Translations under genes and position numbers: made by a program
Notes under the pieces: generated by a model
Told to the model about the DNA's origin: nothing
The model's database searches: none
What the model saw: the letters and a program-made list of their open reading frames with translations, nothing else
Source of the DNA: Bacteroidales bacterium
GTDB lineage: Bacteria > Bacteroidota > Bacteroidia > Bacteroidales > GWA2-32-17
Length of the DNA: 64,000 bases
Assembly (NCBI GenBank): GCA_026416095.1
Contig: JAOAFV010000010.1
Coordinates: 22,896-86,895 of the forward strand
Direction: 5' to 3'
In this document: piece by piece, positions 1 through 64,000 of the stretch
How positions within the stretch are numbered: the stretch's first letter is position 1
How the letters are laid out: each line of letters begins with the position of its first letter

Positions 1-102
1 TAAATATTTCCCTAATAATTTTGGACATATATTTAATACATCATCCAAGAAAAAATCGCACGATAATATTTTGGGGTTGTTTTTAATTTCTACTGCACTC
101 AT
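1..102 (-). CDS. DNA-3-methyladenine glycosylase (Mpg/AAG family), 5' fragment running off the window edge
   Basis: Own translation of the minus strand from ATG at 102..100 gives MSAVEIKNNPKILSCDFFLDDVLNICPKLLGKYL, open to position 1. The DFF...LLGK.L pattern resembles Mpg-family N-termini. Only 34 codons are visible. Confidence 0.4.
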   Translation of the reverse strand, partial: MSAVEIKNNPKILSCDFFLDDVLNICPKLLGKYL

Positions 103-151
103 TTCTCAATGTAACAAAATTACATAATATAAGTTGTTTTTACAATGTTTT

Positions 152-589
152 TTACCAACATCTGCACTTATTATATTCATTAATTTTATGAGGTGTTTTT
201 ACTTTCTTAAAAAATTTCTTATTGATAATTTTATATATTTCATTTATAGCAAAATTTTCGCAACCTTTACAAATAGGTTCATAGTATAATATATTGTAAC
301 TTTTAGATTTTTTGTTCTTAATTATAAAAAAAATGTATAGATGGTTAATATTTAGAGTTAAGTTGCGAGTGTTGTTAGCTAAAGCCAAAAATTTCTTGTA
401 GGCTTTACCTTTTTGTACTTCTGTAATATCTATATCAACCATAATTTTAGAACTATCGTTAGTGTGTAAAATGTTTTTTACATATCCACAAAAAATATTG
501 TCTGAAACTTTGTATAAATGTTGATAATCATTTTGTGAATATAGATTAGAATATGCTAAGAAAGTTAATATAATTAAAATTTTATTCAA
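152..589 (-). CDS. hypothetical secreted protein
   Basis: 145-aa ORF with an N-terminal hydrophobic signal-like segment (MNKILIILTFLAYSNLYSQ). No recognisable family. Confidence 0.45.
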   Translation of the reverse strand: MNKILIILTFLAYSNLYSQNDYQHLYKVSDNIFCGYVKNILHTNDSSKIMVDIDITEVQKGKAYKKFLALANNTRNLTLNINHLYIFFIIKNKKSKSYNILYYEPICKGCENFAINEIYKIINKKFFKKVKTPHKINEYNKCRCW

Positions 590-690
590 TGTTATAAGTC
601 TATCTTCAATGATAATGACAATAAATTAAAACTCGAAATTAAAAAAAGGTTAAAATAAAATTAAATTTTTATTAACTTAATAATTTGATT

Positions 691-698
691 TAACTTTG
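691..698 (+). promoter_or_regulatory. candidate Bacteroidota -7 promoter box (TAACTTTG, TAnnTTTG type)
   Basis: Exact TAnnTTTG match 48 nt upstream of the 746 start codon, in a divergent intergenic region. Confidence 0.35.
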
Positions 699-745
699 CG
701 AAAGCAAAATTGAACTTATTACCATTTAAAATTTGAGCATTAAGA

Positions 746-2062
746 ATGAGTTTTGCAATACCTCGGAGTTGGTTCCTTGAAAATATAAAAGAACTTTCAA
801 AAAAAGAAAAATACAGTTTATTTTTTACCTATGCGTTAATTATTTTTTATAAAATTACTTTAGATGTTTCATTTTATATATTTGTCCCCAATGTATGGTA
901 TTTAGATAATTTTACACTTGATTTTAATGTTTGCAAATACATTGAATCATATTTTTTGCTTATCGCCACATTTGTTTTCTTACCAAGAAACACAGAGAAA
1001 ATATCAAATGTAGCTACTTTACTCATGTTTTTAATGTCGTATATACCAGCATTGACGGTTTATTCTTTAACTAATCAACCAAGGCTTTTTACTTATGGCA
1101 TTGCTATTTTCTGGGTAGTTTTTTTTATATGCATAAATAAAATTAAGATGGTTGATATACCAACAATTAAAATAAATTCAAAAAAACACTTATATGTTAT
1201 TTTTTTTATTTTTACATTAACAACTTTATTTTATATTTTTAATTTTTTTGGGTTACATTTGAATTTTGATATCTCAAGAGTTTATGAAATCAGACAATTA
1301 TATAAAAAGCATGACATTGCATTAGCTACGTATATTTTTAATTGGACAGCCTATATTATTTTTCCTGTTTTTTTTACTTTCTTTATAATTGAACGCAAAT
1401 GGGTTTTATTAGCTTATGCAATAATTGTTCAGTTTTTAGTATTTTCTATTACAGGTATGAAAAGTTTTATTTTTTCAATAGTGTTTATTTTTTGCTTTTT
1501 ACTTATATTGAAACATAAAAATTTTATAAATCGGCTTATTTCTTTGTTTATTTTTGGAGTTTTATTAGGAATTTTTTCATATTATATATTTGGCGATGTA
1601 TGGATTTCTTCTTTATTCACTCGTAGGACATTATTAAAACCTGCTCATATTTCATACATGTATTATGACTTTTTTTCTAAAAATAGTTTTACCTATTTTT
1701 CTCAACATCATATTTTCAATAAAATTATTTCTTATCCCTATACTTACGAACCTCCTCGTTTAATTGGTAAAGTGTACTTTAATAACAATAATTGCAACGC
1801 AAATAATGGCTTATATGGCGATGCATTCATGAATTTAGGGTTTTGTGGTCTTATAATTTGGCCTTTTTTAATCTCTATTATTTTTTTACTGATTGATAAA
1901 ATATTTCAAAATAAAGAAAAAAAAATTGGAATTATTGCAGTTATAATGCCTGTTTTTACACTAATTAATAGCTCATTATTAACCTGTTTGGTAACACATG
2001 GTATATTGGTATTGTTGTTGATATTATATTTATTTCCGGAGAAAATAAAAAAAGAAACCTAA
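746..2062 (+). CDS. O-antigen/oligosaccharide repeat-unit polymerase (Wzy-like) polytopic membrane protein
   Basis: 438 aa, about 10 or more hydrophobic segments rich in F/I/L/Y, with a large loop. It sits next to a Wzx flippase and glycosyltransferases. Confidence 0.5.
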   Translation: MSFAIPRSWFLENIKELSKKEKYSLFFTYALIIFYKITLDVSFYIFVPNVWYLDNFTLDFNVCKYIESYFLLIATFVFLPRNTEKISNVATLLMFLMSYIPALTVYSLTNQPRLFTYGIAIFWVVFFICINKIKMVDIPTIKINSKKHLYVIFFIFTLTTLFYIFNFFGLHLNFDISRVYEIRQLYKKHDIALATYIFNWTAYIIFPVFFTFFIIERKWVLLAYAIIVQFLVFSITGMKSFIFSIVFIFCFLLILKHKNFINRLISLFIFGVLLGIFSYYIFGDVWISSLFTRRTLLKPAHISYMYYDFFSKNSFTYFSQHHIFNKIISYPYTYEPPRLIGKVYFNNNNCNANNGLYGDAFMNLGFCGLIIWPFLISIIFLLIDKIFQNKEKKIGIIAVIMPVFTLINSSLLTCLVTHGILVLLLILYLFPEKIKKET

Positions 2063-2111
2063 AATAAAAAAGCAGAAGTAGAAAAAAGTTAAAAAATTTT
2101 TAATTAATAAA

Positions 2112-3383
2112 TTATTTTCTTTCTTGAAATATAATTTTTCTATACCAATTTAATAAAACAACGTAGTAAAAAAACATAAAAATACTCATGATAAGCAAAG
2201 AAAAATTAATATTATTATATAATAAGTAACCTGTGATAATTGAGACAATAAGTATACATATACCTGCTACTTTATATAAAAGGAGCTGTTTTTGCTTTCT
2301 ATATACTATTGGAATCGATGAAAACGATGAAGCTATAAAATTAGCGACAACAAATATAATCATATATTGTCCCATTATGCCTGCAACTTTCCAACCCTTG
2401 CCAAAATAAAATTCAGTTATGTAAGGTGCAAATAATAAAGTTAGTATTATTATTACTATACTTATAATTGCAAGAAAAAAAAATATCTTTCTAAGAAAAG
2501 AGTAAATAATTTTATTTTCTTTGTTTTCATTTACCATCTTACTAAGCCATTGGTATTGAACCTGTGTAATAGAGACCGATAATAAACTTAAAGGTGAAAC
2601 AAATAAACGATATATTCTGGAAAAGTAACCAACCTCGTCGGCTCTGTAAAAGTAACTAAATAAAAAAATGATTACTGAAAATATTAGTGTATCTAAAATT
2701 GATATTAAAATATTTATTTTTGGAAAATCAGAATATTTTAACATTACTTCTTTTATTTCGGTTGTTTTTACTTTTATTATGTTTGGATAGTTTTTCTTTA
2801 AAAAAGTAATAATATATACACTTGCATTATATAAGTACGAAACTAAATAACCCACCACTAAACCTATTGGTGTATAAAAATATATGGCAATTAATATACT
2901 TGTTAAATTGTTTACTAATGAATTAATAATTTTATTAATACTTAAAAATGTATATTTCTCTTGTTTAATGAAAAAGTATTCAAATATGTTAAATATTCCA
3001 ACAAATAATATTGTTAATGGAATAATCCAATAATATTTTTCGAATAATTTGTTAGAAAAATAACTTCCTATTTTTCCAGAATAAAACTTTGTTATGAATA
3101 TAGAAGCTGTTGATACTAAAACTAATATTATTAAAGATAAATAAATTACATTGTATGTTTCTTTTGTATCTTTAGTAAGTACTATAGATAACTCGTATCT
3201 AAATGTAGAGAAAATAATAAATATGTTTACAATGCTAATAAATTGTGCATAAAATGCAAAATCTGATGGTGTGTATATTCTTGTAAGTATTGGTTCCGAG
3301 ATTAAAAAAATTATTTGCGCAATTAAGCTACCAAAATATCTTTTTAATGTGTTACTCCAAAATTCTGATTTTATATTAATCAA
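2112..3383 (-). CDS. wzx: polysaccharide flippase (Wzx, MOP superfamily)
   Basis: 423 aa, about 12 predicted TM segments, typical length and topology, in a glycan-locus context. Confidence 0.6.
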   Translation of the reverse strand: MINIKSEFWSNTLKRYFGSLIAQIIFLISEPILTRIYTPSDFAFYAQFISIVNIFIIFSTFRYELSIVLTKDTKETYNVIYLSLIILVLVSTASIFITKFYSGKIGSYFSNKLFEKYYWIIPLTILFVGIFNIFEYFFIKQEKYTFLSINKIINSLVNNLTSILIAIYFYTPIGLVVGYLVSYLYNASVYIITFLKKNYPNIIKVKTTEIKEVMLKYSDFPKINILISILDTLIFSVIIFLFSYFYRADEVGYFSRIYRLFVSPLSLLSVSITQVQYQWLSKMVNENKENKIIYSFLRKIFFFLAIISIVIIILTLLFAPYITEFYFGKGWKVAGIMGQYMIIFVVANFIASSFSSIPIVYRKQKQLLLYKVAGICILIVSIITGYLLYNNINFSLLIMSIFMFFYYVVLLNWYRKIIFQERK

Positions 3384-3450
3384 AATTTTATTATTTTTTG
3401 CAATATTATGTATTAATTTTAGTAAAACATAATATCACATTAATTTTTTT

Positions 3451-3458
3451 TACATTTG
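3451..3458 (+). promoter_or_regulatory. candidate -7 promoter box (TACATTTG)
   Basis: TAnnTTTG match 61 nt upstream of the first gene of the 3520-9436 co-directional gene run. Confidence 0.35.
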
Positions 3459-3519
3459 CAAAACTTTTAAAAATTATTTTTTGAAATTATAAAAGAAAAA
3501 AACAAGTTTAGGAATCGCA

Positions 3520-4641
3520 ATGAAAACAATATGTCATGTTACTACTGTACATTCGGCTTACGACGATAGAATTTATTATAAAGAATGTACTTCATTAAGT
3601 AACTTATACAATGTATATTTAGTTTCACCTAAACCTGAATGCGAAATAAAAAATAATAAAATACACTTAATTACCATAAGAAAATACAATAATCGTTTTT
3701 TTAGAATTCTTTGTGGTGGTTTCATTTCTTTTGTTAAAGTGTTAAAATTAAAACCACATGTTGTTCATTTTCATGATCCTGAATTTATTCCATTTGCTAT
3801 TGTTTTAAAGTTATTTAATTTTAAAATTATTTATGATATTCATGAACTATATTATGCACAAATAAGGTTAAAAAAATGGCTTTATCCTGCCTTTAACATA
3901 ATTTTACAGTATTTATACAACTTATTTGAACGAATTATAGTAAGATATGCAGATGCTGTAATTCTGGCAAGCAGTGGAATGATCGAGTATTATAAAAATA
4001 GATATGCAAGTTGTTATAATAGGAAATTTGAGGTAATTAATAACTTTCCTGACATAAGCCTATTTAAAAGAGTAAATGAAAATAATAGCTTTTCCGATAA
4101 GTTTACACTCATATACACTGGAGGCTTAAGTAAAAATAGAGGAATAGTTGAAATAATCAAAGCACTTGAAGATTTAGACGACGTAAGATTATTGTTGATT
4201 GGTACCTGGGAAAGCGAAGAGTTTCACAATTACTGCAAAAGTTTGAAGGGCTATAAAAATGTAAATTACGAAGGTTTTGTAGAATTCGATAAAGTGCCTT
4301 TATATTTAGCAAAAGCTAATGTAGGAGTTTGTATTTTGCACGATACCGAAAATCATAAAATTTCTATTCCTGTTAAAATCTTAGAATATTTTAGTTATGG
4401 ACTGCCAGTTATTGCTTCTAATTTCGATTTTTGGAAAAAAGTTTTTCAAAATTCTTGTATATATGTAAATTATAACAACATTGAAGAAATAAAAAATGCA
4501 ATAGTAACCCTTAAAATAAATAAAAAAGTTTATAAAGAAAAAAGCGAAAATGCCTTACACTTAGTAAAAAATGAATTAAATTGGGAAAATGAGCAAAAAA
4601 AGTTAATAAATTTGTATAAGAAAGTAACGGGTGAGTTATAA
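3520..4641 (+). CDS. glycosyltransferase family 4 (GT-B)
   Basis: 373 aa. N-terminal MKTICHVTTVH..DDRI and a C-terminal EX7E-like region (KILEYFSYGLPVIAS) are typical of GT4/GT1 enzymes. Confidence 0.7.
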   Translation: MKTICHVTTVHSAYDDRIYYKECTSLSNLYNVYLVSPKPECEIKNNKIHLITIRKYNNRFFRILCGGFISFVKVLKLKPHVVHFHDPEFIPFAIVLKLFNFKIIYDIHELYYAQIRLKKWLYPAFNIILQYLYNLFERIIVRYADAVILASSGMIEYYKNRYASCYNRKFEVINNFPDISLFKRVNENNSFSDKFTLIYTGGLSKNRGIVEIIKALEDLDDVRLLLIGTWESEEFHNYCKSLKGYKNVNYEGFVEFDKVPLYLAKANVGVCILHDTENHKISIPVKILEYFSYGLPVIASNFDFWKKVFQNSCIYVNYNNIEEIKNAIVTLKINKKVYKEKSENALHLVKNELNWENEQKKLINLYKKVTGEL

Positions 4642-5593
4642 AATAGAAATAGCAAATTATAATAATAACCTCGAAAACATAAGCAACAAGTTCTTAATTC
4701 CTCCATCGATATTAAATGAAATATATGGAAATAAAATAAAATTTGTTTTTATTTTAAAAAATTCTGAAACAGTTGCTGTTTTTTGTTTTTATTTAAAAGA
4801 TTATGGAATACTAAAAATAGTTACTCCACCTCCATTCTTATCGTACAACGAATTGCAATTTTTAAATAATAATTTACACACAAAAAATTATCATAAAAAT
4901 AGTTTTATAAAAGAAATATTAACACAAATTGCAGTATTTTTTAAGAAGAATTATAAAATATCAATAATAAAACTAACTTTATCGCCTCAAATAAAAGATA
5001 TGCAGCCCTTTTACTGGGAAAATTATAAGGTTATACCATTTTATACTTATCAAATTGACTTACAAAATCCACTTGACATAATAAAAAGTCACTTTTCTTC
5101 GAAAAAAATCTCTCTCATAAACAAAGCTATTAAAGATAATTTACAAGTAAAAGAAACGTCTACTTCTGAGTTAAAACAAATGGTTTACTTAACTTTTAAA
5201 AGAAAAAATCTTTTAGATAAATTCGAACTATTTCAAAGGTTTGCTGATGTTTTACACGAAAAAAAAATACTAAAAATATTTTCATGTTATAATAACGATA
5301 TTTTACTTGGATCGTGTGCTTTTTTGGAGCATAGCGGTACAGTATATTTTATGTTTAGTGGACATTCCGACATTAACCGGCATCCATCAGTAATTACAAT
5401 AACATTATATTCAGCAATTCAATATTATAAAGACAAAGGATTCAAAATTTTTGATTTTGAAGGTTCAATGTTAAAAGAAGTTGAAATTGGCTTTAGAGAA
5501 TTTGGAGGCGAATTAATACCTTACTATTCAGCTAACTATGCTAATTTGTTTTTGGAAATGCTTCTAAAACTAAAATTAAGGAATAGGTTTTAA
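4631..5593 (+). CDS. FemAB-like / GNAT (Acetyltransf_6, BioF2-like) acyl- or aminoacyl-transferase
   Basis: 320 aa with a GTG start overlapping the upstream stop by 11 nt. The C-terminal FDFEGS....FGG pattern and size fit the FemAB/GNAT-fold family often found in EPS loci. The assignment is weaker than for neighbouring genes. Confidence 0.45.
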   Translation: MSYKIEIANYNNNLENISNKFLIPPSILNEIYGNKIKFVFILKNSETVAVFCFYLKDYGILKIVTPPPFLSYNELQFLNNNLHTKNYHKNSFIKEILTQIAVFFKKNYKISIIKLTLSPQIKDMQPFYWENYKVIPFYTYQIDLQNPLDIIKSHFSSKKISLINKAIKDNLQVKETSTSELKQMVYLTFKRKNLLDKFELFQRFADVLHEKKILKIFSCYNNDILLGSCAFLEHSGTVYFMFSGHSDINRHPSVITITLYSAIQYYKDKGFKIFDFEGSMLKEVEIGFREFGGELIPYYSANYANLFLEMLLKLKLRNRF

Positions 5594-5594
5594 T

Positions 5595-6404
5595 ATGAAA
5601 TTCATTATTTCTCACGATGTTGATCATATAACAGTATTCGAACATTACAAAGACTTAATATTGCCTAAGTTTATTTTAAGGTCATTAATAGAATGCATTT
5701 TTGGCACTGTTTCGGTTAATGAGATAATTTATAGATTCAATGATTTTTTTAAAAATAAATGGAACAATATAGTAGAGCTTGCTGAATTTAACAGTAGTAA
5801 AAATATTAAAACTACTTTCTTTTTAGGAGTTGAGAAGGGTAAAGGAATGTGTTATAGTGAATATTATTGCTCAATTTTTTTTAAATACTTACATAACAAG
5901 GGCTTTCCATGTGGTTTACATGCTGTTAATTATTCTAATAAAACTAAAATGTTAATTGAATTTAATAAATTTAAGAATATTACAAACTTAACTTCTTTTG
6001 GCGTTAGAACTCATTACTTAAAATTAACAGAAAATACATTATTAAACTTTTCCGAAATTGGTTACACTTTCGATTCGTCGGTGTATGGGTTAAAAAATCC
6101 TTATAAAATAGGTAAAATGTGGGAGTTCCCATTATGCCTTATGGATGGCAAAATATTTTATGGCAACAAAAGATTTCAAAATAAAAATATTAAACAAGCA
6201 AAAGAAATAACTTTAAAATTAATTGAAGAAGCAAATAACAGCAATTTAAACTACTTTACAATTTTATTTCACGATAGGTATTTTTCAGATAGTTTTAGAT
6301 CGCTGAAAGAATGGTATATGTGGCTTATTGAATTTTTGCAACATAATAAGTTTAATATTATTACTTTCGAAGAAGCAATAAAAGAAATTGAAAAAGCTAA
6401 CTAA
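5595..6404 (+). CDS. polysaccharide deacetylase-like (NodB-fold-like) protein
   Basis: 269 aa. The N-terminal ISHDVDH motif and later H-containing motifs (GLHAV, RTHY) resemble the carbohydrate esterase/deacetylase fold. Confidence 0.4.
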   Translation: MKFIISHDVDHITVFEHYKDLILPKFILRSLIECIFGTVSVNEIIYRFNDFFKNKWNNIVELAEFNSSKNIKTTFFLGVEKGKGMCYSEYYCSIFFKYLHNKGFPCGLHAVNYSNKTKMLIEFNKFKNITNLTSFGVRTHYLKLTENTLLNFSEIGYTFDSSVYGLKNPYKIGKMWEFPLCLMDGKIFYGNKRFQNKNIKQAKEITLKLIEEANNSNLNYFTILFHDRYFSDSFRSLKEWYMWLIEFLQHNKFNIITFEEAIKEIEKAN

Positions 6405-7606
6405 TGAAAACACTTTGGATAATTAATGAATATGCAGGGTCTCCGTATCATGGCATGGAATTTAGACATTATTATTTGGCAAAGGAGTTACTGAAATATA
6501 ATTACAATGTCTACATTATAACAGCTTCGTTTTCGCATTTATATAAGACATTACCAAAAGTAAAGAACAGATTTACTATCGAAAACATCGATGGTATTAA
6601 ATATGTGTGGATTAAGGTGCCTAAATATTCTTCGTCACGTAGTAAAAAAAGGGTGTTGAAATGGTTTGTTTATACTTTTTCTTTATTTCTTTTACAATTT
6701 AAGAAATTACCTAAACCACATTACATCCTATTATCGCCAATGCAAACAATGCCAATATTACCTTCACTATATTTTAAAAGAAAATTTAAAGCAAAGTTAA
6801 TATTTGAAGTAAAAGACATATGGCCGCTGTCGATAATTGAATTAGGAAATTATTCAGAAAAAAATTTATTTATAAGAATATTGAAATTTTGTGAAAAATT
6901 ATCGTTAAAAAAAAGTGATTTAATTATATCGGTTCTTCCAAATTATGGTGAATACTTAAGAGATGAAGGAATAAATAGAGAATATGTCTACTTGCCAAAT
7001 GGTATAAATGTAGAAGATTTTAATCAACCCGAGCCATTAGATTTTGATATAAAATCTCTCATTGGCGAAAACACATGTATTGCTTATACTGGCACTATTG
7101 GTTTAGCAAATGCATTAGAGCATTTTGTACAAGCAGCAAAAATACTCAGCGATAAAAAAATTTTATTTTTAATAGTTGGAAATGGTGATTTTAAGCAAGA
7201 AATCGAAAAACTTGCAAAAGGATATTCTAATATAAAATTTTTACCACCAGTAAAAAAGAAACAGATACCTACTTTGCTATCGTTTGTTGATGCTTGTTAT
7301 ATTGGACTAAGAAAATGTAATTTATTCAAATATGGAATTTCGCCAAATAAGTTATTCGATTATATGATGGCAGGAAAGCCCATTGTATTTGCCATAAATA
7401 CAAAAAATAGTATAGTCGAACAGGCTAATTGTGGTGTTGTGGTTGAACCAGAAAATTATATTGATATTGCTAATGGAATTATGAAAGTATGTAATTTAAG
7501 CGAAAGTGAAAAAGAAGAATTAAAAAATCGAAGTGTTAATTTTATCTTAAATTATCATACTTACGAAAAAATTGCCAATAATTTTGTAAAGATTTTAGAA
7601 GAATGA
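6404..7606 (+). CDS. glycosyltransferase family 4 (WbuB-like)
   Basis: 400 aa, ATGA start/stop overlap. Motifs: WIINEYAGSPYHGMEFRHYYLAKEL N-terminus and PNKLFDYMMAGKPIVF near the C-terminus. Confidence 0.7.
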   Translation: MKTLWIINEYAGSPYHGMEFRHYYLAKELLKYNYNVYIITASFSHLYKTLPKVKNRFTIENIDGIKYVWIKVPKYSSSRSKKRVLKWFVYTFSLFLLQFKKLPKPHYILLSPMQTMPILPSLYFKRKFKAKLIFEVKDIWPLSIIELGNYSEKNLFIRILKFCEKLSLKKSDLIISVLPNYGEYLRDEGINREYVYLPNGINVEDFNQPEPLDFDIKSLIGENTCIAYTGTIGLANALEHFVQAAKILSDKKILFLIVGNGDFKQEIEKLAKGYSNIKFLPPVKKKQIPTLLSFVDACYIGLRKCNLFKYGISPNKLFDYMMAGKPIVFAINTKNSIVEQANCGVVVEPENYIDIANGIMKVCNLSESEKEELKNRSVNFILNYHTYEKIANNFVKILEE

Positions 7607-8298
7607 ATTGTGTTACACAAAAAATAATAAAAGATATTTTTCAATGGGATGTTGATAATTGGAGTAAAGTTTTAGACCATTGGAAAAAATATTTACCAAA
7701 TGATGTTAGTAATTTTAAAGTATTAGAAATAGGTGCAAGAAATGGTGGATTAAGTTTACTGTTTTCAATTTTGGGAGTAAAAGAAATATTATGCACCGAT
7801 GTTTCTATTGATTATTTAATAGAAGCTAAAAAGTTGCATTCTTCATATAATTTAAAAAATATTTTTTATGAAGAGTTAGATGCTTTAAATATTAATTACC
7901 AAAATTATTTCGATATAATCACATTTAAAAGCGTTGTTGGTGGTGTAAGTTCAAATAATAGGCAAGAATTAAAAACTCTTTTTTTTGCTAATATACATAA
8001 AGCATTAAAGGAAGGAGGATGGTTATTTTTTTGCGAAAATTTAGAAGCAAGCGCCATTCATAAATTTTTTAGAAAAAACTTTACAAAATGGGGAAAAAAT
8101 TGGAATTATATTAAGTATACAGAAATCAACAAATTAATAAAAGAATTTTCTTTTTGTGATATAAGTACATATGGTTTTTTTGGCTGTTTTGGTAGATCAG
8201 AAAAACAAAGAAATTATCTTGCAAAGTTAGATAATTTAATTACTTGTTTTATACCACGTAAATTTAGATACATTTTATCGTGCGTTGCAAGAAAATAA
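7603..8298 (+). CDS. class I SAM-dependent methyltransferase
   Basis: 231 aa. SAM motif I-like VLEIGARNGGLS. 4-nt overlap with the upstream gene. Confidence 0.6.
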   Translation: MNCVTQKIIKDIFQWDVDNWSKVLDHWKKYLPNDVSNFKVLEIGARNGGLSLLFSILGVKEILCTDVSIDYLIEAKKLHSSYNLKNIFYEELDALNINYQNYFDIITFKSVVGGVSSNNRQELKTLFFANIHKALKEGGWLFFCENLEASAIHKFFRKNFTKWGKNWNYIKYTEINKLIKEFSFCDISTYGFFGCFGRSEKQRNYLAKLDNLITCFIPRKFRYILSCVARK

Positions 8299-8308
8299 GA
8301 TTAAAAGT

Positions 8309-9436
8309 ATGAGATTGTTAAATATAGTAGGGGCAAGACCACAAATTATTAAAGCTGCTGCAATAAGTAGAGTTATAAGAACTAAATATTCCGATAAAAT
8401 TGAAGAAATAATAATTCATACTGGTCAGCACTACGATTATATTATGTCCGACATTTTTTTTGAACAAATGGAAATACCACAACCTGCAGAAAATCTTGGA
8501 ATAGGCGATATGTCACATGGTAAAATGACAGCAGAAATGATTAAAAAACTTGAAGAAAGAATTCTTTATTATAATCCAAATATGATTGTTGTATATGGCG
8601 ACACAAATAGTACTTTAGCTACAGCAATAGCTGCAATAAAATATTACTTTCCAATTGCTCATGTAGAAGCTGGTTTAAGATCGTATAATAAAAAAATGCC
8701 AGAAGAAATAAACCGTATTGTATGCGATCATTGCTCGGCGTTATTATTTGTACCAACTAAAACAGCAATAAAAAACTTAATTAATGAGGGCTTTAAATTA
8801 AAATCTAAGCCACCCTATAGCCCCGATAATCCTGGTATTTTTATGGTTGGCGATGTTATGTACGATAACTTTATTTATTATTCTGCAAAAGCCACTAAAA
8901 TTTCCAATTTTTTGCAAAAAAATAATTTACAACCTAATAAATTTGTGCTGGTAACAATACACCGAAATATAAATACAGATAACATTAAAAGAATTGAAGA
9001 GATATTAAGCAAATTACATATTTTATCGGAACACCTTAAACTAAGAATAATTTTCCCAATTCATCCAAGAACAAAGAAAATTATTGAATATAATAATCTT
9101 TTCAAGTATTTAAAGAATATAGATGTTATTGAGCCATTATCTTTTTTTGATATGCTTTGTGCCGAAAATAATGCTGCCCTAATAATTACCGATTCAGGTG
9201 GAGTTCAAAAAGAAGCTTATTTTGCTAAAAAACCATGTGTAGTTATGAGATCCGAAACCGAGTGGGTAGAAATAGTAAAAAGTGGAGCAGCAATGTTGGA
9301 GATTAATGAAAAAGATAAGTTTATAGAAAGTGTTTTAAGGTTTATGAGTAACTCACCTCGAAATTTTCCTGAAATATTTGGGAAAGGCAATGCTGCTGAA
9401 TTAATTTGTAAAATAATTAATGATTTTTCGCAATGA
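8309..9436 (+). CDS. wecB: UDP-N-acetylglucosamine 2-epimerase (non-hydrolysing)
   Basis: MRLLNIVGARPQIIKAA, HTGQHYD, GDTNSTLA, HVEAGLRS, PEEINR and DSGGVQKEA are all canonical WecB motifs. I prefer the ATG at 8309 over the ORF-track TTG at 8285. Confidence 0.9.
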   Translation: MRLLNIVGARPQIIKAAAISRVIRTKYSDKIEEIIIHTGQHYDYIMSDIFFEQMEIPQPAENLGIGDMSHGKMTAEMIKKLEERILYYNPNMIVVYGDTNSTLATAIAAIKYYFPIAHVEAGLRSYNKKMPEEINRIVCDHCSALLFVPTKTAIKNLINEGFKLKSKPPYSPDNPGIFMVGDVMYDNFIYYSAKATKISNFLQKNNLQPNKFVLVTIHRNINTDNIKRIEEILSKLHILSEHLKLRIIFPIHPRTKKIIEYNNLFKYLKNIDVIEPLSFFDMLCAENNAALIITDSGGVQKEAYFAKKPCVVMRSETEWVEIVKSGAAMLEINEKDKFIESVLRFMSNSPRNFPEIFGKGNAAELICKIINDFSQ

Positions 9437-9442
9437 AATGGT

Positions 9443-11197
9443 CTAAAAATTTTGTTTTATTGCGATATTAAGTTCGTTTAATTGATCCGAGTCGACTTGT
9501 GAAGGAGCATCAATCATTAGATCGCGTGCATTTTGGTTTTTTGGGAATGCAATAACATCGCGAATAGATTCAACTCCGGCAAAAAGCGAACATATTCTAT
9601 CGAAACCAAAAGCAATACCACCATGAGGTGGTACGCCATACTCAAAAGCCTTCAAAAGAAAACCAAATTTTTCGTTGATTTCTTTTTCAGTAAATCCTAA
9701 ACATTTAAAAACTAGTTTTTGTAGCTTTATATCGTGAATTCTAATTGAACCACCACCAATTTCAATACCGTTTATAACTAAATCGTATGCGTTAGCTCTA
9801 ACTTTTTCTGGATTGCTTTCTAACAATTCAATATCTTCTTGTTTAGGCGAAGTAAAAGGATGATGTTTAGCATAATAACGTCGAGTTTCTTCGTCCCACT
9901 CGAACATTGGAAAATCAATAACCCATACTGGACAAAATATGTTTTTATTAATTAGGTTAAGTTGTTCTGCTACATGTTTCCTTAATTCACCCATTGCAAA
10001 GTACGTTTTCTTTTTGGGACCCGATAAAATTAAAATTATATCATTTTTTTGGGCATTACAGTTTATTGCTATTTTATTTAGGTCTTCTTGAGTATAATAT
10101 TTATCGAACGATGATTTATAGCTACCATCTGAATTAACTCGTATGTATGCCAGTCCACCACATCCAATCTGAGGTCGCCTTACAAATTGGGTTAATTCGT
10201 CAATATGTTTTCGTGTAAGCACATTACCTTGTGGTACACATATACCCAAAATAACATCTGCGTCATCAAAAATGTTAAAACCTTTCCCTTTTACTATGTT
10301 AGTGATATTAACAATTTCTAAAGAATAACGCAGATCTGGTTTATCAGATCCGTATTTTTCAATAGCTTCGGTATATTTTAGAATATTAAAATTAGTAAAA
10401 TCAATATTCAATTCCTTTTTAAAGAGGTATTTAAATAACCCTTCAAAAGTATTCAAGATATCTTCTTGTTCTACAAACGACATTTCGCAATCAAGTTGAG
10501 TAAATTCGGGTTGTCGATCTGCCCTTAAATCTTCATCGCGAAAACATCTAACTAATTGATAATATTTATCGAAACCAGCAATCATAAGAATTTGCTTAAA
10601 CAATTGTGGTGATTGAGGAAGAGCATAAAATTTACCAGGATGCAATCGAGAAGGTACAAGAAAATCTCGAGCTCCTTCTGGTGTTGACCTAATAAGCATT
10701 GGGGTTTCTATTTCAACAAAACCGGCATTGTCTAAGTATTCGCGTATATATCGAGCTAACCTATGTCGCATAAGTAAGTAATTTTGCATAATTGGGCGGC
10801 GGAGGTCAAGAAAGCGGTACTTTAACCTTAATTCTTCACTGCCATTTGTTTCGTTTTCTATTAAAAAAGGTGGAATTTCTGATTTGTTTAATATCAATAT
10901 TTCTTCAACTTGAATTTCTATATCACCTGTTGCTAATTTGGGATTTTTAGATTCTCGTTCAATTACTTTGCCTTTTGCTTTAATTACATATTCTCTTGCT
11001 AAAGAATTTACTATATTTAATAAATCTTCTGAGGCTTTATCTTTAAATATTGTTAGCTGAGTTATGCCATATCTATCGCGTAGGTCGATCCATATTATTG
11101 ACCCCATGTCTCTTATGCGTCTAATCCACCCACATAGAATAACTTCTTTGTTTACATCGGTAATTCTTAATTCGCCACAATTATGTGTTCTTAACAT
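9443..11197 (-). CDS. aspS: aspartate--tRNA ligase
   Basis: 584 aa with class II motifs FRDEDLRADRQPEFTQLD, GGGSIRIH and GFDR. Confidence 0.95.
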   Translation of the reverse strand: MLRTHNCGELRITDVNKEVILCGWIRRIRDMGSIIWIDLRDRYGITQLTIFKDKASEDLLNIVNSLAREYVIKAKGKVIERESKNPKLATGDIEIQVEEILILNKSEIPPFLIENETNGSEELRLKYRFLDLRRPIMQNYLLMRHRLARYIREYLDNAGFVEIETPMLIRSTPEGARDFLVPSRLHPGKFYALPQSPQLFKQILMIAGFDKYYQLVRCFRDEDLRADRQPEFTQLDCEMSFVEQEDILNTFEGLFKYLFKKELNIDFTNFNILKYTEAIEKYGSDKPDLRYSLEIVNITNIVKGKGFNIFDDADVILGICVPQGNVLTRKHIDELTQFVRRPQIGCGGLAYIRVNSDGSYKSSFDKYYTQEDLNKIAINCNAQKNDIILILSGPKKKTYFAMGELRKHVAEQLNLINKNIFCPVWVIDFPMFEWDEETRRYYAKHHPFTSPKQEDIELLESNPEKVRANAYDLVINGIEIGGGSIRIHDIKLQKLVFKCLGFTEKEINEKFGFLLKAFEYGVPPHGGIAFGFDRICSLFAGVESIRDVIAFPKNQNARDLMIDAPSQVDSDQLNELNIAIKQNF

Positions 11198-11202
11198 ACA
11201 AT

Positions 11203-11997
11203 TTAATTTTTAAAATGTCTTTTCATTATTGCAAGAATTTCGTTGTAAATATAAGGATTTGATGCTACAATCTCTTTACCAAATAAATAATTTTCTCCAC
11301 CAGAAAAATCTGAAACCACACCACCAGCCTGTTTTACTAAAAAAGCACCAGCCGCTACATCCCATGGATTTAAATTATGTTCATAAAAAGCATCGCCTTT
11401 ACCAGAAGCGATGTATGCCAAGTCGGTAGCTGCACTTCCAAGTCTTCTTACACCACTTGAATATTTAAAAAAGTGGCCAATAACATCTAAAATTTTGTTT
11501 AATATTGTTATGTCGTGCAAAGGAAATCCTGTTATTATTAAACTTTTGTCTAATGATTTAATATTACTTACCCTTATTTTTTTTTTATTTAAGTATGCAT
11601 CTCCATTTTTCCATGTATAATAACATTCTTTGCGACTTATTTCGTATATTACTCCTATGAGAGGTTCATGATAATTATATAATGCTACTGAAATAGCTAC
11701 CGGAGGTAATTTATGAATATAATTGGTTGTACCGTCAAGTGGATCTATTATAAAAGTTTTATCTGTAAGAGTGTTTGTTGAATTAATTTCTTCGGTTAAG
11801 AAACTAGCTCCTGGAAGTAATTTAGAAAGTTTTTCGATTAAGTATTTTTCACAATAGATATCGACTTTTGTTACATAATTGTGTATGCTTTTTTCTTCCG
11901 ATGTTATTTCTGGATTTTTTTCCCATTGTTCTAATGCATATTCACCTGCTTCGGTAACAACCTCGCAAATTTTATAACATAAATTTTCATAATTCAT
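11203..11997 (-). CDS. inositol monophosphatase family protein (SuhB-like)
   Basis: 264 aa with DPLDGTTNY and WDVAAG motifs. Confidence 0.85.
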   Translation of the reverse strand: MNYENLCYKICEVVTEAGEYALEQWEKNPEITSEEKSIHNYVTKVDIYCEKYLIEKLSKLLPGASFLTEEINSTNTLTDKTFIIDPLDGTTNYIHKLPPVAISVALYNYHEPLIGVIYEISRKECYYTWKNGDAYLNKKKIRVSNIKSLDKSLIITGFPLHDITILNKILDVIGHFFKYSSGVRRLGSAATDLAYIASGKGDAFYEHNLNPWDVAAGAFLVKQAGGVVSDFSGGENYLFGKEIVASNPYIYNEILAIMKRHFKN

Positions 11998-13252
11998 AAA
12001 GAGAAAATTTAGGGCGTAAATTTATTATATTATCTGTTAAAACTATCTCATAAATTTCATTTGGCTTATAAATACTTGAATTTAGCGATACTTCAATATA
12101 GTTTTCAGTATAGCCTGTGTAACTATCTTTTATTTTTTTGTGCTCAACAAGTACCTTTTGGGTTTCTCCAATATTTTTTTTAATAAATTCTTTGTACTTA
12201 AATGCAGATAGCTTATGCAATAATAAACTTCTTTCTTTTTTTATTTTAGGGGGCACCTTGTTTGTTAATTTGGCAGCAATTGTATTATCTCGTTCAGAGT
12301 ATTTAAAAACGTGTAAGTAAGAGAAATCTAAGCTTTTAAGTAGATTATATGTATCTTCAAAATGTTTGTCTGATTCTCCGGGAAAACCTACAATAACGTC
12401 TATTCCAATGGCTGCCTTATTGTTAATTTTATTAATATACTTTATTTTACTACAAAAGTCTTCAACAGTATACCTACGTTTCATTAAAGTGAGTATTTCA
12501 TTATTGCCCGATTGTAATGGAATATGAAAGTGTGGCAAAATTTTTTTAGAATTTAAAATAAACTCTATAAGTTCAAAAGTTAGTAAATCAGGTTCAACAG
12601 AAGACAATCGTACTCTCGGTATTAACGAATATTTTTCGATCGATTGAAGTAATTCCTTAAAACTTTCGCCAGTTGATTTTCCAAAATCACCTAAATTTAT
12701 GCCTGTTAATATAACTTCTTTAAAATTATTATTGTATAAATAATTAATTGTTTCTATAACCTTATTAATAGGCACGTTTTTACTATTTCCTCTTGCAAAA
12801 GGCACCTTACAATAAGAACAATAGTAATCGCAACCGTCTTGGACTTTAACAAATGCTCGAGTTCGAGATGAAATAGAATAGGAGAAAAAAAAACTAGATT
12901 CAATAGATGAATATGATTTGTTAGAAATAATTTCATTAAAGTAGTTTTTTTCTGAATTTGTAAATATAAAATCTATTTCTTTTAAATTTTGTAATCGTTC
13001 TTTATCTGTTGTTGCTAAACATCCTGTAACGAAAATTTTTGCCGAAGGATTAATTTTTTTTAAACGTTTTATTGAATAAATAGACTTTTTATCTGCAGTA
13101 TGTGTTACTGTACACGTATTTACAACAATAATATTAGCATTTTCTGCATTATTTGTAATTTCATATTCATTTTTTTCAGCAATTTGCTGAAGCGCACACG
13201 TTTCGGTATAATTTAACTTACAACCTAAGGTGTGAAAATAAATCTTCAACAT
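11987..13252 (-). CDS. mtaB: tRNA t6A37 methylthiotransferase (radical SAM MTTase, MtaB type)
   Basis: 421 aa. N-terminal FHTLGCKLN MTTase domain, radical-SAM CDYYCSYC (CxxxCxxC), C-terminal TRAM-like region. Confidence 0.8.
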   Translation of the reverse strand: MLKIYFHTLGCKLNYTETCALQQIAEKNEYEITNNAENANIIVVNTCTVTHTADKKSIYSIKRLKKINPSAKIFVTGCLATTDKERLQNLKEIDFIFTNSEKNYFNEIISNKSYSSIESSFFFSYSISSRTRAFVKVQDGCDYYCSYCKVPFARGNSKNVPINKVIETINYLYNNNFKEVILTGINLGDFGKSTGESFKELLQSIEKYSLIPRVRLSSVEPDLLTFELIEFILNSKKILPHFHIPLQSGNNEILTLMKRRYTVEDFCSKIKYINKINNKAAIGIDVIVGFPGESDKHFEDTYNLLKSLDFSYLHVFKYSERDNTIAAKLTNKVPPKIKKERSLLLHKLSAFKYKEFIKKNIGETQKVLVEHKKIKDSYTGYTENYIEVSLNSSIYKPNEIYEIVLTDNIINLRPKFSLYEL

Positions 13253-13256
13253 TTAA

Positions 13257-14000
13257 TTAACTAATAGCTTTAGCAATTTCGTCGGTTATGTTAAGATTAT
13301 GCCATACATTTTGCACATCGTCTAACTCTTCGAATTCTTCTATCATTTTTAGTACTTTTTGTGCTGTTTCAAGATCTACTGTTTTATATTCGTTAGGTAT
13401 TGCTCTAATTTCGGCATTTTCGGGTTCAATTTTCATTTCTTCCAGTTTTTTGTTAACTTTTCCAAAATATTCGCGGGGACATGTAAGAATAAGCACATCG
13501 TCTTGTTCATCAATGTCTTCAACGCCGGCATCAATAATTTCAAGTTCAAATTCTTCACGATTTTTAATTTTACTAATTGGTATGGTAAATGTTCCTTTTC
13601 TTTCGAAAAGAAAAGATAAAGACCCTTTTGTTCCTAAGCTACCACCGCGTTTATTAAATATTGCTCTTATATTACTTACTGTGCGATTATTATTATCGGT
13701 TAAACAATCTATTATTACTGCAACACCACCAGGAGTATAGCCTTCAAAAGTAACTTCTTGCAAATTTGCTCCTTCTTCATTAGCTTTATTAATAGCCCTT
13801 TGTATATTTTCTTTGGGCATATTTGCTCCTTTTGCATTTTGCAAAGCTAATCTTAGGCGAGGATTAAGGTCAGGATCGGCCCCACCTTCCCTAACAGCAA
13901 CTTGTATTTCCTTTACAATTTTTGTAAAAATTTTTGACTTTTTTGCATCTTGTGCTTCTTTTTTACGTTTAATTGTCGACCACTTATTATGACCTGACAT
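13257..14000 (-). CDS. yebC: YebC/PmpR family DNA-binding transcriptional regulator
   Basis: 247 aa. MSGHNKWSTIKRKK N-terminus is diagnostic. Confidence 0.9.
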   Translation of the reverse strand: MSGHNKWSTIKRKKEAQDAKKSKIFTKIVKEIQVAVREGGADPDLNPRLRLALQNAKGANMPKENIQRAINKANEEGANLQEVTFEGYTPGGVAVIIDCLTDNNNRTVSNIRAIFNKRGGSLGTKGSLSFLFERKGTFTIPISKIKNREEFELEIIDAGVEDIDEQDDVLILTCPREYFGKVNKKLEEMKIEPENAEIRAIPNEYKTVDLETAQKVLKMIEEFEELDDVQNVWHNLNITDEIAKAIS

Positions 14001-14010
14001 ATTTTTTTTG

Positions 14011-14018
14011 CAAATTTA
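14011..14018 (-). promoter_or_regulatory. candidate -7 promoter box (TAAATTTG on minus strand) for yebC
   Basis: Minus strand reads TAAATTTGCAAAAAAAATATG. The same TAAATTTGCA + A-run architecture recurs upstream of frr, the DUF2179 gene and the 36094 gene. Confidence 0.4.
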
Positions 14019-14097
14019 ATGCAAAAAAGTTAATAATTAAATAAAAAATTGCACTTTCAAGAATAAAAAATAGTTATTAATTTTACTCAAAAAAATT

Positions 14098-15621
14098 ATG
14101 ACAAAAACTCGTCTTACGCAAGGGCAAAAATTAGTACAAGATTTAAGATTATCGCCTCAACACTTACAAGTAATAAAGTTACTAGAACTGCCAGTTATGG
14201 AATTAGAAGAAAAAATAAAAGAGGAAATAGAAGAAAATCCAGCACTCGAAGAAGTGACAGATAATGAAGTAGAACCAGAAATAGTAAATACAAACGATTT
14301 CGAAAGTGAAAATCTTCAAGAAGAAAATAGCGAAGAAACTTTAGAAGATGAAGTTTCGAAAGAAGAGGTAGATAGTTTAAAAAATGAAGAAGAATTTAGC
14401 TTTTCCGACTATTTAGGCGACGATGAAAAAGAAGATATACCTTATTATCTTTCAAATTCACAATATAGCAACAATGATGAACAACCCGACCTTTTTGTTT
14501 CTTCGCAATCTAATTTTTATGATAACTTAAAAGAGCAAATTCAATTTTTAAACCTTGACGAAAAACAAAAGGTAATTGCAAATTATATAATTGGTAGTAT
14601 TGACGATAAAGGGTATTTGCAAAGAGAGACAGAAGCAATTGTCGACGATTTACTTTTAATGTATAATATAAAAACATCGACAGTAGAAGTAGAACATATA
14701 ATTGGTTTAATTCAAACTCTTGATCCTCCTGGAATCTGTGCAAGAAATATACAAGAAAATTTCATTATTCAATTAAAAAGAAAGCCAAAAACAAAAGTAC
14801 AAGCAATTGCGTTAGAAATAGTTGAAAAGCAATTTGAAAACTTAATGAAAAAGCATTATAATAAAATAATAGAAAAATTAAACATCGACGAAAATGAGTT
14901 TAAAGATGCTCTAAACTTAATAAATAAATTGAATATTAATCCGGCCGATACATTTACCGATGCAATAGCTGAAAGTAAGAATATAATAGTTCCAGATTTT
15001 ATAGTAGAAATAATAGACGACGAATTTAATATAAGTTTAAATTCATCAAACACTCCAGAGCTACGGGTAAACAAAAAGATGATTGAGTTATATGAATCTC
15101 TTAAAAAAGGGAAGAAAAAGAATAAAAAAGAGTTAAAATATATAGAAGAAAATGTAAATAAAGCACAACTTTTTATAGATGCTATTCAACAACGACAAAC
15201 CACTATGATTAATGTAATGAAAGCTATTGTACAAATTCAAAAAGACTTTTTTTATGAAGGCGACAGAAAATTCATAAAGCCAATGATTTTAAAAGATGTT
15301 GCAGAAAAAACAAATTACGATATAAGTACTATTTCCAGAGTAGTAAGTAATAAGTATGTACAAACACCATATGGAATTTTTCCTTTAAAGATATTTTTTA
15401 GTGAGGCTTTAAAAACTTCTAATAATGAAGAAGTATCGGTTCATGTACTGAAAGAAAAAATACTTGAAATAATTAAAAACGAAGATAAGAAAAAACCTTA
15501 TACAGATAACGAAATAGCAAAAATACTTAAAGAAAACGGTTTTAATGTGGCACGTCGTACCGTAACCAAATACAGAGAAGCAATGGAAATTCCAGTTGCT
15601 CGCTTAAGAAAAGAATTATAA
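14098..15621 (+). CDS. rpoN: RNA polymerase sigma-54 factor
   Basis: 507 aa. Region I (LSPQHLQVIKLLELPVMELEEKI), an acidic linker, and a C-terminal RpoN box (ARRTVTKYRE). Confidence 0.95.
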   Translation: MTKTRLTQGQKLVQDLRLSPQHLQVIKLLELPVMELEEKIKEEIEENPALEEVTDNEVEPEIVNTNDFESENLQEENSEETLEDEVSKEEVDSLKNEEEFSFSDYLGDDEKEDIPYYLSNSQYSNNDEQPDLFVSSQSNFYDNLKEQIQFLNLDEKQKVIANYIIGSIDDKGYLQRETEAIVDDLLLMYNIKTSTVEVEHIIGLIQTLDPPGICARNIQENFIIQLKRKPKTKVQAIALEIVEKQFENLMKKHYNKIIEKLNIDENEFKDALNLINKLNINPADTFTDAIAESKNIIVPDFIVEIIDDEFNISLNSSNTPELRVNKKMIELYESLKKGKKKNKKELKYIEENVNKAQLFIDAIQQRQTTMINVMKAIVQIQKDFFYEGDRKFIKPMILKDVAEKTNYDISTISRVVSNKYVQTPYGIFPLKIFFSEALKTSNNEEVSVHVLKEKILEIIKNEDKKKPYTDNEIAKILKENGFNVARRTVTKYREAMEIPVARLRKEL

Positions 15622-15628
15622 CAGTAAT

Positions 15629-16267
15629 ATGAGTTTTTTAGAAAAGATTGAATACTATTTTTTTTACTTCATATCGATTATTTTTCATCCATTACTTATG
15701 CCATCACTTGTTTTTGTTTTTTTGTTTTATAATAAAAATTCTTTTATTTATAGTTTCATAAATTACAATATTGCACTTAACACTTTGTTTATGTTATTTA
15801 TTTTTTCAGTCGTAATACCCCTTATTTTAATATTATTTATGAAGTTATTAAAAGTAATAGCTTCCATAACAACACCAGCTAAAGGTGAAAGAATATTAAT
15901 GAGCATTATTGTAGGTATATTTATCTTTGAACTTTATTTATTTTATTCGAAATTATACCCCTTTAATGTACTTTTTAAGAGATATATTTTAATAATATTG
16001 CTTCTTATTATTTTTACTACAATTTCAAAATTTAGTTATCATTCATATAGTGCTGGTGCAATGTTGAGTTTATTATTATTGTATTATTTTTCGTCGTTTT
16101 CTAAGTATTTATATAACACAAACATGGCTGTATTGCTTTCTTTATTTTTAATTTCCGGACTTATATTAACTTCTCGACTTGTTACTAAAGCACATAGTTT
16201 TTCGCAAGTAATTCGAGGGTTTATTATGGGAGTAATAAGTAGTTTTATTACATTTGTAATTTTTTAA
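15629..16267 (+). CDS. polytopic membrane protein, weak PAP2-like C-terminal motif
   Basis: 212 aa, 5-6 TM segments. SRLVTKAHSFSQVIRGFIMG loosely resembles PAP2 motif 3 (SRxxxxxHxxxDxxxG) with D replaced by Q. Weak call. Confidence 0.3.
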   Translation: MSFLEKIEYYFFYFISIIFHPLLMPSLVFVFLFYNKNSFIYSFINYNIALNTLFMLFIFSVVIPLILILFMKLLKVIASITTPAKGERILMSIIVGIFIFELYLFYSKLYPFNVLFKRYILIILLLIIFTTISKFSYHSYSAGAMLSLLLLYYFSSFSKYLYNTNMAVLLSLFLISGLILTSRLVTKAHSFSQVIRGFIMGVISSFITFVIF

Positions 16268-16276
16268 CTAATATTC

Positions 16277-17002
16277 ATGAAATTAAAAAGAATTTTACTT
16301 AAATTGAGTGGTGAATATTTAGGAGACGAAAATGGAGTAGGTATAAGTTATGAAAAATTAGAAATGTATTCAAATGAAATCTTGAAAGCATATGAGTTAT
16401 CGACTCAAATAGCAATAGTTATTGGGGGGGGGAATATATTTAGAGGCTTAAAAGGATCAAAATCTGGATTTGATCGAGTAATTGGCGATCAAATAGGAAT
16501 GTTAGCAACAGTTATTAATAGTTTAGCTTTAAAATGGTCTCTTGAGAGAAAAAATATTAAAGTAAAAGTTTATTCAGCTTTTGTTGTTAACTCATATACA
16601 GAACTTTATAATTCACAAAAAGTTATTAAAGATTTGGAGCAAGGTTTTGTATGTTTATTATCTGGAGGCACAGGCAATCCATATTTTACAACCGACACAG
16701 CAGGGGCACTAAGGGCCATTGAAATAAAAGCCGACGCCCTTTTAAAGGGCACTAAAGTAGATGGTATATACGATTCTGATCCTCTAAAAAATCCAAAAGC
16801 TAAATTATATAAAACAATATCGTATAAATTGGCAATTCAAAAAAATTTAGAAGTTATGGATATAACTGCATTTACCCTATGTCAAGAAAATAATATGCCT
16901 ATAATTGTATTTAATATTAATAAGAAAGAAAATTTAGTAAACATAATAAAAGGTAATATTTGCGGTACTGTTGTTAAAGGAACTGTAAATGATGGCTTTT
17001 AA
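16277..17002 (+). CDS. pyrH: UMP kinase
   Basis: 241 aa with KRILLKLSGE, GGGNIFRG and GNPYFTTDTAA-like motifs. Confidence 0.95.
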   Translation: MKLKRILLKLSGEYLGDENGVGISYEKLEMYSNEILKAYELSTQIAIVIGGGNIFRGLKGSKSGFDRVIGDQIGMLATVINSLALKWSLERKNIKVKVYSAFVVNSYTELYNSQKVIKDLEQGFVCLLSGGTGNPYFTTDTAGALRAIEIKADALLKGTKVDGIYDSDPLKNPKAKLYKTISYKLAIQKNLEVMDITAFTLCQENNMPIIVFNINKKENLVNIIKGNICGTVVKGTVNDGF

Positions 17003-17061
17003 ACATAAAACTAATTTTATATTTAACTATTTATCTTTCTAAAATATGCTGTAATATAGTA

Positions 17062-17673
17062 TTATTTAATATTAAAATCGAAAACTAAAATATTATTAAT
17101 ATAACCTTTAAGGTTATCTCCTTTTTGAACGGGCCCAACACCTGCGGGCGTACCAGAAAATATTAAATCTCCAATTTTTAGTGTCATAAATTTTGAAACG
17201 TACGAGATAATTTTGTCTATTTTAAAAATCATATCAGACACATTTGAATGCTGAACAATTCTGTTATTAAGCAAAAGTTTAAATTCTATTTTATTAATGT
17301 TGTCAAATTTTGTTTTTTCTATAAATGAACCAATAACAGCTGAATTATCAAAAGCTTTACATATTTCCCAAGGATAGCCGTTTTTTATGCATTTTCTTTG
17401 AAGATCGCGAGCTGTAAAATCAATTCCTGCGGTAATTTTGTCGTAATACCTATGAGCAAATCGTTCTGAAATATTTTTTCCTACTTTGCAAATATGATAC
17501 ACAACTTCAATTTCGTAATGAAGCTCGTTTGTAAATGAAGGTAATATAAAAGGCTTATTATTTTTTAGTAATGCACAATCGGGTTTAAGAAAAAATATTA
17601 TTTCGGTTGGTGTATCATTATTAAACTCTTTTACATGCGATAAATAATTGTTGGCAATACATATTATTTTCAT
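17062..17673 (-). CDS. fumarylacetoacetate hydrolase (FAH) family protein
   Basis: 203 aa. KIICIANNY..H N-terminus, HYEIE.., and a GDLIFSGTPAGVGPV C-terminal motif. Confidence 0.8.
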   Translation of the reverse strand: MKIICIANNYLSHVKEFNNDTPTEIIFFLKPDCALLKNNKPFILPSFTNELHYEIEVVYHICKVGKNISERFAHRYYDKITAGIDFTARDLQRKCIKNGYPWEICKAFDNSAVIGSFIEKTKFDNINKIEFKLLLNNRIVQHSNVSDMIFKIDKIISYVSKFMTLKIGDLIFSGTPAGVGPVQKGDNLKGYINNILVFDFNIK

Positions 17674-18434
17674 TTTTTAATGCTTTTATATATTTCGTTT
17701 ATTATCAATTTTGTATTCTGAGGGAATTCGGCGTTCATTATCCATCCTAAATATCCAGTATTTTCTCTTAATACATCTGCTACTGGTAAACCTTTATATT
17801 TACCAAAATTAAAAATAGGTTCATTATTTTCGTTGGTAATAATAAAACCATTTATATCAATAAGTTTTTTGTAATTTGTAAACTTATTGTATTCTTCAAT
17901 ATTTTCCGATAATTCCGGATATATTTGCAATTGTTGTAAAAAAATTTCAAAAGTTGCTTTAGCATCGTTTAAAGCGCGATGAGCATCTGTTAATATTTTG
18001 TTACAATAAAAATTATAAGCTGCTTCTAATGTTCGTTTTTCATAATATAAATAAATATTTCTTACATCGATAACACTAATGTTTCGATAGTTGAATTGAA
18101 TGTTACATCTTAAAAATTCTTCGACAAGAAAAGGCAAATCGAAGTTAATAATATTAAATCCGGCTAAGTCGGAATTTGCAAGTATTTCGTAAAGTTCAGA
18201 GGCAATTTCTTTAAAACGAGGTTTATTTTTTACCATTTCATTTGTTATATGGTGAATTTTTATTGTTTCTTCTGGTATTTTCTTTTCAGGGTTTATTAAG
18301 TAATTATATTCTTTTATACTTTTGTCGGGAAAAAATTTAATTAATCCTATTTCGATGATCCTATCTTTAACTATATTTAATCCTGTGGTTTCAATATCTA
18401 AGAATATGAGAGGACGTTTAAGCTTTAATTTCAT
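17670..18434 (-). CDS. DEDDh 3'-5' exonuclease (DnaQ/epsilon-like) with a C-terminal DUF3820-like tail
   Basis: 254 aa with Exo I FLDIETTGL, Exo II GFNIINFDLPFL and Exo III HRALNDA motifs. Confidence 0.8.
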   Translation of the reverse strand: MKLKLKRPLIFLDIETTGLNIVKDRIIEIGLIKFFPDKSIKEYNYLINPEKKIPEETIKIHHITNEMVKNKPRFKEIASELYEILANSDLAGFNIINFDLPFLVEEFLRCNIQFNYRNISVIDVRNIYLYYEKRTLEAAYNFYCNKILTDAHRALNDAKATFEIFLQQLQIYPELSENIEEYNKFTNYKKLIDINGFIITNENNEPIFNFGKYKGLPVADVLRENTGYLGWIMNAEFPQNTKLIINEIYKSIKK

Positions 18435-20032
18435 TTTTTTATTTGTTTTTGTTGTTGCATTATTTTCATTGTCTTTTGTGGAGTTATTTTGCTTAAGTAT
18501 ATATTTTTAAAAATTACAGATTGAATAGGTTGTTCATCGTTTATTACAATTTTTTGTGTATAAGTATTAATTTCTTTTCCTTTTATTTCTATTAACCATT
18601 CGCCGGGGGTAAATGCAAGAGTATACTTCGATTTTTTGGTTGGAGTGTAATTGTAACTTTGATTATTTTTTAAATTATAGACGGTGAAAGTTATTAATGA
18701 GTCAACCTGCCTGTAAGGTAATCCGCTTATACTATCACCAATAAATATTGTTCCAGTGTAAGCAACTGGAGTAGGAGGTACATCTTCAAAAATAACCTTA
18801 TAAATATCTAAGCCACCAACCGACGATGTGTCGTATTTACTTATAAATCCGTATCTACGATTAGAAGTTAATGATATGTTATAATTATCGTAAGTATCGT
18901 TAATTGGGTAACCTATGTTAACTGGTTCCGACCATGTTGTATCGATCTTTTTTGAAATAAATATATCGTAACCACCCATCGATTTTGGGCCATTGGAACA
19001 AAAGTATAAAGTTTTACCATCGGATGTTATGTATGGAAAATTTTCGTCGTATTGGGTGTTTATTGGTTCGCCTAAATTTACTGGTTGCGACCATTTGCCA
19101 TCGGGTAATTTCACTGAATAATAAATATCATACCCCCCTTTACCACCTATTCTATCGCTGGCAAAGTACAATGTATCACCATTATACGACAAGCTTGCAC
19201 CACATTCACGGTATTTGGTATTTATGTTAGGACCAAAATCTTTAAGTTCTCCAAAATTTCCCATTTTATTCTTTTCGCTGTAAAATAAGTCGTCTGGGTT
19301 TTTCATTCTGTTCACATGTACAAGTAATATATTGCCATCTTTACTAATGCCTGCTGCTTCTTCGTGTTCGTCGGTATTAATTTTACTGCTGGCTGCTTTG
19401 GCTACTTCCCAACCCGAAGGTGTTCGACTTGAAAAAAAAACCCCTTTAACATACTCTTGAAAGTCGCTCAAATATCTGCGATTAGATGAAAATACCATAA
19501 AATTTTCATCTTCGGTAATAAAAGGTATGTAATCATCTTGAGGCGAATTAATATTTCTACCTAAATTTATAAACTTTACATTTAATGGCTTTTGTATTAG
19601 CCTTTGTGCAGTTTTTATTTGCTCTAATAAAAGATCTACTGTAGGTAAGAATTCTTTTGCAGGATTTTCTTTTATATATTTTTTAAGTAATTCTTTAGCT
19701 TTATCGAAATTATAATTATGAAAATAAGCCTGAGCAAGATAAAAGTCAATATCTTTAAATCCTTTGGGATAAACACTATCGGCAAATAAAAGATGTTTCA
19801 AGGCCTTACTTTTATCGTAATTAGTATATAAGTAGCAAACACCTAATTTGTAATTTATTTCGGGGTTGTTAATGTATTGCTTTTTTTTGTATAATTTTAA
19901 AAATTGTTTTAAAGCAACCTCAAAATTTTCGTCTTCAAAATTTGCATTTGCATCGTAAAGTATTTCGTCTTGTGTGTATGATATCGTAAAAGAAAGACAC
20001 ATGATTATAATAAAATTAAATAATTTTATCAT
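18431..20032 (-). CDS. TPR + PD40 (TolB-like beta-propeller) repeat protein, secreted
   Basis: 533 aa with a signal peptide, N-terminal TPR-like helices, and repeated ...GGYDIY.S.....W..P.NLG..INT... PD40 units. The C-terminal beta-sandwich is CarboxypepD_reg-like. No OmpA domain. Confidence 0.65.
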   Translation of the reverse strand: MIKLFNFIIIMCLSFTISYTQDEILYDANANFEDENFEVALKQFLKLYKKKQYINNPEINYKLGVCYLYTNYDKSKALKHLLFADSVYPKGFKDIDFYLAQAYFHNYNFDKAKELLKKYIKENPAKEFLPTVDLLLEQIKTAQRLIQKPLNVKFINLGRNINSPQDDYIPFITEDENFMVFSSNRRYLSDFQEYVKGVFFSSRTPSGWEVAKAASSKINTDEHEEAAGISKDGNILLVHVNRMKNPDDLFYSEKNKMGNFGELKDFGPNINTKYRECGASLSYNGDTLYFASDRIGGKGGYDIYYSVKLPDGKWSQPVNLGEPINTQYDENFPYITSDGKTLYFCSNGPKSMGGYDIFISKKIDTTWSEPVNIGYPINDTYDNYNISLTSNRRYGFISKYDTSSVGGLDIYKVIFEDVPPTPVAYTGTIFIGDSISGLPYRQVDSLITFTVYNLKNNQSYNYTPTKKSKYTLAFTPGEWLIEIKGKEINTYTQKIVINDEQPIQSVIFKNIYLSKITPQKTMKIMQQQKQIKK

Positions 20033-20036
20033 AAGT

Positions 20037-21605
20037 TTATTTTTTTATTTTAAGATAAAATTTTTTTTCAATTTCTTTGACAAAATTGCTTCTGTCGAGA
20101 ATAATTATTTTTTCAGTATATAGATTACATATTGGTGAATATATTTTAATAGTATATTCTGCAGGAGGTAAGGCCGCTATAAATCTAAATAAGTTATAGT
20201 TATAAGCATATATACCATATACGTTTGAATAATTGTCGTATATTGTAATTTCTACATTACCGAGAGTAGGTTTCCATGGTATAGTATCTTTATCGGTAAT
20301 TAAATAAATTTGTCCTTTTAAAATAGTAACAGGTGAGTTTTCGTTGTTAAAAATAATTTTATATATATCTGTACCACCAAAGCCTTCTTTTCTTACAGAT
20401 GCTACATAGGCATATTTTTTTGTAGGTGAAAAGCATATTGAATAATCGGCCCCTGGAGTGTTTATAGGGTATCCTAAATTTTCGGGTTTATTCCATGTAT
20501 TTTTTTCGTCGTTATAAGTAGTTTTAAAAATATCGTAATCGCCAATAGATTTGTGTCCTTTACTTGCAAAGTATAATGTTTTACCATCGGGCGATATTTG
20601 AGGGTATATTTCATCTTCTGGAGTATTTATTGTATTACCAAGATTTTGTGGCTGACTCCATTCACCATTTGGCAATTTTTTTATGACATAAATGTCGTTT
20701 TTGCCGTACGAGTCGTTTCGTTCGGCTGAAAAATAAAGAGTTTGTCCATCGGCTGTAATTGTAGCTCCAGTAGTAAATTTATTTGCGTACTTTGAAAAAA
20801 ATTTTTCTCCTTCAATATATTTGTAATTAACTCTATTTTTAGTAAGGGCAATATTTACATCGCTGTAAACTCTTCCATAATGACCGCAAACAAACAAAGT
20901 ATCGCCATTTGTACTCATTCCTACAACTTTTTCTGGATCTTGTGTATTAAGGCCAGAAACTGGCATGCATTTTTTCCATCCAAGTCCATCGGGAAATGAT
21001 ATATAAATATTTTCATCAAAGTTCATTGAATTATGATCAAAACTTTTATCGGAAGTAAAAATTAAAAAATCTTCATTATATGGTGTAAAAGGTAAAATTT
21101 CGTTCGAAGAACTATTAATATTAGCACCAAGATTCTCAAAAGTCACATTTAACGGCTTATTGAGCAAATCGAGTGCATTTAAACAATTTTCAATTAGCTT
21201 TTGTGCTTCTTCAATATTTTTTTGGGAAATACCAGAACTTGCAATATATGTATTAAACATATCAATTGCATCGTTAAATCTGTATGAATGCATATACATT
21301 TTGCCTATCCAGAAAGGTACATCGGAAAAGTTGTGATTTTTACCAAGTAAGGGTTCAATGTATTTTAATGAAGTATCTATATTAAAACCTGCAAGAAAAT
21401 TAGAAATAGCAAACCTATATTTATAAAAAAAATTGTTAGGGTCAAGTTTTATTAGTTTTTCATATTCTTGTTTTGAAAGCTTATAATTTTCGTTTGCCCA
21501 ATGACGTTCAGCAATTTTTTCTAATTCTTTAATGCCTTCGGCGTGTTGTGAGAATATAGTGTTGCAATTATAAATTAACAATAAAAAAACAACGATCGCA
21601 ATCAT
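20037..21605 (-). CDS. TPR + PD40 repeat protein, paralog of the 18431..20032 gene
   Basis: 522 aa with the same architecture and collinear motifs (LNKPLNV.FENLG.NINS, GKTLYF.S, DIY..). Confidence 0.65.
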   Translation of the reverse strand: MIAIVVFLLLIYNCNTIFSQHAEGIKELEKIAERHWANENYKLSKQEYEKLIKLDPNNFFYKYRFAISNFLAGFNIDTSLKYIEPLLGKNHNFSDVPFWIGKMYMHSYRFNDAIDMFNTYIASSGISQKNIEEAQKLIENCLNALDLLNKPLNVTFENLGANINSSSNEILPFTPYNEDFLIFTSDKSFDHNSMNFDENIYISFPDGLGWKKCMPVSGLNTQDPEKVVGMSTNGDTLFVCGHYGRVYSDVNIALTKNRVNYKYIEGEKFFSKYANKFTTGATITADGQTLYFSAERNDSYGKNDIYVIKKLPNGEWSQPQNLGNTINTPEDEIYPQISPDGKTLYFASKGHKSIGDYDIFKTTYNDEKNTWNKPENLGYPINTPGADYSICFSPTKKYAYVASVRKEGFGGTDIYKIIFNNENSPVTILKGQIYLITDKDTIPWKPTLGNVEITIYDNYSNVYGIYAYNYNLFRFIAALPPAEYTIKIYSPICNLYTEKIIILDRSNFVKEIEKKFYLKIKK

Positions 21606-21724
21606 TAAAAAATTAATTAAGTTATTTTATTACCGCTAAAATAGTAAATTAATTTGGTACATTCAAATAACATATTTTGGGTGTCCATATAAATTTTTTT
21701 TTACAATTTAAGAGGAGTTACATA

Positions 21725-22399
21725 TTAAAAATCGTTTGGAGCAATAACAATTACAAATTCGCCTTTTATTTTTATTTTATTTATTTCATCTGTAATGTTT
21801 TTAATTGTAGATCTTATAACACATTCATGAACTTTTGTTAGTTCTTTACATATACATATTTTTCTTTCAGGTTTTAGCACTTGTTGTAATTCACTTAAAG
21901 TTTTAATTAGTTTGTGTGGTGATTCAAATATAATAGAAGTATAACTTAATTCTTTTAAACTGTTAATAATTTTTTTTCTTTTTTTAGGTGGTAAAAAACC
22001 AAAAAATATGAAAGGTTCTGTTGGAAATCCACTTAGAAGTAAAGCTGGGATAATAGAAGTTGGGCCGGGTAAACTTTCGATTTTTATATTATTTTCTATG
22101 CACTGTTTTATTAATAAGAAGGCTGCATCGCTTATACCTGGGGTTCCGGCATCGCTTATGAGTGCTATGTTATTACCTTTTTTTAAATCGTTTATAATAG
22201 TGGAACAAATTTTATGTTCATTAAATTTATGATAACTTTTTAAGGGTTTTGTAATATTATATTCCTTTAAAAGTATTAAGCTTTGCCTTGTATCTTCGCA
22301 AAGAATATAATCGACGGTTTTGAGGGTATTTATTGATCGAATTGTTATATCTGCCAAGTTACCAATTGGAGTTGGTACGATATAGAGTATTCCAGGCAT
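21725..22399 (-). CDS. rsmI: 16S rRNA (cytidine1402-2'-O)-methyltransferase
   Basis: 224 aa with LYIVPTPIGNLADIT and CEDTR motifs. Confidence 0.9.
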   Translation of the reverse strand: MPGILYIVPTPIGNLADITIRSINTLKTVDYILCEDTRQSLILLKEYNITKPLKSYHKFNEHKICSTIINDLKKGNNIALISDAGTPGISDAAFLLIKQCIENNIKIESLPGPTSIIPALLLSGFPTEPFIFFGFLPPKKRKKIINSLKELSYTSIIFESPHKLIKTLSELQQVLKPERKICICKELTKVHECVIRSTIKNITDEINKIKIKGEFVIVIAPNDF

Positions 22400-22403
22400 T
22401 AAG

Positions 22404-23402
22404 TTATTGTGGGTTATATCCCCATTTTAAATACATAGCTCCCCAAGTAAATCCAGCACCAAAAGCAGCTAAAATAATATTATCTCCCTTATTTAGCTTA
22501 TTTTCCCATTCAAATAAGCAAATAGGTAGTGTTGCAGCTGTGGTATTTCCGTACTTTTGAATATTAATCATTACTTTTTCTTTAGATATACCCATTCTAT
22601 TAGCAGTTGCTTCTATAATACGCATATTTGCTTGATGGGGGACAAGCCAAGCCACATCTTCGGGTTTAAGATTATTTCTTTTCATTATTTCAACGCTACA
22701 ATCGGCCATTTTTGTAACTGCCCATTTAAAAACTGCTTGTCCTTCTTGATAGATATAGTGAAGACGATTAGCAACTGTTTCAAAAGAAGCTGGACGTAGA
22801 GAACCGCCTGCTTTTTGGTGAAGATGTACTCTACCTATTCCATCTGAACCAAATATTTCGTCAATTATACCAATATTTTCGGTAGTTGGTTCTAATAATA
22901 CAGCACCTGCACCATCGCCAAATATAGGGCATGTAGTACGGTCGGTATAATCGACTATTGTCGACATTTTCTCGGCACCAATGATAATTGCCTTTTTATA
23001 TTTACCGCTCTCTATGAATTTTGCACCTGTTGACAATGCATATAGAAAACCGCTACAACCTGCATTAATATCGTAACTGAATGCATTTCTTATGTTGACT
23101 TTATCGCTTATAATATTTGCGGTTGCTGGAAATTGCGTATCTGGTGTAACAGTTGCACAAATAACTAAATCAATTTCTGCTGGGTCAGTATTTGTTTTTT
23201 TTAGTAACTTATTAACAGCATCGGCACCTAAGTCGCTTGTTGCTTTATTTTTATCTCTTAAAATTCTTCTTTCTTTAATTCCTATTCTTTCCATTATCCA
23301 TTCATCGCTTGTGTCTACCATTTCCGATAATTCTTCATTAGTCAACCTATATTCTGGAATGCTTATTTCTACGCCTTTTATATATGCGTTAATTTTACTC
23401 AT
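22404..23402 (-). CDS. fabH: beta-ketoacyl-ACP synthase III
   Basis: 332 aa. Active-site Cys context NAGCSGFLYAL, HQAN, GNTTAATLP. Confidence 0.95.
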   Translation of the reverse strand: MSKINAYIKGVEISIPEYRLTNEELSEMVDTSDEWIMERIGIKERRILRDKNKATSDLGADAVNKLLKKTNTDPAEIDLVICATVTPDTQFPATANIISDKVNIRNAFSYDINAGCSGFLYALSTGAKFIESGKYKKAIIIGAEKMSTIVDYTDRTTCPIFGDGAGAVLLEPTTENIGIIDEIFGSDGIGRVHLHQKAGGSLRPASFETVANRLHYIYQEGQAVFKWAVTKMADCSVEIMKRNNLKPEDVAWLVPHQANMRIIEATANRMGISKEKVMINIQKYGNTTAATLPICLFEWENKLNKGDNIILAAFGAGFTWGAMYLKWGYNPQ

Positions 23403-24337
23403 ATTGCATTTTCTTTTGTTTTTAAATGTTCAATTAAATTCGATTTAACTATATTGTAAGTTAATAAAATCATGTTTTTAATTGCTAAAGGGGTTGAGGC
23501 TCCATGTCCAACCACAACAACTTTGTTTATTCCTAAAATGGGAGTTCCGCCATAATATTCGAAGTTAAACTTTTCAAAGTAACTATCAACCATGTTTCTT
23601 CTTTTTAACATCTTGTAAAAACCTTCGCCTAATTTTAGTATAACATTTCCAGTAAACCCATCGCATATTATTACATCACATATATTTGAAAATATGTCGT
23701 AGCCTTCGATATTTCCAATAAAATTAATTTTTGGATCGTTTTTTAATAAATCATATGCAATTTTTGTAACAGAATTTCCTTTTTCTGGTTCTGATCCAAT
23801 ATTAAGAAGAGCAACACGAGGTTTTTCGACACCAACAATATATTTAAAATATTTACTTGTTAAATGGGCATATTGAAGCAACATTTCAGGTTTTGCATCG
23901 GGGTTTAAACCGACATCTGCAATTAATGAAAAGGAATTATTTTCGTGTGGAATAAACGAAGCAATGCAAGGCCTTATGATACCATCTATTACTTTGATTA
24001 TTTGCATAGCACCAACTAGCATTGCCCCTGTATTTCCAGCACTACAAAATCCCTGTATATAATCGGCTTGTAAGTATTTAAAACCCTGTACAATAGATGA
24101 ATTTTGTTTTTGAGTAAAAGCATTGGCAGGAGTGTCTTCCATTGTTATAACTTCAGGGGCATCAATTATTTCAATTTGCTTTAATTCGTGGCTTCTAAAA
24201 TTTTCTTCAATTATTTTTTTGTTACCAAATAAAACTAACTCTAAATCGGAAGGTTTGTCGTTCATTAATAATTTTACTCCTTCAATAGGATTTTTGGGGA
24301 CATAATCTCCTCCCCAAATGTCAATTCCTACTTTCAT
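23399..24337 (-). CDS. plsX: phosphate acyltransferase
   Basis: 312 aa. GGD..P N-terminus, VVVGHGAS motif, and the conserved rpmF-plsX-fabH order. Confidence 0.9.
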   Translation of the reverse strand: MKVGIDIWGGDYVPKNPIEGVKLLMNDKPSDLELVLFGNKKIIEENFRSHELKQIEIIDAPEVITMEDTPANAFTQKQNSSIVQGFKYLQADYIQGFCSAGNTGAMLVGAMQIIKVIDGIIRPCIASFIPHENNSFSLIADVGLNPDAKPEMLLQYAHLTSKYFKYIVGVEKPRVALLNIGSEPEKGNSVTKIAYDLLKNDPKINFIGNIEGYDIFSNICDVIICDGFTGNVILKLGEGFYKMLKRRNMVDSYFEKFNFEYYGGTPILGINKVVVVGHGASTPLAIKNMILLTYNIVKSNLIEHLKTKENAI

Positions 24338-24368
24338 TTACAGGTAATTTATATAATAAATACCTTTC

Positions 24369-24554
24369 CTACACATTAATTTCTTTTTCAAGAATTTTTT
24401 TCCCTCTATAAAAACCACATTCTGGACATATGTGATGCAATTCAATAACAGCCCCACAATTCGAACATTTACCAAGCGTAGGATATTTTGCTTTATAATG
24501 GGTCCTACGCTTATCTCTTCTTTGCTTTGAATGTTTACGTTTCGGATTTGGCAT
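24369..24554 (-). CDS. rpmF: 50S ribosomal protein L32
   Basis: 61 aa. MPNPKRKHSKQRRDKRR start plus a CxxC...CxxC zinc ribbon. Confidence 0.95.
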   Translation of the reverse strand: MPNPKRKHSKQRRDKRRTHYKAKYPTLGKCSNCGAVIELHHICPECGFYRGKKILEKEINV

Positions 24555-24567
24555 ATTTTTATTTTTT

Positions 24568-25131
24568 TTAATTTAATAACTTTTTTAATTCTTCACATTT
24601 AAGACTGAAAGTGATATTATTTTCTTCTTTTAAATAAGAACTTAAAATTTTAAGAGTTTCTTCGTTGCACAAAGAATTCCCTTTTTCGTCGTATTCATGC
24701 ACGTGGCGCATTGGAATTGAAAATATTACAGCTTCAAAAATTAAAGGTGAAACATCTATTTCGGTTGTATTCGAAGGAATAAAAATTATATCTGTTCCTT
24801 CTTCTTTAGGATTATCGGATAATTGTATAAATAAATGATGTGTAAAATTTATGGGCATTAATAAATCATCGTTACATCTATCGCAAACGGTGAGAATTGT
24901 ACCTTCTATATTAAATGTTAAATCGAATAAATCGTTATTTTTTATGAGTGTTAAACATACGTCTAAGTTAACATCGTTAATGTTTTCGTAAACAAAGTCG
25001 CTGAAAAAGCTTTTGTTAATTTTATACAAGTATTTATATTCAGCATTTTTTAAAGACTTAATATTAATAATATATTCATCAGAAAAGTTCACAAAAATTT
25101 TTTGCAAAAGTATAAAAAAAAATAAAAACAA
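24568..25131 (-). CDS. yceD: YceD/DUF177 family protein
   Basis: Lies immediately upstream of rpmF as in most bacteria, with a CDRC...C.E cluster. The ORF-track start is a TTG. An in-frame GTG at 25092 (MNFSDEYII..) is an equally plausible start. Confidence 0.7.
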   Translation of the reverse strand: MFLFFFILLQKIFVNFSDEYIINIKSLKNAEYKYLYKINKSFFSDFVYENINDVNLDVCLTLIKNNDLFDLTFNIEGTILTVCDRCNDDLLMPINFTHHLFIQLSDNPKEEGTDIIFIPSNTTEIDVSPLIFEAVIFSIPMRHVHEYDEKGNSLCNEETLKILSSYLKEENNITFSLKCEELKKLLN

Positions 25132-25181
25132 AAAACTACTTTAAATAAAAAATAATTCATATTTTTGATGGGAAGAAATTA

Positions 25182-27083
25182 ATGGTTATGAGTAATTTTA
25201 TTTTATCGAAATTTTATTTTTACTCCGGACCAAATTATTATTTAAATAAAAAAGCTTTTGTTTTTAACTTATTTGTAAATAAACATACTCAATTAGAGAA
25301 AATATATGATGTTGTAACAAAGCGTTTTAAAAAGATTAGAGATTATAAAATTTATGATATTGCAGATTTTTTTGCTGTTACATTACTCAATGTATTAAAA
25401 ATGGATGTTGATTTGTATATTAATGATTATGAAATTTCTTATGATGGCGATGAATATGTAATTGCATTGGAATATTTCGATAAATCAATTAGTAAAGACT
25501 GTGCTTTTCTTGTAAGCGACTGGTTTAAAGCAATAGAAAATAATGTAGATTTTAATTTTGAAGAGAGGTACGAAAAAATTAAGCAAAGATTTAATAAAAC
25601 ATTGTATGGTGGTCCTACTTTGTATTCCATTGTAGAAGCAGCATTAAAGCACCAAATACCACTTTTTTACATATATGAAGAAAATACATTTCAATGGGGG
25701 TACGGAAGAAGACAATTAAGGGGCAAGTCGGCATTGTTTCACACAGATAGTATAAAAGATGCAGAATTTACAATGTACAAAGACATGGTCGGTGAGTTTT
25801 TAGAAATGTGTAACTTCCCAGTCCCTAAATCTATTACTTGTTTTACAGAAAAAGAAGTAGTTAAAGCTGCAGAAGAAATTGGTTTCCCTGTTATTATTAA
25901 GCCTGTGGTTGATCAAAGAAAACAGACAACAATAGCAAAATTGTCGTCGATAGAAGAAGTTAAAAATTGTTTTAATAATATATTAAAAACATTTAATGAT
26001 CAAAACACAATTTTCGATGGGGTTTTAGTACAAAAATATATTAAAGGCGTCGATTACCGACTTTTAACAATAGATGGTAAATTTGTTGCTGCTACAAAAA
26101 GAATACCAGCATATATTGTGGGCGATGGCAAAAGTACTATAAAAGAACTTATTGATAAGGAAAACGAAAAAATAATAAGAGCCGATAACTTGCGCTCGCC
26201 ATTATGTAAAATAAAAATTGATGACAAGCTAGTACAATACCTTTCACAACAAAATCTTACTTTAGAGTCGGTAATTGAGAAAGATAAAACTGTTTATTTA
26301 AGGAGCGAAGCAAGTATCTCAGAAGGAGGTATTTCTATAAATGTAACAGATAGCGTCCACCCCGACAATATAAAGCTAGTAGAAAATATTGCTAAATTTT
26401 TTAAGGTAAAATGTCTTGGAATAGATATTCTTACTTCCGATATTTCAGTGTCGTGGCAAAAAGGCAATTTTGTAATTCTTGAAATAAATTCAAATCCAGG
26501 CATTTTTATGCATTTTGTGCCAGCTTTTGGCGAAAAAATAGATGTGCCAAAAAAAATTTTATTTTCACATTTTTCTCAAAAAGATAAAGGTAGAATACCA
26601 ATAGTTGTATTCAATTATATTAATAAATCGTTTGCTAAAGACTTAGTCGATGAACTAATTTATGAATATAACGATGTTTTTATAGGATGCCTTATACAAG
26701 AAGGAATATTTTTTAATAATGAATATTTTAGCAAGAAATTAGAACACGATCAGGCAGTCAAAATAATTTTAAGGCACCCCGATGTAAATATTGCAATTTT
26801 TGAGCATTCTAAAGATGATATTTATGATTATGGTATTTTTCATCAAGGTGCTGATATAATTGTACTTGATGAACCAGCATATGCCGAAGAAAGAGTTTTA
26901 TCGAAACAAGTAATGGATGGAAGTATATTAATATATGCACAAAGTGGTAAAATTAATGTATATTCGTCAAACGATGATGTACTTGATACTTACGAGTACT
27001 TTTCTACACGAGAAAAGGAACAAATTATTAAAAAAATTATACGCGACGAAATGGAATATTACTTAAAAAAATATGATGTTTAA
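25182..27083 (+). CDS. cyanophycin synthetase-like protein, truncated (CphA2-like: N domain + ATP-grasp G domain + short degenerate Mur-ligase-like remnant)
   Basis: 633 aa. ATP-grasp region matches CphA (DYRLLTIDGKFVAATKRIPAYIVGDGKSTIKELID; LRSEASISEGGISINVTD..HPDN; ILEINSNPG). The segment after aa ~465 aligns to the start of the CphA M domain but ends about 250 aa early. See findings for the degenerate loops. Confidence 0.7.
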   Translation: MVMSNFILSKFYFYSGPNYYLNKKAFVFNLFVNKHTQLEKIYDVVTKRFKKIRDYKIYDIADFFAVTLLNVLKMDVDLYINDYEISYDGDEYVIALEYFDKSISKDCAFLVSDWFKAIENNVDFNFEERYEKIKQRFNKTLYGGPTLYSIVEAALKHQIPLFYIYEENTFQWGYGRRQLRGKSALFHTDSIKDAEFTMYKDMVGEFLEMCNFPVPKSITCFTEKEVVKAAEEIGFPVIIKPVVDQRKQTTIAKLSSIEEVKNCFNNILKTFNDQNTIFDGVLVQKYIKGVDYRLLTIDGKFVAATKRIPAYIVGDGKSTIKELIDKENEKIIRADNLRSPLCKIKIDDKLVQYLSQQNLTLESVIEKDKTVYLRSEASISEGGISINVTDSVHPDNIKLVENIAKFFKVKCLGIDILTSDISVSWQKGNFVILEINSNPGIFMHFVPAFGEKIDVPKKILFSHFSQKDKGRIPIVVFNYINKSFAKDLVDELIYEYNDVFIGCLIQEGIFFNNEYFSKKLEHDQAVKIILRHPDVNIAIFEHSKDDIYDYGIFHQGADIIVLDEPAYAEERVLSKQVMDGSILIYAQSGKINVYSSNDDVLDTYEYFSTREKEQIIKKIIRDEMEYYLKKYDV

Positions 27084-27094
27084 ATATTTGTTAT

Positions 27095-28264
27095 ATGAAT
27101 GCTATTTTAATTAAGGGGGCAGAAGTATATGCACCCAAATACATAGGCAAAAAGGATATTTTTATTGTAGACAAAAAGATTGTTAAAGTAGCTGAAAATA
27201 TTAATGCTCCTTCAATTTTTAATTGTACAGTAATTGATGCCGACGGTTTAACTGCTATTCCTGGTTTTATCGACAGCCATGTTCACATTGCTGGAGCAGG
27301 GGGAGAAGGAGGGCCCGCAACAAGAACTCCTGAACTTCCTTTATCTAAGTATATTGAAGCTGGAGTTACAACTGTTATAGGTTGTTTGGGTACCGATGGT
27401 ATGACTCGAAACGTTGAATCGGTGCTAATGAGAGCAAAGGCACTAAGAAACGAAGGAATTTCGGCATGGATTTATACCGGTGCATATCAGGTACCTACTC
27501 CAACAATAACTGGCGATGTTGGTAAAGACATTGCTTTAATAGATGAAATTATTGGAGTTGGCGAAATTGCTTTAAGCGATCACAGGTCTTCATGGCCTTC
27601 ACCTTACGAATTATTACGATTAACAGAACATGCAAGAGTAGGTGGTATGCTCGGAGGTAAAGCAGGTATTGTAAACATACACTTAGGCGATCAATACAAT
27701 CCGTTTCAACCACTTTACGAAGTAATTGAGCTCAGTAAGAATATGCTTAAGTTAACTCAGTTTTTACCTACTCATTGCAACCGAAACGATTATACGTTTG
27801 ACTCAGCCATAGAATACCTTAAAAAAGGTGGTTATATCGATATAACAACAAGTTCTTACCCATATTTTCCTGAATATGAGGTAAAGCCTTCAAAATGTTT
27901 AAAGATATTAATTGATAATAATATAGGTATTGACAATGTAACATTTAGTTCTGATGCTGGTGGCTCTCTTCCTGGTTTTGATGATAAAGGTAATTTGATT
28001 AAACTTGAAATGGGATTACCTTTTGCTAATTTTAAAGAAATAATCGATGCTGTCAAGGAAGAAAAAATTCCATTGGAAGAAGCTCTTAAAGTTGTAACTG
28101 TAAATCCTGCTCGAATACTTAAATTACATAATAAGGGTAAAATTGAAGAAAGTTATGATGCAGATATTATACTTATCGATAATTTTAGTATACATTCCGT
28201 TATTGCTAATGGTGTATTTCTAATGAAAGAAAGAAGATTGGTAAAAAAAGGTAATTACGAATAA
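27095..28264 (+). CDS. iadA: isoaspartyl (beta-aspartyl) dipeptidase
   Basis: 389 aa with GFIDSHVHIAGAGGEGGPATRTPE, and an amidohydrolase fold with SSDAGGS. Confidence 0.85.
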   Translation: MNAILIKGAEVYAPKYIGKKDIFIVDKKIVKVAENINAPSIFNCTVIDADGLTAIPGFIDSHVHIAGAGGEGGPATRTPELPLSKYIEAGVTTVIGCLGTDGMTRNVESVLMRAKALRNEGISAWIYTGAYQVPTPTITGDVGKDIALIDEIIGVGEIALSDHRSSWPSPYELLRLTEHARVGGMLGGKAGIVNIHLGDQYNPFQPLYEVIELSKNMLKLTQFLPTHCNRNDYTFDSAIEYLKKGGYIDITTSSYPYFPEYEVKPSKCLKILIDNNIGIDNVTFSSDAGGSLPGFDDKGNLIKLEMGLPFANFKEIIDAVKEEKIPLEEALKVVTVNPARILKLHNKGKIEESYDADIILIDNFSIHSVIANGVFLMKERRLVKKGNYE

Positions 28265-28306
28265 ATTAATAATATTGTTTAGGTAAATTTTGATATAGGT
28301 GATTAT

Positions 28307-29560
28307 ATGTTTATATACAAATTTGGTGGGGCTTCGTTAAAAGACTCCGAAGGTATTAAAACTGTAGGTAAGATTATAAAAAGAAATGCTAAAGAAGGAC
28401 TTGTTATTGTTATTTCGGCAATGGGTAAAACAACAAATGCTTTAGAAATTGTTCACAAATATTATTTAAGTGGCGATAAAAACAACTGTAAAGCACATAT
28501 AGAAACTATTAAAATGTACCATTTAAATCTTATAGGTGAAATATTTTCGGAAAAAAATAATATCTGTCGAAAAATTAATAATTACTTTTTAGAAATAGAA
28601 GAGATAACTAATAAGGAACCTTCATTAAATCCTGACTTCGAATACGATAAAATAGTTTCTTATGGCGAATTAATATCTTCTACGATAATATCGGAGTACT
28701 TAAAATCTATTGACGTAGAAAACGAATGGGTAGACATTAGAGAATATTTAATAACCGACGATTTTTTTCGCGAAGCAAATATCAATTTTGCTCTTTCGGA
28801 AAAATTAATTTGTGGTAAGTTTAAATCAAATAAAATTTTTGTTACTCAGGGTTTTATTGGAGGCACAATAACCAAACTTACTACAACTCTTGGCCGCGAA
28901 GGTTCAGATTATACAGCAGCACTACTAGGTTACTTCTTAAATGCCGAATCGGTAACAATTTGGAAAGATGTTCCCGGCATCTTAACTGCCGATCCTAAAA
29001 TTATGAATAACTACACTCAAATAAAAAAACTCTCTTACGAAGAAGCTATTGAACTTGCTTATTATGGAGCACAAGTTATACATCCACGAACTATTAAGCC
29101 ACTCCAAAACAAAAATATACCACTTTATGTTAAACCTTTCTATAACGAAGAAGAAACAGGCACCGAAATTTCATGCTGCCAAAATCAAAATAAATTACCC
29201 CCTATATTCATTCATAAATTTAACCAGTGTATTATTAATATTACTTCAAAAGATTTTTCTTTTATTGTCGAAGAAAATATTAAATACATTTTCACTTTAT
29301 TGTGTAAACACAAGTTAAAAACAAATCTATTACAGCAATCTGCAATATCAATATCTTTATGCGTTGATTACGACGAACGAAAAGTGTATAGTTTTACAAA
29401 AGAATTGGAAAATAGTTTTACAATTAAAATTGAAACCAACCTTACTTTGTTGACTATTCGACATTATACCTTAAAAGTGCTAGCAGAACAAGTAAACTCG
29501 AACAATGTAATTTTGGAAGATATAAATCGCTATGTAGCTAAACTTGTAATTAAAAATTAA
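28307..29560 (+). CDS. lysC: aspartate kinase (monofunctional)
   Basis: 417 aa with YKFGGASL, VISAMGKTTNAL, LGREGSDYTAA, and C-terminal ACT-like region. Confidence 0.85.
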   Translation: MFIYKFGGASLKDSEGIKTVGKIIKRNAKEGLVIVISAMGKTTNALEIVHKYYLSGDKNNCKAHIETIKMYHLNLIGEIFSEKNNICRKINNYFLEIEEITNKEPSLNPDFEYDKIVSYGELISSTIISEYLKSIDVENEWVDIREYLITDDFFREANINFALSEKLICGKFKSNKIFVTQGFIGGTITKLTTTLGREGSDYTAALLGYFLNAESVTIWKDVPGILTADPKIMNNYTQIKKLSYEEAIELAYYGAQVIHPRTIKPLQNKNIPLYVKPFYNEEETGTEISCCQNQNKLPPIFIHKFNQCIINITSKDFSFIVEENIKYIFTLLCKHKLKTNLLQQSAISISLCVDYDERKVYSFTKELENSFTIKIETNLTLLTIRHYTLKVLAEQVNSNNVILEDINRYVAKLVIKN

Positions 29561-30608
29561 TAAAAGTAATAGTACGGGGTATAATACCCACAATTTTCTT
29601 ATCAATCAGTTGCCGATTATTATTATAAATTAGAATTTCACCGTTGGTAACATAATCTTTAGCATCGGTTACAACTATATATTTATTGTTAGGATGTATA
29701 TTTAACGAATAAAAATTCTTACTTTCACCATTTATAAAAAAACTATTAGGCACAACTGTGTCGTATATGGAAATTTTATATATATGCTTGTTAATAAAAT
29801 AAATACTATCGCAACTTGGATTTATACATAATGAACGTGCCGAAGCCGATTTATCTTTTAAAATAAAGGTTTTTAATATCTTATTATTTTTACTATCTAT
29901 TTTATGAAGAGTTGGAAACTCATGTCCTATAGGATTACCTTCGTAACCACCATCGCACAAAACCCATATGTTACTATCTTTATCGCTTACTATGCTATTA
30001 GGTTGTAATCCAACGGTTATACTGTCTATTAGTAATTTGGTATTTGTATCAAAAACATAAACCTTATTATTAAACGACCAACTTGTTGCATATACTTTAT
30101 TATTGAGTTTAATCATTGCTTCAATACATCGTGGTGTGTTAATTGTAGAAGCAATAGTATTATTTTTTGTATTAATTACGTAAATACATTTGTTATATAA
30201 GTCGCTAACCCAAATAGTATTTTTATCGATAGGAACGATATAGCGTGGCGAAACCAAATTTTTTATTGAAGCTTTATATTTCATTGTAAAAGGATCGGTT
30301 ATTTGAATTAAACCAGAATTATTCACTACTATGTAACAATTTGTATCTATTATTTTCAAATCCATTCCAACATCGCCTAAAGGTATTTTATTTGCTCTAT
30401 AAAATACATCATTTTCTACTTCTCTTTTTACTTCGTCGTAAAAACTTATTGAACTATTGCCCCAAGTAAAGTTACCTTCGTTGACTATATAAAACCCCTT
30501 TTTAAAATTAAAGGTTTCCTTAAAATTTTCTTTTTCATCTTTTCTGCATCTAAAATGAAAAATTATTACATAAAAAATAAATACACCTATTATTACTTTA
30601 CTTTTCAT
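29550..30608 (-). CDS. YncE/BtuG-like beta-propeller protein, last gene of the B12-riboswitch operon
   Basis: 352 aa. Repeated blade-like units (..IWV.D.., ..VYVF.., ..IWVLCDG..) and an N-terminal signal segment ending FHFRC followed by RKDEKE. Immediately downstream of a BtuB-size TonB-dependent receptor. Confidence 0.55.
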   Translation of the reverse strand: MKSKVIIGVFIFYVIIFHFRCRKDEKENFKETFNFKKGFYIVNEGNFTWGNSSISFYDEVKREVENDVFYRANKIPLGDVGMDLKIIDTNCYIVVNNSGLIQITDPFTMKYKASIKNLVSPRYIVPIDKNTIWVSDLYNKCIYVINTKNNTIASTINTPRCIEAMIKLNNKVYATSWSFNNKVYVFDTNTKLLIDSITVGLQPNSIVSDKDSNIWVLCDGGYEGNPIGHEFPTLHKIDSKNNKILKTFILKDKSASARSLCINPSCDSIYFINKHIYKISIYDTVVPNSFFINGESKNFYSLNIHPNNKYIVVTDAKDYVTNGEILIYNNNRQLIDKKIVGIIPRTITFINF

Positions 30609-30614
30609 AATAGT

Positions 30615-32471
30615 TTATTTATAAACTAAAGTAAACCCAAATTCAAAGTATCTACGAGGATAAGCTCTCCATAACATACTACTGTATTGTTTATTAGTTA
30701 AGTTAATTACTTTGAAAAGAATTCTGACAAACGTTTTCTCGTTAATTTTAATGTCTTTTTCAATATCAATATCAATTAATAACATTGCTGGTAATACGTA
30801 ATGTTCAGTGTATGCAAACGGAAAACGTTTATCGTAAAATGTAAGTTTATTGCCAATATTAAAATTATTATTGATTAAAAACGTTGTCCTATTTGTAAAG
30901 GTTATAAATGGAATATAAGGATTATGAATTATTTTAGTATTACCATCGTTGCCAGATATTCGATTTATTGTAATTAAAAATTCGTTTAAGATATTAATTC
31001 TTTTTCTGTGAAAGGAATTAATAAGATTTAAAGAAGCTCCATGTAATGTTGCATTTCTAACATTATCAGCTTTCCAGTAGCCAAATATTGTTGGTTGCCA
31101 CAAAATCCAGTCGAAAAGCCTTTTGTAAAAACTTGTTAATTTTAAAGATGGTAATTTTATATTTGAACTAGAAAAATCTATGCCACCTTCAATTGTAAAA
31201 CATTTTTCAGGTTTTAAATTTTCGTTACCTCCGGGTTTGAAATACAATTCATTAAGTGTTGGGAATCTAGTATTATTGCCTATTGATACAAAGTAAGAAA
31301 ATTGCGATCGTATTCTTTCAAATGATAGTCTATTATTACAGTAAAATTTATGTTTATGCTTTGTAATATTTATTGTGTGAATTATATTGTGGTTCTCTAG
31401 TTCTAAATTGTGTGTTATGCCAAATTTTGGTATGTTAGTAAATGATTTTTGTTTGTTAAATATTCCATAATTATATATGTTATTTAAATTCATTTTGAAA
31501 GATGATTTTTTAACATTGAAATTTAATTTAAACGAAAAATTATTAGAAATCGAATACCAGCTTGAAGAGATATTAGTAACAATTTTTTCGTTAAAAAAAT
31601 GAATTAAAGAATAATTTGCTTTGTTTATATTTATTCCTTCTAATAAAGAGAATTGAAATTTGTCACTTATGTAAAAATATTCTAATGAACTTATGAAATT
31701 TTTTAAATTTTGTGTTTCATTAGAATTATTGTTAACATTTAAAATTATTGGCTGAAAGTTCAATTCGTGTATTGAAAATAAGTTATTAAACTTAATTTTA
31801 CTAAAATTCTTGGAGTACATAAAAAAGTTGCTATAACTCAATCGTTTTGAAGGTTCGTTAATTTTTTGTTCGATAGGTGGTATAAAATAATTATTAACTA
31901 TTTTAAATCTATTTTTATTAAAGTTACAGCTTATAGTATGCGAAGTTTTAAGTTTTTCTTTTTTTAGTGATTTATTTATCAAAAAACAGTTATTTTGAAT
32001 TGTTTGGTAAGAATATTTAAAAATTGTTTTATTTTCAATGTTTTCGTCGCTATTAATACTTATGGTACCACCGAAAGCACTACTACTAATATTTAGTGAA
32101 GAAATACCATAATGAATTGAATAATTATTATCGGGAGCAATTAAAATTGAAGATATATCTACCATTCCATTAAAAGGAGAATTTATTAGAATATTGTTCC
32201 AGTATACTTCTGTATGAGAAGGAGAAGTTCCTCTTATCTGAAGAATTTGATTGTTTAAACTATAAGTTTTTATTATCACGTCGGCATTATTTGCCAAAAT
32301 ATTGCTTATAGAATTTCCATAAGATTTATGAATATCTGTTTTTTTTATCTTATGAGTACAAAATTTATTTATACTATCTGTGACATCGATTTGTTTAAGC
32401 ATAATCACTTGTTGGCAAGGTAAATAATAAACAATAAAAAGAAATATTGAAATAATAATTAGTAAATGCAT
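30615..32471 (-). CDS. TonB-dependent outer-membrane receptor, BtuB-like size class
   Basis: 618 aa. Signal peptide, plug-like region (IRGTSPSHTEVYWNNILINSP), and a long run of alternating beta-strand-like sequence. It has no SusC-type N-terminal extension and lies behind a cobalamin riboswitch. Confidence 0.75.
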   Translation of the reverse strand: MHLLIIISIFLFIVYYLPCQQVIMLKQIDVTDSINKFCTHKIKKTDIHKSYGNSISNILANNADVIIKTYSLNNQILQIRGTSPSHTEVYWNNILINSPFNGMVDISSILIAPDNNYSIHYGISSLNISSSAFGGTISINSDENIENKTIFKYSYQTIQNNCFLINKSLKKEKLKTSHTISCNFNKNRFKIVNNYFIPPIEQKINEPSKRLSYSNFFMYSKNFSKIKFNNLFSIHELNFQPIILNVNNNSNETQNLKNFISSLEYFYISDKFQFSLLEGININKANYSLIHFFNEKIVTNISSSWYSISNNFSFKLNFNVKKSSFKMNLNNIYNYGIFNKQKSFTNIPKFGITHNLELENHNIIHTINITKHKHKFYCNNRLSFERIRSQFSYFVSIGNNTRFPTLNELYFKPGGNENLKPEKCFTIEGGIDFSSSNIKLPSLKLTSFYKRLFDWILWQPTIFGYWKADNVRNATLHGASLNLINSFHRKRINILNEFLITINRISGNDGNTKIIHNPYIPFITFTNRTTFLINNNFNIGNKLTFYDKRFPFAYTEHYVLPAMLLIDIDIEKDIKINEKTFVRILFKVINLTNKQYSSMLWRAYPRRYFEFGFTLVYK

Positions 32472-33379
32472 ATTCTAAAATGATTAAGAGTGTTATTTTT
32501 CTCATGTTTAATGATATAAATACCTGGTGGATAACTTAAAAAAATTTCTTTTACATTGTAATACTTATTGATTTCTTGGCCATTAATATTAAAAATGGTT
32601 AAATTGCAATAGCTATCTAAGTATAATGTTTTATTATAAAATATAAAATTAATGTTATCATTATAATCGTTGAGCTCATTAATAACAGCAATAGCATCAA
32701 GATCAAAGCCACCAGTTTCAAATGGAGTAGGGTAGGGATCGTTTATAATATTTCCCTTTGAATCGTACGAACGTGAACTACAATCAATACAACCAACAAC
32801 ATCTATTATTTTTACGTAATTTATCTTATTCTTATTTAGATATGGGGAATGGGGTAACTCATCAATATCGAACAATGTACCATACAATGCTTTATATTTC
32901 CCAGCAAGATTATATATTTTGTTTGGATCAATATAACCAAATGTACCAACTTGAAAATTTGTTTGAGTCAAAGATATTGAAGGAAATCTAAACCAATTAA
33001 TACTATCGGTACTAACTTCTACGTGAGCAAGTTCTAAAAAACTGTCTACAAAGGCATTTTCGAATATTGCAAAATCGTAACCTATTCCGTTTCTAATAGG
33101 TTTATTAAACTTACATACTGCTATACCACTATCGCCAAGTGAAACTACAATGTTGTCGGCTTTATAAGTTGCATTATTTTCGTTACCCCAAGTTGTATGT
33201 CCAGTATTTTTATTTGATATGTCCTTGTAGCCGCGTTGAACATAACATTTTGTAGCCCAACTTTTAATTCGGCTATCTTGATAAAATATATAATCATTAT
33301 TTAAAAACTGACATTCACCTTCATAAATTACAATGAATAAAATTATTATAATTTTAATATTTTTTCTTGATAAGTGCAT
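32459..33379 (-). CDS. secreted protein with T9SS type-A C-terminal sorting domain, function unknown
   Basis: 306 aa with a signal peptide. Central GYDFAIFENAF...VEVSTDSINW motif. C-terminal about 70 aa (LTIFNINGQEI...PGIYIIKHE) is CTD-like. Confidence 0.55.
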   Translation of the reverse strand: MHLSRKNIKIIIILFIVIYEGECQFLNNDYIFYQDSRIKSWATKCYVQRGYKDISNKNTGHTTWGNENNATYKADNIVVSLGDSGIAVCKFNKPIRNGIGYDFAIFENAFVDSFLELAHVEVSTDSINWFRFPSISLTQTNFQVGTFGYIDPNKIYNLAGKYKALYGTLFDIDELPHSPYLNKNKINYVKIIDVVGCIDCSSRSYDSKGNIINDPYPTPFETGGFDLDAIAVINELNDYNDNINFIFYNKTLYLDSYCNLTIFNINGQEINKYYNVKEIFLSYPPGIYIIKHEKNNTLNHFRICIY

Positions 33380-34332
33380 TCTTTTGCTATAAGTTTAATA
33401 ATGTATACACCAGATTTTAATTCCGATAAAGATATTTTATTTGTAGGATTGTTTATATCTTTAACAAGTCTAAAAAAATTATCGAAAATTTGTACATGAT
33501 CGATATTATCGGGTATAAATAAATAGTTATATGTGGGATTGGGAAATAATTTTACTTTATTCTGGCTAATTAGTTTAATATTATTGTTTTTAGGAATAAA
33601 CTGAATATTGTCGAAGCAAAAGTATGCGGGAGTATTCATGCCATATTGTCCTGTGTCGCTCGATGCGAGTTTGAATTTAAGTTTAGTTATTGTTCCTAAA
33701 CTTGTAAGATCTATGTTTTGCCATTCTTTTACAATATAATCAGAATCGTTATTGGCAAATCTATAGTCGGCAAGATAAAATTCAATCTCACCAGTTTTTA
33801 ATGTGTCGAAGAAACCTTCGATTATTAATTTGAACCAGTCGGGGTCGTTACCAGTTACTCCTCCAAACGGTTTACAAAAAAAGTCGCCATTCTTTATTGT
33901 AAGAGCTGTATAAGTTGTATTAGTTACCTTAATTGAAATAGGAACAATCGAATCGTAATAAGGTTTGAAGTCTATAACATTAGGTACAATTTCAAAGTTA
34001 CTAAAATCTATATTATTGTACGAAATACCGAATATTGTTGATTGTTCTACTTGTTGCCCTGCAAATGTACTATATTGGTTATTTAAGTTTTGAAAAGTAT
34101 CGTCGATCATATTTGAATAAGCAAAACCGTACCACGATGTTATTCCTCCACCCCAATCGGTAAAAGTATTTGGAAAAAAAACATTGTTAGAAATAAAACC
34201 TCCACTATTATCGGAGCCATTCCAATAAGAATTTTCGAGTAATATTAAATCTTCAAAATTAATAATTTCATACTGTGAAGTTGCATTAAGACATAAAAAA
34301 ATAACAATGCTTGAAATAAAAAACTTTTTCAT
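33346..34332 (-). CDS. secreted protein (possibly DUF4465-like) with T9SS type-A C-terminal sorting domain; first gene after the riboswitch
   Basis: 328 aa with a signal peptide. C-terminus LFPNPTYNYLFI...VQIFDNFFRLV...LKSGVYIIKL is a typical T9SS CTD. The DUF4465 assignment is from memory of the family and is unverified. Confidence 0.55.
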   Translation of the reverse strand: MKKFFISSIVIFLCLNATSQYEIINFEDLILLENSYWNGSDNSGGFISNNVFFPNTFTDWGGGITSWYGFAYSNMIDDTFQNLNNQYSTFAGQQVEQSTIFGISYNNIDFSNFEIVPNVIDFKPYYDSIVPISIKVTNTTYTALTIKNGDFFCKPFGGVTGNDPDWFKLIIEGFFDTLKTGEIEFYLADYRFANNDSDYIVKEWQNIDLTSLGTITKLKFKLASSDTGQYGMNTPAYFCFDNIQFIPKNNNIKLISQNKVKLFPNPTYNYLFIPDNIDHVQIFDNFFRLVKDINNPTNKISLSELKSGVYIIKLIAKECTYQEKILKL

Positions 34333-34388
34333 ATTATATAAACTTTAAAGTTATACTCTTATAAATAATTACTTTGAGTTTAACTTCA

Positions 34389-34604
34389 CTGGCTTTTAAC
34401 CCGAAGCCAGCTAACGGTGCATATTAAGCAGGTCTTCTGGCTTGCTTCGGTTTGTTAGCCTTCCCATTCTTTCTTTTCCAGAAAGAACAGTGGCTTCAGA
34501 TTAACAAACCACATATTGAAGCTCACAGCTGCGGGTACAGCTCCGGATTTTCACCGGATTCCCTTTCATCCTTCTTTTGCACATAGAAGGATTACTTAAT
34601 ATGC
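34389..34604 (-). promoter_or_regulatory. cobalamin (AdoCbl/B12) riboswitch: aptamer 34419..34604 plus downstream hairpin 34389..34410
   Basis: Minus strand has P1 GCATATTAAG (34604..34595) pairing with CTTAATATGC (34428..34419). Core motifs are GGGAATCCGGTGAAAATCCGG, GCTGTACCCGCAGCTGT and GCCACTG. The B12 box is GCAAGCCAGAAGACCTGC (plus 34428..34445). It is a conspicuously GC-rich island in an AT-rich spacer. Confidence 0.9.
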
Positions 34605-34608
34605 GGTG

Positions 34609-34616
34609 CAAATATA
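34609..34616 (-). promoter_or_regulatory. candidate -7 promoter box (TATATTTG on minus strand) driving the riboswitch operon
   Basis: TAnnTTTG match ending 4 nt upstream of the P1 5' strand. Confidence 0.45.
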
Positions 34617-34675
34617 TGTATAATTTTTAAATAAAAAAATTATTCTAATAGTTTTTATTTTAATATATAAATTTA

Positions 34676-34683
34676 TATTTTTG
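34676..34683 (+). promoter_or_regulatory. candidate -7 promoter box (TATTTTTG) for rplY-pth
   Basis: TAnnTTTG match 89 nt upstream of the rplY ATG. An imperfect hairpin follows (TTTCCATC...GATGGGAAA). Confidence 0.35.
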
Positions 34684-34772
34684 CACGCTCAATTTTCCAT
34701 CTTCTTTTTTAAAAATGTGCGATGGGAAATTAAGTTTAAACTTAATTTTGAGTAGCACTAAATTTTATTAAT

Positions 34773-35423
34773 ATGAAAGTAATTGATTTAAATGCAACAA
34801 TTAGAGAATCTTTAGGGAAAAAAGCAGCAGCAAAATTACGTAAAAAAGGACTTATTCCAGTAAACTTATATGGGAAAGGACAAAACTACAATCTTTGTAT
34901 AGAAGAAAAATTTCTTAACAAATTGTACTTTACTCCTTATTCCTATGCTGTAAACATTAAGTTTAACAACATTGAAAAGAAAGCAATTTTAAAAGAAGTT
35001 CAACTTCATCCTGTAACCGACAGAATTATTCATGTAGACTTTTATGAAATAACCGAAGATACCCCATTTGAAGTAGAAATACCTGTAAAAACCGTTGGCC
35101 TTGCAAAAGGAGTTCAATTAGGAGGGAGATTATTACAAGAAAGAAAATTTATTAAAGTTAAAGGGTTACTGAAAGATATTCCTGACATAATCGAGGTAAA
35201 TGTTGAAGACCTTGGACTTGAAAAAACCATACATGCTAAAGATATAAGTATTCCAGGAATCGAAATAATAGAAAGACCCGACGAACCTATTGTAAGTGTA
35301 AAAATTACTCGTGTAGCTAAAGAAGAGGCAGCTCAATTACAAGCAAGTCAATCGCAAGAACAATCATCAGCTCAATCTCCTCAATCTACTCAATCGAGTG
35401 AATCAAAAACTAAAAAGACTTGA
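34773..35423 (+). CDS. rplY: 50S ribosomal protein L25/general stress protein Ctc
   Basis: 216 aa with LRKKGLIPVNLYGKG, and a Q/S-rich C-terminal tail typical of the long Ctc form. Confidence 0.9.
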   Translation: MKVIDLNATIRESLGKKAAAKLRKKGLIPVNLYGKGQNYNLCIEEKFLNKLYFTPYSYAVNIKFNNIEKKAILKEVQLHPVTDRIIHVDFYEITEDTPFEVEIPVKTVGLAKGVQLGGRLLQERKFIKVKGLLKDIPDIIEVNVEDLGLEKTIHAKDISIPGIEIIERPDEPIVSVKITRVAKEEAAQLQASQSQEQSSAQSPQSTQSSESKTKKT

Positions 35424-35998
35424 AATACCTAGTTGTTGGCCTGGGAAATATTGGTGTTGATTACGAAAAAACAAGACATAACATAGGATTTAGAATAGTT
35501 GATTTTTTAGCAGCAAAGTTTAATTGCACTTTCAAAGAAAATAGTATTTCATATTATAGTAAATTCCTAAAAAAAGAAAAGGAAGTTTTTTTAATTAAAC
35601 CCAAAACTTACATGAATTTAAGTGGAAAGGTTGTAAAATTTTGGAGTGAAAAAGAAAATATTCTTATCAATAATCTTATGGTTATTGTCGACGATGTGTC
35701 ATTACCTTTTGGTACCATAAGAATAAGACCTTATGGTAAAAATGCTGGCCATAATGGCCTTGAAAGTATCGATTTAGCATTAAATACTAATAAATACCCA
35801 CGTTTAAGATTCGGAATTTGTAACGAAACTTTTGTACGTCATAATTTGTCGAATTTTGTTCTTTCTAACTTTACTGAATATGAAGAAAAATTCTTACCTT
35901 TTTTAACAGAAAAAGCATCTGAAGCTGTGTTAAATTTTATTTTTCAAGGTATTGAATTCACAATGAATAAATTTAATAAAAATCACTTGAAATCTTAA
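35420..35998 (+). CDS. pth: peptidyl-tRNA hydrolase
   Basis: 192 aa. (M)KYLVVGLGNIG..Y..TRHNIGF is exactly the canonical N-terminus. The start codon is TTG, overlapping the rplY stop by 4 nt. Confidence 0.9.
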   Translation: MKYLVVGLGNIGVDYEKTRHNIGFRIVDFLAAKFNCTFKENSISYYSKFLKKEKEVFLIKPKTYMNLSGKVVKFWSEKENILINNLMVIVDDVSLPFGTIRIRPYGKNAGHNGLESIDLALNTNKYPRLRFGICNETFVRHNLSNFVLSNFTEYEEKFLPFLTEKASEAVLNFIFQGIEFTMNKFNKNHLKS

Positions 35999-36038
35999 TT
36001 TAAAATTCTTTAATTTTAAAAAATTGATATGTTCTTAA

Positions 36039-36046
36039 TAAATTTG
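36039..36046 (+). promoter_or_regulatory. candidate -7 promoter box (TAAATTTG)
   Basis: TAAATTTGCAAAAGAAA, 48 nt upstream of the 36094 ATG. Confidence 0.35.
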
Positions 36047-36093
36047 CAAAAGAAATTTAAGCAAAATGAATAATTAATTTAAAGAACTTTAAA

Positions 36094-36603
36094 ATGACAT
36101 TTAATAAATGTATAATATTAATATTATTTTTAATAGTTGTTGGATGTTGTAAGTTTTATGAAAATAAGTACGTTAGCGATCCAGAAGATTTGCATAAAAT
36201 TATTCCACAATATATGTATAAGCAGGTAAATATGAATGGGCATAAATATGTTTTTTTTGTCGATTCAACTCACCCATATAGTTATACTATCTCTATTCCT
36301 TTAAAGGAATTAAAAAGAAAGCGTTATAAAAGTGTTACTGGTAAATGCGAAGTGTATTTATTTTCACTTCCTTCTTACATAAACTTGGTATTTGAAATAC
36401 GGCGTAACGATAATATTATTTTCTGGAATTCTTTATCTTGCGATACAGTAATAAAATCAATTTTAAAATGGCAAGAAGCCGAATTTTTTAATCAAATTCC
36501 TAATGTCGACACTCTTTTAGACAATGACATATTTAAATTCTACTTGTGGAGTGTTAAATATAATCCTTGCTATATTGGTAAAATGGAATTAATATTTAGG
36601 TAA
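36094..36603 (+). CDS. hypothetical lipoprotein
   Basis: 169 aa. The signal segment ends LIVVGCC, which is lipobox-like. Confidence 0.45.
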   Translation: MTFNKCIILILFLIVVGCCKFYENKYVSDPEDLHKIIPQYMYKQVNMNGHKYVFFVDSTHPYSYTISIPLKELKRKRYKSVTGKCEVYLFSLPSYINLVFEIRRNDNIIFWNSLSCDTVIKSILKWQEAEFFNQIPNVDTLLDNDIFKFYLWSVKYNPCYIGKMELIFR

Positions 36604-37358
36604 TGTTTGATAACCATAAAATAGCAGTAATATTGCCAGCATATAATGCCGCAAAAACTTTAAAAAGAACTGTTGAAGAAATTCCTTTCGATATTGTTGA
36701 TGAAGTTATACTTGTTGATGATTGTAGTTTCGACAATACTATTGAAATAGCTAAACAATTAGGAATAAAACATATTATTAAACATGATAAAAATAAAGGT
36801 TACGGTGCAAATCAAAAAACATGTTACGATACAGCTTTAAAACTTAATTGTGATATAGTAGTTATGTTACACCCCGATTATCAATATTCTCCGAAACTAA
36901 TAAAAGCACTTGTAGCAATGATTACATCGGGGCATTACGATGTGGTGCTTGCTTCAAGAATTTTAGGTAAAGGTGCTTTAAAAGGAGGAATGCCTTTGTA
37001 TAAATACATTTTCAATAGAATACTAACATATTTGCAAAATGCAATAATGAAACAAAAATTTTCGGAATATCACACTGGCTATAGAGCTTTTAAAAGTGAT
37101 GTTTTAAGAAAAGTAAATTATAAAGCTAATTCTGACGATTTTGTTTTTGATAATCAAATGATTGCTCAAATATGTTACCATAACTTTAGAGTAGCTGAAA
37201 TCTCATGCCCCACAAGATACTTTAAAGAAGCTTCATCGATTAATTTTAAAAGAAGTATTAAATATGGTCTTGGTGTAATATTAACTTCGTTGCAATATAG
37301 ATTACAAAAATGGAAAATAAAAAAATTTAAAATTTTTGAGGCAAATGTCGATAGATAA
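36603..37358 (+). CDS. glycosyltransferase family 2 (polyprenyl-phosphate sugar synthase-like)
   Basis: 251 aa with [21 protein letters not shown] and DYQY (DxD-like) motifs. Confidence 0.75.
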
Positions 37359-39150
37359 AAAAAATATAAGAAATTTTTGCATAATAGCCCATATTGATCA
37401 TGGTAAAAGTACCTTAGCCGATAGATTTCTTGAGATTACAAATACTATACCACAATCAAAAATGCAAGAACAGGTACTTGACAATATGGAGCTGGAAAGA
37501 GAAAGAGGAATAACAATAAAAAGTCATGCTGTACAAATGAATTATACATATAAGAACGAGAATTATATACTTAATTTAATTGATACTCCTGGCCATGTAG
37601 ATTTTAGTTACGAAGTTTCGAGGGCAATTGCATCGTGCGAAGGGGCTTTATTGGTAGTAGATGCTACTCAAGGTATTCAAGCTCAGACTATTGCAAATCT
37701 ATATAAAGCTTTAGATCATAATCTTCATATAATTCCGGTACTTAATAAAATGGACTTACCTGCCGCCAAACCAGAAGAAGTTAAAGATCAAATAGTTGAC
37801 CTTATTGGCTGCAAAAGAGAAGACATAATCGAAGCTAGTGCTAAAACAGGTATGGGAGTTCAAACAATTATTGAGAGGATTATAGAAGTTATACCACCAC
37901 CCTCTGGTAACGAAAATGAACCGCTTCAAGCATTAATTTTCGATTCGGTTTTTAATCCGTATAGAGGTATAATTGTTTACTTTAGAATCTTTAATGGCAA
38001 AATAAAAAAAGGTGACCACGTTAAATTCGTCAATACAGGCAAAGATTACATTGTAGATGAGCTCGGCATTTTAAAATTAAACCTTGTACCTTGCGAAGAG
38101 CTGCAAGCAGGAAATGTAGGATACTTAATCTCAGGAATTAAAAACGTACAAGAAGTAAGAGTTGGTGACACTATTACTCATTACGATAATCCTTGTAAAG
38201 AATCAATTGCAGGTTTTGAAAATGTTAAACCTATGGTTTTTGCTGGTCTTTATCCTACCGATCCTTCCGATTATGATAATTTAAGATCTTCGTTAGAAAA
38301 ACTACAACTAAACGATGCTGCTTTAACCTTTGTCCCTGAATCGAGTGCTGCTCTTGGCTTTGGTTTTAGAGGAGGCTTTTTAGGTTTACTTCACATGGAA
38401 ATAGTACGTGAAAGACTTGAAAGAGAATTTAATGTAAGTGTCATAAATACAGTACCAAATGTGTCGTATAAGGTATATACAACAAAAAAAGAGATTATCG
38501 AAGTCCACAATCCTTCGGGGCTACCACATCAAACATATATAGAAAAAATAGAAGAACCTTATATACTTGCTCAAATAATTACTAAAGCCGATTTTGTTGG
38601 CCCTATACTTAAATTATGTATCGATAAAAGAGGAATATTGAAAAGCCAAACGTATCTGACAACAGATAGAGTGGAAATTATTTTCGAAATGCCCCTTGCA
38701 GAAGTAGTATTTGATTTTTACGATAAATTGAAAAGTTATTCAAGAGGTTATGCTTCGTTCGATTACCAATTTCTTGACTACAGACCTGCTAAACTGGTAA
38801 AACTTGATATATTATTGAATGGTGAACAAGTCGATGCTTTGTCTACATTAATTCATTACGATCATGCATATTCTTACGGAAGAAAAATGTGCGAAAAACT
38901 TAAAGAACTAATACCACGACAACAATTTGAAGTTGCTATACAGGCAGCTATAGGAAGCAAAATAATTGCTAGAGAAACTATAAAGCCACTTCGAAAAGAC
39001 GTTACCGCAAAATGTTATGGCGGTGATATAACGAGAAAAAGAAAATTACTTGAAAAACAAAAAAGAGGAAAGAAAAAGTTAAAACAAATTGGTACTGTTG
39101 AAGTCCCCCAAGAAGCATTCCTTGCAGTTTTAAAAATCGACAGAAGTTAA
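37345..39150 (+). CDS. lepA: translation elongation factor 4
   Basis: [28 protein letters not shown] and NKMDL GTPase motifs, plus the LepA C-terminal domain. I prefer the ATG at 37345 ([11 protein letters not shown]) over the ORF-track TTG at 37336. Confidence 0.95.
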
Positions 39151-39356
39151 ATAATTTAAGCGATTAAAGACTTATTTCCTTTATCTTTTGTTGATAACTA
39201 ATCTTTGTAAATTACTCAGAGATTAAAGCCGACCCTATTTTCATTTTTATAGCAATCTACTTATTAAATTAACTAAAATTTAAGATTTCAGTAAGTTATA
39301 AACCAAATGTTGTTATTAATTTTAAAACAAATTATTTCATTTATTAATTTTATGTA

Positions 39357-39364
39357 TAATTTTG
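39357..39364 (+). promoter_or_regulatory. candidate -7 promoter box (TAATTTTG)
   Basis: TAnnTTTG match. It overlaps the ORF-track TTG start (39362), which argues for the ATG at 39380 as the real start. Confidence 0.35.
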
Positions 39365-39379
39365 CATATATATTGTTGC

Positions 39380-42300
39380 ATGATAATTTTTTTTCTAATA
39401 GTTTATCTTATAGTTTGTTTTAATGTATTCTCACAAAATCAATGGATTGATTATTCTAAACAATATTTTCGAATTCCAATTAGTAAGACTGGTATTTATA
39501 GAATAACTCGTCAATCATTAGAGCAAGCTGGATTTCCAATAAATAATATATCACCAAAAAATATTCAATTATTTGGTTACGGTAAAGAACAACCAATATA
39601 CATAAAAGGCGAAGAAGATTTAGTTTTTAATTACGACGATTACATAGAATTTTTTGGTCGAGCTAACGATGGATGGTACGATTCTTTACTTTACGAAAAT
39701 CCTCAAAATATTGTAAACCCTTATTATTCCTTAATTAACGATACTATTTACTACTTTATAACATGGAATAATTCGGTTAATAACCTTAGAGCCAAATTTG
39801 AAACCGATACAAATTATACACAACATTCTCAAAATATAATTAGTAGTGTTTATAGAACTGTAAAATACCACGACCCATCGTTATATTATTATGGCGAAAT
39901 AGGATGCTGGTATAACGAAGCCGAAGGTTGGGCTTCTTATTATTGCGACTTGTTACAACCTTTAAATATATCATTGTACACTCCTTATTTTAAAGCAGGA
40001 TTACCATGGTATTTGAATTTTTGTTGTATTAGCGTATCTAACTCACAGTACATTGGAGCTGGTAACCATCATTTAAAAGTATTATTGAATAATAATGTAA
40101 TTTTCGATTCTATTTTTAGTGGGCTTAAAAATATAAAAAAGTCTTTTACCTTTAATAGTGTGTTACAAAACAATACATATTTAACAATACAATCTGTAAA
40201 CGACTTGAATTTAAGCACCGATAAAATAGCCGTGGGTTATGTTACTATAAGATATCCATCTGAACCTAATTTTACAGGTATTAATTTTTTCGATTTTAAT
40301 GAAAATGTAGGTACTCATTCCTACTTGAAATTTTTATATCCTCAAAATCAACCTTTATTATTATGGGATTACGAAAATGGAATAAAAATATCTGTTAATT
40401 ACAATAATGGTTATTACCATGCTTTAACCAAAAATATAGGCAACATACGTCGATGTTATATTACTTCAGAAGATTCTGTTATTAATGCAGTAGTACTTAA
40501 TGGTGTTAATTATACCGATTATTTATCTTATGCCAATAAATGCAATTACATAATAATAACCAATAAGAAGCTTTACTCTTCTGCTCTTCAATATGCTAAC
40601 TATAGAAATACTACTGGCTATAATACTCTTGTATGCGATGTAGATCAATTATATGATCAATTTGCTTTTGGAATACCAAAACATCCATTAGCTATCAAAA
40701 ATTTTCTTAAATTGTTTGATAATTTTTCGTCAAATACCAAAAAGTATGTTTTATTGATAGGCAAAGGATTACGATGGGAAATAGCAAGGAAATCTCCTCA
40801 ATATTATTCTCAAATTTATGTTCCTACTTATGGTAGCCCACCATCGGATTTTTATTACATTGTGAGCGATTCTATATTGAATTATTCGATAGGTAGAATA
40901 TCGGCAACAACAAATGCCGAAGTTATTGACTATCTAAACAAAGTAATACAACATAGTACAAATACATGCTCAGAATGGAATAAATACGTTATACATTTTG
41001 GCGGTGGAACAAATACTGCCGAACAACACACAATTCAAGGTTATTTACAAACATTAAAAAATATAATTGAAGATTCATTATATGGAGCTAATGTTTTTAC
41101 TTTCCTAAAAAACACAAGTTTGCCAATTCAAACAACAATTTCCGATTCTGTAAAATCCATAATAAATAATGGTTGTAGCATAATTACTTTTTTTGGACAT
41201 GCTACTGCCGCTGGTTTTGATCAAAACATAGATTATCCTCAAAATTATAATAATTACGGAAAGTATCCTTTACTTTTTGCTAATACTTGTTTTTCGGGCG
41301 ATATTTTTCAGCCCACTAAAAGTATTTCAGAATTTTGGACACTAATTCCAAATAAGGGCTCTATTGCATTTCTCGCTTCTACCGATATCTCCTATTCTGC
41401 TTACTTATTTCTTTATGCAAAAGAATTTTATGAACAAATTGCTTTAAAAAGCTTTAACGAACCCATTGGCTCTATTATTAGAAAAACAATACGGCAATTA
41501 ACATTATACAATCATTACGACTTACAAGCTGCTACATGTTACGATTACATATACCATGGTGATCCTGCTGTTGTATTGCCCCTTAACAGAAAGCCCGATT
41601 TATTTGTTAAGTTAGCTGACATTAAATTTTATCCAGAAATTATAGAAACAGATATCGATACTTTCGAAGTAAAAGTTGTAATTACAAATAGTGGTAGTAC
41701 TGTAAATAAACCATTTGTTGTAAGATTAAAAAGAACCTACAGCGATAACACTTACGACGAATATTATCAGGTAAGAAATAAATGTTTTTTTAAAGACACT
41801 TTACTTTTTAAAATACCAGTCAATACATTAAAAGGTGCAGGTATCAATAATTTTTGTGCAACAGTCGATATAGGTAATTATATTGACGAATGTAATGAGT
41901 TAAATAACGAAACATGTTTAACGGGTACAATTTATATAAGCGATATTACGCCAATATATCCTTATGAGTTTTCAATTTATCCCTACGATACTGTAACTCT
42001 TAAAGCTTCTACTGGTAACCCTTTTGCTCCGCCATCGGTATATTTATTCGAAATAGATACAACCGATTTATTTAACAGTCCTGTAAAAAAATCGGCAGAA
42101 ATCATGCAACCAGGTGGAGTAATTAAATGGAAATTAAACTTTAATTTAAACGATTGTACTGTATACTTTTGGCGTGTATCACCCAAAAATACTATTAAAT
42201 GGAAAGAATCGTCTTTTATCTATATTCCTGGTAAACATGGTTGGTCGCAAGCTCATTTCTTTCAATACAAAAAAAATAGGTTTCAGTATTTAAACTATAA

Positions 42301-44248
42301 CAGAAATATAAGAAAGTTTGAATTTATTAATACACCTTGCTTATTAAAATGTCAAACACTTGGCGATTTTGCTGCAAGTAGTTATTTTGATTATTGGTAT
42401 TTACTTGAAGGTTACTTCGAAAAAAGTTCATGTGGTCCTGGTAACTATGTGCATGTGGTAGTTATAGATCCTTATACCATAACACCATGGTCGTCTAATA
42501 TTGAAAATTTTAACCACATTAATTATCCACTATGCCCTGGTAAAAACCGCCCCGATTATTTTTTTGTTTTTCCTACCGATAATAATTATTTAATACACCT
42601 TAAAAATTTTTTATTAAGCATTCCCGATAGTTTTTATATTCTTGTGTATAATTTTAGAAATGCTAACTTTCAAAATTGGCCCGAAGAAACTTATCAGACA
42701 TTTGAAATGTTGGGAGCTCATTACATAAGAACCGTTCCCTATCATGGAGCTTATATATTTTTTACTAAAAAAGGTAATCCTTTAACAACTAAAGAATTGA
42801 CAGGTGGTCCTTACGATACTCTTATCTTTGAACATCATTTACAAACTAACTATAAAGAAGGCTTAATGCATTCTACTTTAATTGGACCAACTCGCAAATG
42901 GCAAACATTACATTGGCGTCCGTTCGCTCTCGAATATCCTATTTCCGATACAATAAACTTACTTGTTTATGGCTATACCTTTAATATGGATAGTGCTTTA
43001 TTACTAAAATTAAATTATTCACAACAAGATATTTACAACTTACACGATTACATCAATGCAAATACTTATCCTTATTTACGTTTGTTTTTTTATTCCAATG
43101 ACGAAGTTGCTAAAACACCTTGTCAGTTGGCACGTTGGCAAATAACATACGACGAAATACCAGAAACAGCTATTAATCCGCAAAAAGGATATTATTTTTA
43201 TAAAGATACATTACAAGAAGGCGACTTTATAAAGTTTGCAGTAGCCACTGAAAATATTAGCGATTACGATATGGATAGTTTGCTCGTCAAATATTGGATA
43301 TTAGATAATACAAATACAGTCAAAAATACAATTATTAGAAGACTAAAAAAACATCCAGCTCACGACGTACTTGTAGACACCTTAAAACTTAAATTACTTG
43401 GCTTTAGTAAGCTTAATTCAATATGGTACGAAGTCAATACTATTAATCCAATTACTCAACTTTTTGATCAATTAGAAAAATATCATTTTAATAATTACGC
43501 TGTTAAATATTTTTACGTTAACACCGATAAAATAAATCCTATTCTTGATGTAGTGTTTGATGGGCGTCACATAATGAATGGTGAAATTGTTTCGGCAAAG
43601 CCAGAAATAACAATTACATTAAAAGACGAAAATAAATTTTTACCTTTAAACGATACTTCTATTTTCAAAATCTTTCTCACAAATCTGAATACAAACGTCG
43701 AAAAACAAATTTTTTTTAGTGGTGGTAATTACTTTATTCAGTTTTATCCAGCAACACTTCCAGAAAATAAATGTAAAGTAATATTTAAGCCTACTTTATC
43801 GGACGGACGCTATCGTTTAAAAGTTAATGCTTACGATATTTCCGGTAATATTAGTGGAAGCTACGATTATACTATTGAATTTGAAGTTATAAACAAGCCA
43901 TCGATTACCCACGTATTAAACTATCCTAATCCATTCAGTACCTCCACACAATTTATATTTATTCTTACAGGAAGTGAAGTCCCAGATGATTTACGAATTC
44001 AAATATTCACTATAAGCGGTAGATTGGTAAAAGAAATATCAAAAGAAGAACTTGGTAACATAAGAATTGGTATGAATATTACAGAATATAAATGGGATGG
44101 AACCGATAATTATGGCGACAAACTTGCCAATGGCGTATACTTTTATAAGGTCATTGCTCGTATTAATAATAAAGATGTTGAAATAAAAAATTCTGACGCA
44201 GATAAATTTTTTATGCATAATTTTGGAAAATTATATATCTTGCGTTGA
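39380..44248 (+). CDS. very large peptidase C25 (gingipain-like) family surface protein with CARDB-like repeats and a FlgD-Ig-like/T9SS C-terminal domain
   Basis: About 1622 aa from ATG 39380 (MIIFFLIVYLIVCFNVFSQ signal). His context ITFFGHATAAGF (His codon 41198..41200). Cys context LLFANTCFSGD (Cys codon 41288..41290). CARDB-like VVITNSGSTV...CNELNNE. C-terminus NYPNPFSTSTQFIF...IQIFTISGRLV...WDGTDNYGDKLANGVYFYK. Confidence 0.75.
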   Translation: MIIFFLIVYLIVCFNVFSQNQWIDYSKQYFRIPISKTGIYRITRQSLEQAGFPINNISPKNIQLFGYGKEQPIYIKGEEDLVFNYDDYIEFFGRANDGWYDSLLYENPQNIVNPYYSLINDTIYYFITWNNSVNNLRAKFETDTNYTQHSQNIISSVYRTVKYHDPSLYYYGEIGCWYNEAEGWASYYCDLLQPLNISLYTPYFKAGLPWYLNFCCISVSNSQYIGAGNHHLKVLLNNNVIFDSIFSGLKNIKKSFTFNSVLQNNTYLTIQSVNDLNLSTDKIAVGYVTIRYPSEPNFTGINFFDFNENVGTHSYLKFLYPQNQPLLLWDYENGIKISVNYNNGYYHALTKNIGNIRRCYITSEDSVINAVVLNGVNYTDYLSYANKCNYIIITNKKLYSSALQYANYRNTTGYNTLVCDVDQLYDQFAFGIPKHPLAIKNFLKLFDNFSSNTKKYVLLIGKGLRWEIARKSPQYYSQIYVPTYGSPPSDFYYIVSDSILNYSIGRISATTNAEVIDYLNKVIQHSTNTCSEWNKYVIHFGGGTNTAEQHTIQGYLQTLKNIIEDSLYGANVFTFLKNTSLPIQTTISDSVKSIINNGCSIITFFGHATAAGFDQNIDYPQNYNNYGKYPLLFANTCFSGDIFQPTKSISEFWTLIPNKGSIAFLASTDISYSAYLFLYAKEFYEQIALKSFNEPIGSIIRKTIRQLTLYNHYDLQAATCYDYIYHGDPAVVLPLNRKPDLFVKLADIKFYPEIIETDIDTFEVKVVITNSGSTVNKPFVVRLKRTYSDNTYDEYYQVRNKCFFKDTLLFKIPVNTLKGAGINNFCATVDIGNYIDECNELNNETCLTGTIYISDITPIYPYEFSIYPYDTVTLKASTGNPFAPPSVYLFEIDTTDLFNSPVKKSAEIMQPGGVIKWKLNFNLNDCTVYFWRVSPKNTIKWKESSFIYIPGKHGWSQAHFFQYKKNRFQYLNYNRNIRKFEFINTPCLLKCQTLGDFAASSYFDYWYLLEGYFEKSSCGPGNYVHVVVIDPYTITPWSSNIENFNHINYPLCPGKNRPDYFFVFPTDNNYLIHLKNFLLSIPDSFYILVYNFRNANFQNWPEETYQTFEMLGAHYIRTVPYHGAYIFFTKKGNPLTTKELTGGPYDTLIFEHHLQTNYKEGLMHSTLIGPTRKWQTLHWRPFALEYPISDTINLLVYGYTFNMDSALLLKLNYSQQDIYNLHDYINANTYPYLRLFFYSNDEVAKTPCQLARWQITYDEIPETAINPQKGYYFYKDTLQEGDFIKFAVATENISDYDMDSLLVKYWILDNTNTVKNTIIRRLKKHPAHDVLVDTLKLKLLGFSKLNSIWYEVNTINPITQLFDQLEKYHFNNYAVKYFYVNTDKINPILDVVFDGRHIMNGEIVSAKPEITITLKDENKFLPLNDTSIFKIFLTNLNTNVEKQIFFSGGNYFIQFYPATLPENKCKVIFKPTLSDGRYRLKVNAYDISGNISGSYDYTIEFEVINKPSITHVLNYPNPFSTSTQFIFILTGSEVPDDLRIQIFTISGRLVKEISKEELGNIRIGMNITEYKWDGTDNYGDKLANGVYFYKVIARINNKDVEIKNSDADKFFMHNFGKLYILR

Positions 44249-44251
44249 ATT

Positions 44252-44968
44252 ATGCAAAAAGATATTTTTAAATTTAAAGAATTTGAAATAATTCAAAACG
44301 ATAAAGTACATAAGATAGGTACTGATAGTATACTATTAGGGAGTTGGGCAGAAGTAGAAATAGCTAATAGAATTCTCGATGTTGGTACAGGTACAGGAGT
44401 GCTTGCACTTATGCTGGCTCAACGTTCCAATGCATTAATTACTGCAATTGACTGTGATTATAATGCTTATTACTTAGCAACGTTAAATATTAAAAATTCT
44501 AAATGGGCATCAAGAATTAAAGTAATTCATGCTTCCTTAGAGAATTTTAACACCTCCGAAATGTACGATGTTATTGTATGTAATCCGCCTTTTTACATAA
44601 ATCAGCTAAAAAGCCCTTACGAACATAGAAATAGTTCTAAGCATACCGATTTATCGTTTTATGAAAAACTATTTAAATTTTCATTTTCACATTTAATGTC
44701 AGGTGGTCATTTGAGCATAATAATACCTTTCGATATATATAATTATCTTTATAGGTTAATTGCAGAAACCGGCTTACATGTAAATACCTTTACTGTTGTA
44801 TACCCAAATCCTATAAAAAAACCTAATAGAATTTTACTAAAATGCAGTAAAGATGCTACAGGCATTACAGCCGATGAAATTATTGTTGAAAGTATCGAGA
44901 GAAATGTTTTTACTGAACAATATTACGAACTAACAAAAAAGTATCATCTAAATATAAGATATGTATAG
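44252..44968 (+). CDS. tRNA1(Val) (adenine37-N6)-methyltransferase (YfiC/TrmN6-like)
   Basis: 238 aa with FKFKEFEI.Q......IGTDSILLG, DVGTGTG and CNPPF motifs. Confidence 0.75.
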   Translation: MQKDIFKFKEFEIIQNDKVHKIGTDSILLGSWAEVEIANRILDVGTGTGVLALMLAQRSNALITAIDCDYNAYYLATLNIKNSKWASRIKVIHASLENFNTSEMYDVIVCNPPFYINQLKSPYEHRNSSKHTDLSFYEKLFKFSFSHLMSGGHLSIIIPFDIYNYLYRLIAETGLHVNTFTVVYPNPIKKPNRILLKCSKDATGITADEIIVESIERNVFTEQYYELTKKYHLNIRYV

Positions 44969-44970
44969 CT

Positions 44971-46242
44971 ATGAAAAATACACTAATAGTAAACATTAAG
45001 CAATTATTACTTGCCGATAGAAAACCTAAAAATTTTATATCGGGCAACAAAATGGACAAAATCCCTATTATAAACAACGCTTTTTTATATGTAGAAGGAA
45101 ATAGAATTAAAGATTTCGGCAAAATGGAAGAGCTTCATAAACACGAATCTCGTTTATATTCGATGGTAGACAAAATAATCGATGCAAACGATAGAGTAGT
45201 TTTACCAGGGTGGTGCGATTCACATACACATCTAGTATTTGCAGGTAGTCGCGAAAAAGAGTTTGTAGATAGAATAAAAGGATTAACATACGAGGAAATT
45301 GCTAAAAGAGGAGGTGGCATTATAAATAGCGTTTATAAATTAAGAGAAACGTCGGAAGACGAGTTGTACCAACAATCGCTTCAAAGGTTAATTGAAATAG
45401 GAAAACTTGGAACAGTTGCAGTAGAAATAAAAAGTGGTTATGGCCTCGATACCGAATCGGAATTAAAAATTTTACGTGTTATAAAACGCCTAAAAAACGA
45501 AACACCCATAAAAATTAAGTCAACATTTATGGGGGCTCATGCAATACCTCCAGAATATAAAAATAACCCCGATGAATATGTAGAACTATTAGTAAACGAA
45601 ATGATACCATTAGTAGCTTCTGAAGATCTAGCTGATTTTATTGATGTTTTTTGCGAAAATGGTTTTTTTTCAATTGAACAAACCGAACGAATACTTATGG
45701 CAGGTATTAAATATGGCTTACGCCCTAAATTGCACGCTAATCAATTGTCTCATTCGGGTGGAATAGAAATTGGTGTTAAGTACAATGCCTTATCGGTAGA
45801 TCATATAGAATACATAACAGACGAAGACATAGAATTACTTAAAAACTCAGATACCATGCCAACCGTATTACCTGGTGCTGCTTTTTTTCTGGATTTACCA
45901 CTAACCCCTACAAGAAAACTCATTGAAAACGACTTGCCTATTGCTGCCGCATCTGATTATAATCCAGGTTCTTCTCCCTCTGGAAACATGAATTTTATTG
46001 TTTCTTTACTTTGCATAAAATATAAATTAACACCATCTGAAGCAATAATAGCAACTACCCTTAACTCAGCCTATGCAATGCATGTCGAAGCCTTGCTTGG
46101 AACCATTACACCTGGCAAAATAGCTTCTTTTATTATAACAAAACCAATACCTTCGTACGAATTTATACCATATTCTTATGGTAATCATGTAATAGAAAAA
46201 GTTTTCATAAATGGCGAATTGTTTATAGACTATGAAAAGTAG
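44971..46242 (+). CDS. hutI: imidazolonepropionase
   Basis: 423 aa with PGWCDSHTHLVFAGSR, GGGI and HA.Q.. motifs of the HutI amidohydrolase family. Confidence 0.85.
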   Translation: MKNTLIVNIKQLLLADRKPKNFISGNKMDKIPIINNAFLYVEGNRIKDFGKMEELHKHESRLYSMVDKIIDANDRVVLPGWCDSHTHLVFAGSREKEFVDRIKGLTYEEIAKRGGGIINSVYKLRETSEDELYQQSLQRLIEIGKLGTVAVEIKSGYGLDTESELKILRVIKRLKNETPIKIKSTFMGAHAIPPEYKNNPDEYVELLVNEMIPLVASEDLADFIDVFCENGFFSIEQTERILMAGIKYGLRPKLHANQLSHSGGIEIGVKYNALSVDHIEYITDEDIELLKNSDTMPTVLPGAAFFLDLPLTPTRKLIENDLPIAAASDYNPGSSPSGNMNFIVSLLCIKYKLTPSEAIIATTLNSAYAMHVEALLGTITPGKIASFIITKPIPSYEFIPYSYGNHVIEKVFINGELFIDYEK

Positions 46243-47290
46243 AAAAATTTTTTTATTTGTATTTTTTTTCTTAACTTTTTTTTGTTCACTTTCGCAAAAT
46301 AATAGAAATACTAAACAAAATATTGGTGAACGAGGATACCTGAGAATTGTATCTTATAATGTAGAAAATTATTTTGATCCTTTTAACGATTCCTTAAAAA
46401 ATGATGATGAATTTACACCCGAAGGAGCACGTCATTGGACATGGGAAAAATATAAAAATAAACAGAAAAAAATATATAAAGTGCTTACAGCAATAGGGGA
46501 GTGGGAAATGCCAGAAATAGTTGGTCTTTGTGAAGTAGAAAATAGATTTGTTTTAGAAGATCTCATTAAAAGCACACCAATGAAGTGGAATAATTATGAT
46601 TTTATACATTATGAATCGCCTGATAATAGAGGCATAGATGTGGCATTATTATACAGAAAAGATAAGTTCAAAGTACTTGAATCAAAATATTATAGAATTA
46701 TATTTCCATGGGACACAACTCGCAAAACTCGAGATATTTTGTATGTAAAAGGTATAACATCTTTCGACGATACACTATTTATCTTTATGAATCATTGGCC
46801 ATCGCGACTTAGCGGACAAGCCGAAACCGAGAAAAACAGAATATTTGTAGCACGAATATTACGACAGGCAGTCGATTCAATTTTTAATTCAAATATTTTT
46901 GCGAAAATTATTATAATGGGCGATTTTAACGATGAGCCAGATAATACCAGTATTACCGAAGAACTTAAAGCATTAAAAGATATATCTATTCCATGGCAGG
47001 GACAATTATATAACTTATCGTGGGCTTTGAAAGAAAAAGGAAAAGGTTCTATTAAATTCCAAGGCCAATGGGGATTAATTGATCAAATAATTGTCTCGGG
47101 TTCGTTACTCATGAATTCAAGCAATCTTTATACAACTCCTAACGATATACATATTTTTGATGCAGATTTTCTTACCGAACCAGATGAGGCCTTTGTCGGT
47201 TTTAAACCATTTAGAACATTTATTGGTTATAAGTATAATGATGGTTTTAGCGATCATTACCCAATTTATATAGACTTACGTAGAAAATGA
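46232..47290 (+). CDS. secreted endonuclease/exonuclease/phosphatase (EEP) family protein
   Basis: 352 aa with a signal peptide. Motifs: SYNVENYFDP, GLCEVEN, GDFND, SDHYP. Confidence 0.75.
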   Translation: MKSRKIFLFVFFFLTFFCSLSQNNRNTKQNIGERGYLRIVSYNVENYFDPFNDSLKNDDEFTPEGARHWTWEKYKNKQKKIYKVLTAIGEWEMPEIVGLCEVENRFVLEDLIKSTPMKWNNYDFIHYESPDNRGIDVALLYRKDKFKVLESKYYRIIFPWDTTRKTRDILYVKGITSFDDTLFIFMNHWPSRLSGQAETEKNRIFVARILRQAVDSIFNSNIFAKIIIMGDFNDEPDNTSITEELKALKDISIPWQGQLYNLSWALKEKGKGSIKFQGQWGLIDQIIVSGSLLMNSSNLYTTPNDIHIFDADFLTEPDEAFVGFKPFRTFIGYKYNDGFSDHYPIYIDLRRK

Positions 47291-47291
47291 A

Positions 47292-47299
47292 TATTTTTG
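47292..47299 (+). promoter_or_regulatory. candidate -7 promoter box (TATTTTTG)
   Basis: TAnnTTTG match 11 nt upstream of the 47310 ATG. Confidence 0.35.
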
Positions 47300-47309
47300 C
47301 AATAGTAAT

Positions 47310-48248
47310 ATGAATGTATTAGAAATTAAAAATATAACAAAAAAATTTGAAAAAAAAATTGCTCTTGACTGTGTATCGTGTAATATTAAAGAAGGCAAAA
47401 TATTTGGATTGTTAGGTCCTAATGGTGCAGGAAAAACAACATTAATTAGAATAATAAATCAAATATTATTACCAGATCAAGGCGAAGTACTTTACAAAGG
47501 TAGAAAAATATCTCTTGACGATCTAATTAATTTTGGATACCTACCAGAAGAACGAGGTTTATACAAAAAAATGAAAGTGGGTGAACAATTACTTTACCTT
47601 TCACAGTTGAAAGGATTATCAAGGAAAGAAGCAATAAAACAAGCTAAATATTACTTCGAAAAATTCGAAATAACTACTTGGTGGGATAAAAAAGTAGAGG
47701 AACTTTCGAAAGGTATGCAACAAAAAGTTCAATTTATAGGCACCATATTACATAACCCAGAAGTAATAATACTTGACGAGCCTTTTACAGGTTTAGATCC
47801 TATAAATATTAGTATTTTTAAAAAAGAAATTTTAGAATTAAAAGCTAAAAACAAAACAATAATAATTTCAACTCATATTATGCCTTCTGTCGAAGAGTTA
47901 TGCGATGAAATTGTACTAATTAACAATTCTAAGAAAGTTCTTGAAGGAGAAGTTTACGAAATTAAAAATCGTTTTAAGGAAAATATATATGAAGTTGAAT
48001 ATAGTAAATATGCAGATACAATCACTATATCTCATAATATTAACTATAAAATAATCAACACTTATAAAACAAATAATAATACATCCATATACTTTATCAA
48101 AATTATTAATAATGATTACACCTCTGCCGATCTATTAAAAGACCTCTTAAATTCTGGAGAAATAATTCGATTTAATGAAATCTTACCTACAATGGAAGAA
48201 ATTTTTGTTAAGGTAGTTAAAGAAAATGAAGTATGTATAAGAAATTAA
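47310..48248 (+). CDS. ABC transporter ATP-binding protein (ABC-2/NatA-like)
   Basis: Walker A GLLGPNGAGKTT, signature LSKGMQQKV, Walker B IIILDEPFTGLD. Confidence 0.9.
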   Translation: MNVLEIKNITKKFEKKIALDCVSCNIKEGKIFGLLGPNGAGKTTLIRIINQILLPDQGEVLYKGRKISLDDLINFGYLPEERGLYKKMKVGEQLLYLSQLKGLSRKEAIKQAKYYFEKFEITTWWDKKVEELSKGMQQKVQFIGTILHNPEVIILDEPFTGLDPINISIFKKEILELKAKNKTIIISTHIMPSVEELCDEIVLINNSKKVLEGEVYEIKNRFKENIYEVEYSKYADTITISHNINYKIINTYKTNNNTSIYFIKIINNDYTSADLLKDLLNSGEIIRFNEILPTMEEIFVKVVKENEVCIRN

Positions 48249-49567
48249 AACTGATAATTAAAAGAGAATACTTGATAAGAGTTAAAAAGAAATCGTTTAT
48301 TGTAATTACACTTATTGGCCCTTTTTTATTTTCACTTATATTTTTTATTCCAATTATAGTAAACACTTTGGACGAAAATGAATTAAAAATTATAGCAGTA
48401 GTCGACAGTTCAAAAATATTTTACAAATTATTACCTGATAATGAGAAATATAAATTTATTTATCTAAACAAATCATTAAAGGAAGCAGAAAAGGAAATGA
48501 TTAATAAAGGTTATTATGCTGTTATTTTTATACCCTCAACAGTACTAACAACTCCTGTAATTACAATTTCGTCTACCCGGCAACCTTCTTATAATACTCG
48601 ATTATACCTGATTTCAGCTTTTAAAAGTAGAATAGAGGCTTTAAAATTAGTAAAAAATAATGTTGATCCAGAAATTGTAAACTCAATAAAGACAGACGTA
48701 AAGCTTAATATTATAAAACTAAACAAAGATGGGAAAAGGCAAACTAAAACATCTGAATTACAAATTGTAGTTGGTGTAATTGCAGCTGTTCTTATATATT
48801 TTTTCATATTTATGTATAGCTCAATGGTTATGAAAGGAGTAATGGAAGAAAAAGTTAATAGAATTGTTGAAATAATTGCTTCGAGCGTAAAACCTTTTCA
48901 ATGGATGATGGGTAAAATAATTGGAGTAGCTCTTGTTGGGTTAACACAATTTATTAGCTGGGCAACACTTACCGTGTTAATTATTATTTTTGGTGGCTCA
49001 CTCATTGTTGAAAATTTAAATTCATCTAAACTAAATTATAATGAACTAAATAATACAATTAATTCTTCTTATTCAAAGGTTGATTACAAGCCAGAACTTA
49101 ATGATAATTTAACTAAAATTACCGACTTATTTGTTTCTATTGATCTAATTAATTTTCCTTTAATGATTGGCAGTTTTCTTTTTTACTTTATTTTTGGGTA
49201 TTTTATGTATGCATCAATATTTGCAGCAATAGCAGGAGTTGTTGACAACGAAGCCGATACACAACAGTTTATGCTTCCTGTTACTATACCTCTTATTTTA
49301 ACTATGGTATTATTTTCAAACTTAATTACAAATCCAGAAGGTCCAATAGCGTTTTGGCTTTCTATGATACCACTTACAAGCCCCGTTGCAATGATGGTTA
49401 GAATAGCTTTTGGTGTACCTGTATGGCAGTACATAACTTCAGTACTTTTATTAATACTTTCTTTTGTTGTCTCTGTATGGATATCTGGCAAAATATACAG
49501 AGCAGGCTTATTGCTCTATGGAAAAAAAGTTACTTATAAAGATCTTTTAAAGTGGATTAGGCTATAA
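48233..49567 (+). CDS. ABC-2 family transporter permease (NatB-like)
   Basis: 444 aa. One N-terminal TM, a large extracytoplasmic loop, then 5 TM segments. It overlaps the ATPase gene by 16 nt. Confidence 0.75.
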   Translation: MYKKLKLIIKREYLIRVKKKSFIVITLIGPFLFSLIFFIPIIVNTLDENELKIIAVVDSSKIFYKLLPDNEKYKFIYLNKSLKEAEKEMINKGYYAVIFIPSTVLTTPVITISSTRQPSYNTRLYLISAFKSRIEALKLVKNNVDPEIVNSIKTDVKLNIIKLNKDGKRQTKTSELQIVVGVIAAVLIYFFIFMYSSMVMKGVMEEKVNRIVEIIASSVKPFQWMMGKIIGVALVGLTQFISWATLTVLIIIFGGSLIVENLNSSKLNYNELNNTINSSYSKVDYKPELNDNLTKITDLFVSIDLINFPLMIGSFLFYFIFGYFMYASIFAAIAGVVDNEADTQQFMLPVTIPLILTMVLFSNLITNPEGPIAFWLSMIPLTSPVAMMVRIAFGVPVWQYITSVLLLILSFVVSVWISGKIYRAGLLLYGKKVTYKDLLKWIRL

Positions 49568-49570
49568 GTT

Positions 49571-50494
49571 ATGAGGATAGCTGTAATAGATTTAGGTACT
49601 AATACCTTTAATATACTTATTTCAGATGCCTATAATGGTTCTTTTGTAAGTATTTACTCAAAAAAAACAGGAGTTCGTCTTATTAAAGGGGAGGGGTGTT
49701 CTGGAATTATAACAACCGAAGCATTTAACAGAGCACTTGAAACAATAAAAATTTATAAAGAAAAAATAAATTATTATAATGTTGATATCATAAAGCCTAT
49801 TGCTACAGCCGCCTTTAGAGATACAAAAAATGCAAGTTTACTTATTTCTGAAATTGAAAGAATATTGAATACGAAAATAGAAGTAATTGATGGTTTGAAA
49901 GAGGCTTCGTATATTTATGAAGGAGTAAAACATGCTGTTCACTTAAATAGCAATCCTGTAGTAATTGTTGATATTGGAGGGGGTAGTGTAGAGTTAATTA
50001 TTGCTAACGATAAAAAAATATTATGGGCAAATAGTTACAAAATTGGAGTATCAAGAATAATCGAAAAATTTAAGGTATCAGATCCACTAACTCCAAAAGA
50101 AATTATGGACTTATCAAATTTTATTGATAACGAGCTAACAGAATTTCGTGAAGAAGTAAGTAAATATAAGGTAAATACTTTAATTGGTTCTTCTGGATCG
50201 TTCGATTGTTTTGCTAATATTTTAAGCTATCAAATATTTAATAAACCAATCGATAATTCAGCAAAATCAAACGAATTAAATATCATGAAATTTAATAAAC
50301 TTTTGTCTACTTTAATTATATCTTCATATGAGCAAAGAAAACAAATAAGAGGTATAGATGATATAAGAATTGAATTAATTCACATATCTTCATTAATTGT
50401 TAGTGTTATTCTATCGTATTTTAAATGCATTAAATTAATACATTCAAATTATGCAATAAAAGAAGGAATAATATTTAGTTTGTTAAACAACTAA
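49571..50494 (+). CDS. Ppx/GppA family phosphatase (exopolyphosphatase-like)
   Basis: 307 aa with IAVIDLGTNTFNILI and VDIGGGSVELI motifs of the ASKHA fold. Confidence 0.8.
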   Translation: MRIAVIDLGTNTFNILISDAYNGSFVSIYSKKTGVRLIKGEGCSGIITTEAFNRALETIKIYKEKINYYNVDIIKPIATAAFRDTKNASLLISEIERILNTKIEVIDGLKEASYIYEGVKHAVHLNSNPVVIVDIGGGSVELIIANDKKILWANSYKIGVSRIIEKFKVSDPLTPKEIMDLSNFIDNELTEFREEVSKYKVNTLIGSSGSFDCFANILSYQIFNKPIDNSAKSNELNIMKFNKLLSTLIISSYEQRKQIRGIDDIRIELIHISSLIVSVILSYFKCIKLIHSNYAIKEGIIFSLLNN

Positions 50495-50501
50495 AAATTT
50501 A

Positions 50502-51257
50502 CTAATGTGTGAATTTTTTTATTACTGTGTATTTGTCTACAATTATTTTACAAATATATGTTCCATTAGATAAATAATTCAGTTTACATTCAAAATTATT
50601 TAATCCTTTTTTTAGTTTTATTTTCTCTTTATGGATAATTTTTCCTGTTATGTCATATACTAAAATAAAAGCTATGTTAGTTACGAAATCTGGGTAATTT
50701 ATTAAAAAGTTAAAATTGCTGTTATTGTGAATAATATTTACAAAGAACTCATTAGTATTTAAAACATCGACATTGCTACTTTCATGAACTATTAATACAA
50801 GAGATGTATCGTCTACTTGTTCTGGCATTGCTGTTGGTACGCCAAATACCATTATATAAGGTACAACATGTATTTTTAATTGATATATGCCAGGTTGAGA
50901 AGGAGTGCCTTGTAAAATTGCACAGTATCTTGTTAATGGGTTTGTTACTGTAAATTCGCAATTTAAAGGATTACACTGATAATTCATGCCTTGTGGTAAA
51001 TTTTCTACATTTGTAAGTTTAATTTTCGCAATATTAACAGTTTGGCCATTTATTATTGCATTGGCTGGTGGTATAATAGTTAAAACTTGGCTGTAATATT
51101 GATTTACATAAGCATCGGGTAAATCACCGGGACAAACTTCTCCAGGATTATTAATATCGTTACATGTGGGATCAGGTGTACATTGACAATGTAAATAATT
51201 ACTAATAAACAACCCTAATAAAAACCCTGATAAAAGTAAAACCCCTTTCATACCCAA
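50502..51257 (-). CDS. secreted protein with T9SS type-A C-terminal sorting domain
   Basis: 251 aa with a signal peptide and a Cys-rich N-terminus. C-terminus ILVYDITGKIIH...LSNGTYICKI is CTD-like. Confidence 0.55.
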   Translation of the reverse strand: MGMKGVLLLSGFLLGLFISNYLHCQCTPDPTCNDINNPGEVCPGDLPDAYVNQYYSQVLTIIPPANAIINGQTVNIAKIKLTNVENLPQGMNYQCNPLNCEFTVTNPLTRYCAILQGTPSQPGIYQLKIHVVPYIMVFGVPTAMPEQVDDTSLVLIVHESSNVDVLNTNEFFVNIIHNNSNFNFLINYPDFVTNIAFILVYDITGKIIHKEKIKLKKGLNNFECKLNYLSNGTYICKIIVDKYTVIKKFTH

Positions 51258-51363
51258 AAATTTTTCAAATGTATTTAATTTTTTTTAACATAAAAAGAAT
51301 CTTTTTGCAATTTAACATTTTTAAAAATTAGTATATCCGTAAACAAATGTTCTAATATTTTTA

Positions 51364-51900
51364 TTATTTAACGGGGAAAATACCCTTTCCCTTGCTAACA
51401 TATTTTAGTTCCTCGATCGTATAAAAGATATTAGGATCGAATCTATTAATTATGCTTTCTACTTTTTTTATATGTTCTCTATTGATGGTGGTATAAATTA
51501 TTTCTACTTTACCTCTTGTACCAAATGCAGGAACATAGGTTACACCAAATCCTTCGTTTTTTAAATTCTCAATAAGATTAAAGCTCTCGTAAGGTGTAAT
51601 TATTCTTACAATCACATATCCCAAAGCAAGCTTTTCTTCAAGAATCATGCCTATGTAATTGCCGGCAGCAAAACCTAATGAATATCCTAAATAACATGCG
51701 ATATTGTTTGTTTTACTAATAATTTGTCCAATAATTGTTATCCATATTAATACTTCAAAAAAACCAAGTATTGGAGCATACTTTTTTTGTCCTTTAGAAA
51801 TTAATATTATTCTAAGTGTTCCAATTGAAACATCAAATATTCTTGCAAATCCTATCAATAATGGGTATAGTAAATAGTCAATTAAAAAGTTTACGTCCAT
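51364..51900 (-). CDS. DUF2179/YitT-related small membrane protein
   Basis: 178 aa. An N-terminal 3-TM segment with RI.DVSIGTLR, then a C-terminal alpha/beta DUF2179-like domain. Confidence 0.6.
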   Translation of the reverse strand: MDVNFLIDYLLYPLLIGFARIFDVSIGTLRIILISKGQKKYAPILGFFEVLIWITIIGQIISKTNNIACYLGYSLGFAAGNYIGMILEEKLALGYVIVRIITPYESFNLIENLKNEGFGVTYVPAFGTRGKVEIIYTTINREHIKKVESIINRFDPNIFYTIEELKYVSKGKGIFPVK

Positions 51901-51910
51901 TTTTTTTGTG

Positions 51911-51918
51911 CAAATTTA
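51911..51918 (-). promoter_or_regulatory. candidate -7 promoter box (TAAATTTG on minus strand)
   Basis: Minus strand reads TAAATTTGCACAAAAAAAATG, directly upstream of the DUF2179 gene. Confidence 0.4.
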
Positions 51919-52726
51919 TTGAGATATTAGAAAAAAGTTATTGTTTAAAGTTTGTTTAGGTAAAATATAAATAAATTTTTAAAACAAAGTTATATAGTAT
52001 TTTTTTAAGTATTTTTAAAATTTTCGATATCATTAAGTTACCATAAATTATCTTAACTTTATTATTAAATGCCTAAATTTAAGTTAATAAGCTAATTTTT
52101 AATATTACTGCATTAACATATTGCATATCGAAGCATTAATATAGCTTAAACAAAAGACAAAATAGATATTCTTTTTCTTTTTATAATATGGAAATCAAAC
52201 GTATTAAACAATGGCCTTGTAGAACGGTAATTTTCACTCATTTTAGTAAAAATTTTGAAACAGAAATTATCAAATTCGTTCATAAGAATTAATTTGTATT
52301 TATTTTGTAAAATGCTAAACTAAAATTACTCAGTAGTTATCAATGTTTTTTTATATTCACAAAAATCATGAAACAACTTAAATTTATTATTTACTATTTT
52401 AAAGTTGTATAATTTATAAGGTAGATTAGAAAGTCATAGAACTAACAATAAAGTGTAGAATTTTTGTATATATTAATTTTTTTGGCACTAGATATACCTT
52501 TTTTTATAAAAAATCTTTTATATAAACATTATTAGTAATTATACATGAGTTTTTATAATGATTGCTTTTTATATACTTGAAGTATTAGGGTAGAATTTTT
52601 TCGTATTCATTGCAATCAAAATTTACTTTCTTAATGGTAACATAATTTTTTGTTAATTGTTTTTAAAATATTGTAAACATTTCTTGTAAAAAATGATTAT
52701 TGAGGTATAAGAATTATTGTTTCTTC

Positions 52727-53962
52727 TCAATTGGTAAATTTTGCTAAGAGGTTTTTTACAGCATCTTTGTGAACTGTAAAGTACATAATTTTTAGTTTTA
52801 TGTAATTTTCATTCATAAAATAGTAACCAAATTCTTTACTATTTGGATCATTGTTACGCGAACCTGAACTAGAATCTTTTACCAAGTACCACCTTTCTCC
52901 TTTATAATCTGTATAGCCAACAAGATGCATACCATGATCATCAGTGGTAGTATTATTAGAGAATCTGAATTGTCGGGCTTCATCATTAATAAATTGTGGT
53001 GGTATATCAAAATTTGGAATAGTAGCACATTGGGTTTTAGTGTCGAAGCCTGCTTCACTTACATCGCCGCCAATTGCAAGAGTGTAACCATTTTCTATTG
53101 CGTTTCGTAAAGATTGAATGAACTCTTCTAATGGAACATTATAGTAATCTTTGCTTTTCCACCAATTATCGGGTACATCGTATATAACTTTCTTGTAAAA
53201 AGGTTCTTGCATATAAGAAAGAATGTCTACATAATCATCGGGATTTATTTTTAGAATCTCTGTAACAAATTGTTTTGGAGTATACTTTTTCCCTTTCCAC
53301 ATAACTTCTGTTGGTGGTTCTCCAAGGTAATAATTCATTATCGATTTAACTGTGTTTACAACAAATTCTTCGTTCCAGCAATTCGATTCTTTAACCCACT
53401 TTAAAAAAGTTATAATTTCTTCTTTCATTTTTGAATGATCGTGATATTTTCGACCGTTTAATAATCCTGTATACTCCTCGGCAGGCACGCATCCATATTG
53501 TTTTAATATTCTAGTTACGGCATTAGATTCACTTCCTTCGTCGACAAGTGAATTACCTTTAGTTCTTATGTATTCCTTTACTTTTTCTACATATTCCCAA
53601 TAAACTATAAATATTTCACTTAACTTTATTTGCTGACCAGAAATTCTATATATTTCAGATTCATAAAACGATATTGTTGAAAATGCCCAGCAAGTGCCCG
53701 CATTGCCTTGCGATATTGGTTTAAAGTGCCAGTAAGTTTTATATAAATCAAATTTATTTGGTAAATCTTTTCCAGAATAATCTAATTTTAATATTCTTTG
53801 AGGTTTACGAGGATTAATTAACTCTTCTGTATTTTTAATGTCTCTCAATATTTCGTTTTCGTAAAATCCTGGAGTATACTCTCTAAAAATAATTTTGTCT
53901 GGCTTAGTTTGCGAACATATAATAATAGGCAATATTAATAAAATAACTACTAATTTTTTCAT
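52727..53962 (-). CDS. peptidase C1B (aminopeptidase C / bleomycin-hydrolase-like) with signal peptide
   Basis: 411 aa. Catalytic Cys context QGNAGTCWAFS, His context DDHGMHLVGY, N-terminal MKKLVVILLILPIIICSQ. Confidence 0.8.
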   Translation of the reverse strand: MKKLVVILLILPIIICSQTKPDKIIFREYTPGFYENEILRDIKNTEELINPRKPQRILKLDYSGKDLPNKFDLYKTYWHFKPISQGNAGTCWAFSTISFYESEIYRISGQQIKLSEIFIVYWEYVEKVKEYIRTKGNSLVDEGSESNAVTRILKQYGCVPAEEYTGLLNGRKYHDHSKMKEEIITFLKWVKESNCWNEEFVVNTVKSIMNYYLGEPPTEVMWKGKKYTPKQFVTEILKINPDDYVDILSYMQEPFYKKVIYDVPDNWWKSKDYYNVPLEEFIQSLRNAIENGYTLAIGGDVSEAGFDTKTQCATIPNFDIPPQFINDEARQFRFSNNTTTDDHGMHLVGYTDYKGERWYLVKDSSSGSRNNDPNSKEFGYYFMNENYIKLKIMYFTVHKDAVKNLLAKFTN

Positions 53963-53983
53963 ATGTCTTCTGTTTATTTAAAT

Positions 53984-54406
53984 TCATTGAAACGAAACAA
54001 AAGAAGGATTATCTATTTTATTTCCATATTCATCCCAACTAGTTTGCCTTATATTAACATCGTTATCAAATATAATTTCAGCTTTTTTTTGGCCGTTTTT
54101 ATAATAATAAATTGTTAAACCATGTTTTATTCCATTTTTAAAAATACAATACCTTTTTTTTTGCCCGTTTTCGTAATACCATATCCATTCTCCTTCTCTT
54201 AATCCATTTTTTAAATAACCACTTATTCCTACTTTACCATCAGGATAAAATTCCATATATTTTCCCGTATAAGGTAATTTACTGACTTTATCGTAATAAA
54301 TATTATTTTTTACTTCTAATTCTTTATTTGTCTTATAATCTTGTGGAAATACTGACATACATAAAAAAAAGAAAATCAAAATATTAGATATATGATATTT
54401 TATCAT
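53984..54406 (-). CDS. MORN-repeat-variant (YwqK-like) protein with signal peptide
   Basis: 140 aa. Repeated G..EG.W.WYYENGQKK / G..HG....YYKNGQKK units. Confidence 0.65.
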   Translation of the reverse strand: MIKYHISNILIFFFLCMSVFPQDYKTNKELEVKNNIYYDKVSKLPYTGKYMEFYPDGKVGISGYLKNGLREGEWIWYYENGQKKRYCIFKNGIKHGLTIYYYKNGQKKAEIIFDNDVNIRQTSWDEYGNKIDNPSFVSFQ

Positions 54407-54484
54407 TTTTTTATATGCAATTTAGAAAAAAAAAATAAAATATAACAATTTCAAAAAAATATTTTTTGTATGCAACTATATTAA

Positions 54485-54492
54485 TACATTTG
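54485..54492 (+). promoter_or_regulatory. candidate -7 promoter box (TACATTTG)
   Basis: TAnnTTTG match 22 nt upstream of the ATG at 54515. Confidence 0.35.
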
Positions 54493-54514
54493 ACGTCTAA
54501 AAAAAAATTTGAAT

Positions 54515-57500
54515 ATGAATTTTTTTTATTTCTTATTTTTACTCTTTGAAATCAATATCTTATATAGTCAGTATATTGAATTTAATACTCAAACTCAGTT
54601 AACTGTAATTGGAGAAGATATAAATAATATTTTTTTAAAAAATTCGATAGGAAAAATAAATTTTGAACCCATAGAAAAAGAAAACAATCAATTTTTTCGC
54701 TTAAAAGTAGATAATTACATAAACTATGGATATAAAGGTTATCCTTCAGTTCCTATATTAAATAAATTAATTGAGATTCCTTATAATGCAGATATTTTCA
54801 TTGAAGTTATTTCTTACGATGAAGAGATTATTAAGTTAGCAGACAGAGGAATACGTGATCCATTATACCCATATCAGCCATCAGTTAGAAAAGACCAAAC
54901 TAATGTGCCCTTTTATTACAATAAAGAAAGTTATCACGTTAACAAATTTTATTATGATACTTTAGTAAAAGTTAAAAAGTGTGGCATTATAAGAGATAAA
55001 GAAATTGCATTACTGTCGATCTTACCAATTAAGTACAACCCGGTCGAAGGTATTTTAAAAGTATATAAGAATATTACTTTCAAAATTCATTTTAATAACG
55101 TAAACTATGATACTATTTACAAGATTAAACAAAAGTATAATTCTCCCATTTTTTCCGATAACATAAGTAGATTTCTCTTTTATAAACTACCCGAAAAAAA
55201 AGATGCAATTACAACTTATCCTATAAAATACCTAATAATAAGCGATAGAATGTTTGAAAATACTTTGCAACCTTTTATAAATTGGAAGATTAAACAAGGA
55301 TACATAGTACACACTGCATATACCGATCAAATAGGCAACACAACTGGTGCAATAAAGAATTATATACAATCGCAATATAATAATGCAACTCCAGACAATC
55401 CTGCTCCTACTTATGTTTTATTTGTTGGCGATATACAACAAATACCTTCGTACAATGGCACAACGGGAGGACATGTAACCGATTTATATTATCTAACCAT
55501 GAATGGAGCAAGCGATTATTTACCCGATATGTATTCTGGCCGATTTTCGGCAACAACTGTTCAACAATTACAAAATATAATAGAAAAAACTTTGGAATAC
55601 GAACAGTTTACAATGCCCGATTCTTCATATTTACAATATGCATTAATGATTGCTGGTGTCGATGCAACTTATGCTCCAACTTACGGAAATGGTCAAATAA
55701 ATTATGGAAATTTATATTACACTAACGAAAATAATGGAATTATCTCTTATACTTATTTATACGGAAGCGGATCTCCTATTGTATCGAATAGCCCGCAAGC
55801 TGCTCCTGCAATTAAGCAAAACATAAGTAATGGTATAGGCTTTGGAAATTATACTGCTCATTGTAGCTCAAATGGTTGGGCCGACCCTTCTGTTACCACA
55901 AGCGATATACCCAATCTTACAAATAATCATAGATATGGTTTTCTTATAGGAAATTGTTGCCTCTCAAATAAATTCAATGACAATGAATGCTTTGGTGAAG
56001 CACTTTTGAGAGCTCCAAATAAAGGTGCAATTGGTTATATAGGTGGCTCAAATAATACATATTGGGACGAAGACTATTATTATTCGGTTGGAGTAAAGCA
56101 AGTTTCAGCTAATCCGGTTTACGATCCTGCTCATCTAGGTTTTTATGACAGATTATTTCATTTATTCGGTGAAGAAGAATTTAAATGGTTTATAACAGCT
56201 TCGCAAATTAATTATGCTGGTAATCTTGCAGTAGAAGAATCTGGCTCTCCAAGTAATAGATATTATTGGGAAATTTATCATTTAATGGGCGACCCAAGCC
56301 TGATGCCTTATTTAGGAATACCATCATTATTAAGTGCTCAATATCCAACTTCTGTTCCTATTGGAACCCCTTACATTCAAATACAAACTGAACCATATGC
56401 TTATGTAGGGCTCAGCTTGAATAATAGTTGGATTGCAGCAGGTTATTCAGGAAGCCAAGGAATTGTTAATCTTAACATATCGTCGGTTGTTATGCCTTGT
56501 ACACTTGACATAGTTATTACTAAACAAAATAGAATTCCTCATTTTGGGAATGTTATTCTTGTTCCATCAAATACACCTTTTGTAATACAACATAATTATA
56601 CGTTTTATGATTATGGTGTATTGTCGAATTCAATTGCCGATTATTCAGAAATTATTTATTTAAATCCAATCTTTAAAAACTTGGGGCAAGAAACTGCTTA
56701 TAACCTCAGTGCTAAGTTAAAAACCAATAATGTATATGTAGAATTGATCGATTCTACCGTAATTATTGGCAATTTAGGACCTCAACAAGTAGTTCAAATA
56801 GATAGTGCATTTGCATTTAAAATTGACACACTTATACCAGATCTCACTCCTGTGCATTTTACAGTTATAGTACAAGATAGTAACGAAAATACATGGATAA
56901 CAAATTTTGTGCTACACTTAAATGCACCTATAATAAAAATTATGGATTATTACATTGATGACTCACAATATGGTAATAATAATGGCCGACTCGACCCAGG
57001 AGAAACAGTATATTTAAACATAGAAATAGCAAATGCCGGTCATAGCTTATCTTCAAATGGTGTTGGAATACTTACCAGTAATTCGCCTTACGTGTTTATA
57101 AATAATTATGTTACATCGATTAATCAAATATTGCCATCAAGTTCAACGTTAGCTCAGTATGAATTAAATATAAGTGTTTCAACACCTATTGGCAGTTATG
57201 TCCCTTTTAATTTTGTTGTTGACGCAAATGGGTATGGCGATATCAGAACATTTAATTTGCCTGTAGGATTAATAATAGAAGATTTTGAAACAGGTAATTT
57301 TAATAGCTATAACTGGGATACTGTTAATTATGGCGATGCACCATGGATTATTATTAGCGGAAATAACATTTTTGAAGGTAATTATTCGGCTCGAAGTGGT
57401 TATATTTCGCATGGTACTTATTGGCAAAACTCTAAGTCCGATTTACATATTCTAATTACAACAACATCAAGCGATACTTTATCTTTTTATCGACGAGTAT

Positions 57501-57979
57501 CTTCGGAACTAAATTACGATTTCTTACAATTTATTGTTGATGGCAATATTATTTACCAATGGAGTGGAGAAATACCATGGGCAAGAGTAACTTATTATTT
57601 ACTACAAGGTACCCATAATATAATTTGGCGTTATACTAAAGATTTCTCTGAGTCGGCCGGTGAAGATGCTGGATTTATTGACTATATTACTTTTCCGCCC
57701 CTCTTAAGTTCATCTACTTCAGAAGAAAAACCAGTTTCATATATAATTGTATATCCAATTCCATTCGACGATATGTTATTTATAAAAAATAACATAAGTT
57801 CAAAGTGGATTTATGTTAACTTATATAATACACTCGGTCAAAAAATTTATGAAAAAAAATTTGAAGGAAATACTAATATTGCTCTCGACTTATCGAATAT
57901 AAATAGTGGTACTTATGTGCTTAAAATAGACATAGGAAATAAAGAGTATAATTATAGAATTATAAAATTGAAAAAATAA
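54515..57979 (+). CDS. peptidase C25 (gingipain-like) T9SS cargo
   Basis: About 1154 aa (the ORF-track TTG at 54509 is also possible). His context NYTAHCSSNGW (His codon 55859..55861). Cys context FLIGNCCLSNKF (55955..55960). Also CARDB-like repeats, a jelly-roll-like IEDFETGNF...W domain, and a C-terminal CTD (VNLYNTLGQKIY...SGTYVLKI). Confidence 0.8.
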   Translation: MNFFYFLFLLFEINILYSQYIEFNTQTQLTVIGEDINNIFLKNSIGKINFEPIEKENNQFFRLKVDNYINYGYKGYPSVPILNKLIEIPYNADIFIEVISYDEEIIKLADRGIRDPLYPYQPSVRKDQTNVPFYYNKESYHVNKFYYDTLVKVKKCGIIRDKEIALLSILPIKYNPVEGILKVYKNITFKIHFNNVNYDTIYKIKQKYNSPIFSDNISRFLFYKLPEKKDAITTYPIKYLIISDRMFENTLQPFINWKIKQGYIVHTAYTDQIGNTTGAIKNYIQSQYNNATPDNPAPTYVLFVGDIQQIPSYNGTTGGHVTDLYYLTMNGASDYLPDMYSGRFSATTVQQLQNIIEKTLEYEQFTMPDSSYLQYALMIAGVDATYAPTYGNGQINYGNLYYTNENNGIISYTYLYGSGSPIVSNSPQAAPAIKQNISNGIGFGNYTAHCSSNGWADPSVTTSDIPNLTNNHRYGFLIGNCCLSNKFNDNECFGEALLRAPNKGAIGYIGGSNNTYWDEDYYYSVGVKQVSANPVYDPAHLGFYDRLFHLFGEEEFKWFITASQINYAGNLAVEESGSPSNRYYWEIYHLMGDPSLMPYLGIPSLLSAQYPTSVPIGTPYIQIQTEPYAYVGLSLNNSWIAAGYSGSQGIVNLNISSVVMPCTLDIVITKQNRIPHFGNVILVPSNTPFVIQHNYTFYDYGVLSNSIADYSEIIYLNPIFKNLGQETAYNLSAKLKTNNVYVELIDSTVIIGNLGPQQVVQIDSAFAFKIDTLIPDLTPVHFTVIVQDSNENTWITNFVLHLNAPIIKIMDYYIDDSQYGNNNGRLDPGETVYLNIEIANAGHSLSSNGVGILTSNSPYVFINNYVTSINQILPSSSTLAQYELNISVSTPIGSYVPFNFVVDANGYGDIRTFNLPVGLIIEDFETGNFNSYNWDTVNYGDAPWIIISGNNIFEGNYSARSGYISHGTYWQNSKSDLHILITTTSSDTLSFYRRVSSELNYDFLQFIVDGNIIYQWSGEIPWARVTYYLLQGTHNIIWRYTKDFSESAGEDAGFIDYITFPPLLSSSTSEEKPVSYIIVYPIPFDDMLFIKNNISSKWIYVNLYNTLGQKIYEKKFEGNTNIALDLSNINSGTYVLKIDIGNKEYNYRIIKLKK

Positions 57980-57986
57980 TTTTAGT

Positions 57987-60900
57987 ATGAAAAAGATTTT
58001 TATTTTAAGTTTTTTTAATTTTATTTTCTTTTCAGGTAAATCACAAGCGTGGTTGAAAATAAACGATAAAACAAATTATGATGTTAATATTGAAATAGTA
58101 GAAGCAAAAGGTATTAACAAGCAAACTGTATTGAAATTTACTCTTAATGCCTATAAATTAACCGATGTAAATATTAATGGTAAAACATATAAAAAGTTAG
58201 ATGCCCCCGAAAGTGCTAAAATGTTGAAAGAAGGGGCCCCTGAATTACCTTTTTATACAAATTCGTTAATTATTCCCGATGTAGATGAAATGGAATTAAT
58301 AGTTAAAGATTATAAATACTTCGAAGTAAGCGACATTCTAATAATACCTTCAAAGGGAAACTTACTAAGAACAATAGATCCAAAAACAGTACCATACAGA
58401 TTTGGTATTGAATACACTCAAGATGATTTCTTCCCTTATACATTAGGATACTTAAAAGAACCTTATATATTAAGAGATTTTAGAGGACAAACGCTTGTAA
58501 TATATCCATTTCAATATAATCCTGTAAAAAAAATACTAAGAATATATACCGAAATTGTTTATGAAATTAGAAGCACAAATAAAGAAGGTACAAATGTTTT
58601 GGTACGAAAAAGTCCTCTTACAGGAATCGACGAAGAGTTTAGAAAAATTTACGAAAGACACTTTATAAATTTTAATGTTTTAACAAAGTATACTCCTTTA
58701 AGCGATTTACCTGGAAAAATGCTTATTATTTGCTACGACAATTTTATACCATACATAGATGCCTTTGTAAAATGGAAAAAAACAAAAGGAATACCAGTTG
58801 ATGTAGTAGGTGTTTCAACTATTGGAAATAATGTAAACAACATAAAAAATTTTATAACAAATTATTATAATAATAATGGTTTAACATATTTGTTAATTGT
58901 TGGAGATTTTTCACAAGTTACTTCTCCAACTGCCATTATAGGAGGTGTAAATGGTGCAAAAGATAATGAGTATGGGTATATTTTAGGAAACGACAGATAT
59001 CAGGAAATATTAATTGGACGATTTTCTGCAGAAAGCCCAGCAGATGTTCAAACTCAAGTGGATAGAATAATACAATATGAAAAAAACCCTACTACAGGTA
59101 CTTGGTTGCAAAAAAATGTTGGAATTGCATCTGCTGAAGGGCCAGGCGACGATAACGAGTACGATTATCAACACATACGAAATATCCAAACAAAACTCAT
59201 GAACTTTACCTATACCACAAAAGTAGAATTATTCGATGGGAGTCAAGGCGGGCTAGATGCTGCAGGTAATCCTACAGCTAATATGGTAACTAATGAAGTT
59301 AACCCTGGTACAGGATGCATTTTTTATTGTGGGCACGGTGGAGAAACACAATGGGTAACAACAGGATTTTCTAACTCTAATGTAGCGGCTTTAACAAATG
59401 CTTACAAATTACCTTTTATTTATTCTGTTTCGTGTGTAATTGGCCATTTTAACGAAGGGACATGTTTTTGTGAAGCATGGATGAGAGCAAAACAACCGTC
59501 AGGTCCAACTGGAGCAATAGGAATTATGGGATCTACAATAAATCAATCATGGAGTCCTCCAATGGAAGCTCAAGACGAAATGGTTGATGTTTTAATTGGT
59601 ACTTATGCTAATAATATAAAACGTACATTTGCAGGTGTGGGGGTAAATGGGCTTTTCAAAATGAACGATACTTATGCAGATTACGATATGACCGATACAT
59701 GGACAGTATTTACCGATCCAAGTGTAGTTTTAAGAACAAAAAATCCAATAAATTTAAATGTAAGTCATGTAACTGAAATTACTGCAGGAACATCCACTAT
59801 CGATATCTACTGCAATGTGAATGGCGCTTATGTTGCAGTAACTAAAAATTACCAGATTCTTGGAACTGGTTATGTTAATAATGGAATAGCAACTATTACT
59901 TTAAATCCAATCCCACAAAATGTTGGTGATACTCTTGTAGTATGTGTTACTGCATTTAATTATATACCACATATTGGCAACATTATTGTAATTAATAATA
60001 ATATACCTATCGATGCAAATTTATTTTCTATTTTAGTACCATCGGGTACCTTTTATTGCAATAATATTAGTGTTGCACCTAAGGTCATACTTAAAAACAG
60101 CGGACTAAATAATTTAACTTCAGTTACAATAAATTATAAAATAGATAATGGAAGTGTAGTATCGTACAATTGGACAGGAAATTTAATACAAAATCAGATG
60201 GATACTGTTTTATTACCACCATTTAATTTAACTCAAGGGACTCATACATTTTACTGCTATTTAACTAACCCAAACGGCACTATTGATGGTTACCCAGCAA
60301 ACGATTCCAAAACAATAAATTACACTGTAGATACATCAGGACTTGTTATAGACTTTTCGGCAACGCCCTTATCTACATGCAATCCTCCTTTAACTGTTCA
60401 GTTTAATAATTTATCTACAAATGTTTCAAGTTTTACATGGGATTTTGGTGATGGAACAACAAGTACACAAACTAATCCGTCTCATACATATACTCAAATG
60501 GGACAATTTACTGTAACTTTAACAGCTAATGCTGGAATTTGTGGTGATGTGAGTATAGTTAAACAAAATTTTATTACTGTTGGTGCACCTCTTCCAATTG
60601 CTAACGACGTTTATGTTTGCAGAGGAAACGATGCTCAAATAAATGCAACAGCAAATGGTACAATTACATGGTATACTTCAAGTAACTCACAGACTCCTTT
60701 CTATATAGGTAATACTTATACCTTACATAATGTGAACAACGATACAACATTCTGGCTTGTTAATACAACCGATTCAGTAACTTACACAAATGGTGGAAAT
60801 ACACAATCTAACACTAATGGTGGTTATCTTAATAGCACAATAGCACATTACCTTGTGTTCGATGCATATCAACCGTGTTTGCTTAAATCTGTCGAAGTTA

Positions 60901-61721
60901 ATGCAAATGGTACAGCCAATAGAACCATACAGTTAAGAGATGCAAATGATAATGTATTGCAAAGTATTACAATAAATATACCTAATGGAATAAGCCGTAT
61001 AAACTTGAACTTTAATATTCCACAAGGTACAAATTTAAAATTAGCTGGTCCAGCAAATTGTAATTTATACAGAAATAATAGCGGTTGTCAGTATCCTTAC
61101 AATATTGGAGATGTTATTTCAATAAAATATAGTTCAGCGACAACTAACCCAACTGGTTATTATTATTATTTTTATAAATGGGAAGTAGTTGCTCCAGGCT
61201 GTAAAAGTGCTTATACTCCTGTGAATGTTTTTATTAGTGAGCCAGAAATATCGTATAGTGTTATTAATGAAACAGGAATAGGAATATCAGATGGTGCTAT
61301 TACTCTACAAGTTAATGGAAACGCTCCTTTTAGTTATGTATGGAGTAACGGAGCAACTACACAAAATATTCAGAATATATCTGCTGGTGATTATACAGTA
61401 ACCGTTACCGATATATATGGATGTACTGCAGTTAATACAATAACTGTACAATGCTTGAACATTAACAATAACCTTAATAATAGTGACTTGTACATTTACC
61501 CATCATTGGCGTATAATACTCTTATAATTTCAGGTTTTAAAGAAAGCATGGGCAAAATAAATATTTACAATACAACAGGTAAGAAAGTTTATTCTTTCCA
61601 GTTCAGTAACATTAAAGAACCAAAAATAGAATTGAATATAAGCGAATTGAGAAAAGGAATTTATCTTTTAGAATTTTGTAGTGAAACTATCAACACAAAA
61701 AAGTATTTTGTTAAGTTGTGA
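57987..61721 (+). CDS. peptidase C25 (gingipain-like) T9SS cargo with propeptide, PKD and SprB-type repeats
   Basis: 1244 aa. Propeptide-like N-terminus (EGAPELPFYTNSLIIPD). His context IFYCGHGGETQW (His codon 59334..59336). Cys context FIYSVSCVIGHF (Cys codon 59433..59435). PKD domain around 60345..60560 (WDFGDGTTS). SprB-like repeat (DGAITLQVNGNAPFSYVWSNG...YTVTVTDIYGC). C-terminal CTD. Confidence 0.85.
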   Translation: MKKIFILSFFNFIFFSGKSQAWLKINDKTNYDVNIEIVEAKGINKQTVLKFTLNAYKLTDVNINGKTYKKLDAPESAKMLKEGAPELPFYTNSLIIPDVDEMELIVKDYKYFEVSDILIIPSKGNLLRTIDPKTVPYRFGIEYTQDDFFPYTLGYLKEPYILRDFRGQTLVIYPFQYNPVKKILRIYTEIVYEIRSTNKEGTNVLVRKSPLTGIDEEFRKIYERHFINFNVLTKYTPLSDLPGKMLIICYDNFIPYIDAFVKWKKTKGIPVDVVGVSTIGNNVNNIKNFITNYYNNNGLTYLLIVGDFSQVTSPTAIIGGVNGAKDNEYGYILGNDRYQEILIGRFSAESPADVQTQVDRIIQYEKNPTTGTWLQKNVGIASAEGPGDDNEYDYQHIRNIQTKLMNFTYTTKVELFDGSQGGLDAAGNPTANMVTNEVNPGTGCIFYCGHGGETQWVTTGFSNSNVAALTNAYKLPFIYSVSCVIGHFNEGTCFCEAWMRAKQPSGPTGAIGIMGSTINQSWSPPMEAQDEMVDVLIGTYANNIKRTFAGVGVNGLFKMNDTYADYDMTDTWTVFTDPSVVLRTKNPINLNVSHVTEITAGTSTIDIYCNVNGAYVAVTKNYQILGTGYVNNGIATITLNPIPQNVGDTLVVCVTAFNYIPHIGNIIVINNNIPIDANLFSILVPSGTFYCNNISVAPKVILKNSGLNNLTSVTINYKIDNGSVVSYNWTGNLIQNQMDTVLLPPFNLTQGTHTFYCYLTNPNGTIDGYPANDSKTINYTVDTSGLVIDFSATPLSTCNPPLTVQFNNLSTNVSSFTWDFGDGTTSTQTNPSHTYTQMGQFTVTLTANAGICGDVSIVKQNFITVGAPLPIANDVYVCRGNDAQINATANGTITWYTSSNSQTPFYIGNTYTLHNVNNDTTFWLVNTTDSVTYTNGGNTQSNTNGGYLNSTIAHYLVFDAYQPCLLKSVEVNANGTANRTIQLRDANDNVLQSITINIPNGISRINLNFNIPQGTNLKLAGPANCNLYRNNSGCQYPYNIGDVISIKYSSATTNPTGYYYYFYKWEVVAPGCKSAYTPVNVFISEPEISYSVINETGIGISDGAITLQVNGNAPFSYVWSNGATTQNIQNISAGDYTVTVTDIYGCTAVNTITVQCLNINNNLNNSDLYIYPSLAYNTLIISGFKESMGKINIYNTTGKKVYSFQFSNIKEPKIELNISELRKGIYLLEFCSETINTKKYFVKL

Positions 61722-61743
61722 AAAATATTATTAGATATTAAGT

Positions 61744-62886
61744 TTACTTAGAACCGACAAGCCTATCAATGAAAAGAATTCCATTAAGGTGGTCAATTTC
61801 GTGTTGAAAAATAACAGCTGTAAATTGATATGCTTGATAACCATAAACAACTTCAGAATAATGTTTACCATCTAATAAATCGTATTCTATTCCAATAGAA
61901 GGCCAACGAATTGTTTTACCACTTTGATTAGGTATTGATAAACAACCATCACCATTAAATTGAATTGTATTTTGAGTAGTTAAAACAATTTTTGGGTTTA
62001 AATAAACTTCGAAAGGTTGACCTGGTTTATCCATCCTCTTTACCCAAATAATATTTCTGTTAATACCAACCTGCGGTGCTGCTATACCAACACCTTGCGA
62101 TAAGTCAAGTGTTTTCTTCATTCTTTTTATCAATCGAATTAATACAGTATCATTAGTGTCGGGATAAACATCTATACTTTGTTTTCTTAAAATTAAAGAA
62201 TCGTTATAATTAGTTATTAAAAGAATTCGCATTTTTTCGTTTTCGCCACCAGACATAATTAAATCTATTTCCGATTGAGTAAATTTATATGGATTAGGAT
62301 AATCCAATATTGTCTTGCCATTAAAGTGATCGAAATGATGCTGTATGGAATACGATAATTGACCTTCAAATGTTTCGGTAAATTCTTTACCTTCCAAGTC
62401 ATAATATTTAACAACTATTGTATAATGCCTATAAATGGGGGTAGGTATATCATTTTGATTAGTAATGCATAATTCATGTACTTTTACTTGTGAAGATGAA
62501 AAATATGTTATTTGGGGATTAATTAACTCTTCAATCGGAGCACCTGTTTTATCTACTCTTTTTAAAACTATAATTTTTCTGTTTATTCCTACCTCAGGTG
62601 CACATAATGAGATAAAGTTAGGTTGTGATTTTAATGTTTTTATTAGTCTTAATGTTAAGATTTTAGTTGTATCATTTAATAATTTTACATTTTTAGATTT
62701 TTTCTTAAGGGCTTCTGAATTGACCGGAATAATTTGCATGGGTGTAGTGGTATCTCCATTAAAAATAATATTCCTTTCATTTGCAGTGTAAAATAAAGTA
62801 TCTTTATAAAAACTTTCATTTATTTTTTTGCAATTGTTCAGTATAAAAAAAAATAAAAAAAGGGAAAAACTTAAAATTAACTTCAT
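61744..62886 (-). CDS. tandem two-domain peptide deformylase-like protein with N-terminal signal/lipoprotein-like peptide
   Basis: 380 aa. The C-terminal domain has all three PDF motifs (GIAAPQVG, DGCLS, QHEIDHLNG at 61780..61806). The N-terminal domain has SLCAPEVG, ELCIT and QHHFDHFNG (62317..62343). N-terminus is MKLILSFSLFLFFFILNNCKK. Confidence 0.8.
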   Translation of the reverse strand: MKLILSFSLFLFFFILNNCKKINESFYKDTLFYTANERNIIFNGDTTTPMQIIPVNSEALKKKSKNVKLLNDTTKILTLRLIKTLKSQPNFISLCAPEVGINRKIIVLKRVDKTGAPIEELINPQITYFSSSQVKVHELCITNQNDIPTPIYRHYTIVVKYYDLEGKEFTETFEGQLSYSIQHHFDHFNGKTILDYPNPYKFTQSEIDLIMSGGENEKMRILLITNYNDSLILRKQSIDVYPDTNDTVLIRLIKRMKKTLDLSQGVGIAAPQVGINRNIIWVKRMDKPGQPFEVYLNPKIVLTTQNTIQFNGDGCLSIPNQSGKTIRWPSIGIEYDLLDGKHYSEVVYGYQAYQFTAVIFQHEIDHLNGILFIDRLVGSK

Positions 62887-62891
62887 TTTTA

Positions 62892-63455
62892 TTACAATGT
62901 TAAAAGTTCTTTTTCTTTGATACTTAGTATTTTATCTATCTTTTCTATGTACTGATCTGTAAGTTTTTGAATTTTCTCTTCACCATTTTTTATTTCATCT
63001 TCTGAAATACCATTTTTTTTAAGTTTTTTTAAACTTTCATTGGCGTCTCTTCGTATGTTTCTTATGCTAACTTTAGCTTTTTCTGCTTCGTTTTTTACCT
63101 GTTTTACAAGCTGTAATCTTCTCTCTTCGCTAAGGGGCGGTATTGGGATTCTTATTATTTCACCATTGTTTTGTGGAGTTAATCCAATATTTGCCTGTAG
63201 AATAGCTTTTTCAATTGTTTCAAGTACACTTTTATCCCACGGATGTACAATAATAGTTCTTGGATCTGGTGTTGCAATATTTGCAATCTGATTTAATGGT
63301 GTTTTAGTGCCATAATAATCTATGTAAATACCATCGAGCATATTTGGCGACGCTTTACCAGCTCTTATCTTTAAGAGTTCATTTTCTAAAAACTTTATAA
63401 CCTTATCCATCTCTTCTTTTGTTGTGTCGTAACATATTCGTACTTCTTCAATCAT
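62892..63455 (-). CDS. frr: ribosome recycling factor
   Basis: The Frr pattern runs throughout (...LLKIRAGKASPNMLD..., ...RNIRRDAN...). I prefer the ATG at 63455 (MIEEV..., 187 aa) over the ORF-track TTG at 63476. Confidence 0.9.
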   Translation of the reverse strand: MIEEVRICYDTTKEEMDKVIKFLENELLKIRAGKASPNMLDGIYIDYYGTKTPLNQIANIATPDPRTIIVHPWDKSVLETIEKAILQANIGLTPQNNGEIIRIPIPPLSEERRLQLVKQVKNEAEKAKVSIRNIRRDANESLKKLKKNGISEDEIKNGEEKIQKLTDQYIEKIDKILSIKEKELLTL

Positions 63456-63501
63456 ATTTGGTGGTATTTTCAACAAAATTATAACATATTTAGTTTTTTT
63501 G

Positions 63502-63509
63502 CAAATTTA
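63502..63509 (-). promoter_or_regulatory. candidate -7 promoter box (TAAATTTG on minus strand) for frr
   Basis: Minus strand reads TAAATTTGCAAAAAAAC, about 45 nt upstream of the frr ATG. Confidence 0.4.
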
Positions 63510-64000
63510 ATTACTCGACATACAATTAACTTAAAACTTTGGATAAAAAAGAGAAACAACATTTGTGAGATATTATTTAATATTTTAAAAAATTTGGCTT
63601 TAATTTTAGATTACTAAATTTCAATAAAAGTAATTTTTTTTGTCTACTTGTAGATTAAAAAAATATATAGACAGTAGTTTGGATTTTCGTCAATATAGAT
63701 GTAAAAAAGAATTAAGAAACTTTAATAAGAATAGAAAAATTTGAGAGCGATAATAGAAAATGAAAAAAATTTAGGTAGAAATGTGTTTTAAAGATTAAGC
63801 AGTTTTGACTAAAAATTTATTAGAAAAAGCACGGCCTTTTGAAAGAATATTAACAGTATCGTTTAAAAAATGTATAAGGAATTAAATTTGTCGGTTCTCT
63901 TTTTAATAGCAAGTCACTTCTTCATTAACATTAGGTTATTTTTAGAGTTAGTTTAAGGTGTATGCTATTTAATTAATGTATCGAGTGAGGGTACAAAGAT

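Follow-up and report, generated by a model that had tools for sequence, protein, structure and literature searches.

Loss of the glycine-rich ATP-grasp loop in a CphA2-type cyanophycin synthetase gene from Bacteroidales

CphA2 re-polymerises the dipeptides of cyanophycin, a bacterial nitrogen-storage polymer. Enzymes of this type have three domains (N, G and M), of which the ATP-grasp G domain alone is catalytic and the M domain is truncated and silent; in characterised CphA2s the one active site of the G domain uses ATP to phosphorylate the C-terminal carboxylate of the chain, after which β-Asp-Arg is added. The G-domain loop termed P-loopG (residues 263–269) has been described as critical to catalysis, and the H267A substitution reduces the activity of two CphA1s (Miyakawa 2022, PMC9427784). 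An N393A mutant of the Stanieria sp. enzyme (StCphA2) is inactive (PMC10273328), and cyanobacterial CphA2 is said to co-occur with CphA1 and cyanophycinase in the genome (PMC9974463).

The gene described here lies in a 64-kb stretch of Bacteroidales DNA, the window, and its open reading frame of 633 aa was borne out (Table 1); the NCBI call for the same gene is 631 aa long (MCX7953904.1) and labelled 'acetate--CoA ligase family protein'. Searches with phmmer against the PDB matched the product to 7ta5, the Gloeothece citriformis enzyme GcCphA2 (E=3e-142, aa 5–598), and to 8fxh, StCphA2 (E=1e-127, aa 13–618); CphA1 structures matched over aa 142–561 only. Foldseek with an AF2 model of the protein returned 7ta5 and 8fxi as the best hits. 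A score of 337 bits against the TIGR02068 cutoff of 850, covering model positions ~75–570 of ~870, and a score of 340 against the NF010623 cutoff of 877 place the protein outside CphA1. The match to TIGR02068 is thus partial, but the word 'truncated' in the preliminary description proved misleading, as 633 aa is a usual CphA2 length (629 aa in 7ta5, 642 aa in 8fxh) and the solved CphA2s match nearly throughout. In a neighbour-joining tree of aa 142–561, a distance method used without support values, a non-cyanobacterial clade and the Gc and St CphA2s were set apart from 12 CphA1 sequences, and the window protein, on a long branch, took a basal position within the non-cyanobacterial group. Sequence match, fold match and tree concur that the protein is CphA2-type and not CphA1, upholding the original assignment.

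Table 1 Features of the cphA2-type locus (positions in the window)
Feature	Position (nt)	Strand	Details
fabH	22404-23402	-	divergent from cphA2; synteny anchor, in block 22404..25131
plsX	23399-24337	-	divergent from cphA2; synteny anchor
yceD	24568-25131	-	PF02620 YceD; divergent from cphA2; synteny anchor
cphA2-type gene	25182..27083	+	633 aa; phmmer against PDB and Foldseek of AF2 model
N domain, aa 1-141	25182..25604	+	mapped by alignment from StCphA2; 1/6 family-conserved columns deviate
G domain (ATP-grasp), aa 142-471	25605..26594	+	22/114 family-conserved columns deviate
P-loopG remnant, aa 240-252	25899..25937	+	KPVVDQRKQTTIA replacing KPVAGHKGQGVTT; alignment with homologues
S378	26313..26315	+	at large-loop Asn position (StCphA2 N393, TeCphA1 N394); alignment
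Former Mur-ligase P-loop site	26592..26627	+	RIPIVVFNYINK; alignment with relatives and solved enzymes
M-domain remnant, aa 472-633	26595..27080	+	catalytically silent; aligned to end of solved CphA2s; 0/8 conserved columns deviate
iadA, isoaspartyl (β-aspartyl) dipeptidase	27095..28264	+	TIGR01975 489.4 bits, cutoff 331.25, aa 5-389
lysC-type aspartokinase	28307..29560	+	TIGR00657 271 bits, cutoff 208.7; PF00696 E=4e-42

The iadA and lysC calls of the preliminary description held up on profile scores (Table 1): iadA starts 11 nt past the cphA2 stop and lysC follows 42 nt past iadA on the same strand. The proposal that the three genes form an aspartate/β-aspartyl-dipeptide module stood only for the cphA2–iadA pair; 37 of 80 related loci have iadA immediately after cphA2, but not one of the 36 relatives with the pair has lysC beside it, so gene order is conserved for iadA and not for lysC, whose adjacency is specific to the window and outside any conserved module. 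Upstream, the divergent fabH–plsX–yceD block followed by cphA2–iadA is common to the window and the relatives L002 and L003, where the equivalent open reading frames (~333, 311 and 172–191 aa) were judged by sizes and N-terminal sequences, unscored. Because this order is shared, the window locus is orthologous to their intact copies, and the gene is, by position, the orthologue of a CphA2-type synthetase that is widespread outside cyanobacteria. Many relatives carry the operon cyanophycinase–cphA2–iadA(–cphA1), indicating that the underlying module is cyanophycin turnover rather than aspartate metabolism. Cyanophycinase lies upstream of cphA2 in 29 of 80 loci and CphA1 nearby in some relatives; both arrangements are absent from the window and its closest clade. 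As the preliminary description had stated, cyanophycinase is absent from the window: 29 cyanophycinase and 5 CphA1 queries, run by tblastn against the 64 kb, found neither a cyanophycinase nor a second cphA. Nine related MAGs carry a second paralogue.

The G domain of the window protein departs from all of these relatives at its lid loop, IIKPVVDQRKQTT (aa 238–250, nt 25893–25931). Here CphA1 has KPLDGNHGRG and CphA2 has KPV(A/I)GHKGxG, and the alignment is ungapped, with conserved residues on both sides; the window protein reads KPVVDQRKQTT where relatives read KPVAGHKGxGV (G244D, H245Q, K246R, G247K, G249T, V250T and T252A) and lacks the G-x-x-G-x-G of CphA2 after KP. The loop is intact in 119/119 database homologues, in 80/80 genome loci and in every CphA2-type copy from metagenome loci that spans it; G244 and G247 are invariant in the solved CphA1 and CphA2 enzymes, and 10 of 11 neighbouring CphA1-like proteins have Gly there. 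Alignment thus supports the earlier report of glycine loss in this domain, and the loop is truly lost, among the relatives compared, only in the window protein. It is not merely offset or hidden in another frame: the alignment is ungapped, and a check of both other reading frames across nt 25875–25967 showed stops and no glycine-rich loop.

That frame check also bears on an artefact, in which ~12 codons of an otherwise normal cphA2 were scrambled by a compensated frameshift or by an error in sequencing, assembly or binning. One MAG contig is the source of the sequence, with no independent copy found, as this account would allow, but the other frames encode no glycine-rich peptide, the loop differs from those of L001–L005 by many separate in-frame nucleotide substitutions, conserved-site deviations are also scattered over aa 150–441, and the flanking genes are syntenic with those of relatives. 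We regard it as highly improbable; the loop changed through many in-frame point changes with no frameshift.

Loss of the other nucleotide loop is unremarkable by comparison with the family. The reading VFNYINKSF (aa 476–484, nt 26607–26633) where CphA1 has GTNGKTT was reported correctly, but it is not peculiar to this protein: none of 80 related loci matched GxNGK[TS], the solved GcCphA2 and StCphA2 likewise lack the CphA1 P-loop in their M domains, and the site reads RIPIIAGNxIS in relatives, RMPIITFNYLPK in GcCphA2 and RIPILAVTGTNGKTT in CphA1. By this comparison, loss of the M-domain P-loop is common to the CphA2 family as a whole and is not extra degeneration. DYRLL, listed earlier as a retained motif, does not qualify, as the non-cyanobacterial family carries H at the Y position.

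Erosion of conserved residues extends beyond the loop. At columns invariant in 35 relatives the window CphA2 deviates at 19 of 117, against at most 5 in other taxa, whereas IadA from the same 35 genomes deviates in the window at 3 of 102 and keeps 99 (Fisher p=0.0012). Conserved glycines were lost at 10/30 columns of CphA2 versus 2/33 of IadA. The deviations cluster (permutation p=0.0014), affecting 8 of 14 conserved columns in the Glid sub-domain, while the M domain retains all of its own; they are also dispersed across aa 150–441, with further G-domain losses at G211, N378 and G438, and T184A and T194A near the polymer-binding strand. Domain borders follow the StCphA2 N domain (1–158, PMC10273328) via alignment. 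Part of the CphA2 excess is a general rate effect, because the window lineage is more diverged overall: its IadA is ~70% identical to the closest clade, compared with 86–94% inside that clade. Erosion is specific to the cphA2-type gene and selective for its G domain, in this one 28.5% G+C Bacteroidales lineage.

The same pattern could be read as neofunctionalisation to an ATP-grasp ligase with another substrate or to a binding protein with a non-catalytic role, for example sensing or sequestering β-aspartyl peptides beside IadA and aspartokinase. Changes in the lid, the N378S substitution in the loop for incoming substrate and others close to the polymer-binding strand, their clustering round the active site, the new lysC neighbour, unique to the window lineage, and N and M domains conserved at the family-normal level are consistent with such a shift. 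However, clustering at the active site is equally expected from plain loss of catalytic constraint, lysC adjacency could be a rearrangement accident, no motif or domain was gained, and a second sequence with a conserved new state was not found; we consider this reading distinctly unlikely.

Much of the protein has remained under purifying selection, because its 1.9-kb open reading frame is intact, where random sequence in this genome would carry a stop about every 12 codons, and 98 of 117 invariant residues are kept. Within the G domain, K200, K240, R293, R307, D347, R374, S380, D415, E434, N436 and G440 are retained. These include the entire core ATP/Mg and acyl-phosphate set (Te K220, K261, R309, R323, D431, E450, N452 and G456), present as K200, K240, R293, R307, D415, E434, N436 and G440. 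Of the four large-loop residues that mutagenesis showed StCphA2 activity to depend on (D362, R389, N393 and S395), three are kept as D347, R374 and S380, and N393 is replaced by S378. Asn occupies this large-loop position in 80/80 family members and in the Gc, St and Su enzymes; of the 11 neighbouring CphA1-like proteins, 5 have Ser.

These retained residues, with 84% of family-invariant positions, the intact reading frame, the preserved operon link to an intact iadA and the CphA2 fold predicted by AF2, would fit a CphA2 that is still active. Its remodelled lid, with Asp, Gln, Arg and Lys for Gly, His, Lys and Gly, would close over ATP, R246 and K247 taking over from the canonical K/H and backbone amides, and cphA2–iadA would split β-Asp-Arg between re-polymerisation and hydrolysis, as in relatives. 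This account is possible though doubtful: the lid glycines are present in all >200 CphA2-type sequences and in all solved CphA1 and CphA2 enzymes, published work treats the loop as critical to catalysis (PMC9427784), G211, N378 and G438 are additionally lost, and the window has neither the cyanophycinase that would supply substrate nor the CphA1 that would make primer.

We favour, at about an even chance, a CphA2 relic or pseudoenzyme with impaired catalysis. The protein is probably crippled or repurposed, because the glycine-rich ATP-phosphate loop kept by every other known relative is gone. Selective erosion of the G domain (GHKGxG to DQRKQT, a third of conserved glycines, the large-loop Asn to Ser) beside retention of the fold, of both other domains (N and M) and of the ATP/Mg and acyl-phosphate core suggests a protein that probably still folds, and perhaps binds nucleotide or polymer, with most or all polymerase activity probably gone. 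A cyanophycinase or CphA1, or a second intact paralogue, may have rendered the gene dispensable, and the co-transcribed IadA would stay the working enzyme, converting β-aspartyl dipeptides to Asp. Against impairment count the intact reading frame and its purifying selection, the general rate effect in this more diverged lineage, the retained Mg/ATP/acyl-phosphate core, because an active enzyme would show the same (sparing 11 such residues by chance alone is estimated at p ~0.15), and the two basic residues R246 and K247, which could still contact phosphate; the natural Ser in some CphA1-like proteins weakens the argument from N378S. The window lineage is represented by one sequence, and the degenerate loop is seen in a single copy. 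The fates first listed for the protein, a divergent CphA2, a pseudoenzyme or an enzyme with a new substrate, still form the right list. A more specific reading, which we hold to be unlikely, is a CphA2-derived pseudoenzyme that selection maintains in a non-catalytic role, for example to bind cyanophycin or β-aspartyl dipeptides or to scaffold or regulate IadA, or else the first ATP-grasp peptide ligase of the family to work without the glycine-rich lid loop.

Among known systems, the ATP-grasp module of the bifunctional glutathione synthetase GshF/GshAB (3ln6, 3ln7) shares the fold and motif set (E=5e-26), a domain-level homology only; it lacks the N domain and M remnant, and its P-loop is intact. 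CphA1 (TIGR02068; 7lg5, 7wac) has a homologous G domain and M-domain start (aa 142–561, ~31% identity), and its G-domain chemistry is likewise that of ATP-grasp enzymes, but CphA1 is ~870–900 aa long, its Mur-ligase M domain (GTNGKTT) is active and its N domain differs in sequence. Closer are the Gc (7ta5) and Stanieria sp. (8fxh/8fxi) CphA2s, which are 36–39% identical over the full length and have the same N–G–truncated-M architecture, length and fold, the M-domain P-loop being lost in both these enzymes and the window protein; the latter keeps their cyanophycin-binding and catalytic P145/T146, R293, D347, R374, S380 and G440. It differs in having DQRKQT for the lid GHKGIG and Ser for the essential large-loop Asn, and in E195 and I191 for D212 and H208, traits of the non-cyanobacterial clade. 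Unlike cyanobacterial CphA2 genes, this one is from Bacteroidales and adjoins iadA, without cphA1 or cphB in 64 kb. CphA2-type genes are widespread outside cyanobacteria, numbering hundreds in Bacteroidales and other phyla, which contradicts literature statements and the earlier view of CphA2 as mainly cyanobacterial; the relatives in Bacteroidales and other MAGs are labelled 'cyanophycin synthetase' or 'acetate--CoA ligase family protein'. Members of this non-cyanobacterial family (for example, L001–L004) are 53–57% identical and occupy the orthologous position with iadA directly downstream; KPVAGHKGQGVTT is present in all of them, as are the other conserved G-domain residues from which the window protein deviates.

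The gene belongs to the CphA2-type family by descent. Among all PDB sequences, its product was best matched by the two cyanophycin synthetase 2 enzymes of known structure, from Gloeothece citriformis (GcCphA2; 7ta5, E=3e-142, query residues 5–598 against 8–596 of 629) and Stanieria (StCphA2; 8fxh, E=1e-127, query residues 13–618), whereas matches to CphA1 structures were confined to residues 142–561. An AlphaFold2 model (mean pLDDT 79, pTM 0.73), least confident in the active-site loops (residues 182–201, 244–251 and 438–453), ranked CphA2 entries first in Foldseek, followed by CphA1 and then GshF. In a neighbour-joining tree of the region common to CphA1, the non-cyanobacterial proteins formed a clade sister to two cyanobacterial CphA2s and far from the CphA1s. 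Pfam recognized the protein by generic ATP-grasp models only, and it scored far under the cutoffs of the NCBIfam cyanophycin-synthetase models (TIGR02068, 337 versus 850 bits), with an alignment limited to model positions ~75–570 of ~870.

The preliminary description had called the gene truncated and treated the loss of its M-domain P-loop, where the protein reads VFNYINKSF (residues 476–484), as an oddity. That motif is present, but neither reading survived comparison with the solved CphA2s: the alignment to them spans the full length, which is normal for CphA2, and at the Mur-ligase P-loop site, where CphA1 reads RIPILAVTGTNGKTT and the window protein RIPIVVFNYINK, the loop is also lost in GcCphA2 (RMPIITFNYLPK), StCphA2 (RIPIITFNRVSI) and Bacteroidales relatives (RIPIIAGNxIS). 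CphA2 architecture includes a truncated and inactive M domain (PMC10273328); because solved CphA2s and relatives share this state, short length and a degenerate M-domain P-loop are defining features of CphA2. A CphA1 shortened by assembly was ruled out by the full-length CphA2 match and by the start of iadA 11 nt past the stop codon.

Analyses of related loci confirmed the proposed partnership with iadA, the isoaspartyl dipeptidase gene: in 37 of 80 loci, among them all five closest ones (L001–L005), it immediately follows the cphA2-type gene. The proposed inclusion of lysC was ruled out, as lysC was downstream of the pair in no relative examined. Cyanophycinase was encoded directly upstream in 29 of the 80 loci (TIGR02069, 211 bits versus 127), and a CphA1-like gene (25–28% identical) adjoined the cphA2–iadA pair in 11, one such neighbour scoring 805 bits against TIGR02068. 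These neighbour counts indicate that the usual arrangement is a cyanophycin-turnover operon, cphB–cphA2–iadA(–cphA1). Two of the closest loci, L002 and L003, share the upstream arrangement of the window, in which fabH, plsX and yceD read divergently from cphA2–iadA on the other strand, making the window gene the positional orthologue of theirs; both its orthology to intact copies and the conserved iadA partnership are thus established. No cyanophycinase gene stood beside cphA2 in L002, L003 or L005, and in L001 and L004 cphA2 is at a contig end with its upstream side out of view. The window was likewise described as free of cyanophycinase, and tblastn with 29 cyanophycinases and five CphA1s matched only the cphA2-type gene itself.

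Positions of features in the window and of CphA1-like genes with partly degenerate G-domain P-loops in related loci
Feature	Position	Strand	Product	Remarks
Tandem paralogue	18431-20032	-	533 aa	
Tandem paralogue	20037-21605	-	522 aa	
cphA2-type gene	25182-27083	+	633 aa	
iadA, isoaspartyl dipeptidase	27095-28264	+	389 aa	TIGR01975, 489 bits versus cutoff 331
lysC, aspartokinase	28307-29560	+	417 aa	42 nt past iadA; TIGR00657, 271 bits versus 208.7; PF00696
Four-gene operon	34332..29550	-	328, 306, 618 and 352 aa	
Cobalamin riboswitch RF00174	34410-34614	-		110 bits; upstream of the four-gene operon
CphA1-like gene, L073	13479-16121	+		
CphA1-like gene, L033	532-3174			
CphA1-like gene, L060	10442-13111			
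CphA1-like gene, L074	12297-14525			

The window is densely coding, with no tRNA genes in 64 kb. The riboswitch-led operon, whose 618-aa product resembles a TonB-dependent receptor by eye, is probably a B12-regulated uptake locus; its last gene is convergent with lysC and overlaps it by 11 nt. By eye, both tandem paralogues combine an N-terminal TPR-like region with repeated 'DGxTLYFxS...GxxDIY' units resembling a TolB/PD40-type beta-propeller. A promoter scan, which does not cover Bacteroidota promoters, gave counts equal to shuffled expectation and so carried no information.

The departure of the window protein from its family lies in P-loopG, the glycine-rich ATP-phosphate loop in the lid sub-domain (Glid) of the ATP-grasp (G) domain. 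After an invariant KP, relatives read V-A-G-H-K-G-x-G-V-T-T or a close variant keeping the three glycines, and this intact loop was present in 119/119 fetched homologues, in 80/80 genome loci and in every loop-spanning CphA2-type copy of the metagenome loci. The window protein instead reads V-V-D-Q-R-K-Q-T-T-I-A (IIKPVVDQRKQTT at residues 238–250), with the substitutions G244D, H245Q, K246R, G247K, G249T, V250T and T252A. The glycine-loop loss noticed at the outset is therefore real and, among the sequences compared, unique to this protein. Its loop codons differ from those of L001–L005 by many separate substitutions; a compensated frameshift was ruled out by stops and the lack of a glycine-rich peptide in the other two frames, and we regard an artefact of any kind as very improbable. 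Searches for further degenerate copies were negative: a back-translated loop pattern had 0 matches in metagenome contigs, and none of the CphA2-type copies in a protein-seeded metagenome scan (49 loci, all ≤54% identity) was degenerate. A word search with the 130-aa Glid alone returned nothing, missing even the query protein.

In several CphA1-like genes that adjoin CphA2-type genes, the G-domain P-loop is partly degenerate (see table; also the neighbours in L090, L096 and L126). Two of its glycines are gone from the Acidobacteriota copy in L073 (KPRERHMRKGV), and the third glycine is missing from several copies, mostly on Bacteroidota-labelled contigs, where the loop is G-Y-x-G-K-[SRN]. Constraint on the G domain may be relaxed or altered in a CphA1 that is paired with a CphA2.

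The erosion is unique, gene-specific and centred on the active site. In a matched control of 35 genomes carrying both cphA2 and iadA, window CphA2 deviated at 19/117 columns invariant in all 35 relatives, compared with 3/102 for window IadA (Fisher's exact test, p=0.0012), and lost 10/30 conserved glycine columns versus 2/33; other taxa deviated at no more than 5 columns (median 0) in CphA2 and 6 in IadA. Set against the 80-member family, deviating columns numbered 8/14 in Glid, 1/6 in the N domain, 6/35, 2/8 and 4/33 in Gcore, 2/24 in Gomega and 0/8 in the M domain, and one 13-residue stretch held seven deviations (permutation p=0.0014). We relied on invariant columns, as per-domain relative-rate ratios were partly confounded by N/M saturation; synonymous sites are saturated too, because the nearest relatives share 53–57% amino-acid identity. 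Window G+C is 28.5%, compared with 32–39% in the closest relatives. The lineage does evolve somewhat faster overall: window IadA is ~70% identical to the closest clade, within which identities are 86–94%. Genome-wide fast evolution or AT pressure is nevertheless insufficient as a whole explanation, since IadA keeps 99/102 invariant columns and 31/33 glycines. In a regression of CphA2 on IadA identity, the window CphA2 residual was merely about -6 points, indicating that the signal is which residues changed rather than a dramatic overall rate.

Mapping onto published functional residues of the Te CphA1 and St CphA2 enzymes showed that much of the remaining active site is kept: the ATP phosphate lysines K200 and K240 (Te K220, K261), R293 and R307 (Te R309, R323), the Mg ligands D415, E434 and N436, the oxyanion residue G440, the cyanophycin-contact residues P145 and T146, and the large-loop residues D347, R374 and S380 (St D362, R389, S395). 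Changed residues include T184A, G211N, where glycine is universal in the ATP-grasp motif, and G438N, where the StCphA2 residue touches the polymer through its backbone carbonyl. S378 occupies the position of St N393 and Te N394, which is asparagine in 80/80 family members, and StCphA2 N393A is inactive (PMC10273328); however, serine is found there in 5/11 neighbouring CphA1-like proteins, so N378S is not decisive on its own. The gene is a CphA2-type orthologue in which one hallmark of catalysis is missing. We see an even chance that most or all polymerase activity has been lost, leaving either a pseudoenzyme or a relic whose reading frame residual constraint still keeps open; such decay could plausibly have followed from a redundant second paralogue or from the disappearance of the cyanophycin partners. 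The intact reading frame and core residues support retained activity with a remodelled basic loop, which we consider possible but doubtful, and neofunctionalization appears unlikely.

CphA2-type genes proved abundant beyond cyanobacteria: a search at E ≤ 1e-20 yielded 932 protein clusters, and we found 49 metagenome loci and, in a species-representative genome collection, 140 confirmed loci, 80 of which underlie the locus analyses. Source-named clusters were overwhelmingly from Bacteroidales/Bacteroidota MAGs (630–700 aa); among the genome loci, MAG labels besides Bacteroidota were Planctomycetota (Phycisphaerales), Acidobacteriota/Holophagae/Thermoanaerobaculia, Cloacimonadota, Muiribacteriota, Chlorobiota/Kapaibacteria and Desulfobacterales. 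Once its own NCBI record (MCX7953904.1, identical) is set aside, the window protein had its nearest match at only 57% identity; no collection searched held a closer relative, so the window lineage is poorly sampled. Nine MAGs carried two CphA2-type paralogues (for example, L001/L015, L002/L020, L012/L041, L005/L063 and L064/L013), one of ~630 aa directly followed by iadA and the other of ~670 aa with an N-terminal extension, lacking iadA and often behind a ~450-aa coiled-coil protein; both retain P-loopG. The literature examined describes CphA2 as cyanobacteria-only, and we found no description there of a non-cyanobacterial CphA2. CphA2-type operons across non-cyanobacterial phyla are probably a more useful lead for specialists than the singleton: if family members are dipeptide polymerases, recycling of cyanophycin would be common among anaerobic bacteria of sediments and digesters, and the conserved iadA neighbour bears on which dipeptidase finishes cyanophycin degradation in Bacteroidota, a question raised previously (PMC10206079).

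A search for glycine-loop mutagenesis in other ATP-grasp enzymes yielded nothing directly usable. In cyanophycin synthetases, Miyakawa et al. termed P-loopG (TeCphA1 residues 263–269) critical: it shifts onto the gamma-phosphate, its His267 stabilizes the acyl-phosphate, and H267A reduced activity in TeCphA1 and SuCphA1 alike (PMC9427784). A natural CphA2 with the fold and core ATP and Mg ligands but without the lid P-loop offers a natural way to test what the loop adds to acyl-phosphate chemistry, and may exemplify pseudoenzyme formation or gene decay caught midway; the solved enzymes differ from it at this very loop, GcCphA2 and StCphA2 both reading GHKGIG and SuCphA1 GNHGRG.

Follow-up and report, generated by a model that had tools for sequence, protein, structure and literature searches.

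Peptide deformylase (PDF) is regarded as an enzyme that works strictly in the cytoplasm, during translation, and as a target for antibiotics. The locus described here raises the question of what a PDF would do with a second copy of its domain and with an N-terminus that appears to direct it out of the cytoplasm. The gene (61744..62886, minus strand) lies in a stretch of 64,000 nucleotides, referred to below as the window, and its 380-aa product is identical to MCX7953929.1 from a Bacteroidales bacterium MAG. The reading favored here from sequence comparisons is that this protein is probably an extracytoplasmic deformylase with an active C-terminal domain and an impaired N-terminal domain, and that it is accessory to a canonical def.

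Domain architecture and active-site residues

The initial annotation described two PDF-like domains in a single 380-aa ORF, and profile searches bear this out. PF01327 (gathering score 22.8) matched the whole protein with 220.9 bits in two stretches, and each half exceeded the gathering score by itself, with 100.1 bits for residues 1-204 and 125 bits for residues 205-380, which gives a count of two domains. With the NCBIfam model TIGR00079 (cut-off 103.95) the whole protein scored 185 bits, the C half 105.4 bits, which is barely above the cut-off, and the N half 82.4 bits, which is below it. The two halves resemble each other with an E value of 2e-23. An assembly fusion of two genes was ruled out because about 35 homologs from independent samples have the same two-domain architecture. 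These homologs make up a family of tandem PDFs, and the tandem architecture of the gene studied here is confirmed as real.

The structure predicted by AF2 (pLDDT 90.8, pTM 0.73) has the PDF alpha+beta fold. It gave 162 fold matches in the PDB at E<=0.001, and all of the 50 matches listed are PDFs. Foldseek TM-scores against solved PDFs reached 0.92 (T. maritima PDF), with up to 0.84 for E. coli Def (type 1B, EC 3.5.1.88, PF01327). Compared with E. coli Def, the tandem PDF adds a signal peptide, a probable lipid anchor, a second domain and an extra N-terminal helix in each unit. Among solved structures, the one that matches best in sequence is the PDF of Synechococcus phage S-SSM7 (3uwa/3uwb; E 5e-21, TM-score 0.89), a C-terminally truncated minimal PDF that has no C-terminal helix, as is also the case for the tandem PDF. 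However, the phage protein is a single-domain, cytoplasmic PDF without a signal peptide and is only about 34% identical to the C-domain.

The C-terminal unit (residues 200-380; 61747..62289, minus strand) is composed of an extension helix (EIDLIMSG) and an intact PDF domain with a Pfam match at residues 223-378. The motifs originally quoted for it (GVGIAAPQVG, GDGCLS and QHEIDH) are exact, and all three motifs of canonical PDFs are present together with the catalytic residues. Motif 1 (G-phi-G-phi-A-A-x-Q) is found as GVGIAAPQ, which is invariant in the clade, motif 2 (E-G-C-L-S) as DGCLS and motif 3 (H-E-x-x-H) within QHEIDH, and the catalytic set is complete (Q272, C315, L316, H362, E363 and H366). 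Using E. coli numbering, as is done here for PDF positions 43-136, G43, G45, Q50, G89, C90, L91, H132, E133 and H136 are kept in essentially all C-domains and in 83 single-domain relatives. The metal would be held by Cys315, His362 and His366, with Glu363 acting as the general base and Gln272 and Leu316 serving the oxyanion. A housekeeping Def has a C-terminal helix after motif 3, which docks E. coli (type 1B) PDF on the ribosome. This helix is missing from the tandem PDF, in which 14 residues follow HExxH compared with 32 in E. coli; the median for exported-type units is 10-12.

The N-terminal unit (residues 28-199; 62290..62805, minus strand) has an extension helix with a DTL sequon and a degenerate PDF domain with a Pfam match at residues 50-199. 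Its motifs were also quoted correctly (ISLCAPEVG, HELCITN and QHHFDH), and the sequence agrees with the earlier observation that the Cys and both His of the metal site are kept (C140, H183 and H187) while the Glu of HExxH is replaced by His. Beyond what had been noted, both conserved glycine positions of motif 1 are lost and the Gln50 equivalent is Glu: the stretch reads FISLCAPE, with Gly43 replaced by Phe, Gly45 by Ser and Gln50 by Glu (E98). In motif 2 (ELCIT) the Cys is retained and Gly89 is lost, and in motif 3 (QHHFDH) the catalytic Glu133 is represented by H184 (codon 62335..62337, minus strand), a variant that defines a 3-member sub-clade. The description of a Glu-less N-domain therefore stands for this protein but for only part of its clade, since 18/35 N-domains keep HExxH; position 133 is Ala in 13 others, His in 3 and Leu in 1, and the variants form clean clades. 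C90, H132, H136 and Q131 are present in 35/35 N-domains, and position 50 is Glu in 34/35.

Mean pairwise identity in the tandem family is 0.59 for the N-domain, 0.28 for the signal peptide and 0.74 for the C-domain, and these comparisons indicate that the N-domain is under purifying selection. It probably came from an old duplication of a whole exported PDF unit (30% identity between the halves). Since then the substrate strand rich in glycine has been lost together with the Gln, and the H-variant sub-clade no longer has the catalytic Glu either. Because the metal triad is kept while these features are gone, the N-domain is most likely a metal-binding, catalytically impaired module that helps to bind or present peptides. 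HExxH persists in half of the clade's N-domains, however, and the Gln50 position is almost always Glu, so that an altered catalysis by the N-domain is conceivable.

Signal sequence, Cys19 and predicted location

The N-terminus of the protein reads MKLILSFSLFLFFFILNNCKK. Residues 1-18 (62833..62886, minus strand) form a putative signal peptide with Lys2 as the n-region and a hydrophobic h-region; the hydrophobic stretch covers residues 3-16, and AF2 places a helix at residues 2-17. The Cys at position 19 has exactly the codon first reported for it (62830..62832, minus strand) and is a putative lipidated +1 Cys followed by Lys-Lys. It leads into a flexible tether (62806..62829, minus strand), and residues 18-27, with pLDDT <50, are predicted to be disordered like a lipoprotein tether. 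That the N-terminus is signal-like gains weight from its conservation across the family, as signal plus Cys-Lys-Lys is found in 35/35 tandem proteins and in nearly all single-domain relatives, and the N-terminal Cys in 79/83 and 61/73 relatives.

The n-region, h-region and invariant Cys expected of a lipoprotein are thus in place, but the lipobox itself does not fit the lipoprotein-like description given by the initial annotation. The site is L-N-N-C, with Asn at both -1 and -2, which is atypical and fails the rule [LVI][ASTVI][GAS]-C (PROSITE PS51257-like); this strict rule was passed by 12/35 tandem homologs and by 44/61 of the wider set. The surface lipoprotein export signal of Bacteroidota is C-X-K-(D/E)2 (PMC5080379). 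It is absent in the tandem PDF, which reads C-K-K-I-N-E, and was found in 0/35 tandem proteins and in 14/79 single-domain Bacteroidales-type relatives. With this signal missing, a periplasm-facing location is taken as the default guess. Export would proceed through the N-terminal Sec signal, and Cys19 probably carries a lipid anchor; failing that, the protein would still be tethered to the membrane.

Counting with the Bacteroidota O-glycosylation sequon motif (PMC8550257) gave 5 sequons in the tandem PDF compared with 0.97 expected, an approximately five-fold enrichment (P ~0.002). Four of these are kept in at least 29/34 sequences, while cytoplasmic PDFs have 0-1. The extracytoplasmic location first proposed from the N-terminus is supported by four lines, namely signal plus Cys, the lost C-terminal helix, conserved and enriched sequons, and the fusions of related PDFs to hydrolases that are usually extracytoplasmic and to thioredoxin. 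A housekeeping Def, by comparison, is cytoplasmic and has no signal peptide. The eukaryotic organellar enzymes PDF1A and PDF1B, which have transit peptides, are a precedent for a PDF with an N-terminal targeting sequence, and in this group PDB entries 3cpm and 3m6o match the C-domain. However, they are sent to a compartment with ribosomes of its own and initiation at formyl-Met, whereas there is no translation in the periplasm or at the cell surface.

Exported-type relatives and genomic neighborhood

The sequence comparisons place the tandem PDF in a large, apparently undescribed exported clade in Bacteroidota. Signal-plus-Cys single-domain PDFs occur in Flavobacteriaceae, Cytophagales, Saprospiraceae and Ignavibacteria, and their clade is much larger than the tandem one. 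These single-domain proteins of Bacteroidota and Ignavibacteriota (such as those of Tamlana sargassicola, L079, and Hyunsoonleella aquatilis, L068, and P0041 and P0119) are 55-69% identical to the C-domain and resemble the tandem PDF in signal plus Cys, truncated C-terminus, sequon enrichment and the extension helix motif F-[ST]-x-x-E-x-x-L-I...D-S-x-x-P-M-R. They differ in having one domain and other genomic neighbors; a canonical lipobox is common among them and C-x-K-(D/E)2 occurs in some, but neither feature is found in the tandem PDF. The best match to the tandem PDF among GTDB representatives is 58% identical. Literature searches turned up no report of a bacterial PDF that is exported, periplasmic, secreted or tandem, and cytosolic BT_0420 is the sole PDF listed in the B. 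thetaiotaomicron OMV proteome.

Exported-type PDFs are also found fused to Peptidase_M1, Peptidase_M15 (VanX-type dipeptidase), beta-lactamase folds, alpha/beta-hydrolases and a TlpA-like thioredoxin, and a PDF-AXE1 fusion recurs in 16 sequences. The fusion to Peptidase_M1 is likewise recurrent (P0133 and L050) and gives indirect support to the earlier suggestion that deformylation unblocks N-termini for aminopeptidases. Tandem PDFs were also seen in Rickettsiales MAGs (P0179, P0193 and P0195; MDR0571880.1), with two PF01327 domains, a degenerate N-copy and an intact C-copy. However, these have no signal peptide, their C-copy retains the long C-terminal helix, and their N-copy is without the metal ligands (Cys changed to Ser or Phe, second His to Tyr or Leu) that are invariant in the tandem clade described above. 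They are 31-32% identical to the tandem PDF and therefore probably represent an independent duplication.

The tandem PDF gene lies on the same strand as frr (ribosome recycling factor; 62892..63455, minus strand, with a likely ATG start at 63455), which is upstream with a gap of 5 bp, and the two genes are therefore probably co-transcribed. The linkage to frr is kept at five homolog loci (L002, L003, L006, L007 and L010), and the conserved neighbors at homolog loci are frr upstream and Band_7/GYF_2 downstream, with mrdA-rodA instead in Flavobacteriaceae. The frr ORF as listed runs on to a TTG at 63476. Two TAnnTTTG motifs, which we take to be the Bacteroidota -7 promoter consensus, are present upstream of frr (63474..63509, minus strand) and none inside it, which is weak evidence given a background of ~0.94 per kb per strand. 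A sigma-70 promoter scan gave 19 sites compared with 16.4 expected, which is not above background, and a terminator scan gave no terminators.

At 24 Flavobacteriaceae loci mrdA (PBP2) and rodA are directly upstream of the exported PDF, and other loci have Sua5/porin neighbors in their place. Neither these genes nor frr and Band_7 say anything specific on peptide scavenging, which the initial annotation had read from the proteases near the tandem gene. The two C25/T9SS protease genes in the window are real, but C25/T9SS and C1 proteins are not next to the homologs. Since C25/T9SS genes were found at none of the homolog loci, the protease neighborhood was dropped as functional evidence. The supposed C1B aminopeptidase (52727..53962) has only a weak match to Peptidase_C1 (PF00112, 31.5 bits), and none of the C1B models gave a match at E<=0.001.

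The tandem gene has no ruvX or fmt linkage. As had been noted, the window holds no other PDF (tblastn of the 64 kb), and no second PDF was found within +-10 kb of 85 related loci. The accompanying suggestion that this gene could be the only def fails for the two cultured, distant, single-domain relatives in which it could be compared. The assemblies of Tamlana 62-3 and Hyunsoonleella SJ7 each contain both genes: contig 5 has a canonical ruvX-def, which encodes 196 aa with a long C-terminal tail, and contig 2 has the exported PDF. In these two relatives the exported PDF is an accessory paralog of the cytoplasmic def, and by analogy we infer the same status for the tandem PDF in the source MAG.

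Proposed activity and alternative readings

Judging from its residues, the C-domain most likely removes N-formyl groups from formyl-Met peptides outside the cytoplasm. The substrates could be peptides from other bacteria, the cell's own signal-peptide fragments that are still formylated, or translocated N-termini, and deformylation would open such peptides to periplasmic or surface exopeptidases. One point against activity outside the cytoplasm is that PDFs normally use labile Fe(II). It is also conceivable, though unlikely, that the exported fold has been recruited to another envelope substrate. This might be a bond of the N-acyl or peptide type within the stem peptides of peptidoglycan, or a different envelope or antimicrobial molecule with an N-formyl or N-acyl group. 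The mrdA-rodA genes, the fusions to D-Ala-D-Ala dipeptidase (Peptidase_M15) and to class A and metallo-beta-lactamase folds, and the conserved extra N-terminal helix of each unit, which is missing in canonical PDFs, would all suit such a role. However, mrdA-rodA accompanies the exported PDF in a single family and gives way to frr/Band_7 or Sua5/porin elsewhere, the fusion partners are heterogeneous, and the residues of formyl-peptide recognition and catalysis are invariant in the C-domain and the 83 relatives, which a new substrate would not readily explain. A bifunctional exported hydrolase, in which the N-domain has a relocated general base (Glu98 or His184) and another specificity, seems rather improbable. 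The N-domain has lost Gly43, Gly45 and Gly89, three glycines that give the metal site and the strand for substrate binding their shape. Whole sub-clades with Ala, His or Leu at position 133 speak against an essential part in catalysis for that residue, and substitutions of E133 abolish PDF activity. This has to be set against the strong constraint on the N-domain, its universal metal ligands and Gln131, its nearly universal Glu at position 50 and the HExxH kept in 18 of its 35 members.

It is very improbable that the protein is a housekeeping Def after all, either through a wrong start or through an internal start at Met219 that would give a cytoplasmic 162-aa PDF, with the hydrophobic N-terminus irrelevant or a cytoplasm-facing anchor. 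Probable co-transcription and recurrent linkage with a translation factor gene and the lack of another def in the window are in keeping with this, as is Met219 itself, which is present in 35/35 C-domains and begins a stretch (MRILLITN...) resembling a canonical PDF N-terminus. An internal start is nevertheless disfavored, as this column simply belongs to the hydrophobic core and holds Leu3 in E. coli, Leu in 7 single-domain relatives and Phe, Leu or Met in N-domains. Furthermore, ~50% sequence divergence has left the signal peptide, the Cys-Lys-Lys and the entire N-domain in place, and the missing C-terminal helix, the conserved sequons and the separate ruvX-def of cultured relatives all speak against a housekeeping role.

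With the extracytoplasmic, accessory deformylase as the preferred reading, the wider proposal is that Bacteroidota and Ignavibacteriota have dedicated extracytoplasmic N-formyl-peptide deformylation by widespread, exported and often lipid-anchored PDFs, of which the tandem form would be a specialized version with a re-tooled metal-binding domain; we regard this as evenly balanced. If true, formylated N-termini outside the cytoplasm exist and matter, with signal-peptide remnants, membrane-protein N-termini that escape cytoplasmic Def and foreign bacterial peptides as candidates for the pool, and PDF is not exclusively ribosome-associated. Since the exported clade is found in many Bacteroidota, among them marine Flavobacteriaceae that can be cultured, it would bring into view a so far unexplored envelope or nutrient step in which formyl-Met peptides are unblocked outside the cell. 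Formyl peptides are innate-immune agonists, and exported PDFs would bear on their fate in Bacteroidota-rich communities. The tandem PDF would also be a natural enzyme/pseudo-enzyme pair for studying how metalloenzyme domains are re-purposed, and the cultured relatives Tamlana, Algibacter and Hyunsoonleella make the exported-PDF idea directly testable. The single-domain exported PDFs are annotated merely as 'peptide deformylase'.

Architecture and spread of the tandem deformylase

The 380-aa ORF at 61744..62886 (minus strand) is matched by the Pfam model PF01327 in two stretches, and when the protein was split at residue 204 each half separately passed the gathering score of 22.8 (N half, 100.1 bits, match at residues 50-199; C half, 125 bits). 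This bears out the initial annotation, which had described a single ORF with two peptide deformylase (PDF) domains; its motif strings for both domains were exact, the Cys19 codon does lie at 62830..62832, and tblastn with either half as query found no further PDF within the 64-kb window, consistent with its remark that no other def was visible there. In the AF2 model (pLDDT 90.8, pTM 0.73) a helix (residues 2-17) and a disordered segment (residues 18-27) precede two well-folded domains, referred to here as the N unit (residues 28-199) and the C unit (residues 200-380). The halves are just 30% identical (E 2e-23), which indicates that the duplication is old, and the similar G+C content of the gene (28.3%) and the window (28.5%) indicates that the gene is compositionally native.

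MCX7953929.1, encoded on an 88,661-bp contig of a Bacteroidales MAG, has the identical sequence, and about 35 further tandem proteins (376-395 aa, 49-72% identical) were found in NCBI, JGI, ENA and Logan assemblies, all with the layout of signal, Cys-Lys-Lys, N unit and C unit. Because the same layout recurs in separate assemblies, an artefactual fusion of two genes, which had been raised as a possible refutation, is ruled out. The whole tandem clade is covered by one sequence, P0025, among 1.84 billion 50%-identity representatives, and among the best 80 loci of at least 599 pattern matches in a GTDB genome scan only five species representatives carried the tandem form (L006-L010), all of them uncultured Bacteroidales/Bacteroidota. 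The tandem form is therefore real yet phylogenetically narrow.

The next-best matches were single-domain proteins of 209-264 aa with 55-69% identity to the C unit, and nearly all of these begin with a basic n-region, then a hydrophobic segment some 14 residues long and a Cys. The best 80 loci include cultured Flavobacteriaceae (Algibacter, Confluentibacter, Hyunsoonleella, Flavivirga, Tamlana, Mariniflexile sp. AS56 and Flavobacterium akiainvivens) as well as Reichenbachiella, Saprospiraceae, Cytophagales and Ignavibacteria. A hydrophobic N-terminus with Cys was present in 61/73 of the wider GTDB set, and 44 of those 61 satisfy a strict PROSITE-like lipobox rule; SPase-I-like ends are seen instead in a few members. 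P0063 and P0070, both single-domain, have Gly in place of the otherwise conserved lipobox Cys (..NYYGKKD..), and these would be exported without lipidation or processed differently. All single-domain relatives share an N-terminal extension before the PDF core (F-[ST]-x-x-E-x-x-L-I-...-D-S-x-x-P-M-R), and the tandem N units carry it too (D-S-L-F-Y-T-x-x-E...), which indicates that the duplication took in the whole mature exported unit.

An approximate sequence of a canonical Flavobacteriaceae-style Def, about 80% identical to real proteins, was used as a protein-database query and recovered canonical 196-aa defs from Tamlana sp. 62-3 and Hyunsoonleella sp. SJ7. Both adjoin ruvX (on JAJAPX010000005.1 and JACNMF010000005.1, respectively) and end in a long, basic C-terminal tail. 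The two strains encode their exported PDFs on JAJAPX010000002.1 (locus L079) and JACNMF010000002.1 (locus L068), so the exported PDF is an accessory paralog in these two cultured carriers. By analogy it may have the same status in the studied MAG, and a housekeeping role of the tandem protein via an internal start is unlikely.

An intact and an altered active site

Residues of the C-domains, 83 single-domain relatives and 35 N-domains were mapped onto E. coli PDF. Essentially all C-domains and single-domain relatives have Gly43, Gly45, Gln50, Gly89, Cys90, Leu91, His132, Glu133 and His136. The N-domains all (35/35) keep Cys90, Gln131, His132 and His136, and they are altered elsewhere: Gln50 is Glu in 34/35, Gly43 is replaced by a bulky hydrophobic residue and Gly89 by N, T, S or L. 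The N-domain had been described as lacking the catalytic Glu, and the studied protein does have His at position 133; however, this does not extend to the whole clade, where 18 of the 35 N-domains keep Glu and the others have Ala (13), His (3) or Leu (1). These variants form clean clades on a neighbour-joining tree, with the studied protein in the three-member His clade.

Mean identity within the N-domain is 59%, compared with 74% in the C-domain and 28% in the signal. This constraint suggests that the N-domain is being maintained as a metal-binding module and is not decaying. That Ala, His or Leu can stand in for the general base speaks against classical catalysis by the N-domain, which would be metal-binding, probably peptide-binding and catalytically impaired; a rival reading is that it forms another active site whose base has been relocated.

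Tandem PDFs of 331-336 aa without a signal (P0179, P0193 and P0195, at least one from a Rickettsiales MAG, MDR0571880.1) differ in that their N-copy has lost metal ligands (Ser or Phe replaces the Cys, and Tyr or Leu the second His), while their C-copy is intact and keeps the long C-terminal helix. This looks like an independent enzyme/pseudo-enzyme duplication, and tandems of an enzyme and a degenerate copy thus probably arose at least twice.

Evidence for an extracytoplasmic location

Five features of the sequence are evidence for an extracytoplasmic location: the signal with its Cys, a tether, a short C-terminus, glycosylation sequons and domain fusions. The proposed lipoprotein-like N-terminus holds in that signal and Cys are conserved throughout the tandem clade, over about 50% sequence divergence, although the signal region itself is free to vary (28% mean identity). 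However, the lipobox of the studied protein, L-N-N-C, fails the strict rule; the -1 residue in the clade is G (15), N (8), H (7), S (4) or D (1). Without Lsp cleavage, the domains would still lie outside, behind an N-terminal signal anchor. In the model, disordered residues 18-27 resemble a lipoprotein tether.

E. coli PDF docks on the ribosome through its C-terminal helix. The exported units have a median of 10-12 residues after HExxH vs 32 in E. coli PDF, which indicates that this helix is missing; the nearest solved structure, cyanophage PDF 3uwa, has an equally short C-terminus. The sequon D-(S/T)-(A/I/L/V/M/T) marks exported, O-glycosylated proteins of Bacteroidota (PMC8550257). The tandem protein has 5 vs 0.97 expected (P about 0.002), and four sites are kept in at least 29/34 tandem proteins. 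Means are 6.7 observed vs 1.3 expected for tandem and 3.6 vs 0.8 for single-domain proteins; the count is 0-1 in E. coli PDF and in the signal-less tandem PDFs.

Exported-type PDFs are also fused within one ORF to Peptidase_M1 (P0133 in the protein set and L050:10001-12472 in the genome scan), Peptidase_M15 (D-Ala-D-Ala dipeptidase), class A and metallo-beta-lactamase folds, AXE1 (16 sequences in the cluster, from many samples), other alpha/beta-hydrolases, a TlpA-like thioredoxin, DUF3089, DUF4886, DUF6250 and DUF1684 (further fusion proteins: P0203, P0196, P0241, P0231, P0199, P0222, P0240, P0242, P0262, P0265 and P0141). Several of these families are usually extracytoplasmic.

The surface-export signal of Bacteroidota lipoproteins, C-X-K-(D/E)2 (PMC5080379), is absent from the studied protein and all tandem proteins examined, and occurs in 14/79 single-domain relatives; the default assumption for the studied protein is that it faces the periplasm. 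An ORF at 29550..30608 (minus strand) resembles DUF5074 proteins by eye; its putative lipoprotein Cys directly follows an Arg (HFRC-RKDE) and opens a perfect C-X-K-(D/E)2, which suggests that non-canonical lipoboxes may often be present in this AT-rich organism. At six loci (L004, L005, L014, L016, L019 and L020) a DUF5074 protein is the neighbour of a single-domain exported PDF.

Possible function and genomic neighbourhood

A literature search yielded no account of a bacterial PDF that is exported, periplasmic or tandem, and only generic NCBIfam PDF models match the tandem protein; the enzyme family is well known, and the compartment and architecture are new. The C-domain would deformylate N-formyl-Met peptides outside the cytoplasm, which would open them to exopeptidases. 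It may act on peptides from foreign bacteria and on the cell's own material missed by cytoplasmic Def, such as fragments of signal peptides or the N-termini of membrane proteins. A rival reading, a new envelope substrate, is suggested by the VanX and beta-lactamase fusions and by synteny: in Flavobacteriaceae (L029:6863-12038 and 23 other loci) the exported lipoprotein PDF follows mrdA (PBP2) and rodA and is followed by convergent gldC and gldB, which links it to the end of a cell-elongation operon.

Scavenging of formyl peptides had been proposed from neighbouring proteases. Two adjacent C25 (gingipain-family) proteases at 54509..57979 and 57987..61721 (both plus strand), each with propeptide, C25 Ig-like and T9SS C-terminal sorting domains, look like a tandem paralog pair, the second with PKD domains besides; C25/T9SS proteases are not conserved neighbours of PDF across the homolog loci. 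The presumed C1B aminopeptidase at 52727..53962 (minus strand, 411 aa, signal-like N-terminus MKKLVVILLILPIIICSQ) matches Peptidase_C1 weakly (PF00112, 31.5 bits, residues 67-178), and no C1B model matches at E<=0.001. The neighbourhood argument therefore fails, but the idea that deformylation unblocks N-termini for aminopeptidases survives through the PDF-Peptidase_M1 fusion.

The gene frr (62892..63455, minus strand) lies 5 bp upstream of the PDF gene on the same strand, and frr itself is preceded by an AT-rich intergenic region of about 520 bp with two TAnnTTTG motifs; the two genes are probably one operon. Within the tandem clade, frr lies upstream of the PDF gene in five homolog loci and at the studied locus, and a Band_7/GYF_2 gene and a Zn-ribbon protein are downstream in nine loci (all tandem homolog loci fetched and single-domain L012, excluding the window itself). 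In a third lineage group the PDF gene lies between Sua5 and a porin. The gene pyrH adjoins frr in many bacteria; here frr is paired with the exported PDF rather than pyrH, and an apparent UMP kinase gene (pyrH, by eye) at 16277..17002 (plus strand) is 46 kb from frr. Elsewhere in the window, a 1628-aa ORF with a hydrophobic N-terminus (39362..44248, plus strand) lies upstream of ABC-transporter genes.
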